Positions 1 through 35,631 of a stretch of DNA of 35,631 nt are shown one piece after another; the first letter of the stretch is position 1, and each line of letters begins with the position of its first letter. The translations under genes and the position numbers were made by a program. The notes beneath the pieces were generated by a model that was not told the DNA's origin, ran no database searches, and worked only from the letters and a program-made list of their open reading frames with translations. The DNA lies in assembly GCA_001662655.1 (NCBI GenBank), contig KV460207.1. One strand, written 5' to 3'. This DNA is from Pseudogymnoascus verrucosus (lineage: Eukaryota).

Positions 1-1852
1 CCTTAACTGGCTTTCTCTGCTCGCCAGCGCTATCCTCGCAAACAGCAGGTGTACCGACTTCCATCCTGTAAACACACTTCTCCGCCTCGACCACCCGCCA
101 CACCTCATCCTTCTCTCTACACGCCATAACAACAATGGTGCTTCTCTTCGGCCCATTCCAGCACTGCGCTCCATCCTCAAATACCATCGAGAGTCTCTCT
201 CCAACCCCGAGACCCCGGCCATCAGCACCAACATCCTCATCAACCTCGACGGTATCAAACCTCCTAAAGGTGCCCAGTTGCGTGCTCCCGCCATTCTTCT
301 TTGATTTCTGCGTGCTCTTATCCATCCAGCACAACTCGTAGGTGTACTCGCCAGAATCGATGTCGACGCATTTACCCTTGAGGGCGCGGAAGACGTCCTG
401 TGGCCCGTAGTCGGCTTTGAGGTCGTTCTTCTTGTCCTCGAGCTCCGATCGTCTTGACTCTCCGTCGCTCTTGATGTTGTTGTATGCGTTGCGGGCTTCG
501 GTAACAGCGCGGGATTCGCTGTCGGCGGGGCCAGTGGTGTCCGCAAGGAGACCATTATCGACAAGAGTGCGGCGGAAGGACCTCACTCTGTCGTGGACCC
601 AGGTGCGGAGGGATGGGGGAAGATAGGCTTCGAAGCTGTAGACTGTAGAGTAAAAGAATTAGTCTTGCTGTGTCATATTACGTGTGGTAGGCGGTGTCAA
701 CTTACGAGCTTCAACATCGCTTTCCTCCTCCTCCTTCTCCCACTCTGCCCAGTTGATACCCTGCTCCTCGCTGTCTGGCTTTCCAATCTCCTCTAGGTCC
801 TTCTCAAACCCGCTAGCATCGAAATCAGAGTTGGTATCCTTCTCGGCCACATAATCCTCCCAAGCCTTGACAGCGCGCTTCACTCCTTCATCGTTGAAGT
901 TCGGGTTGTACTCCACCTTAAAGGCTTCCAGAATCGATTCAAGCTTTTGAACCTTCGAATTTGCCGCATTCCTCTTCTCAATCAAGCTTGTTAAGCTGTT
1001 CCTCAACTCCTCCACTCTTGCCTTAGCCAACTTGGCCAAAACCGTAACTCTCGACGCCTTCTCACTCGCGCCCTTAATAACCTTGCTTCGCTCCGACCAC
1101 TCGACATCCTCAAGTCGCCGTCTCGCCTCCTCCTCCTTTGTTTGCAGTGTCACGACTTCGCCCTCCAACTGATCAATCCGCTGTTGGATCCCAATTCTGA
1201 GCGTCTCAGCCTGCTTCAGCAGCTCGCCGCGCTTCAGCAGCGAAGCCCTCGCGCTCCTAACGCGCTCATCCTCCTTCTTCCGCCACTCCTTGCCCATTGC
1301 CGCACACCTATCCTCGCACACCACTCCGCCGACACCAGCCCACTCATCGCTACCATCGCAGCAAAGGTCGTAATCGCACACCCCGTCGTTGACGTAGCTG
1401 GATGGGATGTAGCCCGGCTGGTGGCCCTTGTTCTTGCAGTAGTAGCCGGGAAGAGCCAGAGTCGTGTTGCTGGTTCCGCTGGATGTGCCGGGGATGGGCT
1501 GGATGGGCGATAGCGAGGAGAGGTACGTGCAAGCTGATGTGCCTGGCTCGTCTGAACCGTCGGGGCAGTCGCAGTAGTCGTCGTTGACGCTCGAGAAGGG
1601 GATTACGACCGAGGGAGCTGTGATGCAGGCGAATGTGTCCTTGGAGCCCTTGTAATGCTTCGCGACTAGTCGTAGAGATAATGTGTTAGCTTTAATCATG
1701 CCCTGGCGTTCTACTTGGTGTGAGGGCAGGTGGAGGGGGATTGGGGCTCAAGACGTACAATCAGGTCCCACACCACGAGGCCGAGCCGGCTCGGACGCGG
1801 CGATGGAGCTTGCTGCATTGCTGAGCAACAGGAGAGCCGTTAAGTGCCGCAT
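1..1852 (-). CDS. GTB1: Glucosidase II beta subunit (PRKCSH family); 3' end runs off the window
   Basis: Exons 1852-1759, 1665-706 and 642-<1 joined by GT-AG introns. Signal peptide MRHLTALLLLS..RPRGVGPD, LDLa-like VNDDYCDCPDGSDEPGTSAC, a coiled coil, and an MRH domain (GEYTYELCW..GAQCWNGPKRST..EAEKCVY). The frame is still open at base 1 (..ESQLR). Confidence 0.95.
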
Positions 1853-2448
1853 GATGAAGTGTTGAAGTTGAGGTTGAACGCAATTGAACCTCAGCGTGTT
1901 TTGGGTCTTGGTGCCAGACTGGCAGCATCGTAGGTCGTGGGTGCACGGATAAATCTTGGCTGTGATGTCAACGGCTCGCGGCTCTACCCCTAACTAAATC
2001 CAATCGCCTACAACATTTCACCAACTCTTCTCGGTGTACTACGAATATGAAAAGTACGATACTTGAAGACCATCGCATTGAATTAATTCCTATGATTCCA
2101 GTCCTGCGTGTTTGGCTACCTACTGGCTTCCTATTTTTACGCCCATCACTCAATTAAGGGCCTCCCCCTCGGCCATAATGCTTATTTAGGGCGCTTCCCT
2201 TCCGGCAACTACTTTTCCCCGCCCCAATCGTACCTCTATGCATCCCCACGAGCCACCTGTTGGCCCTCCCTTTTCTCACAATGATGGCTGGTATCATAAA
2301 GCGCGTATCGAACATGGTCCTTATATGCAAGACCGGTATAACGCTGAAGACGAATGCAAAAACGCTTTTGGTAAACGCATGGCGCGGTAGTCTGTCGTAG
2401 TAATAATCTTCAAGTCGAAGTCTGTGTTGTGTATGGCCTTTGGTTATT

Positions 2449-4803
2449 TCACTCTGGGAGCTTGAAATCAACCCAGGTCCTGGTCAGGGTAGGCATTTCG
2501 CGAGGTGCCTCAGTTTCGACACCCTCTTGCCAACCAACGGTCTGCCATTCCTTCGAGTTCGACATGCGTACGTCGTTAGAAGCACTCCTATCATTTAGGA
2601 CGCGAATGCGACGCTTCTCGCGCTCGTTGATGACTTCGTGCATAACAGTTTGGCGCATAGTAGACGTCGCCCAATCATGGCTCCCAAGAGATGGTGCTTC
2701 CAGCACGTATTTCAGCAGCTGGAATGGCAGGTTGATAAGTATCCCGGAAATAAGAGATGCAGGGTTTGCATTCTTGAGAGCGGGGAGAATAGGCTCTTCC
2801 ATAGGATGATCGCCGAACTTGATTGAGCTTAACCGGGGGTTGTGTTTCGAGACTTTGGCCTTGCTGAGAACAGGAAGGCGGCTATTGAATGCTGGCTCAG
2901 AAGCAGTCACGTCAAAATCCAGGTGAGGCGGAAAGTTGGCGATCAAGAAGCCGAGAGCACTGTGAATGAGCATGTCGACAGCTGGCCCGTACGTGCTCGG
3001 ACAAATTCCGTTGAAGTTATTGTCCAAAGTCCACTGCGAGCTGAGGCCTCCATCGAGTGCAAAATTGAGGGCTTTCTCTAGTGTCAGCCAGTTGACAAGA
3101 TGGCATGCAACTTCGATACCTCGGCTCAAGACTGGAGGGATTTGAAGGATATGGCCAGCAGCAGCGTAGCCAAGGGCCAAATCAAACCTATGGAAGCTAG
3201 CAGGATTCGAAGTTGCCAAATTCTGGGCTTCTATGCTTCGGCCGGGAGTTGGTGGGGTATCTAGGCTATGAAGAGGTGCGCCGTAGAGACGCTGCAATGC
3301 GATCCAGAAACCATCTGAGCTCAGGAATCGGTCAGCAGTCTCGATTAAAATTGTTCGAGACGAGCTTTCGCTGCTTCCGTCGTTGGCCTGGGCTATCATG
3401 AGACGTTTTAATGTTGGGCTTCTGGCAAACAACAGGTTGTGTCCTGGAATACGCATTGGTTTGGCACGGTCATCCGTGTATCGTACTTCCAGCGTATAAT
3501 CGGCGAAGGTAGGATCAGCAAACTGGCCTTGAATATAGCCTAGTAGTCCATCAAGGTTATCCACGGATGGATGTGGAACAACGCCGTGTAGGCCCGAACC
3601 ACCGCGGCCACTCATCTGATGTTGGTAGTAAAGCTTGCCATCATCTGTATGGCCATTGCTTCCGTTGGTCGCCCGAGAAGTAGCGTTTGGATTGGGAAAC
3701 TGGGTGGGCCGAGGATCATGCTCATGAGGAGCCGATGAATGAGAGCGAAGGCTACGAGAGGTTGACGGGTCATAAAATTGCTGTCGGCGATTGTCGTTTA
3801 TGCCAGGAGTAGCTGAGGGTGAGTATCCTTCCGGGTGTGGGAAAGGTGGTGGGTGCCGGCGGGAAAAGCCGTCCATCGCTGGACTGTGCACAATATGGCC
3901 ACCATGCTGCTGCTGGAAGCCAAATCCGGGAGGTGGTGGAACTTGGAAGCCGTTGGAAAGGTGATGCATATGGCCATTAGTAGGTGGTGGCGGCGGGTAT
4001 GGATATTGAGACATTCCTGCAGACGAAAGAGGCGGCGCTGGCGAGGAGTTGTTCGAATCAGAATAGCCACCGAACACCATGCTTCCTTGGCTGGGATGAG
4101 TATGGTGCATTGGGTGAGGCCCGCCAGACACTTGGAACTTTGTGTATGTCGGAGCTTCAGTGTCAAGAGCTGGTCGGTTTGGCAGAGTATGCTGACCAGG
4201 GACAAATTGTGCTGGAGGCATATTGTAGGAGGATTTCGAGGCGCTAGGTTGCTTGTCGGATGAAGTTGGAACAGGATCTACTTGACGTGTCACTTTCTCA
4301 ACCTGAGTTTTATCCTCCTGTGTAGTTTGGCCTGGCTGAGCTACTATTACTTAATCAGCATTTGTGTGCGAAGCAATTGCTTATATCAAGATTTATATTC
4401 CTTGCTTACCGTGAGAATCATATCCTTCCGTGGTAACCTCGTGTTCAGTGTGTTCCTGTCCCAGGGCGCGTAGATTGTTGTCAGGAAGGTCCAATGCTTG
4501 ATTCTCTTCTACTTCAAAAGTCAAAGGGGAGGCTGCAGAGTATACAGTGTCGACCTTCTGCTTTGTTTCTTGATCCGAAGTGCCATTAGTATCAGTCGAG
4601 TGGCACGCCTCAACTGTCGCCGACGAATCGTTTGAAGTTGAAGTGCGGCTATCAGCAGTAGCATCAGACGCGACTTCTGTCTCCTCTTTGCGTGGAGCTC
4701 CTGCCAGCTTACGCTTCTGCACGTATGGCAGGGGGATAGCAGGAACAATAGACATTGGACGGGTGCGGTTGCCCTGTAGGTTCTTCGCAGCCTCGGCGGC
4801 CAT
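2449..4803 (-). CDS. Conserved fungal protein with a long Pro/His/Ser-rich disordered N-terminus and a C-terminal BTB/POZ-like domain
   Basis: Exons 4803-4410 and 4340-2449; the intron (GTAAGC..TAG) joins the two ORF-track frames. The segment FADYTLEVRY..IPGHNLLFARSPTLKRLM resembles a BTB start. The start ATG (MAAEAAK) is inferred. Confidence 0.75.
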
Positions 4804-5496
4804 CGTCAAATAGTTTGGGTGCCTCTCCGGATTATCGAATGGGACCTCGTTGGTGGTGATATCGGGTGTGACAAATGCAGTGACGTCCCCAAGATTCAAC
4901 AACGACCATGAATTTGGTCATGTAGCATCCGGGGAGGTCGGGCGCAGGTGTTGGTTGACGGTGGTTGTTGTAACCGTCGGGAGCTTGTTTGTTAAGAGCT
5001 TCTCATCCCCGCCATTTTCGGCGACCGTTAGCCTGGAGTATTTCTGTGCGTCGGGGTTCTTGCTGACTCAGCACCCCTACTGTACCTGTAACTAACCCAA
5101 CAGTATATACCCTTATTGTTCTTCTTTTATGATCCCAATTAGCATATTTTGTCTCATAAACCTGGTCATCCGCGAGAGACATATGGTTTTTATAGACATG
5201 TCTGTCTTTTAAATCATAGAAACTGCTATAACTCTACATATTGGTTCTAATCCTTCCACCTCCCCGAATTGTATCAAGCTATGCATATCCAGCCGACAGA
5301 TATGTGCAACCTATATACATGTTTACAAATTCAATATGGAAACATATCAACCAATATGTCGGTGCAAAAGTTGACCGACCCGCATAGCTGCATTATGTGG
5401 GGAGACTCACAGTTGACGATCGCGAGCGCCGATGTCAAGTATGCATCCCATGGTTCCAAACGCATTTCGGGTTTCACCAATAACGAAGTCGCCATT

Positions 5497-7135
5497 TCAT
5501 ACCCACCCGACACGTCGGCCAAGTACACTGGCGCCTCCAAAGAAGGCTGTGACTCCGGTGAACACGATAAGAGGGCCGTATCCACTGCCATATCCGAAAC
5601 CTCCCTGACCTTTCCAAGGCATACCTCGAATAAGTATCTCGCTCAATGGGCCCGAGACAACGTTTCCAATCCCTCTCCCTGCCGCAAGACAAGCAAAGAC
5701 CATTACCGGTTCAGCTGAATTCTTCTTCTTCTGGACGGCGCGCATAATTCCCGGATATGTGCTAGTGAAGCTACCGGCAAATAAGCCGTAGATTATGCAA
5801 AAGACGTAAAGGGGTGCGAGAGACACTGAAAAGCCCCAGATGACAAAGATGCCAATGGTAGATCCAATGGTTGATATCACAATACAGGTTGTAACGTGAT
5901 ACTTGTCGACGATGGAGCCCATCGCAATACAACCGAAGACGGAGGCGACGTTGAAGATCACCACTGTAAGCGCACTTTCAACGCTTGATGCTCCGATATT
6001 GCGCGCATAACTGGGAAGATAAATAGACGGAAGAAAGAACCCAAGCGCCTCGATGACATTGCAAGCCTGTAGAATGCCAAATATCTTCGTGTTGAGAAAG
6101 CTGAAATCGATGCGGCGCGATTGGGTGCTTTGAGATAGAGGCACACGAGGCTTCACGAAGTAGAGTAGGGGAGCCGTGAAGACGAACAAAGCAACGGCCC
6201 AAGCTCGAAGGGTGAGTTTGTATCCATACTTCTCAAGGAAAACTTGCATAGCAAGTGGTAAAATAACCCCTGCAAGGCCAGTGCCTGCCTACAGTGAAGC
6301 CGTTAGGTACAGTTTCAATATATCGAAGAGATCGAGCACACATACCCACATAATCCCGAATGCCAACCCTTTCCTTTTCACAAACCACTCGTCCATATAA
6401 ATTATGCATGGAGAATATGCAAGGCTGCCTCCTATAGCATAGAAAATGCCCTGGCTGGCTATGAGGTGGGTAGTTGTCGTTGCGAAAGAACTGAGTGCCA
6501 GAGCTAGGCACATTATGAAGAGGCCCACGCCAGTGCAGTAGGGACGGAATCTTGGCCATATCTGCAAAACTGCAAATATAATGGGCAAATCAAGATACAT
6601 AATACCCTTCAAGGTGTTAGCTGGGCTAATTTTGAACTGACCCTTCCCAGACTAGAGCCGCTATTACTGACCATGGCGCATGTTCCGATAACTGCAATGT
6701 TTCGGGATCCAGCAAATGGTTCATGCGTAGCATAGTAATCCTGGAAAACACCATAGGTGAAAGGGAAGCCTATCGCTGGGGGTCAGCACATCCTACTGTA
6801 ATGGATCCATGTGAGCGTTTTTTTGACAAGAACACACGCAACAACATTGTATGAATACTATGGTGTTATTATCGCCAGTAATGACAGACACAAAGAAGAG
6901 AAATTTAATATGGCATACCCCAAACTAGAGCTTCGATAACAAAACACGCTGCCAGGAAGAGCCACGCATCCTTCCCTCCGTCGACGGGAGGCAGAGAGAA
7001 TTCATGAGGGGTAGGGGAATTTGGAGATTCTAATTCAGCTTCGGCATCCGAAGCCGTATGGCTCTGGTCCTGCCAAACTCCAGAGGTTTGGTGGGAATCT
7101 TCGAATCTGTGAAGCTCAATCTGCGAACTCGCCAT
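5497..7135 (-). CDS. MFS transporter, monocarboxylate porter (MCH-like) family
   Basis: Exons 7135-6919, 6769-6672, 6606-6346 and 6288-5497. Motifs LPPVDGGKDAWLFL, WGFPFTYGVFQDYY and EWFVKRKGLAFGIMWAGTG, with many hydrophobic helices. Confidence 0.92.
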
Positions 7136-7517
7136 TGTGCTGTATATTCTGTATTGTTACTGTCTTCGTTGCGACAACGGAGGAGAGAGCGGGTAGCAGC
7201 GGCGAACTGAGAAGACATGGAGACGCTCGGATAGCCGTCAGCACTTATTCCAAAAGTAGCTTAGTTCCAACGGCTGGACCCTTGCTAGTAACGGATCCCC
7301 GCACGACGTCATAAGCAGCAGGGGTGGGAGTCTCAAAATCTCAAAAACATCTGATCGATGAATCGAAGAAATGGCGCGATGAAAATCTTCAATGCTTGTC
7401 TCAAAAACGATGTTCAACCGCAATATACTCGTTTGAACGTTTTTATCTTAATCTCAGTTGCTATAGATACTACTAGTATAGACAAACCCTCGTCATAGTT
7501 TTGGGCGGCGTGAGTAC

Positions 7518-8597
7518 TCAACATCTAAACTTTAACAATCGCGTTCGCTCCATCCTGGTCAAGAGCGAGGCAAGCTCAACCTCTTCTTTCCCCTCAAACG
7601 CAGCACATATCGACCCCGCCACGAAGTGAGTCTGCACCACCTCCCCTTCAGTAACATGAGCCGACCATGAGGGATCATCGACCGACTTTCCCTCCCCCAA
7701 ATTCTTCCAGCGTGTAATAATGAAGGCCCGGCCTTCTTTACGCCTCCCGACGGCCATCGAGTCGACTCGAAACTCCGTCGCGCAGTAATCACACTGTATC
7801 AAGCCTGAGCATGTGGTGCTAACATCATCTTCCCCGCCATGGGCGCAGCAGTCGCACTTCGCGACGCCAGGCCCGTATTCGACCTCGTTCCCTTTGCTCT
7901 TGTGGAACATACGATACTCGGCCTTGCCATTCGGCAGGTGTATGACCCTTCCACGGACATAAGAAAAGTGCGGGCAGATGAAGGTGACCCAATATTTGGA
8001 GAACTTGCCGTCATTGCCACGGTGGATGATAAAGGTGGACCTATGGCGGGCGATGAGCGTGCCGTTGGCTATTTTTACCGACGAAGTCTCTCGAAAATCA
8101 TGTTGTTTGGTACTAAATTTGTCGGTATCTAATAGCCTCAGGAGAGGCCAGCAGCTGTATGAACCCTGTCGGTGTCGCTTCATCGCCATTTGAAAGACGA
8201 CGTGGCTGAATTTAAAGCCGATATATTTGTCTATTAAGTGGGACACCCTACTGTCGCACCTGCTAGAGTCTAATATGTGCTTCCTATCGAACTTGATAGT
8301 GTGCAACTTGGCGCAGTGGTAGCATGCAATGTAATCTTTAAGGTCTCGCTCGAGGAGGCTTAGGAACTCGGACGTCTTAAAGGGATGATGGCCGCGTTTG
8401 CATTTCAGATAGGGGATGGCGAGTAAGGCGTAAACGGGCGTGCAGCAGAGAGCGAAAGAGGCAGCTGAGGCAGCAGGCAGGAATGTCGCGATGTGGGCTA
8501 AGAGCTCAGGGGGGAGCTTGGAGAGGCTCGAGGATTCGAGCGCATCTGGCTTTAGACGTCGCTTGAATATGGATAGGAGGGTCTCCAGGGGCGCCAT
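7518..8597 (-). CDS. F-box protein with a Cys/His-rich C-terminal region
   Basis: Intronless 359-aa ORF. F-box LSKLPPELLAHIATFLP, followed by CYHCAKLH, CPH, CDCC and CDYCATEF. Confidence 0.8.
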   Translation of the reverse strand: MAPLETLLSIFKRRLKPDALESSSLSKLPPELLAHIATFLPAASAASFALCCTPVYALLAIPYLKCKRGHHPFKTSEFLSLLERDLKDYIACYHCAKLHTIKFDRKHILDSSRCDSRVSHLIDKYIGFKFSHVVFQMAMKRHRQGSYSCWPLLRLLDTDKFSTKQHDFRETSSVKIANGTLIARHRSTFIIHRGNDGKFSKYWVTFICPHFSYVRGRVIHLPNGKAEYRMFHKSKGNEVEYGPGVAKCDCCAHGGEDDVSTTCSGLIQCDYCATEFRVDSMAVGRRKEGRAFIITRWKNLGEGKSVDDPSWSAHVTEGEVVQTHFVAGSICAAFEGKEEVELASLLTRMERTRLLKFRC

Positions 8598-9136
8598 CTG
8601 AGAACGAATAAACTCAAGGTGTGTCGATGCCGTTTGGGCTGATTTGGGTATGCGAGTTTGAATAAAGGAAGAATATTTGGGATGAGGCGGTGCGATTTAT
8701 TATACCGTTCTATAGATCGGTCCCTTGGTGGCATGAGCTGGCCACAACGCGTTTTATAAGACCACTAATGGTCCAACAGCCCATCCATCACTAACATGTA
8801 ACTAGAGGCATTCAGTTACTCACGGCTATAATCAGTAAGTTAGTGACTAACAGATAGAACTGAAGACATAAGCTCTATTAGCTAAAATAGTTAGTATATA
8901 TTCTTAGCTAAGTCGGTCCCTCTTTAGACTTTTAGGTAGCACGAGTATCGAATATCGTGACCTCAAAGCGTCTAGCGATAAAGTACTGCTTGAAACTTTC
9001 CCTGTCCTCGCCCATTCTCTTACTTAACGACTGTGTCTGAATTTACGAACTGGTAGATTGTAGCGCATCTAATTTCTATACCGTTCTAACCACCATGCCA
9101 CTCCTTCCGATAGTGTGCACGCTATCTGCTAGTCAC

Positions 9137-9853
9137 TCAAAATATCCACTGGCTTGCTAGCTGCGTGTACTGCGACGGGTACAGATCGCTCGGCACCTCC
9201 GTGCTTTTCCTCTTCTTGAAATTATCATAAAACCTCTTTAAAGCCGGGAGCTGGGGATCTTCCAGAAGATCGAGGTTGTAAAGGTTGTTTGAAAACTGCA
9301 ACAGGGAAAATAGGACGCAGTCCGCAATAGTTGAAGCGCCACCTCCAGTCTCGAAACGCACATCGCCGTCGTAGTACTTCTCGATCAGCTTGAGATTCTT
9401 CCTTGTCCATTCCATCGCCATCTTAGCCCCCTCTGGGCTTGAGGGCTCAAGAGTCTCAAATAGACGGGAGCCCTTGTGGCAGGCAAAGCCGTAGTGGGCC
9501 ATCGCTTCGTCAGATAACCCGAGGATACTCCTCATTCGAGCTCTGTCTTCGGCCGAGTCGCCTCTCATGCTAGGTTGTCTCGAGTAGCTAGCTAGCTTCC
9601 TCTGCCATTCTCCGCGAGGGTTGTCACAAATATCTTCGAAGTACTCGAGTATGGCTAGGGATTGCTTGATGAAAGAGCCGTCCGGAAGCCGAAGAATTGG
9701 GGTTGTCCCTTCAGGTTTGCCGGGTGCGCCAGTTTGCATGTCAACTGGTGTAATCTTGATCATTCCTGAGTCAAGGAGACCCTTTTCACCGAGGTAAATA
9801 AGTACTCGGCGAGGATAGACACCAAAGTCGAGAACGTAGAGTTCGAGGGACAT
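9137..9853 (-). CDS. Glutathione S-transferase (GTT2-like fungal class)
   Basis: Intronless 238-aa ORF. GST motifs YPRRVLIYLGEKG, cis-Pro TTPIL, QSLAILEY and N-capping STIADC. Confidence 0.88.
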   Translation of the reverse strand: MSLELYVLDFGVYPRRVLIYLGEKGLLDSGMIKITPVDMQTGAPGKPEGTTPILRLPDGSFIKQSLAILEYFEDICDNPRGEWQRKLASYSRQPSMRGDSAEDRARMRSILGLSDEAMAHYGFACHKGSRLFETLEPSSPEGAKMAMEWTRKNLKLIEKYYDGDVRFETGGGASTIADCVLFSLLQFSNNLYNLDLLEDPQLPALKRFYDNFKKRKSTEVPSDLYPSQYTQLASQWIF

Positions 9854-10411
9854 GGCAGTGTATGTTCAATATAGCAGAGTGTAGATTGCAAATGGATCCT
9901 ATGGTAACAAAGGCATCAGAGAATATGTGATAAAAGCATGTTATTTGTAGATAATTTCTCTAGACTCTAAATAGGTGCGAAAGGTCTCCGACGATACCTT
10001 GGGGGGTGTGTTGTGTTATGTTGTGGGGCGCACTTACACGTACCTTTAGTCACCAACGTCGTCTAGGCCCATCCTATAACCCCTGCAATCCTACACCGAT
10101 ATCTAATACAGCAGAAAATGGGAGGCTATGGGTTCTGATTAGAAATCGGGTCTCGACCATGGAGTATTTAGATTAATAGCTGGTTAAACATTTATCATCA
10201 CACGTGCTCTTAAACGTCTGGACCGAGCCGCTGGTCTGGGTCGAGTACAGGCGAATAGAGAACCTGATAATTTAATCACTAGTCGCTTTGAGACTACGAT
10301 AGATTTAATAGTATTTCATTATGAGCTAATTACCGGGAACTATCTCTTACAGTTTGCGATTTTAGTTCTACATCCAAAAATTCTCACTAGACGACAACTT
10401 AGACGCGACAC

Positions 10412-12985
10412 TTAATGGATGGCCATAACTTCCACAGTGGTCCCCCCTGAAAGTCCTTCTAGATGATAGAGAGGCTCTAGGCGGGCATTACTCTGGAATA
10501 ATATGTAACGCTTAATAAACCATGGTAGCCAGGTTCGAGTCTGATATGCGGCGTGGCGTCTCGTAGGGACCCCGAAGATATAATCCAACTCTTCAAGTGT
10601 ACGTTGCCTACTAACTGTTAGTGAATGCTGGATGCTACTAAGACAAAACTTACTTGGTTTCAGGCAGGAAGAAGAAAATGATAACAAAGGCTACCATGTT
10701 CAGACCAGCATAGAAGCCAAACGCTATAGAATATATTAGCAAGAACTACCAACTCATGTGCTGCTACTGCCCCTACTCACCTCCAGTAGGGCCCATGCCA
10801 CTTAAAATTGAGGGGAACGTCAAGCCAAGGATACTAGAAAGTGTATTGTTGATAAATATCGAGAAGGCGACTCCAATCTCCCGATGGGACAATGGGAAAC
10901 ACTCCGAAGCGTAAACGTTTGGAACAGGCCCAATTCCTAAAAACTGTTAAAGAGGAATGAATCACTGAGTCACGGGAAAACGTACCAGGTGAATATAGCG
11001 CTGTAAATAAGTAAACGAAAAAAGCGATAAGTGGAAGGCGTGCGCTGTTCTCTGCAGGGATAAGAAAGCAGCACCCTGCGGCAACCAAGCACCATGCCAT
11101 ATTTGGGAAAGTAAACAGTAGCAGATTCCGGCGGCCAAACGTATCGATTGTCCAGATAGCAGGAAAGGCGAAGATGAAGTTGACAAGGCCAAACCCAAAG
11201 GAAGCAAGGAGGGTTTCTAGCGTATTGGATCCAGCTTCTTTGAATATCGTGGACGAGTAGAATGACATGATGTTAATTCCTGAGAATTGTTGGGCCACCA
11301 TAACGATCGCACCACCAAGGTTTGCTCGGCGGATTCTAGGTATTGTGAATATCTCTTTAGCGCGTTGGGCCAGCGTTGTGCCTTTGAATGCCTCTTCTTC
11401 CTCGACGAATTGGCAATGTGCGTAGTACTATTATTTTGTTAACATCTGTAATCAAGTAAAACTACTGGGTCGGCTTACGAGATCTCGGGCCGCGATAACC
11501 TCAGAATTGCGTAGACGGCAAAACGATCGGAAGGAATCCTTGTAGCGATGCTTCTTGAGGAGCCAACGTGGAGATTCTAAAATGTCAGTCTCGGAACAAA
11601 ATCGTGAACAGATGGGCATACCAGGGCAAAACCATATCAAGATTACAATTGGTACCGCTGGAGCGAAGGCAGCTGCGAGTTGGAACCGCCAGGCAAGCGG
11701 GCCTATACGATAGAACACGAGATTTGAGCAGAAACCGCTATGATCTGTTAGGACAGCGATGGCTATTGGAAAGGTGAGCAACATACACCAGAATACCAAA
11801 CGCAACAAAAAGCTGGAAGCTCATGACAAGTCCTCCGCGAATGGCAGCAGGGACAATCTCAGATGTCATGATTGGGATGGTTGTCGTCTTGATCCCCATA
11901 CCTGCAGTAGTAAGCATCTCTAGTAACAAGAGAGCCACTGCATAGACATACCAAATCCCATAAGCAGCCGGCAAATCAGTAAACTCCACCAGTTATGTGT
12001 AAAGGCTTGTCCGAGCACTGGAAATATAACGCTGGAGAAACACATTAGCTGTTGCATCGTAACGTGTATTTCGGCACTTACAAGAGGCCAGTAATGAATA
12101 TCACTCCTCGACGACCTACCCAATTGTTCATTGGATCGGCTACCCAGGTACTAAAACAATATTAGCTCAGATCTGCGCAGTAGCAATGGAACCCAGCGAT
12201 ACAAGTTGCAGTGGTTTTGATTAGAAAGGAAAGTGATACAAGGTTATGAGAAGAAATTGTCCTTACCTCATAAGACCTGAGATCCCTGGCCTAAGCTCGT
12301 ATTAGAATAAGCGGTTGTTAAGTTTGGTTACCAATACTCACGCAGCGTTGACGAAGCCGACAAGCCAAGTGTTATTCTCAATGCCAAATTCTTTTGGAAA
12401 CGATAGATTCGCTCCATTTGCGCCGGTGTTGTCCCAGCCCCTATGCAGAGTTAGAAAGGTCATCGCATTTGCTTTCTAGAGGCAGAGACGTACTGGATAG
12501 CCGAGCCAAGTGAGCAGATAGCGACGGTATAGTACAGCGCCCAAGGCAAACGCCATTTGTCTAGATTTGAATTTAGAATTATTATTATGAATGGCAGTAC
12601 TCAACTCACGAGTCTTCTCTTCACGAATCGTGATTTTGTCCTCTTCATCGAGCTCTTCGATGTCTTCAAAGCTCTCTGGATGTTGCGCCAGAAGAGATCC
12701 CTTTCGGAAGACAGACGTTTTATCCTCCAGATCATGTTCCTTGCAGAATGCCGTGACCTGTGCCAACAAATCTGGCTTTGATATTCCTAATAAGGGGTTT
12801 CGAATCCTATGGACTGGTCAGCGAGGTTGCTACAAACGATTAAGGATTACACCGTACTTCGCGTTCACATTGTTAGCGTAGTCATCTCCCACATTGATAT
12901 GGCTGTTAGGTGAAGTGAGCCCTTCGACATGATGAAAGTCTTCCTTGCCATTCTTGACAAGCGATGGTGTTGGAGAATTTGACAT
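10412..12985 (-). CDS. MFS sugar porter, polyol/inositol transporter-like clade; about 14 exons
   Basis: The manually spliced product has QGWDNTGANGANLSFP, GRRG, SEIVPAAIRGGLV, PESPRW, QQFSGIN, DTFGRRNLLL, SECFPLSHREIG and PETK..TLEELD. There are 13 GT-AG introns, including a 24-nt exon at 12267-12290. Confidence 0.92.
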
Positions 12986-13071
12986 GGTGGGCCAGAATTT
13001 GAATGGATGTTGCTATCACGCTCGAAATTGATGATCCTGTGGCCAATACCGGGCCATCTTTATACTTCTCT

Positions 13072-13576
13072 GCGGGGACTTGATAAGCTGGTTATAATCA
13101 TTCCGAATACAGTTACCCTCCCTTCAAATCCGGTACGACTGTCGTCGCCTGCGGGGTTGAGGAATGGAGTGCGGGGACCCCAGGTTTTGGTCGGAGCATA
13201 TCCGGGGTCATGGGTTTGTAGCGCCTCGTTATCCCAGCAATCATAGTTCCTTCAGATTACAATATCAACAAGAGCTGAATGGGCGTCGTCATTCCCACTT
13301 TGACGACCTGCGCAGGCAACGCGGGGGGAGATATCGAGTGGCGTAGAGCTATCCTCCAAATGGATGCATGTACGGAGTGGCCCTGCACAGGCACAGATAC
13401 AATATACCAGAAGGATAACAGAGGAGTTGTGACAATTGGAGTGCCACACACACGGTAATTGCCAGTCACATAGGCCAGACCACCCACCCCTGTCGTGCCC
13501 TGTGTGCTCCATCCTCACGCCCCACTTTACCCCACTTTGCCCTGTGTGCTTCCCTCCTCCCCCCCGCTTACCCCGC
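13072..13576. promoter_or_regulatory. Cluster of CreA/Cre1-type SYGGRG sites in the divergent promoter of the transporter and aldolase
   Basis: GCGGGG at 13072, 13151, 13171 and 13321. Reverse-strand copies: CCCCAG 13178, CCCCAC 13530, CCCCGC 13562 and 13571. Confidence 0.55.
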
Positions 13577-13590
13577 CTTACCCTGTGTGT
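13497..13590 (+). repeat. Imperfect tandem repeat of about 41-42 bp (about 2.3 copies) with a CCCTGTGTG core
   Basis: CCCTGTGTG at 13498, 13540 and 13581, separated by similar C-rich spacers. Confidence 0.75.
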
Positions 13591-13607
13591 GACAACCAGT
13601 CATGATT

Positions 13608-13618
13608 TCACGTGATGT
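13608..13618. promoter_or_regulatory. Palindromic E-box TCACGTGA just upstream of a TATA-like element of the aldolase gene
   Basis: TCACGTGATGT at 13608-13618, CATATAAG at 13633-13640, ATG at 13741. Confidence 0.6.
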
Positions 13619-13740
13619 TACCTGGTAGTTATCATATAAGGAGGCTTTCGAGCTGTTAACAGTAACAAGAAAGAAGTCATCCATTCTCACACATCCTACA
13701 CATCCTCACACAATCTTACATTGGCCTATAGTCATTCAGA

Positions 13741-15046
13741 ATGGGCAGCAATTCTATCACCTGGCTGGAGAAGCTGGAGGAGCAGTGTACGTCCACAACA
13801 AAACAGTTTTATGAGAACGGACATGCTAATTTTACATAGTAAATGTCGACGTTGATTCTATGGATCCGACCTTTGCGAAGAGCCTTCCCTTCAAGCCACA
13901 CAACCAAACCAGCAACCAGTTGTTGGTGAACGAGCAGATGTCCATCCCCGAGAATAAGGAGCTGTTTCTCAAGGCGGTAAAGGAGCGTAAAGAACAGGGC
14001 TGGGAAGCTATCCTCACACGCATTGTATGTTTGCAAGCACTGGTGACAGGTTCTGAAACTAACTCTGCGATTCATAGAGCGTCCTCCTCTGCGCCGAGAA
14101 CATCGATAACATTCAAGGCCGTGTCTTGTTGCAAACATCGCCATTCCACGCATACGACACAGATAAGGTTGTTGAGCATGCCCGCGCATATGCGCGCGAA
14201 TTCGAGAGCGTTGGAATCTCCAAGGATCGATTCTGCATTAAGATTCCTTGCACTGGCCCTGCCATGAACGCTGGTCCTATTTTGCTTAAAGATGGCATCC
14301 GAACACTTGGCACTTCGCTCTTTGGACTGCCACAAGCAATTGCTTCAAGCCAAGCTGGATGTCTGTATATCAGCCCCTACTATAACGGTTAGTTTTCATC
14401 AAGTTAAAATATTTACAGCTTACTAACAGAGTTCGTCCCAGAGGTGCGCGCCCACGCCGAGCTGGCTCTCTGGCCAGATGTCGAAGATCCGGCAACACAA
14501 CACACCATGTCTGCAAGAATGATACAGATACTAGAGACGTACAAACGTCTCTACAAGGAGACAGGAAAGGAACAGCCCATGGTGAAATCCGCTAGGTATG
14601 TCGTTGCCATCTTCCTGCGACTGTGTTATATTCCTAACAGCTCTAGTTTCATCTCTCCTAAGGAAGCAATGGCTGCTGGTGAAATGGGTTGCCACCATGC
14701 CACCATCTCGTCTGATGTACTCACTCAGCTCAGCAAGCTCGACTATGACGGTAGCAAGCAGCCAGGAGAAGGCGTACCAAAGCCCATGCATGCGTACAAG
14801 GGTGCAGGTCCAACCCCCGCCCGACTCTTGAAGCTGGCAAAGACAGACCCACTCGCAGCGGCGAACTGGGATGGCAAGTTGGCTAGCACCGACATAGACT
14901 ACCTTGCAAACAATGGAGCCGAGCTAGAAAAGGCTATCGAGGCGGATCCAGTCACCAAGACCCGCCTGTTTGAAGCACTTGATCTTTTCAAAGGCGGGGA
15001 ATTGCGAAGCAAGGCGGCGATTGAGGAGGCAATGAAACAGGTATAA
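13741..15046 (+). CDS. Transaldolase-family (class I Schiff-base) enzyme with FSA-like active-site residues
   Basis: Exons 13741-13786, 13840-14024, 14078-14387, 14442-14595 and 14647-15046. Motifs VDVDSMD, TSNQ, GRVLLQ, catalytic IKIP, GIRTLGTSLFG..Q, ISPYYN, SASF and GCHHATIS. Confidence 0.92.
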
Positions 15047-15185
15047 GGCAACTGTATAGGTTCGCTTCATCATAGCACTTCCTATTTCCTACATAGCACA
15101 GAATGGTTAGCATGAGAGTTAGCATTATAAATGGCGTTCACGTACATTTCTGATGCAAGATCAAACTGAATACCAAGGCTGAAAG

Positions 15186-16330
15186 TTATTGTATGAAGTC
15201 AAAACCACCGTTCTCAGCCCTAGGATGGTTCTGCCCACGAAATTGTGATAAGGAGACACTATTGTTGTATAATAACTGTGTTGAACCGGTGTTGGTATGA
15301 AAAGTTGGCTCGAATAACATATCAAGTGGCCATTCATTGTCAGAAAGCAAATTGTCGAGAAGTTCGCTGTTCAAAGACGTTAGATCCCCAGTCGCAAGAG
15401 AATTGGGCATAGATGAGTATTGTAACGGATTCAATTCCCTTTGTTGTGTTCTAGGATCGTCAGTGTTTGTCTGGAGCGTGTTAAGTGGTAATTGCATTGG
15501 TATAGAATTGGGTAGAGGAGGGGTGGTATCCACTAGACCATTCGTCGGGTTCTCTAATACAGTAGTGAAGTCCGAGTTATCAGGTTGAGTTACGAAATAA
15601 TCGATTTCTCTACCCTGGTCACCCTCAACATCGTCGTATGGGCCATTGTCACCAAATCCACCAGGAAAGGTGCCAAATTCTTCCCGTTCTGCATCCATAA
15701 ACGCCGAAAGCGCCTTTGTTGTTATACGGTGCGGTAGTTGCTGGCTCTCTCCTGGAACGTGAAGATATTGGAGGGCGTTTAGTTGCGTAATAAGTGAATT
15801 GTAATCCGCGAGAAGGTCACGGATTTCGCTAGCAGCAGCAAGGCGGATCGCGCGTTGCTCATTAAGGTACGAGATGCTCTCGTTAACAATGAGAGATTTG
15901 GAAAGCCGACGGGCATGGGCCAGAGGTGGAAGCAGGCGTGCAAGTTCCTATGTGAACACTTAGAAGGAAGCTATTAAAAACATGTAATACATCACCTGAT
16001 GTAAGCCTTCGAACACTGTGCCTGAAAAATATGTCCATCTTGCCAATATAACCGCGTTTATGGATATGCGGCTCTCAGTAAATATTAAGCCAGCACAGGC
16101 TCCAGAAGGCTACCAACAGATCACGGGACAGACTTGGAACCTACAAGAAAGCTTTGATTAAGAGCTTCGCGCCTCTGCTTTTCAATAGAGCGATGTGAAG
16201 CTCGATCCTCGGAAGTAAAGGCCCGTACCCGCTTCTTGGACTTTCGTTTTCCATCTTTTGCCAACAGTGGCTGATCCGATATTCCAGCCCTCCCAGGAAC
16301 CCCCGTTACGTCATTGACTAGAGCCATCAT
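15186..16330 (-). CDS. bHLH transcription factor with an acidic C-terminal region
   Basis: Exons 16330-16145 and 15947-15186. The spliced bHLH reads RASHRSIEKQRREALNQSFLELARLLPPLAHARRLSKSLIVNESISYL, followed by a coiled-coil-like helix and an acidic tail. Confidence 0.88.
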
Positions 16331-16539
16331 AGTGCTGTATAATTATCCGAAGGAAACCCAACTCTTTAATACTTCTTAGAGGATCTAAGAAGCTACAAAT
16401 TGAAATCTAATTTCGGCAGCTTGTAAATAGTTGTATTGTTACACTTATTCCGAAGCCAGTCAATTCGCGATTTAGACAGGCCTTCCCCGCACTTTCCTAA
16501 GTACAAACTAGGAATAAGTCTTTCCGAGATGCCATCCCC

Positions 16540-16550
16540 ACATCACGTGA
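16540..16550. promoter_or_regulatory. E-box ACATCACGTGA upstream of the bHLH gene
   Basis: Exact reverse complement of 13608-13618; about 210 bp upstream of the bHLH ATG. Confidence 0.55.
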
Positions 16551-17208
16551 GAGCAATCTGAAATCTTTCATGTTGCAAAAGCGCCCACCAGTCCTAATCT
16601 TCATTACCTTGCGGATATCCTCCGTAAGGCGCGGGAGATAAATGTCAATCTCGACGATGTATCTGATGATGAATGCGACCACAAGGAATGGAAGTTTCAT
16701 TCATGGCGGGACAGAACTGAGGCGTCCAGTGCTGGGATGGTTAATTATATTTCGTTCTTCCATAGAGATTACACCGCTGAAACCGCGGGCGATATGCCAG
16801 ATCAGGGAGGTATGTACGAGGAGTTTTATGCCGATCTAAGATCCGTCAACCTTTATGTCTGCCATCACGAGCTATAGCAGAAACATTTTCATGGAAAGAC
16901 CGAATTAGCTCTCTGTTGTGCTGATAACGTACTCCACATGCGGGTGGTTGAGTGATCCACACAAGCAAGTGGTGCACTAAACCAGATATCCTAGCCTCCA
17001 TATTTTACTGTGCTTTTCTCGACCCAGCATGCGGAGATCTTGTAAAGAGAAAGGCAGCTAATTGAATCTGACATTCTACCCGTAGAAGAGATATGTGTAG
17101 CGCGGACAAAAGGGGGGAATTAAATTGATAGTCACATGTAATGGTGTCGTTGATGTCATGTGATGATAAGATAGACAACCCTGGAAAACCACCTTAATCT
17201 TCCGGGTT

Positions 17209-17452
17209 CCGAGGATTGCGCCGAGGTTCAGCGACCATTAAGTGGATGCTCCCGAGATACTCGCATACAAGCCGGCAACAATCGCATCCCTCCCAAAATA
17301 TGCACGCCTATATCGCAACAACATTCCCGGAGGCCATTGATTTTCCGCTCTCCACTAGCCCGCCAGACCTGTCTCTCACTGACATACCTCACGTCGAATT
17401 CTTCATATCTGAGATTCGAAGAAACAGTATCATCAAACTGACGTAGCCTCGG
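17209..17452. promoter_or_regulatory. Three FarA/FarB (CTF1)-type CCTCGG/CCGAGG fatty-acid response motifs upstream of ANT1
   Basis: CCGAGG at 17209 and 17221, and CCTCGG at 17447. This motif is established for peroxisomal and fatty-acid genes in filamentous fungi. Confidence 0.65.
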
Positions 17453-17532
17453 CAACAGCACGACATTTCGAAGTGCGGGCCAGGTTTGGAAAAGGAAATA
17501 TACACCTAGAATAACGAAGACACGCCGCTGCA

Positions 17533-18717
17533 ATGGCTGGACAATCAAAGGAGGCACCTATCCCTCCTTGGGGCCTCGCGGTCGCTGGCGCGACTGGTGC
17601 AGTCCTTGCCAACGCTCTGGTGTACCCTCTCGACATGTGAGTATCACCGTGCCCCACAAGCCTCCTAAGTCGATGAACAACTCTAATCCTCTTCTGCAAC
17701 AGCGTCAAGACTCGTATACAGGTCCAAGTCAAGCGGAAGGCAACTGATGCTCCCCCTTCCGCGGGGGACCCCGCACACTACGACTCGACATGGGACGCTA
17801 TCACCAAGATCGTTGACTCTGATGGATACGCAGGCCTGTACGCCGGCATCCAGGGGGCCCTGATCGGCGTGGCCTCGACCAACTTCGCATACTTCTACTG
17901 GTACTCCGTCGTGAGGACCCTGTACATGTCGTCGCGAAAGGACACAGCCGCGCCTGGAACGCTGGTGGAGCTGTCTCTCGGTGCGGTCGCAGGCTCTGTG
18001 GCCCAGATCTTCACGATCCCCGTTGCGGTCGTCACAACGCGTCAGCAGACGCAGTCAAAGGGCGAGCAGAAGGGCATGATTGACACTGGGAGGGAGGTCA
18101 TCAACAGTGAGGATGGGTGGACTGGTCTTTGGAGAGGCCTCAAGGCTAGCTTGGTCCTTGTGGTCAATCCAGCCATCACTTATGGTGCCTACCAACGCCT
18201 GAAGGACGTCATGTACCCGGGGAAGGCAAACTTAAGGCCCATGGAGGCTTTCCGTAAGTACTCGTGCTGACACCTGGTTGCCTAGAGGGTTGTTTCTAAC
18301 GAATTCTCCGTTTAGTTCTCGGTGCTATGTCGAAGTCCCTAGCAACTATTGCTACACAGCCACTTATCGTTGCGAAGGTGGGCCTGCAGTCGAAGCCCCC
18401 GCCTTCCCGCCAGGGTAAGCCCTTCAAGAGCTTCGTCGAGGTGATGGAGTTCATCGTCAAGAACGAGGGCCTCCTAGGTCTGTTCAAGGGGATTGGTCCC
18501 CAAATCACAAAGGGACTTCTTGTCCAGGGTCTCCTCATGATGACCAAGGAACGGTAAGATTCTACGCACTCTGTTCACTTTAAGGCGTAGTTACTGACGT
18601 ATATATAGCATGGAACTTCTATTCGTCCTGCTCTTCCGCTATATCCGCAAGATGAGGAGCGAGCAACTCCAGAAAGCCGCCGCGCTGGTGGCCGCCAAGG
18701 CGCCGCTTATCAAATAG
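17533..18717 (+). CDS. ANT1: Peroxisomal adenine nucleotide carrier (mitochondrial carrier family, ANT1/PMP47)
   Basis: Exons 17533-17636, 17703-18253, 18316-18553 and 18609-18717. Carrier signatures YPLDIVKTRIQ, IPVAVVTTRQQ and QPLIVAKVGLQ, plus TNFAYFYWY and LVVNPAITYG. Confidence 0.92.
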
Positions 18718-19289
18718 ATTCCACCTGTGTGGAGTGTAGATAAGAAAGAGTTTGGCGTCATTTTGGCTACGATTGTACGAGTCTGGGAGGGTCACAGTAA
18801 ATATAGAAATATTTAGACAAGCTGTTCGCGAGCATTTATTTTATGTAGACACAGTCAATTAGAAACATCTATTGAACTACTCGTGCGTGGCAATCCGTAG
18901 CGGAGACTACCATAGCAGCCACCAGAATACGCCGAGCAAGAACAAAACGCAGGTTCTCAATCACTGTTTACAGCAACAATAAATAAAATAAAGATATTTA
19001 GTTACTCATCACCATCTTATGGGTTATACCGACTGTAAGTAGAATTAGGATCTCAATCAACTAAGAGTAAAATTCTCATATTCGGTCCGAAACCGAAACA
19101 CGCATTATGGCTTCAGCAACAACCCGAGGAAAGGCGTTTATATCCGAAATCTAACCATCATATTTAGAACTTGAAGTGTAAAAGCACAGCATTCGATTTT
19201 ATTATACTCTATACAATCTATTAAAGTTTTGCCTATACGTTTATTCCATCGCCATCCGTTACCAGACACTCATTACCCCGTTGAAACCC

Positions 19290-20428
19290 TTAGAATCGAG
19301 CGGGACTCTGAATTTGACCCTCGACAGCTTCATTGGAAGCTCCACCGCCTCCTCCGCCGCTCTGCAGCTGACCATCGTTGATTTGTTGAGCAGCGCCTCC
19401 TCCCGTGCCGCTTCCAGAGGGTTGTCCACCACCAGAGGCACCGCCTCCTCCTGCGTTGTTTCCAGCGGGCTGCTGACCACCAGAGGCGCCGCCGCCTCCT
19501 CCTCCTGCGCCACTGCCGCTCGGCTGTGAGCCTCCCGCGCACGAAGCACAAGTTGGTGCGCCGCCACTAGCTCCACCGCCGCTGGGACTGGCTCCTCCTC
19601 CGCTCCCACTCCCAGCACCTGGTTGAGTGCCGGAGGTTCCACCGCTAGGTGCTCCAGGCTGGGTGCCAGAGCCGCCCTGCTGAGCACCGGGGCTCTGGAT
19701 TTGCCCCTCTCCAGCCTCACCTGCGGCACCTCCCTGCTGTGCACCGGGGCTTTGGATTTGCCCCTCTCCAGCCTCACCTGCGGCACCTCCCTGCTGCGCC
19801 ACAGCAGGATTCTGGACTTGGCCATCTCCCAGCTGTTGTCCCGCACCGCTCTGGGGCTGGCCATCTCCCACCTGAGAAACTGGTGGATCACCGGGAGGAT
19901 CACCACCGCTGGCACAGCTGATGATGTCGATGGTGATCGGCTCGCACTGCGGGGCGATGGACTCATCATATAGATTGAAAAAGTTACCCGAGCGGCATTG
20001 GAAGAAGTTGGTGGAGCCCCTCAAGCCGAGCTTGTTGTTGCAGACGGAAAATCCGCTGGTGGTAATGGCGTTTACCTGGCCAGGAGCGGGGTCGAACTGG
20101 AATTGATGGTTGGACACGATTGATCCAATGCGGCCCTGTGCGTCCGTGAGAACACCGTCTTTCAAGGTGGCTACAAGGCTTCCGGAGGAACCGCACTGAA
20201 TAGAGTTTAGCTTAGTAGGTTCGTTGGCGTTTGGTGAGGGGGACAAACCTGGGCGCGCTTCATCATCCTGGGGGTTGCCGGGGTGGATCCTGACACAACC
20301 TTGATCTGGAAGCTACCCTCAAAGCTGGGCTGGCAACCAGACGAGCCGGCCTGCGGCATCGCAGAACCGTTCACACTGGTGGTGAGGGTAGCAGCTGCGA
20401 GAGCAGCAGCAGCGAATGTGTAACGCAT
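19290..20428 (-). CDS. Secreted PIR-family (Cis3-like) cell wall protein with a Gly-rich tail
   Basis: Exons 20428-20249 and 20195-19290. Signal peptide, a KR site, the PIR Cys domain (LTDAQGRIGSIVSNHQFQFD..GFSVC..FFQCRSGNFFNLYD..PQC) and six DGQ/EGQ PIR-like repeats. Confidence 0.9.
19675..19796. repeat. 57-bp near-perfect coding tandem repeat (19 aa, QQGGAAGEAGEGQIQSPGA)
   Basis: CCCTGCTG recurs at 19675, 19732 and 19789, with nearly identical units. Confidence 0.9.
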
Positions 20429-21894
20429 GATAGCTATTATTGAGAACGAAGGGTCCGGGTTACAGCAATACAACGAACGTTATGTTGTAAGGTGGAAAAA
20501 GGAAAAGGTTAGGAAAGAGGAAATCGTGCTGCTTTGTAGGCCTCTCGAGGCAGAGCTAAGACTGACGGATGACAGACCCACAGTAATACCTGGCATGAGA
20601 ATGCTGGAATCAGGACATACTCGTAGCCGTGGTTCATTAGATGAGACAACAGAAATAGCTGGCAGCAGTTGGCAAGTAGCGAGGACCTCCACACGATGAC
20701 AGATTTTCTTACGTGTGGTTGAAATAAAGTAAAACACTCGGCCCGCAGGTTGCGAAGGAGAGAAAACACTTATTCCCACCTATTAGCACCGAAGAAGGGA
20801 GTGTGCTTCCCATAATAACCCGGGGACATGACGAAATGGCTGCTGAAGGCCGCTTGGGAGTGTGGAGCTTAACTTAGCCCAGACTGATGCATGCAACCCC
20901 AGCTCAGAGCAAATATAGCGTGTGATAGATAAGCCTTGTTGGTGTGCAGATCCCAAGTCCGGACTATACCACAACACTAAAAATGTGAATTCACACCCGT
21001 GCGCGCGTATTGCCATTTATTTGCTCAGCATTGGGGCCGAGAACATGCTTGGGTAACAGGGTCCTAGAAGGGTCAACCAATAAATGCGCCGGTGCAACTA
21101 ATGACCCTTCAGGCCGTAGCTAGTGACGAAAAAGGGTCCTCAAATCATACGACGATGATTTCAAGGCAGAGAAGACCCACGAGAATTCCACATGAGGAAC
21201 TTGCACACTGTGGACCAGACGATACTTTTCATGGGACTCGGATGCAATTCCAACTAACTTTAGCCAGTATCTGATCTGCGAACCACAATGAGAATGAGAC
21301 GTTCACCTCCACCGTGCGTTGGGCTGCTGAGTAAGGACTTGAAGTGAAGACGAGTTGAAAGTAGTAATATAGGAAACAAGAAATATCGCAGTATTGCTAC
21401 CACGAGAAATTCCCCCCTCCCGCTATTACCTTGCTATCATCTTGAGTTTATAATTTTCGAGTTCATATTGGACCCATCTCTTCGACGACTATTTAAGGTT
21501 TCGGCATCACTGCCAAGATATATTCAGAGAAGCACCGTCTCTCACGCTAAGCCTAGCTAGGAAGTCCTGCTCTAACAACTTGCATGGCATAGAATTTGTG
21601 AGACACAACCTCAAAAGAGAGTATAATTATGGAATATAATCACCATACACAATCTTTCTCAGTACGAACACGTTTAATGACTGCACATTGTCTATCATAA
21701 GTGCAATTCTCTAGCAGAATGAGGGTTATTGGCCTCTATTAACCGACCTCCAACTCTGACGTAAATAGCTCAGCCTCGTGTCTCGACTGCAACAGCAAGT
21801 GGAGATAACCATACTTTGCCCTCGAATTAACTACTACAATACCCTCAAAATGTTTCCAGTTTTTGAACGCCTGCTCCACAAGTCGATCGTCTCA

Positions 21895-23068
21895 TTATTT
21901 CGTTTTCCAGTCTTTCATCATCAGCCCTCAAGTATACAGTACAGTGGAGTCGGAAATAACATACCGAAAGTAGCCGGCTCTTCCAGCCGTTTGACGACGC
22001 TTACATCATCTCCGATGCTGACGTTGCTGCCAGCTCCCTTTCCCAAATATCCGTATCTTCCAAAGATCGGACTGTACTTGTTGCCCTTATCCACCCTGCG
22101 GTCAGGCATCAACTTCTTCAGCATTGTCCCCTTCTCACCCAGGGCCTGCTTGCCGGTCGAATAGTCGATGTTGATACTGGCACACCGTGCACAGTTGGCA
22201 GTCAATGCTAGCTCAACCTCAACACCATCCTTATTCTCGATATTTATTTGTCCCCATAAATCTTCATACCAGGCACCCTCAGCTCCACTGAGGACAATGT
22301 TGGGACGGAACTTACGGATATCCATCTCCATACCTTCAGGTAGTCGCGATGACGTTTCCGCAAGCGACTCCTCTGTAACAACTAGGAACATGGCAATATC
22401 GGCAAATGTTATACCTGGAGGTCGCCATTCCTCTCCTTTCGCCACGATGCTAGCAGGAAGGTAGGATGAGAGATACCGTGAAACTGAACGGGCTGTAGAG
22501 GCAACAGCACTTTCTGCGGCAGAAGGCCAGAGAGAGCCCAATACTTTCCTCCTCATGGTGCCGATATATGCGAGTACAACCTCATAGCCGAACTGAGCTG
22601 AAAACCAATCGTTGTATTCGGCGCCCATATCATAAGCTCGAGTAGGCGAGTTATACATCACAACGTCGACCATCTCCAAGTTTTCCGTATCTGGTACGAA
22701 CGGTATTGTTATAGTCGTAGGCGGCAGACTGCTCGATGGGCCAGCATACGTGACTGTAAACTCCTCGAGACTATCCCCATCTCCATCACTTGTTTCCACG
22801 AGGGCTGTTTTGAAGAGTGCCATCTCAGTCAGTCTTGAAACGTGCATATTATTGAGCTTCCTCGGCTCATTATCTCCACCCTCCACGCGGAGCAACATGA
22901 ATGTGCGATCATATTGTAAGCCTGTGCCTACTACTGTCGCGGACGACAATGCAATTCCGCGCAGGGATTTGACTGGATAGATGTAAAGCTATTCCAGGAG
23001 TTAGATTGAGTAAATGCCAGTAATTGTTCTGCCTCAGTTTCTGGACGGCTTACTTGAGTGACCTTCAT
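21895..23068 (-). CDS. MOSC domain protein (mARC/YcbX-like)
   Basis: A 15-nt first exon (MKVTQ) splices to LYIYPVKSLRG. Motifs DRTFML, FADIAMFLV, KFRPNIV, EDLW and NCARC. A short last exon 21911-21895 (DWKTK*) is inferred from G|GTATGT..GCTGAT..AAG. Confidence 0.9.
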
Positions 23069-23416
23069 GGTCACAGAGTCTAACCCCACTAGTTAAAAGA
23101 ATAGAAACTGTGAAAATTGTTAAATCGGAGACGGATTGAATTTTAGACTTGAAGAAATTGTTTAGATGTAGAAATAATATATTTGGGCACTGAGATGGAT
23201 CTTAAATATGTTGTGATTGGAGATAAAGCTGACCAAATCTCGGCCTGTGGTGTGGTACGTTACCCCGCGAACGATCACTCCATGTAGGAAAGGGCGCTCC
23301 GCCACCCCAAATCCGGAAGAAAAGAGGCGGGACGCAACTAGACCGCGCGTATCCGTCAGTAATTACGACAATATGCCAGACAAGGATCTCTCAATTACTT
23401 TCCAACAAACTCTAGC

Positions 23417-24229
23417 ATGACGCCCCGTGCACTCACGCCATCCCCACCTCGGGGACACAATTCACCCTCCCACGCATCCAGCCGCATGCCGCCTCCCGTC
23501 AAGAAGCGCACCCTCCTTTGGGATTGGACTTCAGTTCGCGACTCGATCCCTCTCCCCGTTATTCCCACCAATTCCCCCATTTGCGCCTGCCATAATTGGA
23601 ACACATGGGCTCCACCCGATCTCCCCGCGCACGTCCCCTTTCGGCCGATGTTCCGCACGGTCGGGCAGCTACAGTTCCCTGAGTTCGAATATGCTCTCAG
23701 CCAGCCATACCCGATCATGCACTTCCTCAACGAGCCGGAGCGCGCAGATCTGACACCGGAGAGGGCCTGTGAGTTGTGGTTTGAGAAGATAGTCCCTCTG
23801 AGGCAGGAGAAGGGGACTAAGATTGTGGGACCAGCGGCGGCTAATGATCACCCCGGAACGGTCTGGTTGGATACGTTTATGGCTCTTGTTACGGCTCGGG
23901 ATTCGAGAGAGCGGCCTGACTTCCTCGGCCTACATTACTACGGCACTATTGCGGCTGAGGCTATAGGGTATTTGACGGACAGACATAGGAAGTATCCAGA
24001 CTTGCCAGTGAACATCAGCGAGATCGCGAGCATTAGCCGCGACAGGAGGCAGGTTGAGAAGTTTAGTAGGGAGATCGCAGAGTGGGCTGATAGGACGGAG
24101 TGGGTGGTAGAATATGGGTTTTTTGGGATGATGCAGGAGTGTGCGGATGAATTTGTGAGCCCTCAGGCACAGCTCATGGATAAGAAGGGGCAATTGACTG
24201 GATTGGGAAGATGGGTGGTTGGCGTCTGA
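23417..24229 (+). CDS. Glycoside hydrolase family 128 (Asl1-like beta-1,3-glucanase domain) without a signal peptide
   Basis: HNWNTW, VPFRPM, FLNEPE (acid/base), DFLGLHYY, ISEIA (nucleophile) and WVVEYGFFG. The true start may be the second ATG at 23486 (MPPPVKKR). Confidence 0.85.
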   Translation: MTPRALTPSPPRGHNSPSHASSRMPPPVKKRTLLWDWTSVRDSIPLPVIPTNSPICACHNWNTWAPPDLPAHVPFRPMFRTVGQLQFPEFEYALSQPYPIMHFLNEPERADLTPERACELWFEKIVPLRQEKGTKIVGPAAANDHPGTVWLDTFMALVTARDSRERPDFLGLHYYGTIAAEAIGYLTDRHRKYPDLPVNISEIASISRDRRQVEKFSREIAEWADRTEWVVEYGFFGMMQECADEFVSPQAQLMDKKGQLTGLGRWVVGV

Positions 24230-24238
24230 GGAAGAGGT

Positions 24239-24460
24239 GGTTCATAATAGCTGCTAGGACGCTTATTGTAGACTATAAATTCTTATTATAGCTTAAGTTG
24301 TTTATAGCAACTATAAAGAGGAGTGAAGTGCCTCAATAACTTAGGAACGGACGGTTCATAACAGTCGCCTAGGCGTTCAAATGAGCCTATAGATCCTAAT
24401 GTAACTAAAATTGCGTATAGCAACTATAATGAGGACGAAGACCCCTAATCACTTGTTATT
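24239..24460. repeat. Diverged tandem duplication of an AT-rich unit of about 114 bp
   Basis: GGTTCATAA at 24239 and 24353; TATAGCAACTATAA at 24303 and 24416; the intervening sequence aligns. Confidence 0.7.
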
Positions 24461-24733
24461 AACGCCCTTAAATTTGCTAGGAACTAAAAACTTGAGCTTA
24501 AGAGAGATTCTATTAGCTTTAACTCATTGTACTTTTGGCCAACCCTAAAAAACCCCTCAGCGGAAGCATTAGCCTATAAGCTACCCCGCATAACGCTAAA
24601 AAAAAGCTAGTGGAGAGCTTGGAGTGCGGTATCGCTATCGTACCAGAAGATGGCTTATCGCACACAATTTCCCCAGCCCCTCTCTTCTAAACTACCTATT
24701 GTTAATGATCTCAATTCTCAGAGTTCGCTCACC

Positions 24734-26774
24734 ATGGCAGCCTCTTCGGCTCCAGGCAGAGAAGACGCCATAATGGCCGTCGAACCAGGGCATGTCGTGA
24801 GACCTGGATCCCGGGCCTCGAGCAGCAATTCGACTGACCAGGACGGGTCATTTGCACGAAACAGGACGAGGACGAGCGCAGCGAGTGGGAGAGCGCCTGC
24901 GTGGTGGAAGGTCAGGCTCTTCCGGGGGATGGTGGAAGATGTAAGAAGGAGAGCACCCTTTTATTGGAGCGATTGGACAGATGCTTGGGATTATAGAGTC
25001 GTGCCAGCGACAGTATATATGTACTTTGCCAAGTAAGTATAGCCCTCGCCTTGCCAATCGCTCCGTAGAGCTAACTTTCTCCCACAGTATTTTGCCAGCC
25101 CTAGCCTTCTCTTTGGATATGTTTACGAAAACCGATATGAGCTACGGAGTCAATGAAGTGTTATTAGCGTCTGTTCTGGGGTCCATCGTCTTTGCCGTTC
25201 TGGCTGCGCAGCCCCTTGTTATTGTCGGCGTTACGGGACCCATCACGGTGTTTAATTACACGGTTTACGATATCATTACCCCTACGGGCACGAATTTCTT
25301 CGCTTTTATGTGCTGGGTTTGCCTCTGGTCACTAGTCATGCATTGGGCGCTTGCATTTACGAATGCTTGTAACGGGCTACGTTACGTCACGCGCTTCTCC
25401 TGCGATATATTCGGTTTCTACGTCGCATTTATATACATACAGAAAGGCATCCAAGTCCTCACGCATCAGGGCTACGATGAGGCCTTCTATCTATCCGTCA
25501 TGGTATCTCTACTTGTGCTTGGCTTTGCCTACGGTTGTGGCATCGTTGGCGAAAGCACCATGTTCCAGCATTACATACGAGTCTTCGTCAAGGACTACGG
25601 CACGCCGCTCACAATCGTGTTCTTCACTGGTTTTGTCCATATCGGACGCATGGATGGCGTCCAGCTACAAACCCTTCCAACCTCAAAAGCCTTCTTCCCA
25701 ACAGCCGACCGAGGTTGGCTCATCCACTTCTGGGATATCTCTGTATCTGACGTCTTCCTCGCCATTCCTTTCGCTATCCTCCTCACCATCCTCTTCTACT
25801 TCGACCACAACGTCTCATCCCTTATAGCACAGGGCTCCGAGTTCCCCTTACGAAAACCTGCTGGCTTTCACTGGGACCTCTTCCTTCTTGGCCTCACCAC
25901 CGGCGTCTCGGGCCTCCTTGGAATCCCCGCCCCCAACGGCCTCATCCCCCAAGCCCCTTTCCACACCGCCTCTCTATGCGTTACCAAGATTGTCCCTGCC
26001 TCCGAAGACAACGACTCCAAAGGCCATCCAACAGCAGTTATCGACCACGTCGTGGAGCAGCGAGTCTCGAACCTTGCCCAAGGCCTTCTAACCCTAGGCA
26101 CTATGACCGGCCCCCTCCTCATTGTCATCCACTTGATCCCGCGCGGTGTTCTCGCTGGCCTCTTCCTCGTCATGGGTGTCCAAGCCCTCGAAGCAAACGG
26201 CATCACGCTCAAGATTCTCTTCCTTCTCCGTGACCGCGCACTGACGCCGGCTTCGGACCCGCTACGACGCGTCAGCAAGCGCGCGCTTTACTACTTTGTG
26301 TCACTGCAGCTGCTAGGTTTTGCAGCCACGTTTGCGATCACGCAGACGATTGCTGCAGTGGGGTTCCCGGTCTTCATTTTTGCGCTTGTGCCGCTGCGGA
26401 CATGGGCGATGCCGAAGTGGTTCACGAGCGAGGAACTAGGGCTGATGGATGGGCCGACGGCGAGCGAGTTCACGATGGTGAGTGTGGGTGGGAATTTTGG
26501 GGAGGGGGATGGAGAAGGCGGTGGTAGCGGAGTGATGGCGAGCGCGGAGGATACGGCGGTTAGTAGCGATGAAGAGCTCGCGGAGAGGGGACAGCGGGTG
26601 GGTGCTGTTGCGACGAGGGATTTTGGGGATAAGGCACACCTCGGGGGAGGGGAGAGGGTCCAGCATCATGGAGTTGTTGGGGAGGAGATGGAGATGAGGA
26701 GGCTGAGTGGCGCAGCGAGGAGGAGGAGTACGGCGAGTAGACAAGGGGCACGTGCGGTGGACATAGATCGGTAG
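24734..26774 (+). CDS. BOR1: Borate exporter / SLC4 HCO3- transporter family
   Basis: Exons 24734-25032 and 25088-26774. Motifs RRAPFYWSDW, YFANILPALAF, QPLVIVGVTGP, TRFSCDIFG, FYFDHNVS, GFHWD, NGLIPQAP and VVEQRVSN. Confidence 0.95.
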
Positions 26775-27189
26775 AGAGATGGGTAGTTTGATAATTTAGC
26801 GGTTAGACGCTTTAGCTGGGAGATGTCTACAATCATCTAGTTTAGTTGATACGCTCCTCCCCATCCTCATCGAGATTCCGTGGAGAATATACACATATTT
26901 ATACATATTTATCTATCAACCATCCAACATCCCAACAAAAATTTCCCTCCTCCCCCGCCTTTCCCTTCCTCCTCTCCCAATCTCCGCCCACAGTACAAGT
27001 TGGTTTTTATCTATGGACGCCTAGGACAATGCAATTCGAGGATACAAATGTGTACACCAGAGAAAACAACAATGAGAAGAGTTGACGCACAGCAGGATAC
27101 ACCCGCCGACACTCATCGACCAGGCTCTCCCACCAATAAACACCCACCACACCACACCCTCCCCTCTACCCAAAACTTCACAACCCCAC

Positions 27190-29991
27190 TCACGCCGGAG
27201 TCGTCGGTGTCGGCCCCTCAGGCGGCACATCCTTGACCTCATCCGGGAACGGCGGCGGCGCGCTCTTCTTGTCCCCAGTACCAAAGTACTTCTCGAAGCT
27301 CTTGTGGTCCTCGAACGGCCTCTTTCCCAACAGCCTCACCATGTCCTCACGGCCCAGGACCTCCTTCTTCAGCAGCTCCTCGGCAATCAATCCGACCTCA
27401 TCCTTCTTCGCCTTCAGCAGATCCGAGCACTGGGTGTACGCCTCATCAATGATGCGGCGCACCTCAGCGTCGATGGTCTGCGCTGTCGACTCCGCGAATG
27501 GCTTGGTAAGCTTGTTTGGGTCGTCGGCGAAGTGCAGGGGGCCAAGTTTGGGAGACATGCCCCACTTCGTTACCATAGCCGTCGCCATCTTGGTCACCTT
27601 GTCGAAATCGTCACTGGCGCCGCTGGTCACAGTCGGGAAGTGCAGCTCCTCGCTCACGCGGCCACCGAGCGTCATAGCCATGCGGTCCATCAGCTGGTTG
27701 ACGTTCATCAGGTAGCGGTCGCCGGTGGGAAGGTACTGGGCGTAACCCAGCGCGCCCTGACCACGGGGAATGATGGAGACCTTGAGGAGCGGGTCGGCGT
27801 ACTTGAAGTACCAGCCGCAGATTGCGTGGCCGGCCTCGTGGTACGCGACGACCTTCTTCTCCTCGGGGTCGAGGACGAGGGACTTCTTCTCGAGACCACC
27901 AATAACGCGCTCGATGGCTTGCTCGAAGTGGGTCATCATGACAGATTCGGCGTTGGTGCGAGCAGCTGGTATCAGTTAGTATATGTTAAAACGACAATTG
28001 TAGGAAGAGGACTCACCAATAAGAGCTGCCTCGTTACAGCAGTTGGCAATATCGGCACCAGAGAATCCGGGGGTGAGAGTAGAGAGGCGTCCAGTCAAGT
28101 AATCGATATCCTCGTTCGTGACGATCTTTTTCAGGTGAACCCTGAAGATCTGCTCGCGACCAACCATAGTGGGGCGATCGATGGTGATGTGTCTATCGAA
28201 GCGGCCAGGACGCATGAGAGCCTTGTCCAAAACATCCGGTCTGTTCGTACCCGCCAGAACAACGACTTGATCCTTGGTGTTGAAGCCGTCCATCTCCGTG
28301 AGGATCTGGTTCAGCGTGCTCTCGCGCTCCTCGTTACCGCCTCCAAAGCCAGACTTCTCTCTCGACTTACCAATCGCGTCGATTTCGTCGATGAAGATGA
28401 TACAAGGGGTTGTCTTGCGGGCCATGGCGAACAGGTCGCGCACACGCGACGGACCGACACCGACGAACATCTCCATGAACTCGGAACCACTGACGCTGAA
28501 GAATGGCACGCCGGACTCGCCGGCCGTGGCCTTCGCCAACAGGGTCTTACCGGTTCCGGGAGGCCCGGACAGGATAGCACCGCGGGGAATCTTGGCGCCT
28601 AGCCTCGAGTAACGCTCTGGCGTCTTCAGGAAGCTGACGAACTCCATGATCTCCAGCTTTGCCTCGTCCATGCCTGCGACATCGGCGAACTTGACCTTAA
28701 TATCTGTCTCGTGGTTGAACTTCTTGGCTCTGCTCTTGCCCATGCCGAACATTCCGCCCTGTCCACCGCCACCACTTGCACCACCAGCCATACGGCGAAT
28801 CATGAAGATAGTGACACCGACAATCAGAAGCGTTGGTCCCAAGGAGATGGCGAGGTCCACAAGCGAACCCTCCTTAGTATAGCTGACCGGTATCCTCTCC
28901 CTGCTCGGGATAGCAAGCTGGTTTTGCGCCTCCTCGAGGTGCTGCTCGAAGGATTGCACGGACCCAATTGTGAAGTAGTAGTGGAAGTTAGGTTGCGCAG
29001 CTGGTGACTCTGGGTAGGCGCGCGCCGTGGCCTCGCGGTGCAGCACGACGCGCACGCGGTTCTCGTTGACGACGACAAGCTTCTCGACGAGGCCCTTCTC
29101 GAGGAACGTCGTCCGGAACTCTTGCCATGTGATGTCGCGCGAGTTCTCGCCCGGCACGACCATTCTGTAGAGCATGTAGGTTGTGAACGCACCTAGCATG
29201 GCAGTGTTGAAGTCCAGCTTGAGCTCGAAGGACTTAGGCCCGCCCTGCCCGCCGCCCTGCTGCCCTTGCTGTCCCTCCTGCTTGCCGCTCTTGTTCCCGC
29301 CAGGTGGCGGAGGTGCCTCGATCGGTTCCTCCTGCCCAGCCGGAGGAGCGAACTCGCTAAGTGACTTGCCCTTTGCTTCTAGTTCGATCACAATTTTCGC
29401 GAGGTTGAGCATGATCGCCGCCTCTTGTGTGCTCAACGGCTCTCCTCCCTTGTGCTTCTCAAGAATCCCGAGCAGTGCCTTCGGATAGCCCTTCTCCTTT
29501 AATAACCTCGCCGATACCTCCGATGACCAGGACTTTGGGAATGAAAACCCCTCCTTCAGCTCCTCAGTTATTCCCTCCAGCGCCACCGCATCCTCAGGCG
29601 AGAGCATCACTATCCCATTCCGCATGAGCTTCTGCGCGTTCTCCGCCGCCTGCCCATGGGCGAGACTCCCATGGAGAAATCCCAAATCCATCTCTTTCTC
29701 CGGGCCGGGGGTTGGCGGCTCAACCCCCTCCTCCACCTTCTTCACCTCCCCCTTCTCCACCTTCTTCTCCCCAGCCTCCTTATCCCCATTCTCCTTCTCC
29801 ACCTTCTTCTTCCCCCCCTCCTCCATCTTCATCCAAGAACTCCCACTCGTAAACCCCCTAGCCGCCACCATCCTCGCGCTCAACGGCACCGCACCCCGCC
29901 TCCCCAATCCATGCCTCGCCGCTATCCTCGTCGTCGCCGCCGCCACTCCCAGCCGCGCAATGCGCCCCGGCGTCCGCAAGAGCATGCTCAT
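27190..29991 (-). CDS. Mitochondrial m-AAA protease subunit (Yta12/Afg3-like FtsH family)
   Basis: Exons 29991-28017 and 27965-27190. Arg-rich presequence, two TM segments, Walker A GPPGTGKT, Walker [19 protein letters not shown] and zinc motif HEAGH. Confidence 0.95.
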
Positions 29992-31004
29992 CGCTCCTCC
30001 GTGCTCGGCCCGCGCGGGCTCGTCGTCAGCGCCGTCGTGTGCGGTCTCTCGTCGTTTTCAGCGGTAGTAATCGTGCGTTTCGTGTGGTTTATCTCATCCG
30101 GGACGTGTGCAATTCGGGAAGCGCACGCGTGTGTGTTTTGTTGGTTGGGATTGAGTGGTTTGCGCTGTGCAGGGGACGGGTTTTTTGGGGTCTGCTTGAT
30201 GGGTATGATGGTCGGGATGTAGTAGCTTCTCGCTAAATTGTTAAGAATATTCCGCGTAGCACCCGCCGATGCCTTGGGGAGAGAATGATTACATAATCAC
30301 GGAGCTACGTAGTTGCCATACCTCGGAGATACCTTACTGCCGGTCTTGGAAACCAACTTTTTGCTCTTAGTAGTTGTGCCAAGTATGTAGAAGTTTAAAG
30401 AAGGGGTTGTGGATAACAGCATTAATCATAGGAACTATGGTTTAAGAAAAAGCGTTTAATCGCTCAGAGTTGCAATTCGCAAGCTAACTCAGAAATGGAA
30501 CTAAAGAGATTATTCCCATTAGTTTAAAGTTTAAATTCCTAAGATCAATTCCCAGGCTCATGCACGCACTCTTAGTCTCTCACTTTTGCTCACTCATTCC
30601 AAGTCAACGCCCGTATGGTCCTCGCAGTAAGTATGTATAAAATCATTTTCAGATTCTCATAGCTCCATCTACAGCTCCCACCCCCTAGCACACCGCCCCG
30701 AACAATAACCTCGCCCCCATCGCGAAGCAAAATTTGAGTGAAGATCCGTTTCCCATCCCATCATACCCACAGCCCTCATAAATATCTCCTGGAAACCCCA
30801 TTCATACAGAGCAAATGCTCACCCTCGTCAAAAATCCCAAGCCAAAAACTCTCCGAAAACAAAAAGCAAAAGCCAAAAGAAGCCAGAGAAAAGACGAAAA
30901 GCATCCCGCTCTCCCCAACACCATCCCATCCCATCCCATCCCATGCCCTCTAATATAATACATTACTTCCCCCTCCCTCTCCCCCTTTTCAACAAAACTC
31001 ACAA

Positions 31005-33766
31005 TCACCTCTCCACCGCCCCCGGAACCCCAGCACCCCCAGCACCATCACCCATCCCCACCCCACCGCCCGTCAAATCCGCCCAATCCCACTCCAGTGT
31101 CATAGGCATATTCCACAAATCCGGCGGCACAAACGGCTGCTGGAAGCTCTGCGGGTTAATCGGGGAATGCGGATCCGCCCCCGACAAGTATCTACTCATA
31201 TCCGGGAACGGCACTCCCCCACCGCCACCACCATTCGCCGCCGCCGCCGCAGCAGCAGCCGCATTAGACAGATGTTCGAAATCCGTGGCGATCTCATGGA
31301 ACCCCGCATCAGACATCCAACTCATATCCTGCGCCTGCCCACCCCCCCTCCCATCCGCAGCCGAGTACGACGTCACATCCCCATACCGAAACTGCGGCGG
31401 GGTCTGCCCGGCACTACTGCTAGGCGGGGGTCTCGCAATCGGCGGCCTATTAACGCTAAGATTCGGGAGCACCTCATCGAGTTCCTTGCGCTTTCGGCGC
31501 GTAGTCGTGTCGCGATCGGCTTTGTCGAGGACGACGCGGGCGATGCGCTCGAATTCGGCGCAGACGCCGAGCATGCGTTTTACGCCTGTGTTTTCGTCTT
31601 CGCCGGCGAGCATGGAGAGGAAGTTCACGACGAGGTTCATGAGCCGGACGTCGGAGCGGGCGCGGGGGTCTTGGGGGTTTTGGAGGATGTTGCCGAAGAG
31701 GGTCATGAGGGCGGAGACGGGGTAGTAGAGGATTAGCCTGTGGGAGGGGAGGGTTAGTTTGTGTATTGTGATGTGGGGAAGGGGGGGGGGGTGATTGGAG
31801 GGGCTTACCAGACACAAGAGAAATCGCCTTGGGGAACGTATTTGACGAGGTGGATTGAGGCGCGTGCGGAGGATACACACAGCGCCGCGGACGAGAAGAC
31901 GCGCGGGTTAAGCGGTCGCGAATTCAGGCCCTGGATGGCGAAGTTGGAGAGTCGGCTTGTCCAGTAGCCGTGGTGGATGGACATGCGGTGGATGGTGGTG
32001 AGGCAGTTGTAGTATCCGAAATGTAGCACGACGACGTGGAGGATGAGTGGAGTATGCGATGCCTTGATTTCGTGCTCGGGGCGGAAGTCGATGGGGATGC
32101 TGTCTTTCCACTCCTCGAGCTGCTGGTCTAGCTCGCCGATTGTGTTGAGTAGTTCGCCGTCTGACTGTTTTGAGGCGCGCGTCGAGTAGAGCTGGGTGTA
32201 TACCTTGCTCACGATCGTGGAGAACTCGCACATTAGTCGGAACAGGTTGACCTTGCCCTTACCATCCGCCAGCGGGATGTTACCGATGTTGTCCTCTGGG
32301 TCCGCGCTCGGAAGCTCCACATTCATATCATCGTCATCCTGTACGGGCGGCCGCCCGAAGCGCAGGCAGATGTCCTTGTCGAGCATATACCCAATCCAGA
32401 AAACGCGCTTGCGCTGCTCAATCTCAATTGGGTTGAGGTTGAAGCCCGACCCGCGCTTGTGCAGCCCGATGCTGTGCGACAGCCTGATGGCGGATGCGAC
32501 CAGGAGGAACGACGGCTGCGGGTTCGGCGTGCCTTGCATGAATAGCGCCATGCCGAGGAGCGCTTGTACGCTGAGAAGATCGGTGTTGCGCATCGTTAGC
32601 TCGGTGTACACCGCCATGGCGTTCTTGAGGTAACCCCACGCCTTCTGGTCTTCCTCTTCCGGGACCAGATTGCTCATAACCCGTAGGCGATGCGCAATGG
32701 CGAGGGCGATATTCAAACTCGCCCACCATCCTGATCCGTCATATGGGTCGCGAGAATATTGTCGCTCGACGAGGTGCATGAAGGTCGGTTGGTGGAAGAG
32801 AGGGAACATGCAGTTGAAGTTCTCAAAGAAGTCCTTCAACAGAGACAACGCCTCTGCCTTCTGCGGAAGCTGGAGATATATGCGCCGCTCGAAGATATCA
32901 CCAAACACCTCCGGCTTCCAGTACACCCACTTATTGTCATCGACCGTCGCCTCCGCGATCATAGTCTGAAACGACTGATCGCCCGTCTTCTCATTCACCC
33001 ACTGTATTCCCTTGGGCGAGAATATCGAGAACCCCGACGACGACCCAATATACCTCGTCTCACCCTGATCATTAGTAACGAGCGAGCACATCAAATCCGA
33101 CAGCTCCTCCACCTCCTCCGCGGTCTTCTCCCCCACCCTCCGCTCCGACCCCCCCATCGTCCCCGGCGTGGGCACACTATTCGGGCTGTCGGACTCACCC
33201 TCCGCGCCCGGCGTCCCCCTCAGCGTCGTCGCCTGCGACGGCGACGTCGGGATCGAATCAGAGAAGTGACTCGCATCCCTCTTCGCAGACTCGCGACTCG
33301 CCAAGCGTTTCTCCAACATCCCCAAATCCGTACTCCCCCCATCATCCTCATTCAGCAGCCCCGACAACCTCAGCAGATTCTCCATCCTCCCCAGCCTATT
33401 CTCCAGCCCCTCAATATACTTCGCCCCCTTCGGCGGACTCCTCTTCTTCTCCACCTGCGTAAACACGCACTCGGTCTTGTAGTTTGTGCAATGGCTGCAC
33501 GCGGGCATCTGGCCATCGCACTTGATCTTCTTCTTCCGACACATGTCGCACGCGCGCGCGATGCGCCGCCGCTTCGCCTCGTTGCTGTCGTCGAGCAGGG
33601 TTCCCGCGTCGCCGAACATCCCAGAGGTGAGGCCCATGCCCTCGAGGCCGGTGAGGATGGGTGAGCCGTCCGCGGCGTAGGAGCCGAAGATCTGCGGCGG
33701 CGGGTCGTGGTTTAGGTGCGCGGAGGCGTGCATGGGGTAGGTGTGATGGTTGGGGTTGGGAGACAT
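31005..33766 (-). CDS. Zn(II)2Cys6 transcription factor with Fungal_trans domain, resembling the AtrR/FTF2 group
   Basis: Exons 33766-31809 and 31737-31005. [29 protein letters not shown]; middle homology region [32 protein letters not shown]-terminal [13 protein letters not shown]. The ortholog assignment is from memory and the start codon is uncertain. Confidence 0.88.
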
Positions 33767-34010
33767 GGTGGTCGTGGTCGTGGTTGCGCGTGGCGCTGTG
33801 GGTGGTGGTGGTTCTGTCGTCAGTCGCAAGACGGATGGTGGATGTGGGATGGTGTGAGCATGCCAGTCTCTCAGACCGGATGAGTTGGGATTATATGTGG
33901 CGGGGTTCGTGGTATTTCGTTTCTCGTTCCTCTTTCGCAGATATTATCGATCTTGATCTCTCGCCGCCGTTCCCATATAATTATTTGGTAGTGGTTCCCT
34001 CTCTATCTCT

Positions 34011-34233
34011 CTAGCGGCAACGAATTAGACTAGAGTACCATGATTCAAGCTGACAAACGTTATAAATTATTTTAGAAACGGTATTGAGCGAACAGTGCAA
34101 GCCGGGGAACAGAGTTTCCGGACTAGAAAGTCGCAGAGTAGAGTAGATCTTTTTGAATTGCCTAGTTGAGAGAGTTGAGAAGAAGAGAGAGGGGGGGGGG
34201 AAGAGTGAGGAGGAGGTAGGAGGGGTGACTTAC
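34011..34233 (-). other. Probable 5'-UTR intron of the Zn2Cys6 gene
   Basis: Minus-strand donor GTAAGT at 34233, pyrimidine-rich body, branch site CTAAT near 34028-34024 and acceptor TAG ending at 34011. Confidence 0.55.
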
Positions 34234-34589
34234 AAAGTATAATGCGATTGATGCCTTTGAATTCGGGGTTGGGCTTTTTTGGGGTTGGGGTATGTTGTAT
34301 GGGTATGGTATGGGTCTAGTGTTCTAGTCGGGGGTCGGAGATCGGGGGGGTCGGAGTCAAAGTTTAACGAGGCGCCGAAGGGAAGTCTCGATACGAATAC
34401 GCTTGGGTGGTTGCACACTCTAAACAGCTAAAAAGGGTACTTCTTTACTACTTTTTACTGTCCGCGGGGAGTGGAGTAGTAGTGTGGGCACGGAGGGGAG
34501 GGAATAATTCGAATATTCCATTTATTTTATTTATGAAGGAGAATTATGAATTTCACGGGATTTATTGAGGTATTAAATTGTGGGATTTT

Positions 34590-35631
34590 ATGGGAATTAT
34601 GGGAATTATGGGATTATGGGGTAATCGAATGGCCGATTGAGTGAATTATCCAAAGTATAATAATACCATAATACACCATATACCTACTTTAACTGCCTTG
34701 ACTCATCCGGCATACATCTTACATCTTACATCTTCACACTGTCCTATACTGTGTACAGCTTACTTCCTCCTCCACTCCTCCACTCCTCCACCATCTTTAC
34801 ACTCTACTTCTACTGTAAGACCAACGGCGCGCATGGCGTCAAGGAGTAAGACACATCTGTCTGAAGTCTCCCTTCCCGACCCCATCCATCCATCTAGTCT
34901 GATGTGAGAAGTGGAGCTAAATGGAGGGAGGCTTAGACGTACGTACGTACGATCATATACGGAATGGTATTATAATGGGTAAAAAGTGATCAGTCCAATC
35001 CAATCCAATCCAATCCAGTACAGTACAATACAGTATTATGGAGACAAAAAAAAGAACGGATAGGGCCAGTGTCAGTGTCAGTGCCATCATCATAGCGCAC
35101 TCTTACTAGGGACAGTTTATCTGCCTGCCATGTAACGTCCGAGGTTCCGTAGGTAGGCGACCAGTATTCTCCAACTCTCCAACTCCACCACCAGATGCAC
35201 GCACGACGCAGCAGCCTCGATCTTCAGCACCACAAAACAGACTCTCTCTATCCGTAAACTGATCGCACGAGAGTATCCGTTTCCAGCAACATCATGCAAC
35301 CTGCACTACAATCTAAATATCCCTCTCCCCTCTTTACTACTCCCTCCCTATCCCTCCCACAGACCCCCCGCCTCAAAACCGATCCCCCCCAATGTTTCAC
35401 CCCCCCAACCCCCCCCAATCCCGCACCCCCCCCCCCCCCCCCCAACCCCCCAAACAAATCCAAGAAAGGAAGCTGCTTCTCCCTCCTCGGTGTACGCATC
35501 CACCACCACAGCCCCCAGCTCGCCCAGCCCAACCCAGCATAACCCAGCACAACCCACCAGCCCAGCACAGCACGCACACTCATCCCATCCCCCATCCCTC
35601 CTCGCATCATTTGTCACCCCCCCCCCCCCCC
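34590..35631. repeat. Low-complexity region: (GGGAATTAT)n, (ACGT)n, (CCAAT)n and long poly-C runs
   Basis: Repeats at about 34590-34620, 34937-34951 and 34995-35017. C-runs at 35400-35450 and at the window end. Confidence 0.8.

Follow-up and report, generated by a model that had tools for sequence, protein, structure and literature searches.

A conserved sugar porter-aldolase-bHLH gene trio of filamentous fungi as a candidate module for the use of free ketoses

Gene organization of the locus

The window analyzed here, a 35,631-nucleotide stretch of DNA from Pseudogymnoascus verrucosus (GCA_001662655.1 KV460207.1), carries a 14-exon sugar-porter gene and a 2-exon bHLH gene on the minus strand and, between them on the plus strand, a 5-exon TAL/FSA-family gene. 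The transporter and aldolase genes are head to head, with 755 bp (12986-13740) separating their start codons, and the aldolase and bHLH genes converge, leaving 139 bp (15047-15185) between their stop codons. For all three genes, our models agree with the coordinates and the head-to-head and convergent geometry reported in a first-pass annotation of this DNA.

10412..12985, minus strand: sugar-porter (MFS) gene, 14 exons, 618 aa; splice model built against ortholog P0122; start codon 12985-12983, stop codon 10412-10414
Transporter exons 1-5, minus strand: 12858-12985, 12610-12806, 12494-12560, 12342-12440, 12267-12290
Transporter exons 6-10, minus strand: 12082-12150, 11952-12031, 11787-11901, 11622-11737, 11479-11576
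Transporter exons 11-14, minus strand: 10986-11427, 10781-10936, 10654-10723, 10412-10607
12986..13740: shared divergent promoter, as read from the sequence, with conserved elements and a TATA-like CATATAAGG near 13633
13741..15046, plus strand: TAL/FSA-family aldolase gene, 5 exons, 364 aa; ATG at 13741, stop codon 15044-15046
Aldolase exons, plus strand: 13741-13786, 13840-14024, 14078-14387, 14442-14595, 14647-15046
15186..16330, minus strand: bHLH transcription-factor gene, 2 exons (16145-16330, 15186-15947), 315 aa; ATG at 16330, stop codon 15186-15188

Each model is nearly identical to another protein: the transporter to its ortholog P0122 (about 604 of 618 residues, or about 98%), the aldolase to P0001 (352 of 364), and the bHLH protein to P0241 (314 of 315). 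Through P0122, which matches the PF00083 Sugar_tr profile at 319 bits (residues 122-565, profile positions 3-452 of 452), the transporter is assigned over the full profile length to the sugar porter family of the MFS; about the first 120 aa, N-terminal to the domain, form a cytosolic extension. Source-database names for its relatives conflict, naming sugar/inositol, polyol, and galactose-proton symport. Against PF00923 (cutoff, 27), P0001 reaches 106.1 bits, placing the aldolase in the TAL/FSA superfamily, and exon 3 of the window's gene alone reaches 66.4 bits. P0241 scores 43.2 bits against the bHLH profile PF00010 (cutoff, 20.7) and aligns to the bHLH domains of MYC2, CLOCK, Myc, and Max.

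Spliced transcripts

Four public runs belonging to three studies, described in their records only as possible RNA and derived from relatives at identities of at least 90%, contain spliced contigs that reproduce introns with GT..AG ends in all three genes; these contigs demonstrate that spliced transcripts exist rather than the level at which the genes are expressed. Among runs registered as RNA, none contains this stretch of DNA. In the aldolase gene, they confirm introns 13787-13839, 14025-14077, and 14388-14441, and intron 14596-14646 is matched through a loose contig end. The single bHLH intron (15948-16144) is confirmed, as are 4 of the 13 transporter introns (10608-10653, 10724-10780, 11428-11478, and 11577-11621). 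A further, tentative intron lies between the two stop codons:

15088..15144, minus strand: intron with CT..AC ends in a single spliced contig (run X3)

It probably belongs to the 3' untranslated region of the bHLH transcript, which would then reach or enter the 3' end of the aldolase gene.

Conservation of the gene trio

A search with an aldolase alignment recovered 39 metagenome loci. Of the 19 with at least 1,300 bp of upstream sequence, 16 have a transporter ortholog there on the opposite strand, and of the 23 with at least 1,100 bp downstream, 22 have a convergent bHLH ortholog there. Sixteen loci are informative on both sides, and 15 of them carry the full trio in the same orientation (12 of 13 once three duplicate pairs are merged). 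The aldolases of these loci are 46 to 89% identical to that of the window, and their closest named relatives belong to Leotiomycetes, Dothideomycetes, and Eurotiomycetes.

Locus tags in named genomes tell the same story:

ONS95_008548 and 008547; N7468_003909 and 003910: aldolase and transporter
BBP40_011771 and 011770; AC578_1860 and 1858: aldolase and transporter
BP5553_06615 and 06616: aldolase and bHLH
VF21_02177 and 02175; V500_06819 and 06821: transporter and bHLH, flanking one gene

The synteny across Pezizomycotina that the first-pass annotation had proposed as a check is thus borne out both by the metagenome loci and by adjacent tags in Leotiomycete, Eurotiomycete, and Dothideomycete genomes. 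Since the arrangement is conserved elsewhere, chance is excluded as its explanation. An all-against-all comparison of the ORFs of 16 long loci found only the three trio families to be widely shared, and the genes flanking the trio vary from locus to locus, so that the co-localization goes beyond background synteny, as in a catabolic cluster.

The shared promoter and its conserved element

The region between the transporter and aldolase start codons contains repeated sequence elements:

13382..13391, minus strand: motif B copy, CCTGCACAGG on the plus strand and CCTGTGCAGG on the minus strand
13496..13507, plus strand: motif A copy 1, TGCCCTGTGTGC
13538..13549, plus strand: motif A copy 2, TGCCCTGTGTGC
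13579..13590, plus strand: motif A copy 3, TACCCTGTGTGT
13609..13614: canonical E-box CACGTG, 127-132 bp before the aldolase ATG; most other loci do not conserve it

The string YCCTGTGTG occurs three times in the window, each time in this promoter as a motif A copy; in 100 dinucleotide-preserving shuffles it occurred 0.43 times on average and never reached three. A shared element, TGCCCTGTGTGCG or CCTGTGCAGG, is found in all 14 nonredundant transporter-aldolase intergenic regions, which do not amount to 14 separate lineages (L004, L006, and L014 being closely related), at a density about 70-fold or more above that in the rest of the same loci. In these 14 loci, the intergenic regions, 12.5 kb in all, hold 27 copies of motif A and 22 of motif B, against 6 and 0, respectively, in the remaining 204,114 bp. 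The 7-mers CAGGGCA and ACACAGG are likewise present in 14 of 14 regions, the largest value in 200 shuffles being 9. Outside this set, the motif lies upstream in seven of nine loci that have at least 350 bp of upstream sequence and do not lack the trio; the four other loci there are without the motif, three of them having no trio and the fourth, on a short contig, being a distant (37%) paralog.

The bHLH gene and its possible role

The basic region of the bHLH protein, KKRVRAFTSEDRASHRSIEKQRREA, has the His-x3-Glu-x3-Arg pattern of CACGTG-binding bHLH proteins, which makes CACGTG its predicted target. Orthologs adjoining the aldolase gene in other loci share this basic region and the intron position after helix 1.

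16544..16549: CACGTG, 214 bp before the start codon of the bHLH gene, a possible autoregulatory site

In 5 of the 12 loci with at least 480 bp available upstream of the bHLH gene, CACGTG occurs there within about 1 kb.

The first-pass annotation had named the bHLH protein the dedicated regulator of the pair. The gene is indeed kept beside the transporter and aldolase genes, but the element of their shared promoter contains no CANNTG and is not an E-box. Among the CANNTG variants, none shows a clear enrichment between the two genes (for CACGTG, 0.24 copies per kb there against 0.14 elsewhere), and only 3 of the 14 intergenic regions have CACGTG. For these reasons a role as dedicated regulator is plausible at most, and the reader of the element may be an unlinked factor.

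A different account, which we consider unlikely but deserving of serious weight, draws on these observations: the transporter and aldolase genes would be co-regulated by an unlinked factor that reads TGCCCTGTGTG/CCTGTGCAGG, and the bHLH gene would be nearby for some other reason, for example, because the genes share a chromatin domain, because their convergent 3' ends overlap, or because the bHLH protein takes part in a wider response. The canonical basic region of the bHLH protein agrees with this account, and we did not find the conserved element upstream of the bHLH gene. However, the place and orientation of the bHLH gene are kept at 22 of 23 informative loci as all other neighbors change, and in fungi, genes that keep such a neighbor are usually linked to it in function. 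The element and the bHLH gene also occur together, both being missing at L037. Moreover, the basic region of the orthologs is unusually long and conserved (KKRVRxWTxxDRAxHRxxEKxRREA), and this sequence could extend or alter the contacts with DNA.

The active site and fold of the aldolase

The AF2 model of the aldolase (mean pLDDT, 93; less confident around residues 265-310) has the TalB-type fold, which in classical transaldolases spans about 320 aa, with Foldseek matches to TalB/TAL structures at TMt values of 0.80 to 0.86, and its sequence is about 23% identical to that of Escherichia coli TalB. Its key residues are Asp21, Asn41, Gln96, Lys132 (Schiff base), Thr156, Ser176, Tyr178, Glu181, Ser232, and Ile234. 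By alignment, Lys132, Asp21, Asn41, and Thr156 correspond to TalB Lys132, Asp17, Asn35, and Thr156 and are invariant among 17 aligned family members, as befits the superfamily, whose Schiff-base lysine sits on a TIM-barrel beta-strand amid these Asp, Asn, and Thr residues; Ser176 of TalB is also conserved.

TalB Glu96, Phe178, Arg181, and Arg228, in contrast, are replaced by Gln, Tyr, Glu, and Ile. Gln96 and Tyr178, in place of the Glu (the general acid/base) and Phe of classical transaldolases (EC 2.2.1.2), are invariant in the 17-sequence alignment. The Tyr motif (SPY) is present in 57 of 57 family members examined, none with Phe there, and the Gln motif is present in all 52 of these 57 that fit the search pattern, with no Glu seen. 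At position 181, clade 1 has Glu and clade 2 has Phe, Leu, or Pro; neither ever has Arg. The phosphate site of TalB, described in PMC3962226 as two Arg and one Ser, thus changes from Arg181/Ser226/Arg228 to Glu181/Ser232/Ile234 and is no longer of the classical kind. Because both phosphate-binding arginine positions are replaced, the active site is predicted to suit a nonphosphorylated substrate, as the first-pass annotation had supposed.

These substitutions bear directly on the simplest account of the gene, namely, that it encodes an unremarkable transaldolase paralog of the pentose phosphate pathway, with sugar phosphates as substrates, in a neighborhood of no particular significance. Source databases do call members "transaldolase" or "transaldolase B," the Atlas clusters carry the name Transaldolase, and the fold is of the TalB type. 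However, the exchanges at the catalytic Glu and Phe positions, the loss of both phosphate-binding arginines, the absence of the classical residues at the Gln and Tyr positions among the 57 members surveyed, and synteny and a promoter element conserved far beyond chance make this account highly improbable.

The best PDB sequence matches of the aldolase are the TalB variants 3kof (E value, 2.6e-17) and 4rz6 (4.3e-17), that is, E. coli TalB engineered to carry F178Y/R181E and E96Q/F178Y, respectively. Like these variants, the fungal protein has a TalB-type TIM barrel (TMt, 0.83 to 0.84) and the residues Gln, Tyr, and Glu at positions 96, 178, and 181. According to PMC3962226, F178Y makes TalB a dihydroxyacetone-dependent aldolase and R181E raises its affinity for unphosphorylated glyceraldehyde. 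Unlike the variants, the fungal protein is natural and only distantly related to TalB, additionally has Ile in place of Arg228, and has a C-terminal region longer than that of TalB by about 45 aa; its activity as an aldolase is a prediction drawn from some 10 aligned residues at that low identity.

The comparison with FSA (E. coli FsaA, PDB 1L6W), a TAL subfamily of about 220 aa that has PF00923 in common with the fungal aldolase, is also instructive. An ungapped alignment of aldolase residues 129-190 to FSA residues 82-143 equates Lys132 with Lys85, Thr156 with Thr109, Ser176 with Ala129, Tyr178 with Tyr131, and Glu181 with Arg134; Gln96 was mapped to Gln59 through TalB E96 and the 4rz6 variant. 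According to PMC13259622, Lys85 and Tyr131 form the catalytic dyad of FSA, Gln59 and Thr109 order its catalytic water, and Arg134 is the docking center used for a phosphorylated acceptor. The whole catalytic set, including Asp6 and Asn28, has equivalents in the fungal aldolase, whereas Arg134 has Glu181 in its place. At the position of Ala129, the fungal Ser176 is the residue of TalB and of the FSA variant A129S, a substitution that favors dihydroxyacetone (PMC3962226). The earlier label "FSA-like" fits the protein in its catalytic residues Gln96 and Tyr178 but not in subfamily membership, since FSA is a decamer-forming protein of 220 aa, whereas the fungal aldolase has 364 aa and TalB-type architecture; FSA structures cover less than half of its model (TMq, 0.46 to 0.48).

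The same Gln/Tyr signature occurs, without the transporter or bHLH gene, in a second clade of aldolases, which includes that of Fusarium, and in the L037 paralog. A weak match (E value, 5e-5) is to BmSF-TAL (PDB 8BC3), a bacterial 6-deoxy-6-sulfofructose transaldolase (sulfo-TAL) that is likewise a TAL-family enzyme of a peripheral sugar pathway acting on a substrate with a nonphosphate tail. It differs in being bacterial, in belonging to the short (about 220-aa) subfamily, and in being a transferase rather than an aldolase, and the sulfosugar genes of its pathway are absent from the fungal module.

Proposed function of the module

We suggest, with a probability of roughly 55%, that these three genes form a conserved nutrient-use module in filamentous fungi, serving the import and cleavage of a nonphosphorylated ketose. 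The sugar porter would import a neutral sugar or polyol-derived ketose, and the TAL-family enzyme would act on it as a true class I aldolase by an FSA-type mechanism, with a Schiff base on Lys132 and Tyr178 as the acid/base, releasing dihydroxyacetone. Dihydroxyacetone and the neutral aldehyde would then enter central metabolism via housekeeping enzymes. One bidirectional promoter with its repeated dedicated element would drive both the transporter and the aldolase genes, and the adjacent bHLH protein would most likely be the pathway-specific regulator.

The aldolase might instead condense dihydroxyacetone or glycolaldehyde with an aldehyde, either detoxifying reactive small carbonyls or making a ketose or compatible solute; in that case, the porter would serve for uptake of a small substrate, such as glycerol or dihydroxyacetone, or for export of what is made. 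Enzymes of the FSA type work in both directions and are mostly used for synthesis (PMC3962226, PMC13259622). The module includes no downstream catabolic gene, and sources annotate some relatives of the porter as polyol transporters. An importer and a single cleaving enzyme on a shared promoter are, however, the usual layout of fungal utilization clusters, and by this analogy we regard such a noncatabolic module as improbable.

Fungal sugar-utilization clusters combine a transporter, an enzyme, and a pathway-specific regulator. The trio would resemble them in its divergent importer and enzyme genes on one promoter, its adjacent transcription-factor gene, and its conservation as a unit amid changing flanks. 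It differs in that its regulator candidate is a bHLH rather than a Zn2Cys6 protein, in that its element is not a CGG-type Zn2Cys6 site, and in having a single enzyme, the TAL-family aldolase, and no kinase. We found no description of such a transporter-aldolase-bHLH module in print. The conserved layout and promoter signal across distant molds point to an undescribed use of a free sugar, and a natural enzyme on a TalB scaffold carries E96Q, F178Y, and R181E, the changes that engineers made toward a dihydroxyacetone aldolase for unphosphorylated substrates. Only tentatively, and with more doubt than confidence, do we extend this to an unrecognized fungal route for free ketoses that bypasses prior phosphorylation and is switched by a bHLH protein through the non-E-box element; candidate substrates would be, for example, L-sorbose, D-fructose, D-xylulose, sedoheptulose, or a deoxy-ketose with the 3S,4R configuration.

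The neighboring ORFs scanned in the window (encoding a GST, an F-box protein, an MFS_1 transporter, a mitochondrial carrier, a PIR protein, and a MOSC protein) contain no kinase or dehydrogenase domain. The earlier statement that the module has no dehydrogenase is accurate for this window but does not extend to three Dothideomycete-like loci (L004, L006, and L009), where a short-chain dehydrogenase gene adjoins the trio beside the bHLH gene; in view of this neighbor, a redox step may have been added in some lineages.

Gene models and conservation of the trio

Gene models were rebuilt using full-length orthologs and splice signals, and the features of the trio are as follows:

10412-12985, minus strand: sugar porter, 14 exons, 618 aa, about 604 of 618 residues identical to its database ortholog P0122
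13741-15046, plus strand: TAL/FSA-family aldolase, 5 exons, 364 aa, 352 of 364 residues identical to its ortholog P0001
15186-16330, minus strand: bHLH protein, 2 exons, 315 aa, 314 of 315 residues identical to its ortholog P0241
15088-15144, minus strand: intron seen in one spliced contig, lying between the stop codons of the aldolase and bHLH genes

The spacings reported in the first-pass annotation were reproduced by these models, with 755 bp between the start codons of the porter and aldolase genes and 139 bp between the stop codons of the aldolase and bHLH genes. Two exons match Pseudogymnoascus proteins at 100% identity: aldolase exon 3 matches one such protein, and bHLH exon 2 matches another. 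Spliced contigs were available from four public runs in three studies; they come from relatives with at least 90% identity, are labeled only as possible RNA, and carry no information on levels, strand, or induction; among runs registered as RNA, none was found to cover this stretch. All four aldolase introns are skipped in these contigs (three as joints and the fourth via a loose end, with GT..AG ends), as are the bHLH intron and 4 of the 13 transporter introns, again with GT..AG ends. Therefore, spliced transcripts of all three genes are made somewhere. Further, because of the minus-strand intron at 15088-15144, the bHLH 3' untranslated region may reach the aldolase 3' end, giving convergent overlapping transcripts.

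With a 17-member family alignment as the query, we retrieved 39 metagenome loci (L001 to L039) that encode relatives of the aldolase, and the three trio proteins were then searched against them by tblastn. Where 1,300 bp or more of upstream sequence is available (19 loci), a transporter ortholog lies there on the opposite strand in all but L034, L037, and L038 (16 of 19). Where 1,100 bp or more of downstream sequence is available (23 loci), a convergent bHLH ortholog lies there in all but L037 (22 of 23). The first-pass annotation had proposed a search for the trio across Pezizomycotina as a check on its module, and the outcome was positive: the complete trio is present in 15 of the 16 metagenome loci informative on both sides, or in 12 of 13 distinct loci after the merging of duplicates (L002/L003, L017/L018, and L032/L033, pairs from different metagenome records whose tblastn coordinates and scores are the same, which probably represent the same fungi sampled repeatedly). 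The aldolases of these loci share 46 to 89% identity with the window's protein. The nearest named aldolases, from which alone the taxonomy of the metagenome loci was inferred, belong to Pseudocercospora (Dothideomycetes); Penicillium, Aspergillus, and Thermomyces (Eurotiomycetes); and Hyaloscypha and Pseudogymnoascus (Leotiomycetes).

The synteny is supported independently by locus tags in named genomes. In Cadophora gregata, Penicillium chermesinum, and Aspergillus hancockii, the aldolase and transporter genes carry consecutive tags, and in Pseudocercospora eumusae, their tags differ by two. Venustampulla echinocandica has consecutive tags for the aldolase and bHLH genes, and transporter and bHLH tags lie on either side of one gene in two further Pseudogymnoascus genomes. 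Close relatives of the aldolase and the transporter are also present in Basidiomycota. In an all-against-all comparison of 16 long loci, the only widely common ORF families, antisense-frame shadows aside, were the three of the trio, and Pfam scans of 84 flanking ORFs found the flanking genes to be unrelated between loci. The trio is more than a chance arrangement.

A shared promoter element and the bHLH protein

We counted k-mers in 14 nonredundant transporter-aldolase intergenic regions, with 200 mononucleotide shuffles as the control. CAGGGCA and ACACAGG occur in all 14 regions, compared with a shuffle maximum of 9, and they belong to an element that takes two forms with the common core CCTGTG. 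Motif A, TGCCCTGTGTGCG, has 27 sites, mostly facing the aldolase gene at 145 to 640 bp from its start, and motif B is a near-palindrome, CCTGTGCAGG, with 22 sites. Both are concentrated in the shared promoters: the 12,526 bp of intergenic sequence contain 27 copies of CCTGTGTG and 22 of CCTGTGCAG, compared with 6 and 0, respectively, in the other 204,114 bp of those loci. Several of the regions come from close relatives (e.g., L004, L006, and L014), so the 14 regions represent nearer 9 or 10 independent lineages.

In the window, all three copies of YCCTGTGTG fall within 13498-13589; dinucleotide-preserving shuffles gave a mean of 0.43 copies, and 0 of 100 reached three. Outside the 14-region set, we also checked the loci in which the sequence upstream of the aldolase gene is 350 bp or longer. 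Among those not lacking the trio, the motif is present upstream in L001, L008, L010, L011, L022, L027, and L039 and absent in L026 and L031, and no motif was found in 1,300 bp at the trio-less loci L034, L037, and L038. So sharply defined a promoter element offers a direct handle for testing regulation.

An E-box was considered as the conserved signal of the shared promoter and was rejected: the element contains no CANNTG, CACGTG is found in only 3 of the 14 intergenic regions, and no E-box variant is clearly enriched in these regions. CACGTG is also rarer than expected in the window (4 copies versus a shuffle mean of 7.0), with three of the copies around the trio:

10201: CACGTG, past the transporter 3' end
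13609: CACGTG, in the shared promoter
16544: CACGTG, upstream of the bHLH gene
26749: CACGTG, the fourth window copy

The common basic region of the bHLH orthologs reads KKRVRxWTxxDRAxHRxxEKxRREA, and their intron positions also coincide, following helix 1. The mismatch between this canonical basic region and a conserved element that is not an E-box is what favors the main rival explanation, that the porter-aldolase pair stands but the bHLH protein is not the reader of the element. We consider this unlikely, although it deserves some weight; against it, no gene other than the bHLH gene stays with the pair from locus to locus, which makes the bHLH protein the natural candidate for a regulator. 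If the bHLH protein does regulate the two genes, this would be an uncommon case among fungi of a sugar cluster with a pathway-specific regulator of the bHLH class. A narrow distribution of the bHLH family, suggested by a word-based homolog search that gave 24 matches, either Leotiomycete-named or unnamed, was discarded after tblastn on the loci revealed the sensitivity limit of that search.

Active-site residues of the aldolase

The aldolase matches the PF00923 profile, and its AF2 model (mean pLDDT, 93) adopts a fold of the type of E. coli transaldolase B (TalB), with TMt values of 0.80 to 0.86 against E. coli, Francisella, mouse, and human transaldolases. Its best PDB sequence matches are engineered E. 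coli TalB variants, namely, 3kof (F178Y/R181E), 4rz6 (E96Q/F178Y), 9qpk (E96Q/F178Y/R300E), and 3cwn (F178Y), because Gln occupies TalB position 96 in the fungal protein (LLQTSP), and Tyr and Glu occupy positions 178 and 181 (ISPYYNE). It also has Ile in place of TalB Arg228 (SASFIS), and the Schiff-base Lys132, Asp17, Asn35, Thr156, Ser176, and Ser226 are retained. Going by the PDB titles, E96Q was reportedly designed in TalB as a mimic of Gln59 of fructose-6-phosphate aldolase (FSA). Residues 129 to 190 align without gaps with FSA residues 82 to 143, placing Lys132, Thr156, Ser176, Tyr178, and Glu181 opposite FSA Lys85, Thr109, Ala129, Tyr131, and Arg134. The initial description of the enzyme as FSA-like thus stands for its predicted chemistry, in which the catalytic residues align, but not for membership in the FSA subfamily, as the fold is of the TalB type and short FSA-type structures cover less than half of the model.

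Gln96 and Tyr178 are invariant in the 17-sequence alignment. In the wider family, the Tyr motif (SPY) is present in all 57 members surveyed and the Gln motif in 52, those fitting the search pattern; position 181, which is never Arg, differs between the two clades, with Glu in clade 1 and Phe, Leu, or Pro in clade 2. According to PMC3962226, F178Y alone turns TalB into a dihydroxyacetone-dependent aldolase, the TalB phosphate site is formed by two Arg and one Ser, R181E raises the affinity for unphosphorylated D-glyceraldehyde, and Ser at the FSA-129 position favors dihydroxyacetone as the donor. A second paper (PMC13259622) describes Lys85 and Tyr131 as the FSA catalytic dyad, a catalytic water ordered by Gln59 and Thr109, and Arg134 as the docking center used for the phosphorylated acceptor. 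From these residues, we infer that the fungal enzyme may be a natural dihydroxyacetone-type aldolase for a nonphosphorylated ketose. Natural dihydroxyacetone aldolases that take unphosphorylated aldehydes are sought as biocatalysts, and this family would supply many ready-made variants on a TalB scaffold.

Proposed function of the module

We hypothesize that the porter takes up either a neutral sugar or a polyol, the latter to be oxidized to a ketose by a housekeeping or neighboring dehydrogenase; that cleavage of the ketose by the aldolase yields dihydroxyacetone and an aldehyde; and that general enzymes feed both products into glycolysis. The porter and aldolase genes would be coregulated through their common element, with the bHLH protein as the candidate regulator, a step that is less settled because of the mismatch between basic region and element. 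We give this overall reading of the module a probability of roughly 0.55. Products of this enzyme class have the 3S,4R configuration, according to PMC3962226, and on the basis of that stereochemistry, D-fructose, L-sorbose, D-xylulose, sedoheptulose, and deoxy-ketoses are candidate substrates, offered as guesses.

If this reading is true, the module would let a sugar enter fungal central metabolism through a single enzyme, independently of a kinase. The module occurs widely among soil, plant-associated, and cold-adapted fungi and seems to be missing from most model species, and it may have been overlooked for that reason. Source databases name members of the aldolase family "transaldolase," "transaldolase B," "aldolase," or "hypothetical." A search of full-text literature, in which few subscription journals are covered, turned up no account of the trio cluster or of a naturally occurring TalB-type enzyme with Gln96 and Tyr178; PMC6231085 mentions only a "TalB-like" ortholog group with a patchy distribution in some Aspergillus and Penicillium species. 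Fungal utilization clusters and TAL-family aldolases are known as such; the enzyme and the regulator class are what is unusual here, and the cis element is newly defined.

Neighboring genes and aldolases outside the module

The genes around the trio in the window encode a glucosidase II beta subunit, an MFS_1 transporter, an F-box protein, a GST, a mitochondrial carrier, a PIR protein, a MOSC protein, and others. Three window genes outside the trio are not kept beside it in the other loci:

5497-6651, minus strand: MFS_1 transporter
9137-9865, minus strand: GST
31805-33943, minus strand: Zn2Cys6 transcription factor

The first-pass annotation had described the module as free of kinase and dehydrogenase genes. 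This is borne out in the window, where no such domain was found near the trio among the ORFs scanned, but it does not extend to L004, L006, and L009, in which a short-chain dehydrogenase gene adjoins the bHLH gene. The dehydrogenase is common to four loci (L004:13421-14371, L006:11924-12868, L009:13024-13821, and L038:6083-6991); the first three are Dothideomycete-like trio loci, and in L038 it lies upstream of a clade-2 aldolase gene. No motif A or B sites were found near these dehydrogenase genes, which may contribute a lineage-specific redox step, e.g., from polyol to ketose. In Penicillium-like loci (L035:5687-6520 and L036:5580-6662), an alpha/beta-hydrolase gene directly adjoins the transporter gene, and the Penicillium database entries P0143, P0147, and P0152, annotated as hydrolase-transporter fusions of 757 to 843 aa, are probably merged gene models.

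The aldolase family also lives outside the trio module, as clade 2 and a paralog in L037 demonstrate. Clade 2 comprises sequences from Fusarium, Colletotrichum, Diaporthe, Clonostachys, some Aspergillus and Penicillium species, and Verruconis (e.g., P0043, P0021, and P0025) and has the signature SPY[YI]N[FLP]PW[YF]H, in which Gln96 and Tyr178 are kept and position 181 is hydrophobic. Its two loci with flanks, L034 and L038, contain upstream sequence only, in which there is no transporter gene and no promoter element. The L037 paralog (L037:6815-18476) is about 45% identical to its nearest named relatives and has a different neighborhood, with genes for a flavin amine oxidase, a RidA/L-PSP protein, a glyoxalase-family protein, an amino-acid permease, and a Zn2Cys6 factor, which may form a separate cluster for amine or aminoketone metabolism.

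A search with the two signature peptides of the family in one genome per species found no bacterial or archaeal relatives, and the ESM Atlas returned only clusters automatically named "Transaldolase," all of them eukaryotic. The basidiomycete aldolases from Mycena, Roridomyces, Favolaschia, Schizophyllum, and Exobasidium (P0009 to P0019, P0034, P0046, P0055, and P0107) form one group in an unrooted FastTree phylogeny (SH-like support, 96). This group adjoins the Leotiomycete sequences and is closer to them than the Eurotiomycete members are, and exon 3 of its members is 83 to 88% identical to that of the window's aldolase. Either transfer between phyla or very slow evolution could account for such closeness.

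Follow-up and report, generated by a model that had tools for sequence, protein, structure and literature searches.

Within the transaldolase/fructose-6-phosphate aldolase (FSA) superfamily, the best-described relatives of the protein discussed here are E. coli FsaA (subfamily V; PDB 1l6w), the classical transaldolases of subfamily I and a set of engineered variants of E. coli transaldolase B (TalB). For FSA, a water network formed by Gln59, Thr109 and Tyr131 is described, and swapping the residues that organise this network between FSA and TalB is reported to interconvert aldolase and transaldolase activity (PMC13259622). The same source names Arg134 and Lys168 of FSA as phosphate binders and reports that an A129S exchange leads to better activation of dihydroxyacetone (DHA). 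In TalB, the F178Y exchange alone is reported to create a DHA-dependent aldolase and R181E to improve the affinity for non-phosphorylated D-glyceraldehyde, and the double variant F178Y/R181E was made so as to take non-phosphorylated glyceraldehyde (PMC3962226). According to the title of a work cited in this literature, FSA is a decamer with a swapped C-terminal helix.

The DNA analysed here (35,631 nucleotides of contig KV460207.1 from Pseudogymnoascus verrucosus, hereafter the window) contains a gene whose product joins a long TalB-type chain to acid/base residues of the FSA type. From the evidence presented below, we lean towards the view that this protein is a Schiff-base, dihydroxyacetone-releasing aldolase that acts on a free ketose.

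Gene model and active-site residues

The gene lies at positions 13741-15046 of the window on the plus strand and comprises five exons, which together give a coding sequence of 1095 nt and a TAL_FSA product of 364 aa:

13741..13786, plus strand: exon 1, with the ATG at 13741; joint 13786>13840 in run X3
13840..14024, plus strand: exon 2, with Asp21 (13854-13856), Thr39 and Asn41 (13914-13916); joint 14024>14078 in run X3
14078..14387, plus strand: exon 3, the catalytic core according to Pfam TAL_FSA (E 3.4e-18) and alignments; codons for Gln96 (14132-14134), Lys132 (14240-14242) and Tyr178 (14378-14380), codon starts of Leu154 at 14306, Thr156 at 14312 and Ser176 at 14372
14442..14595, plus strand: exon 4, which ends within the Ser232 codon; joint 14386>14441 (cut +1) in run X3
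14647..15046, plus strand: exon 5, stop included, with Ser232 and Ile234 (14651-14653); loose ends in run X17 cross the 14595/14647 junction

The four introns (53, 53, 54 and 51 nt) all follow the GT..AG rule and are all backed by RNA-like contigs, namely introns 1-3 by the joints of run X3 and intron 4 by the loose ends from the soil metatranscriptome run X17; intron 4 is also retained in some RNA-like contigs. The RNA nature of runs X1 and X3 is a guess only, and gene parts that they leave uncovered carry no meaning. Intron 3 splits the codon for Glu181, the first base of which is 14387 in exon 3 while the last two open exon 4, and the peptide across this junction (SPYYNEVRAH) is unbroken in P0002, P0005 and P0007, which are open frames of 342-365 aa on contigs of 1258-1321 nt. 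Without a single gap, the product is identical at 352 of its 364 positions to P0001, listed in its source as 'hypothetical protein VE03_02063 [Pseudogymnoascus sp. 23342-1-I1]'. Its C-terminal helical region, encoded by exon 5, is about 45 residues longer than that of TalB.

The initial annotation had read the motifs GRVLLQ, IKIP, GIRTLGT and ISPYYN from this region, and all of them are found in the spliced protein, with the codons for Gln96, Lys132 and Tyr178 exactly where it had placed them. In the alignment to TalB, the Schiff-base set of the superfamily (the Lys on beta-strand 4 with its Asp, Asn and Thr helpers) is complete, as Asp21, Asn41, Lys132 and Thr156 stand opposite Asp17, Asn35, Lys132 and Thr156, and Ser176 is shared as well. 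Opposite the acid/base residue Glu96 of TalB stands Gln96, and Leu154 and Tyr178 stand where TalB has Asn154 and Phe178. That true transaldolases carry Glu and Phe at these sites, as had been claimed, agrees with our classical set (TalB and 20 others, 21 in total), all members of which have Glu96, Asn154 and Phe178.

Aligned to FsaA, Leu154 corresponds to Leu107, Tyr178 to Tyr131 and GIRTLGT to GIPTLGT. The proposed match to the Gln/Tyr pair of FsaA therefore holds for Tyr131, and MAFFT also puts the FsaA Gln in the column of TalB position 96, but the motif GRLFAQ falls outside the BLAST alignment. The FSA triad Gln59-Thr109-Tyr131 together with Leu107 thus has its counterparts in Gln96, Thr156, Tyr178 and Leu154, and Thr153 and Asn180 are likewise of the FSA type. 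Nine positions split the fungal family from the classical transaldolases, and FsaA is matched at five of them (Gln96, Thr153, Leu154, Tyr178 and Asn180). Over twelve positions, the signatures read as follows:

TalB and 20/20 other classical transaldolases: DTNEKNTSFRSR
FsaA: DTNQKLTAYRSK
the fungal protein: DTNQKLTSYESI

Among solved structures, the best sequence match is 3kof, the 'double mutant F178Y/R181E of E. coli transaldolase B', and the engineered TalB structures 3kof, 4rz6 and 9qpk (the latter two E96Q/F178Y) are the top matches overall. Their long scaffold is that of the fungal protein, in which the residues introduced at 96, 178 and 181 occur naturally. They differ from it in being laboratory mutants of about 28% identity that retain Asn154 and Arg228, where the fungal protein has Leu154 and Ile234. 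Parallels drawn from engineered forms of TalB or FSA may not hold for a protein that is just 28% identical to either.

With this in mind, we infer aldolase rather than transferase activity. The protein would be cytosolic and count among the class I (Lys-Schiff-base) enzymes within the transaldolase/FSA superfamily. On its long TalB-type TIM barrel, an imine would form between Lys132 and the C2 carbonyl of a ketose and Asp21 would promote cleavage of the C3-C4 bond. The resulting three-carbon carbanion/enamine would be protonated and hydrolysed rather than held for transfer, which would set dihydroxyacetone free, since the acid/base set consists of Gln96, Thr156 and Tyr178, as in the water network of FSA, in place of the Glu/Phe pair of transaldolases. 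With Ser176 in place, DHA would be preferred to hydroxyacetone as donor.

One could alternatively imagine that the enzyme is still a transferase, which moves a dihydroxyacetone unit between non-phosphorylated sugars with no free DHA being formed. The subfamily I scaffold, the Schiff-base residues Asp21, Asn41, Lys132, Thr156 and Ser176 and the annotation as transaldolase in the sources would all fit, and engineered Gln/Tyr variants may retain some transfer activity. We nevertheless regard such a transferase as unlikely, as the Glu96/Phe178 pair that is invariant in 21/21 classical enzymes is missing. It is to exactly these residues that the aldolase/transaldolase switch is ascribed in PMC3962226 and PMC13259622.

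Fold, conservation and family relationships

The AlphaFold model (pLDDT 96.4, pTM 0.93) shows one long TIM-barrel domain of the TalB type, as in the classical enzymes of about 320 aa. Its top Foldseek matches are the long transaldolases 3igx, 1f05, 1onr and 3kof (E about 1e-19 to 1e-20; TM-score (target) 0.81-0.86), whereas FSA is matched at E ~3e-9 with a TM-score (query) of 0.47, the FSA chains spanning less than half of the model. The classical enzymes of subfamily I, represented by E. coli TalB, human TALDO1 and F. tularensis TalA, hence provide the best fold matches (E 3.8e-20 to about 1e-18) and share the barrel core and the Schiff-base residues, but they form a clade of their own and have Glu96, Asn154, Phe178, Arg181 and Arg228 in 21/21 sequences. 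FsaA shares the Schiff-base Lys, Asp, Asn and Thr, the equivalents of Gln59, Thr106, Leu107, Tyr131 and Asn133 and the motifs GIxTLGT and PYxN. It differs in its length (220 aa as compared to 364 aa with a TalB-type fold), in an alignable stretch of just 132 residues with 28% identity, in having Arg134/Lys168 where the fungal protein has Glu/Ile, and in an Ala at position 129, which is Ser in the fungal protein.

The profile models give a similar picture. PF00923 (TAL_FSA) is matched well above its gathering cut-off of 27 bits, both by P0001 (106.1 bits) and by exon 3 of the window alone (66.4 bits). The scores for the two curated NCBI equivalog models stay below their cut-offs, with 82.4 bits against 396.2 for TIGR00874 (talAB; E. 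coli TalB control 555) and 53.1 bits against 245.95 for TIGR00875 (FSA; FsaA control 279.1). Taken with the TalB-type fold and a position in the tree beside the classical transaldolases and not FsaA, this places the protein outside the FSA family.

In the family phylogeny, which the initial annotation had proposed as a check, the fungal proteins form a single clade separate from the classical transaldolases (SH-aLRT 92), while the classical transaldolases and a protist group are joined with an SH-aLRT of 99. The latter group contains MMETSP marine-eukaryote sequences (P0251, P0267-P0278) and is also of the long form, with Gln96 and Tyr178 in 10/10 members. In contrast to the fungal family, this group retains Asn154 as well as Arg181 and Arg228. 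Its identity to the classical transaldolases is 41-46%, it clusters with them, and it looks like a phosphate-sugar enzyme. We considered whether Gln/Tyr had arisen independently in the fungal family and the protist group, but a single clade for the 70 long-form Gln/Tyr rows was not rejected (AU test, p-AU 0.606); the tree constrained to one clade is 7.35 log-likelihood units better, with FsaA as the sole, long-branched outgroup.

All named relatives of the protein are fungal, and their sources call them 'transaldolase', 'transaldolase B' or 'aldolase'. Over 153 full-length relatives, Gln96 is found in 150, Lys132 in 152, Leu154 in 151, Thr156 in all 153 and Tyr178 in 149. Being near-invariant, the Gln/Tyr signature is not a matter of chance. 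The view that no fungal member has been characterised is in line with the full-text literature searched, which mostly leaves out subscription journals and in which we found no characterised fungal member, no fungal FSA-like enzyme and no gene trio of the kind described below.

A catalytically dead or decaying transaldolase paralogue is a further explanation for the loss of canonical residues. Two catalytic and two binding residues do differ from those of a transaldolase, and a second predicted transaldolase of N. crassa, NCU06142, is described as lowly expressed (PMC13158570), which would be relevant if it belongs to this fungal family. We consider decay highly improbable, however, because Lys132, Asp21, Thr39, Asn41 and Thr156 are invariant in a 61-sequence alignment (A1), the protein is still 73-74% identical to P0009 (Mycena sp.) and P0013 (Schizophyllum commune), the replacement residues are themselves conserved among the 153 relatives and spliced RNA-like contigs exist.

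The phosphate site and the predicted substrate

The phosphate site is where the fungal protein departs from TalB and FsaA alike. TalB R181 and R228 are replaced by Glu181 and Ile234, and R134 and K168 of FSA fall on the same two columns, which means that the FSA pair is absent and that only the Ser of the classical trio Arg181/Ser226/Arg228 is retained. This residue, Ser232, aligns with the phosphate-site residues Ser226 of TalB and Ser166 of FsaA. At position 181, the 153 relatives have Glu in 84 cases, Phe in 33, Leu in 12 and Arg in only 1; at position 228 (Ile234 here), they have Ile in 104, Val in 16, Leu in 14, Lys in 4 and Arg in 3. Substrate specificity may hence differ by clade, as position 181 varies and seven of the 153 hold Lys or Arg at 228.

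The loss of both phosphate-binding arginines had been overlooked by the initial annotation.

With both arginines of the acceptor/phosphate site gone, the substrate is most likely a D-threo ketose in its free, non-phosphorylated form, with fructose, sorbose, xylulose and sedoheptulose as candidates suggested by the chemistry, none of which is singled out.

A true fructose-6-phosphate aldolase, which like E. coli FsaA would split fructose 6-phosphate into DHA and glyceraldehyde 3-phosphate, seems improbable in comparison. The Gln96/Thr156/Tyr178 triad, Leu154 and Asn180 do agree with FsaA, and Ser232 is kept in 125/153 relatives. The replacement of the phosphate binders of both TalB and FsaA by Glu181 and Ile234, together with the rarity of basic residues at these two positions among the relatives, speaks against it, as do the selection of TalB R181E for non-phosphorylated acceptors (PMC3962226) and a predicted importer next to the gene, which would supply free sugar. 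The original proposal of a DHA-releasing aldolase mislabelled as transaldolase is accordingly retained in part: the Glu-to-Gln and Phe-to-Tyr exchanges are real, lie at equivalent positions and are conserved in a fungal family named transaldolase, but fructose 6-phosphate is an unlikely substrate.

Gene neighbourhood, shared promoter and implications

On either side of the aldolase gene lie a predicted sugar porter and a predicted regulator, and the intergenic region shared with the porter carries a repeated word:

10412..12985, minus strand: multi-exon MFS sugar porter gene, divergent from the aldolase gene; Pfam Sugar_tr on exons and open reading frames, boundaries approximate
13498, 13540 and 13581 (span 13498..13589), plus strand (aldolase-sense): three copies of CCCTGTGTG, 160-243 nt upstream of the ATG
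15186..16330, minus strand: bHLH transcription-factor gene, convergent with the aldolase gene; from open reading frames, boundaries approximate

The porter and the aldolase gene are separated by about 755 nt, and the stop codons of the aldolase and bHLH genes are 140 nt apart. The HLH profile is divided between two exons (positions 2-20, E 0.0041; positions 22-51, E 0.01). With exon 3 as the query for related loci, orthologues of porter exons were found upstream of the aldolase in L005, L011, L013, L015, L016, L017, L019 and L021, and the bHLH gene is kept downstream in L004, L005, L007, L009, L011, L013, L017, L019 and L021. The trio of porter, aldolase and bHLH thus recurs on metagenome contigs that range from 94% down to 66% identity in exon 3 of the aldolase. 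These contigs resemble Leotiomycetes and Penicillium, with Hyaloscypha, Cadophora and Penicillium as their nearest named relatives. Three loci at a greater distance, L022, L023 and L025, lack the trio. The remaining neighbours in the window (GST, F-box, a second MFS, mitochondrial carrier and PIR genes) occur in none of the related loci and were dismissed as parts of the unit, and a Pfam search of 69 flanking open frames from eight loci gave no additional recurrent partner. An attempt to deduce the sugar from the porter was abandoned: Atlas and solved-structure searches returned generic hexose, xylose or STL1-type porters only, and a porter that is assignable just to the general sugar-porter family names no sugar.

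The promoter word CCCTGTGTG occurs 30 times as an exact match in 236,139 nt, and 29 of these copies lie upstream of an aldolase gene in the window or the related loci. It is not an E-box, although the neighbouring gene encodes a bHLH factor. An E-box (CACGTG) is present at position 13609 of the window, but it was rejected as the site of this factor as it is absent from 8/8 other intergenic regions. The shared promoter also contains recurring SYGGRG words of the CreA-like type, which, as a consensus-level match only, fit a catabolic role.

This context also bears on a mainly synthetic role, in which the enzyme would add DHA, hydroxyacetone or glycolaldehyde to an aldehyde, either to detoxify reactive aldehydes or on the way to a specialised metabolite. 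Such additions are described as readily catalysed by FSA-type enzymes (PMC3962226, PMC13259622), and the clade differences at donor-pocket position 176 (Ser in 136 and Ala in 17 of the 153 relatives) and at position 181 suggest varied substrates. We would still give this role little chance, given that biosynthetic core genes are present neither in the window nor in the syntenic loci, that the conserved neighbours are limited to a sugar importer and a regulator and that the CreA-like words fit catabolism.

The conserved three-gene unit and its promoter element rather point to a sugar that is taken up and cleaved directly. More tentatively, and as a scenario to which we would give somewhat less than an even chance, the unit could provide an ATP-independent entry into sugar catabolism that has so far gone unrecognised in filamentous fungi: the porter would import a free D-threo ketose, the aldolase would split it into dihydroxyacetone and an aldose without prior phosphorylation, and control would come from the bHLH factor of the unit itself and from a new cis-element, TGCCCTGTGTGC.

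If the aldolase reading is true, models of the pentose phosphate pathway would wrongly include hundreds of fungal genes that bear the label 'transaldolase'. The sugar models of A. niger and N. crassa count extra predicted transaldolases and would be affected if these belong to the fungal family. The enzyme would further represent a natural counterpart of the DHA aldolase for non-phosphorylated substrates engineered from TalB. By mutating TalB and FSA, biocatalysis groups have sought a DHA aldolase of this kind, which lacks a phosphate site (PMC3962226, PMC13259622), and the fungal family supplies a wide choice of existing variants at both donor position 176 and acceptor position 181. Together with its promoter word, the unit of porter, aldolase and regulator offers a directly testable handle on a putative fungal carbon-source pathway. 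As aldolase residues, the loss of the phosphate-holding residues and an adjoining porter and regulator come together in several fungal lineages, the enzyme may open an unstudied route for the breakdown of free sugars in these fungi.

Gene model and active-site residues

The aldolase gene comprises five exons:

13741-13786, plus strand, exon 1
13840-14024, plus strand, exon 2
14078-14387, plus strand, exon 3
14442-14595, plus strand, exon 4
14647-15046, plus strand, exon 5

Introns 1-4 measure 53, 53, 54 and 51 nt, each bounded by GT..AG, and the spliced coding sequence of 1095 nt encodes 364 residues, of which 352 are identical, without gaps, in P0001, a database relative named as a hypothetical protein of Pseudogymnoascus sp. 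23342-1-I1. Since the codons of Glu181 and Ser232 are interrupted by introns, the exon junctions were compared with RNA-like contigs. Joints in sequencing run X3 (like X1 only guessed to be RNA) match introns 1, 2 and 3 exactly, and in X17, a soil metatranscriptome, two contigs are continuous from exon 4 into exon 5. The relatives P0002, P0005 and P0007 are open frames of 342-365 aa on contigs just 1258-1321 nt long, and the junction peptides SPYYNEVRAH and KSASFISPKE are unbroken in all three.

Intron 4 (14596-14646; 51 nt) is in frame and without stop codons, and is retained in one X3 and one X1 contig; its retention would add 17 residues inside the conserved Ala-Ser-Phe stretch bearing the phosphate-site Ser. 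When runs X1 and X3 were examined across 14375-14427, two X1 contigs were found to join 14375/14376 to 14427/14429. The skipped segment is bounded by CT..AC, or GT..AG when read on the minus strand, and other X1 contigs keep the sense introns 1 and 4. This joint looks like an antisense spliced transcript, perhaps a read-through of the bHLH gene, which converges on the aldolase with 140 nt between the two stop codons.

Exon 3 by itself matches Pfam TAL_FSA (E 3.4e-18), and P0001 reaches 106 bits (cut-off 27). Alignments to E. coli transaldolase B (TalB; K-12 record) and fructose-6-phosphate aldolase (FsaA) place the active-site residues as follows:

Gln96, on TalB Glu96
Lys132, on TalB Lys132
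Leu154, on TalB Asn154 and FsaA Leu107
Thr156, on TalB Thr156
Ser176, on TalB Ser176 and FsaA Ala129
Tyr178, on TalB Phe178 and FsaA Tyr131
Glu181, on TalB Arg181 and FsaA Arg134
Ser232, on TalB Ser226
Ile234, on TalB Arg228 and FsaA Lys168

The initial annotation had proposed that Gln and Tyr replace the Glu and Phe of true transaldolases, which these alignments bear out, and its codon positions (Gln 14132, Lys 14240, Tyr 14378) are exact. It missed an accompanying change, namely that the two basic phosphate binders are both lost.

Conservation and place in the superfamily

Word-indexed and exhaustive HMMER searches with exon 3 gathered hundreds of relatives. Among the 120 matches listed, 100 carry organism names and all 100 are fungi; when a profile of the most divergent members was used instead, the 106 named among the 120 matches listed were again fungi only. 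Named members span Ascomycota and Basidiomycota (e.g. Mycena, Schizophyllum), and some species carry members of two family clades, an example being Hyaloscypha bicolor (P0004, P0437). The 153 full-length relatives conserve Gln96 (150), Lys132 (152), Leu154 (151), Thr156 (all 153) and Tyr178 (149). Position 176 is Ser in 136 and Ala in 17, position 181 Glu in 84, Phe in 33, Leu in 12, Arg in one and another residue in 23, and position 228 Ile in 104, Val in 16, Leu in 14, Lys in four and Arg in three.

The twelve-position active-site signature reads DTNEKNTSFRSR in TalB and 20/20 other classical transaldolases, DTNQKLTAYRSK in FsaA and DTNQKLTSYESI in the window protein. Nine positions, each conserved inside both groups and different between them, discriminate the family from the classical enzymes (classical to family: V15D, T34S, P36Q, E96Q, C153T, N154L, F178Y, G180N, G298A), and at five of these (96, 153, 154, 178, 180) the family has the FsaA residue.

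The AlphaFold model of P0001 (pLDDT 96.4, pTM 0.93) retrieves long subfamily I transaldolases at the top of the Foldseek ranking (F. tularensis TalA, the human enzyme, E. coli TalB and its mutants; E ~1e-19 to 1e-20, target TM-score 0.81-0.86), while FSA ranks lower (E ~3e-9), with less than half of the model covered. In a maximum-likelihood tree of 92 rows (quick IQ-TREE search, LG+G4, FsaA as outgroup), a branch separates the 60 family rows (SH-aLRT 92) from the classical enzymes and a protist group (SH-aLRT 99); a tree uniting all long-form Gln/Tyr sequences could not be rejected (AU test, p 0.606). The protein also fails both NCBI curated models, with 82.4 for transaldolase (cut-off 396.2) and 53.1 for FSA (cut-off 245.95), thresholds that the TalB and FsaA controls clear. 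From fold ranking, tree and these failures, we therefore conclude that it belongs to a separate, fungus-specific branch on a TalB scaffold.

Three further observations concern related sequences. A second large fungal clade (P0196, P0204, P0244, P0246, P0386-P0499; 314-366 aa, mostly ~325-340 aa) shares the Gln/Leu/Tyr signature, with Ala176, as in wild-type FSA, and Thr or Val at 228 in the members checked; its sources name it 'transaldolase' (e.g. Botrytis BCIN_09g03850). P0009 (Mycena) and P0013 (Schizophyllum) are 73% and 72% identical to the ascomycete product, which seems high for such distant fungi and may reflect strong constraint or an old gene transfer. Lastly, a tight group including MMETSP marine-eukaryote transcripts (P0251, P0267-P0278) has Gln96 and Tyr178 and keeps Asn154, Arg181 and Arg228 in 10/10 members, at 41-46% identity to classical transaldolases (P0251 against the talAB model: 338.6 bits, cut-off 396.2); its members are candidates for genuine long-form eukaryotic sugar-phosphate aldolases.

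Gene neighbourhood and promoter word

The aldolase gene is flanked by:

~10412-12985, minus strand, MFS sugar porter, divergent from the aldolase
~15186-16330, minus strand, bHLH factor, convergent with the aldolase

A metagenome scan gave 31 related loci, among which L011 and L012, L013 and L014, and L021 and L020 are the same locus. Upstream of the aldolase, exons orthologous to those of the porter are present in L005, L011, L013, L015, L016, L017, L019 and L021, and on several contigs the upstream sequence is too short to judge; the downstream side carries a bHLH frame in L004, L005, L007, L009, L011, L013, L017, L019 and L021. L008, L015 and L016 show no bHLH match in a downstream flank of only ~1-1.4 kb, and the more distant L022, L023 and L025 (57-64% in exon 3) have neither neighbour. 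Because the nearest named relatives of the loci are Leotiomycetes (Hyaloscypha, Cadophora) and Eurotiomycetes (Penicillium), the porter-aldolase-bHLH trio is conserved across fungal classes. None of the remaining window neighbours recurs in the related loci. By Pfam, these other genes look ordinary, with no sign of a biosynthetic cluster:

1-1747, glucosidase II beta subunit
9137-9865, GST
17677-18270, mitochondrial carrier
19290-20312, PIR cell-wall protein
21921-22988, MOSC protein
23363-24229, glycosyl hydrolase
24945-26774, HCO3-type transporter
27976-30057, FtsH-like AAA protease
31805-33943, Zn2Cys6 factor

Common to the intergenic regions separating porter and aldolase is the word CCCTGTGTG (extended consensus ~TGCCCTGTGTGC), which is not an E-box. 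It occurs in 30 exact copies in 236 kb (window plus non-duplicate loci), 29 of them upstream of the aldolase and one elsewhere. Of the 29, four are on short contigs and 25 fall within the 9.3 kb made up by nine defined intergenic regions, where every copy has the aldolase-sense orientation. The window copies are:

13498-13506, plus strand
13540-13548, plus strand
13581-13589, plus strand

Beyond the window, the word is present in L005, L011, L013, L015, L016, L019, L021, L003, L008 and L009, where one to eight copies precede the aldolase; L017 lacks an exact match. A second recurring intergenic word, ATCCGGGG, has a CreA-like core and is much less specific; five loci also carry it on the far side of the bHLH frame. 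The shared window promoter further contains a palindromic E-box, TCACGTGA (13609-13614), which is conserved in none of the eight related intergenic regions.

Inferred function

According to PMC3962226, F178Y by itself turns TalB into a dihydroxyacetone (DHA)-dependent aldolase with an efficiency close to that of FSA, the acceptor phosphate is held by two Arg and one Ser, F178Y/R181E improves the affinity for non-phosphorylated D-glyceraldehyde, and at position 176/129 Ser favours DHA and Ala hydroxyacetone. PMC13259622 describes a Gln59-Thr109-Tyr131 water network, the exchange of whose residues between FSA and TalB interconverts their activities, names Arg134 and Lys168 as the phosphate-recruiting residues, and reports that weaker phosphate binding broadens the use of non-phosphorylated aldehydes. 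By sequence, the closest solved structure is the TalB mutant F178Y/R181E (3kof), followed by E96Q/F178Y.

The initial annotation had read the protein as probably an FSA-like, DHA-releasing aldolase, a reading that is partly supported. Aldolase-type chemistry is plausible from the sequence; however, the protein does not belong to the FSA family, given its curated-model score and the top rank of the TalB-type fold, and is unlikely to be a fructose-6-phosphate enzyme, since Glu181 and Ile234 replace the phosphate binders of FSA and TalB. A full-text literature search, which covers few subscription journals, turned up no paper describing a fungal enzyme of this kind.

Whereas the engineered changes were made one at a time, the natural fungal enzyme unites them and additionally carries Leu154 and Ile234. 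Because of this combination we infer, across reference homologues only 28% identical, that it would be a DHA-releasing aldolase acting on free sugar. The porter can be assigned only to general monosaccharide porters. With slightly better than even confidence, the likeliest function would be the cleavage of an imported free ketose into DHA and an aldose.

Follow-up and report, generated by a model that had tools for sequence, protein, structure and literature searches.

The window, a 35,631-nt stretch of Pseudogymnoascus verrucosus DNA, contains a five-exon gene on the + strand (13741..15046; exons 13741-13786, 13840-14024, 14078-14387, 14442-14595, and 14647-15046) that encodes a 364-aa protein of the TAL_FSA fold (PF00923). 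We refer to it as the aldolase gene. Upstream, on the − strand and divergently transcribed, is a multi-exon MFS sugar-porter gene (10409..12817; Sugar_tr, 319 bits for P0122), whose relatives are about 600 aa long and are named in their source records as sugar/inositol or polyol transporters. The adjacent porter reveals neither the direction of transport nor the identity of the sugar. Downstream, convergent with the aldolase gene and also on the − strand, is a bHLH-like gene (15186..16330; the upper bound is approximate), recognized from a weak HLH match combined with an ORF. That match (16148-16330; E = 0.0058) falls below the cutoff; the ORF at 15186-15947 holds helix 2 and a coiled region, and the ortholog at metagenome locus L020 matches HLH with an E value of 2.5e-6. 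The intergenic region shared by the porter and aldolase genes (12818..13740) is a putative bidirectional promoter with one CACGTG sequence at 13609, 132 nt before the aldolase ATG. We considered regulation through this E-box and dropped the idea since the motif shows no enrichment: 18,181 nt of porter-aldolase intergenic sequence hold 6 sites versus about 4.4 expected, spread over 5 of the 16 regions compared.

The arrangement of these genes is conserved. An MFS sugar porter lies upstream of and divergent from the aldolase gene in 20 of 20 metagenome loci whose upstream flank spans at least 1,400 nt (once near-duplicates are merged, about 16 loci are distinct), and the bHLH-like gene follows it in 20 of 21 informative loci whose downstream flank spans at least 1,000 nt; both counts are for loci other than those of the Phe/Leu181 subtype described below. 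Consecutive NCBI locus tags are found in Cadophora gregata (ONS95_008547/8), Penicillium chermesinum (N7468_003909/10), and Aspergillus hancockii (BBP40_011770/1). Porter, aldolase, and bHLH-like genes thus form a conserved three-gene module. To look beyond this core we scanned 85 ORFs of 130 aa or more in 10 long-flank loci chosen from 32. No conserved kinase was present in the flanks of these 10 loci or in the window, and no kinase, dehydrogenase, or isomerase recurred in the flanks, except that L017 and L019, which are related, share an SDR. Likewise, the window and scanned flanks show no conserved gene for a PKS, an NRPS, a terpene synthase, or a tailoring enzyme. An alpha/beta hydrolase gene lies beyond the porter in L026/L027, and an alpha/beta hydrolase is fused to the porter in the Penicillium gene models P0143, P0147, and P0152.

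Because two active-site codons of interest are split by introns, the reading of the protein depends on its splicing. All introns of the gene model are GT..AG, and the exon joins are identical to those of P0001, a 364-aa NCBI protein from a sister strain. Intron 3 (14388..14441; 54 nt; GTTAGT...CTAAC...AG) splits the Glu181 codon and is absent in the relatives L001 and L005; intron 4 (14596..14646; 51 nt) splits the Ser232 codon. The initial annotation had read SPYYNE and KSASFI across these joins, at positions that agree with our codon map. Both readings are borne out by L001, a metagenome locus 89% identical to ours, in which residues 78-364 form one unbroken frame containing ...SPYYNEVRAHA... 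and ...KSASFIS... Transcript evidence for the two joins differs: two contigs from metatranscriptome run X17 read across the exon 4-exon 5 junction (14595|14647), and none of the four runs compared showed 14387|14442 spliced in the sense direction. Contigs from run X1 instead jump 51 nt, from 14376/7 to 14426/7, with CT..AC at the ends of the gap, and continue unspliced through intron 4 as well as a portion of intron 1. RNA at the aldolase locus in this run is antisense or unspliced; we read it as antisense, and it therefore provides no evidence for or against the sense gene model. X18, which is probably DNA, also spans intron 4 unspliced. Alternative splicing could in principle have restored an Arg to the active site, but in-frame GT-AG alternatives near introns 3 and 4 place only Glu, Asp, or Gly at position 181, and none of them yields a homologous Arg or Lys at 234.

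The product clearly belongs to the TAL_FSA superfamily. P0001 scores 106.1 bits against PF00923 (gathering cutoff, 27), exon 3 alone scores 66.3 bits, and the Schiff-base Lys132 is present together with its Asp, Asn, Thr, and Ser partners. Its AlphaFold model has a mean pLDDT of 95.9. Foldseek superimposes the TIM barrel over its full length on chains of 310-333 aa, and the top matches are TalB-type transaldolases (E about 1e-19; target-normalized TM, 0.79-0.86). FSA chains, from the fructose-6-phosphate aldolase branch, cover only part of the model (query-normalized TM, 0.44-0.47); the FSA subunit is about 220 aa long, versus 364 aa here. Scores fall far short of both curated equivalogs: 82.4 bits against a cutoff of 396.2 for TIGR00874 (talAB, EC 2.2.1.2) and 53.1 bits against 245.95 for TIGR00875 (fsa_talC_mipB). 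The best PDB sequence match of P0001 is not wild-type TalB: it is the engineered variant TalB F178Y/R181E (3kof; E = 2.6e-17), followed by TalB E96Q/F178Y (4rz6).

We assigned residue equivalences from HMMER alignments to Escherichia coli TalB chains and reached FSA positions via TalB. Asp21 corresponds to TalB D17, Asn41 to N35, Gln96 (codon 14132..14134) to E96, Leu154 to N154, and Tyr178 (14378-14380) to F178; Lys132, the Schiff-base lysine (14240..14242), Thr156, and Ser176 are kept. The triplet Leu154-Gly155-Thr156 occupies 14306..14314, and Ser176-Pro-Tyr178-Tyr-Asn, with the first base of Glu181, occupies 14372..14387. Gln96 also corresponds, via TalB, to FSA Gln59. According to the accessible text of PMC13259622, the FSA catalytic set comprises Asp6, Asn28, Gln59, Lys85, Thr109, Ala129, and Tyr131; Gln96, Lys132, Thr156, and Tyr178 match Gln59, Lys85, Thr109, and Tyr131, respectively, by alignment via TalB. 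The catalytic set is thus of the fructose-6-phosphate aldolase type and, with Gln96, Leu154, and Tyr178, differs from that of a transaldolase, as far as can be judged from aligned residues, a point that the initial annotation of the phosphate site does not raise.

The opposite end of the active site has changed as well. In the accessible part of PMC3962226, Arg181, Ser226, and Arg228 of TalB are described as binding phosphate or sulfate. In the fungal protein, ISPYYNE aligns to TalB ISPFVGR and SASFIS aligns to GASFRN, so that Arg181 is replaced by Glu (G14387 plus AG14442-14443) and Arg228 by Ile (Ile234; ATC, 14651..14653); only the counterpart of Ser226, Ser232 (AG14594-14595 plus T14647), is retained. 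These alignments confirm the proposal of the initial annotation that both phosphate-binding basic residues are lost. The annotation had also named FSA Arg134 and Lys168 as their counterparts. That these residues, with Ser166, form the FSA phosphate region agrees with the accessible text of PMC13259622, and their equivalence to TalB 181 and 228 rests on that text and on the motifs that the annotation compared; at the TalB-equivalent positions, the fungal protein has Glu181 and Ile234.

Both the catalytic set and the losses are family wide. Among 86 fungal homologs, Asn41, Gln96, Lys132, Leu154, Thr156, and Ser176 are each invariant (86/86), Tyr178 occurs in 85, and Asp21 occurs in 82, with the remaining 4 rows gapped there; TalB's catalytic Glu96 is thus replaced by Gln in every homolog and its Phe178 by Tyr in all but one. 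Gln96 and Tyr178 are also invariant among 37 full-length sequences with identities down to 27%. Position 181 is E in 56 homologs, F in 16, L in 8, V in 2, D in 2, S in 1, and P in 1; hence, it is acidic in 58 of 86 and Arg or Lys in none. Position 234 is I in 69, L in 11, K in 4, V in 1, and R in 1 (Ile/Leu/Val, 81/86), and all five homologs with Lys or Arg at 234 have Leu at 181. By our reading of the 37 full-length sequences, Arg is found at 181 only in P0380 and neither Arg nor Lys is found at 234. Both basic residues are therefore missing across the family and not just from this protein. In 28 of the 86 homologs, position 181 holds Pro or a hydrophobic residue instead of Glu, so different members of the family may act on different substrates. 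Even between phyla the sequences remain very similar (69-74% across the whole protein versus Mycena). Source records call the homologs "transaldolase," "transaldolase B," "aldolase," or "hypothetical protein," and the ESM Atlas search gave only ascomycete clusters, automatically named "Transaldolase." Despite some of these names, the residues speak against a role as a pentose-phosphate transaldolase.

On balance, we think it probable, if not strongly so, that the gene product is a class I (Schiff-base) aldolase with a long TalB-type scaffold, an FSA-type catalytic site, and a neutralized phosphate pocket, which cleaves an imported, unphosphorylated ketose. Lys132 would form an imine with the C2 carbonyl of the ketose; Tyr178, Gln96, and Thr156 would position the catalytic water and relay the proton, much as Tyr131, Gln59, and Thr109 do in FSA; and the three-carbon unit would leave as free dihydroxyacetone (or a close analogue) rather than being transferred to a second sugar. 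The far end of the substrate would meet Glu181 and Ile234 in place of TalB Arg181 and Arg228, an environment expected to disfavor a phosphate ester and to accept a neutral, possibly cationic, tail. FSA and TalB prefer the (3S,4R) configuration, so candidate substrates would include D-fructose, L-sorbose, D-xylulose, sedoheptulose, and their 1- or 6-deoxy forms. The aldolase would then be the sole catabolic step of the three-gene module: the divergent MFS porter would bring in the free sugar, the aldolase would split it into dihydroxyacetone and an aldehyde for further use by housekeeping enzymes, and the convergent bHLH-like protein would be the likely regulator. The conserved porter neighbor and the absence of a conserved kinase from the window and scanned flanks are consistent with a free sugar.

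Engineering of TalB offers a precedent for both halves of this proposal. According to the accessible text of PMC3962226, F178Y alone makes TalB a dihydroxyacetone (DHA)-dependent aldolase, and the double variant F178Y/R181E gains affinity for unphosphorylated D-glyceraldehyde. The residues introduced in the two engineered variants (3KOF and 4RZ6), Tyr178, Glu181, and Gln96, are exactly those of the fungal protein, which also shares their fold and subunit size class. The engineered enzymes, however, were made in the laboratory and still have Arg228 and Asn154, whereas the fungal protein is natural and has Ile234 and Leu154 at these positions; the two are 23-24% identical, and the fungal protein has an insertion of ~45 residues around 263-318 and a gene neighborhood of its own.

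The principal alternative is that the enzyme still acts on phosphorylated or otherwise anionic sugars, as a paralog of either the pentose-phosphate type transaldolase or fructose-6-phosphate aldolase, with the phosphate held by basic residues specific to this family. Arg152, His185, His201, Arg206, Lys229, and Arg291 are conserved to near invariance and are absent from TalB at the aligned positions; they could form an alternative anion site and, as such, count against cleavage of a free ketose. So do the 5 homologs that have regained Lys or Arg at 234, and Ser232, counterpart of a phosphate ligand, is kept in 70 of 86. The initial annotation had suggested that the Lys of VKSASF might partly compensate for the lost residues. 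This lysine, Lys229 (14585..14587), is nearly invariant (85/86), but it aligns to TalB Met223 and, in a predicted strand spanning 227-231, is opposite in parity to Ser232 and Ile234; its side chain probably points away from the pocket, which speaks against a compensating role. Moreover, position 181 is most often acidic and never basic among the 86 homologs, R181E lowers the phosphate preference of TalB (PMC3962226, accessible text), the protein scores far below the curated models for transaldolase and FSA (82 versus 396 and 53 versus 246 bits), and its genomic partner is a sugar porter with no kinase conserved nearby. We therefore regard retention of an anionic substrate as unlikely. The claim that phosphorylated substrates are disfavored stands insofar as it draws on the family-wide loss of basic residues, the TalB variants, and the porter; the five homologs with Lys or Arg at 234 depart from it, and the substrate class itself is predicted from sequence.

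The same pocket could instead serve synthesis. A C-C bond-forming aldolase, biosynthetic or detoxifying, would join dihydroxyacetone or hydroxyacetone to a neutral, possibly hydrophobic, aldehyde, and in some members of the family the distal pocket is indeed hydrophobic: Phe, Leu, or Val occupies 181 in 26 of 86 homologs, with the motif N[FL]PW[YF]H, and Ile, Leu, or Val occupies 234 in 81. Leu154, at what we take to be the position of FSA Leu107, adds to the resemblance to FSA. That enzyme prefers hydrophobic donors (PMC3962226, accessible text). The alpha/beta hydrolase found beyond the porter in L026/L027 or fused to it in P0143, P0147, and P0152 is also in keeping with such a role. Against this, the only constant neighbors are a sugar porter and a putative transcription factor rather than PKS, NRPS, terpene synthase, or tailoring genes, and the Glu181 type is in the majority. 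We consider a synthetic role somewhat less likely again than an anionic substrate, and we continue to favor breakdown of a free ketose as the direction of the reaction.

That cleavage would release dihydroxyacetone, as in a lyase, rather than pass it on is suggested by the aldolase-type acid-base pair, Gln96 and Tyr178, at the positions that distinguish the two activities, and by the ability of F178Y alone to switch the class of TalB (PMC3962226, accessible text). A true transferase that moves the dihydroxyacetone unit between unphosphorylated sugars with no release would be compatible with the TalB scaffold and length and with Ser176, found in TalB and in all 86 homologs, but appears improbable. 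Least probable of all is a transaldolase relic without catalytic activity and with a structural or regulatory function: TalB Glu96, Asn154, Arg181, and Arg228 are all lost, but Lys132, Thr156, Ser176, Asn41, and Gln96 are invariant (and Asp21 is present wherever its row is not gapped), the replacements are those of active FSA (PMC13259622, accessible text), and 69-74% full-length conservation extends across phyla.

Each known class shares part of its design with the fungal protein. Classical transaldolases (TalB; fungal Tal1/Nqm1; TIGR00874, EC 2.2.1.2) have in common with it the TIM barrel, Lys132, the Asp, Asn35, Thr156, Ser176, and length, and differ by the changes Glu96 to Gln, Phe178 to Tyr, Asn154 to Leu, Arg181 to Glu, and Arg228 to Ile. 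FsaA of E. coli (TIGR00875; 1L6W) shares the Asp, Asn, Gln, Lys, Thr, and Tyr set (Asp21, Asn41, Gln96, Lys132, Thr156, and Tyr178) but has a 220-aa subunit, Ala129 in place of Ser176, and both phosphate ligands, Arg134 and Lys168; the fungal protein has neither ligand and follows the TalB architecture. FSA is decameric in PDB 1L6W, according to the accessible text of PMC13259622. The fungal protein also shows a weak sequence match (E = 5e-5) to BmSF-TAL, a 6-deoxy-6-sulfofructose transaldolase (8BC3). BmSF-TAL is a TAL_FSA member whose substrate is not a phosphate ester but an anionic sulfonate; it belongs to a short bacterial subfamily and is a transferase.

Our literature search, which covered sources outside subscription journals, found no paper describing this fungal aldolase family; the accessible portions of PMC10700024 and PMC6231085 had no bearing on it. 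Aldolases that use plain dihydroxyacetone with unphosphorylated aldehydes are sought for the synthesis of sugars and iminosugars, and the field has so far depended on bacterial FSA and engineered TalB (PMC3962226, accessible text). A large natural family with aldolase residues, from which both phosphate-binding residues are gone, would be a new source of such enzymes if the predicted activity holds, as well as a natural test of the rules derived from TalB engineering. In the biology of these fungi, the conserved porter-aldolase-bHLH module predicts a new pathway for use of a carbon source. More tentatively, and a little short of an even proposition in our judgment, Ascomycota and Basidiomycota may carry an unrecognized compact route in which a free ketose is imported by a dedicated porter and split directly into dihydroxyacetone and an aldehyde, with no phosphorylation, by a natural counterpart of TalB F178Y/R181E under the control of a bHLH switch. 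If so, nature would have reached the same residue solution that protein engineers chose, and these fungi would hold ready-made DHA-dependent aldolases for phosphate-free sugar synthesis.

The aldolase gene (13741-15046, plus strand) has five exons (13741-13786, 13840-14024, 14078-14387, 14442-14595, and 14647-15046) and encodes a 364-aa product. Its introns all have GT...AG ends, and each contains a CTAAC-type branch site. Exon 3 by itself scores 66 bits against Pfam TAL_FSA; full-length P0001, the sister-strain ortholog (an NCBI "hypothetical protein" from Pseudogymnoascus sp., 100% identical over exon 3), scores 106 bits (cutoff, 27). In the codon map, Tyr178 lies at 14378-14380, the split Glu181 codon at G14387 plus AG14442-14443, and Ile234 at 14651-14653, exactly where the initial annotation had put them. 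The splice joins of P0001 are identical to those of our model. As for RNA, two contigs from the soil metatranscriptome run X17 read through from exon 4 to exon 5 at 14595|14647, supporting that junction. None of the four read runs examined showed the sense junction 14387|14442. In L001, a metagenome locus encoding a relative with 89% identity, residues 78-364 form a single unbroken frame without splicing, which contains CLYISPYYNEVRAHA and PMVKSASFISPKE at the two sites; L005 likewise has one unbroken frame for residues 78-293. When all in-frame GT-AG alternatives at both introns were enumerated, position 181 was Glu, Asp, or Gly only, and none gave a homologous basic residue at 234; restoration of Arg by alternative splicing, raised earlier as an objection, is thus offered by no option of this kind.

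An AlphaFold model of the aldolase (mean pLDDT, 95.9) found TalB-type chains as its best Foldseek matches (target-normalised TM-scores of 0.79 to 0.86), and its predicted fold is that of E. coli transaldolase B (TalB). The protein falls below the cutoffs of both the talAB (82 bits; cutoff, 396) and fsa_talC_mipB (53 bits; cutoff, 246) profiles, which places it outside both the curated transaldolases and the curated fructose-6-phosphate aldolases (FSA). PMC13259622 gives the FSA catalytic set as Asp6, Asn28, Gln59, Lys85, Thr109, Ala129, and Tyr131, and the residues around the phosphate as Arg134, Ser166, and Lys168. The fungal protein has Asp21, Asn41, Gln96, Lys132, Thr156, and Tyr178 at matching TalB positions, a putative catalytic set like that of FSA, but it has Glu and Ile in place of the basic phosphate-site residues.

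HMMER alignments to E. coli TalB chains run without gaps, and with identical numbering, over residues 105-181. ISPYYNE aligns on ISPFVGR of TalB, so Phe178 is replaced by Tyr and Arg181 by Glu; VKSASFIS aligns on VMGASFRN, so TalB Ser226 has its counterpart in Ser232, and Ile234 stands in place of Arg228. With the supported splice joins, these alignments bear out both of the Arg substitutions first read from the DNA. The top PDB sequence match is 3kof, the engineered TalB F178Y/R181E, followed by 4rz6, TalB E96Q/F178Y. According to PMC3962226, F178Y as a single change yields a dihydroxyacetone (DHA)-dependent aldolase, a sulfate at the TalB phosphate site is held by two Arg and one Ser, and F178Y/R181E is the best TalB variant for the unphosphorylated acceptor D-glyceraldehyde. 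Together with the 3kof match, these results indicate that the fungal family naturally has the residue solution that engineers selected and that the second arginine is missing as well. The available parts of PMC10700024 and PMC6231085 have no bearing on this family, and we found no description of it or its module in the non-subscription literature searched.

The exon 3 search returned 254 longer proteins (E ≤ 1e-5) among 335 candidates; among the matches listed, all source-named homologs are fungal (Ascomycota and Basidiomycota). Of the 120 listed, 86 were aligned after most fragments and a number of near-duplicate Fusarium rows had been set aside. Position 181 is Glu in 56, Phe in 16, Leu in 8, Val in 2, Asp in 2, and Ser and Pro in 1 each, with Arg or Lys in none of the 86; position 234 is Ile in 69, Leu in 11, Lys in 4, and Val and Arg in 1 each. 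Loss of the basic residues is therefore family-wide (basic at 181, 0/86; at 234, 5/86). Gln96, Lys132, Leu154, Thr156, and Ser176 are each present in 86/86, and Tyr178 and Lys229 in 85/86. Scanned with HMMER, 1.84 billion representatives yielded 947 proteins at E ≤ 0.001 (73 at E ≤ 1e-30). In a wider alignment of 37 full-length sequences, 36 of them from these representatives and with identity down to 27%, Gln96 and Tyr178 are still invariant; its table, read by eye, has Arg at 181 in P0380 only and no Arg or Lys at 234.

Some features weigh against a free ketose as substrate. Since 234 is basic in 5/86 homologs and 181 is hydrophobic or Pro in 28/86, substrates may differ within the family. 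All five homologs with Lys or Arg at 234 have Leu at 181; these proteins, four from Aspergillus and one from Verruconis (P0024, P0051, P0079, P0102, and P0064), also share LPW[YF]H and may form a sub-branch that acts on another substrate, perhaps an anionic one. The homolog alignment further shows family-specific conserved basic residues (Arg152, His185, His201, Arg206, Lys229, and Arg291), which might form a different anion site. Lys229, the nearby residue suggested to compensate in part, aligns to TalB Met223; on predicted strand 227-231 its alternation does not match that of Ser232 and Ile234, which makes it likely that this Lys faces away from the pocket.

Upstream of the aldolase gene lies a many-exon MFS sugar porter gene with a Sugar_tr match (~10409-12817, minus strand). 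P0122, a protein near-identical to this porter, scores 319 bits against Sugar_tr, and porter relatives are ~600 aa, with source names of sugar/inositol or polyol transporter. Downstream is a bHLH-like gene (15186 to ~16330, minus strand) with a weak, below-cutoff HLH match; its ortholog at metagenome locus L020 matches HLH with E of 2.5e-6. Among 32 metagenome loci encoding aldolase relatives, the porter is colinear and divergent in 20 of the 20 with at least 1,400 nt of upstream flank (~16 distinct loci after near-duplicates L002=L003, L009~L010, L016=L025, and L023~L024); in the remaining 12, the flank (<1,400 nt) is too short to reveal it. Of the 21 loci whose downstream flank reaches 1,000 nt or more, 20 carry a convergent bHLH-like gene; the exception, L006, has just 1,006 nt. 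Position 181 in the loci examined is Glu, or the alignment is unclear there. Aldolase and porter also have consecutive NCBI locus tags in Cadophora gregata, Penicillium chermesinum, and Aspergillus hancockii. Genes beyond the core vary; no recurrent kinase occurs in the flanks outside it (10 loci scanned), nor is there a kinase near the aldolase gene within the window.

Together, the porter, aldolase, and bHLH-like genes make up a module of three that is strictly conserved across window 10409-16330 and loci L001-L032. In two loci, the porter is followed directly by an alpha/beta-hydrolase gene (L026:1687-2520 and L027:1580-2662, both minus), a place taken in the window by a GST-like ORF (9137-9865, minus). 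Three Penicillium gene models (P0143, P0147, and P0152) fuse hydrolase and Sugar_tr domains and may be merged neighbouring genes. At 13500-13600, the putative shared promoter region contains C-rich direct repeats, CCCCACTTT(A/G)CCC and CCCTGTGTG, each type twice within ~100 nt by eye. Over exon 3, the Pseudogymnoascus protein shares 83-88% identity with its orthologs from Mycena and other Agaricales, and over full length 69-74%; such values are unusually high between phyla and suggest either very strong constraint or gene transfer among fungi. Close relatives of the porter likewise occur in basidiomycetes (66-70% over one exon). Eight other genes were named by Pfam: glucosidase II beta subunit (1-1747), mitochondrial carrier (17677-18270), PIR cell-wall protein (19290-20312), MOSC protein (21921-22988), glycosyl hydrolase core (23363-24229), HCO3-/borate-type transporter (24611-26774), FtsH-like AAA protease (27976-30057), and Zn2Cys6 transcription factor (31805-33943); at other loci, none of them keeps synteny with the module.

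Read run X1 has antisense-type contigs at the aldolase locus instead of sense RNA. Two of these, one without mismatches and the other from a relative, join 14375/6 to 14427/9 (window 14376-14427, minus strand). The 51 nt skipped have CT..AC ends, or GT..AG when read on the minus strand; in reverse complement, the sense branch site ACTAAC becomes a GTTAGT donor and the sense donor an ACTAAC branch. The skip resembles a "mirror" intron that was removed from an antisense transcript. The contig from the relative matches the next donor, 4 nt further, and X1 also runs through sense intron 4, and through part of intron 1, without a splice. Read-through transcription of the convergent bHLH-like gene may be the source of this antisense RNA.

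The aldolase combines the TAL_FSA fold and predicted FSA-like chemistry with a long scaffold that lacks the phosphate site, in a conserved sugar-uptake module. We lean slightly toward a Schiff-base enzyme that splits an imported free ketose, in line with the unphosphorylated substrate proposed in the initial annotation. From the stereochemistry of FSA and TalB, we take the candidates to be D-fructose, L-sorbose, D-xylulose, sedoheptulose, and deoxy forms; an amino group on the substrate could also fit Glu181, as was proposed. The imported ketose would be cleaved, in the catabolic direction, to a neutral aldehyde and dihydroxyacetone (or a closely similar compound), and the bHLH-like gene would encode the regulator; the aldolase reaction would then be the only committed step in a module of porter, enzyme, and regulator.
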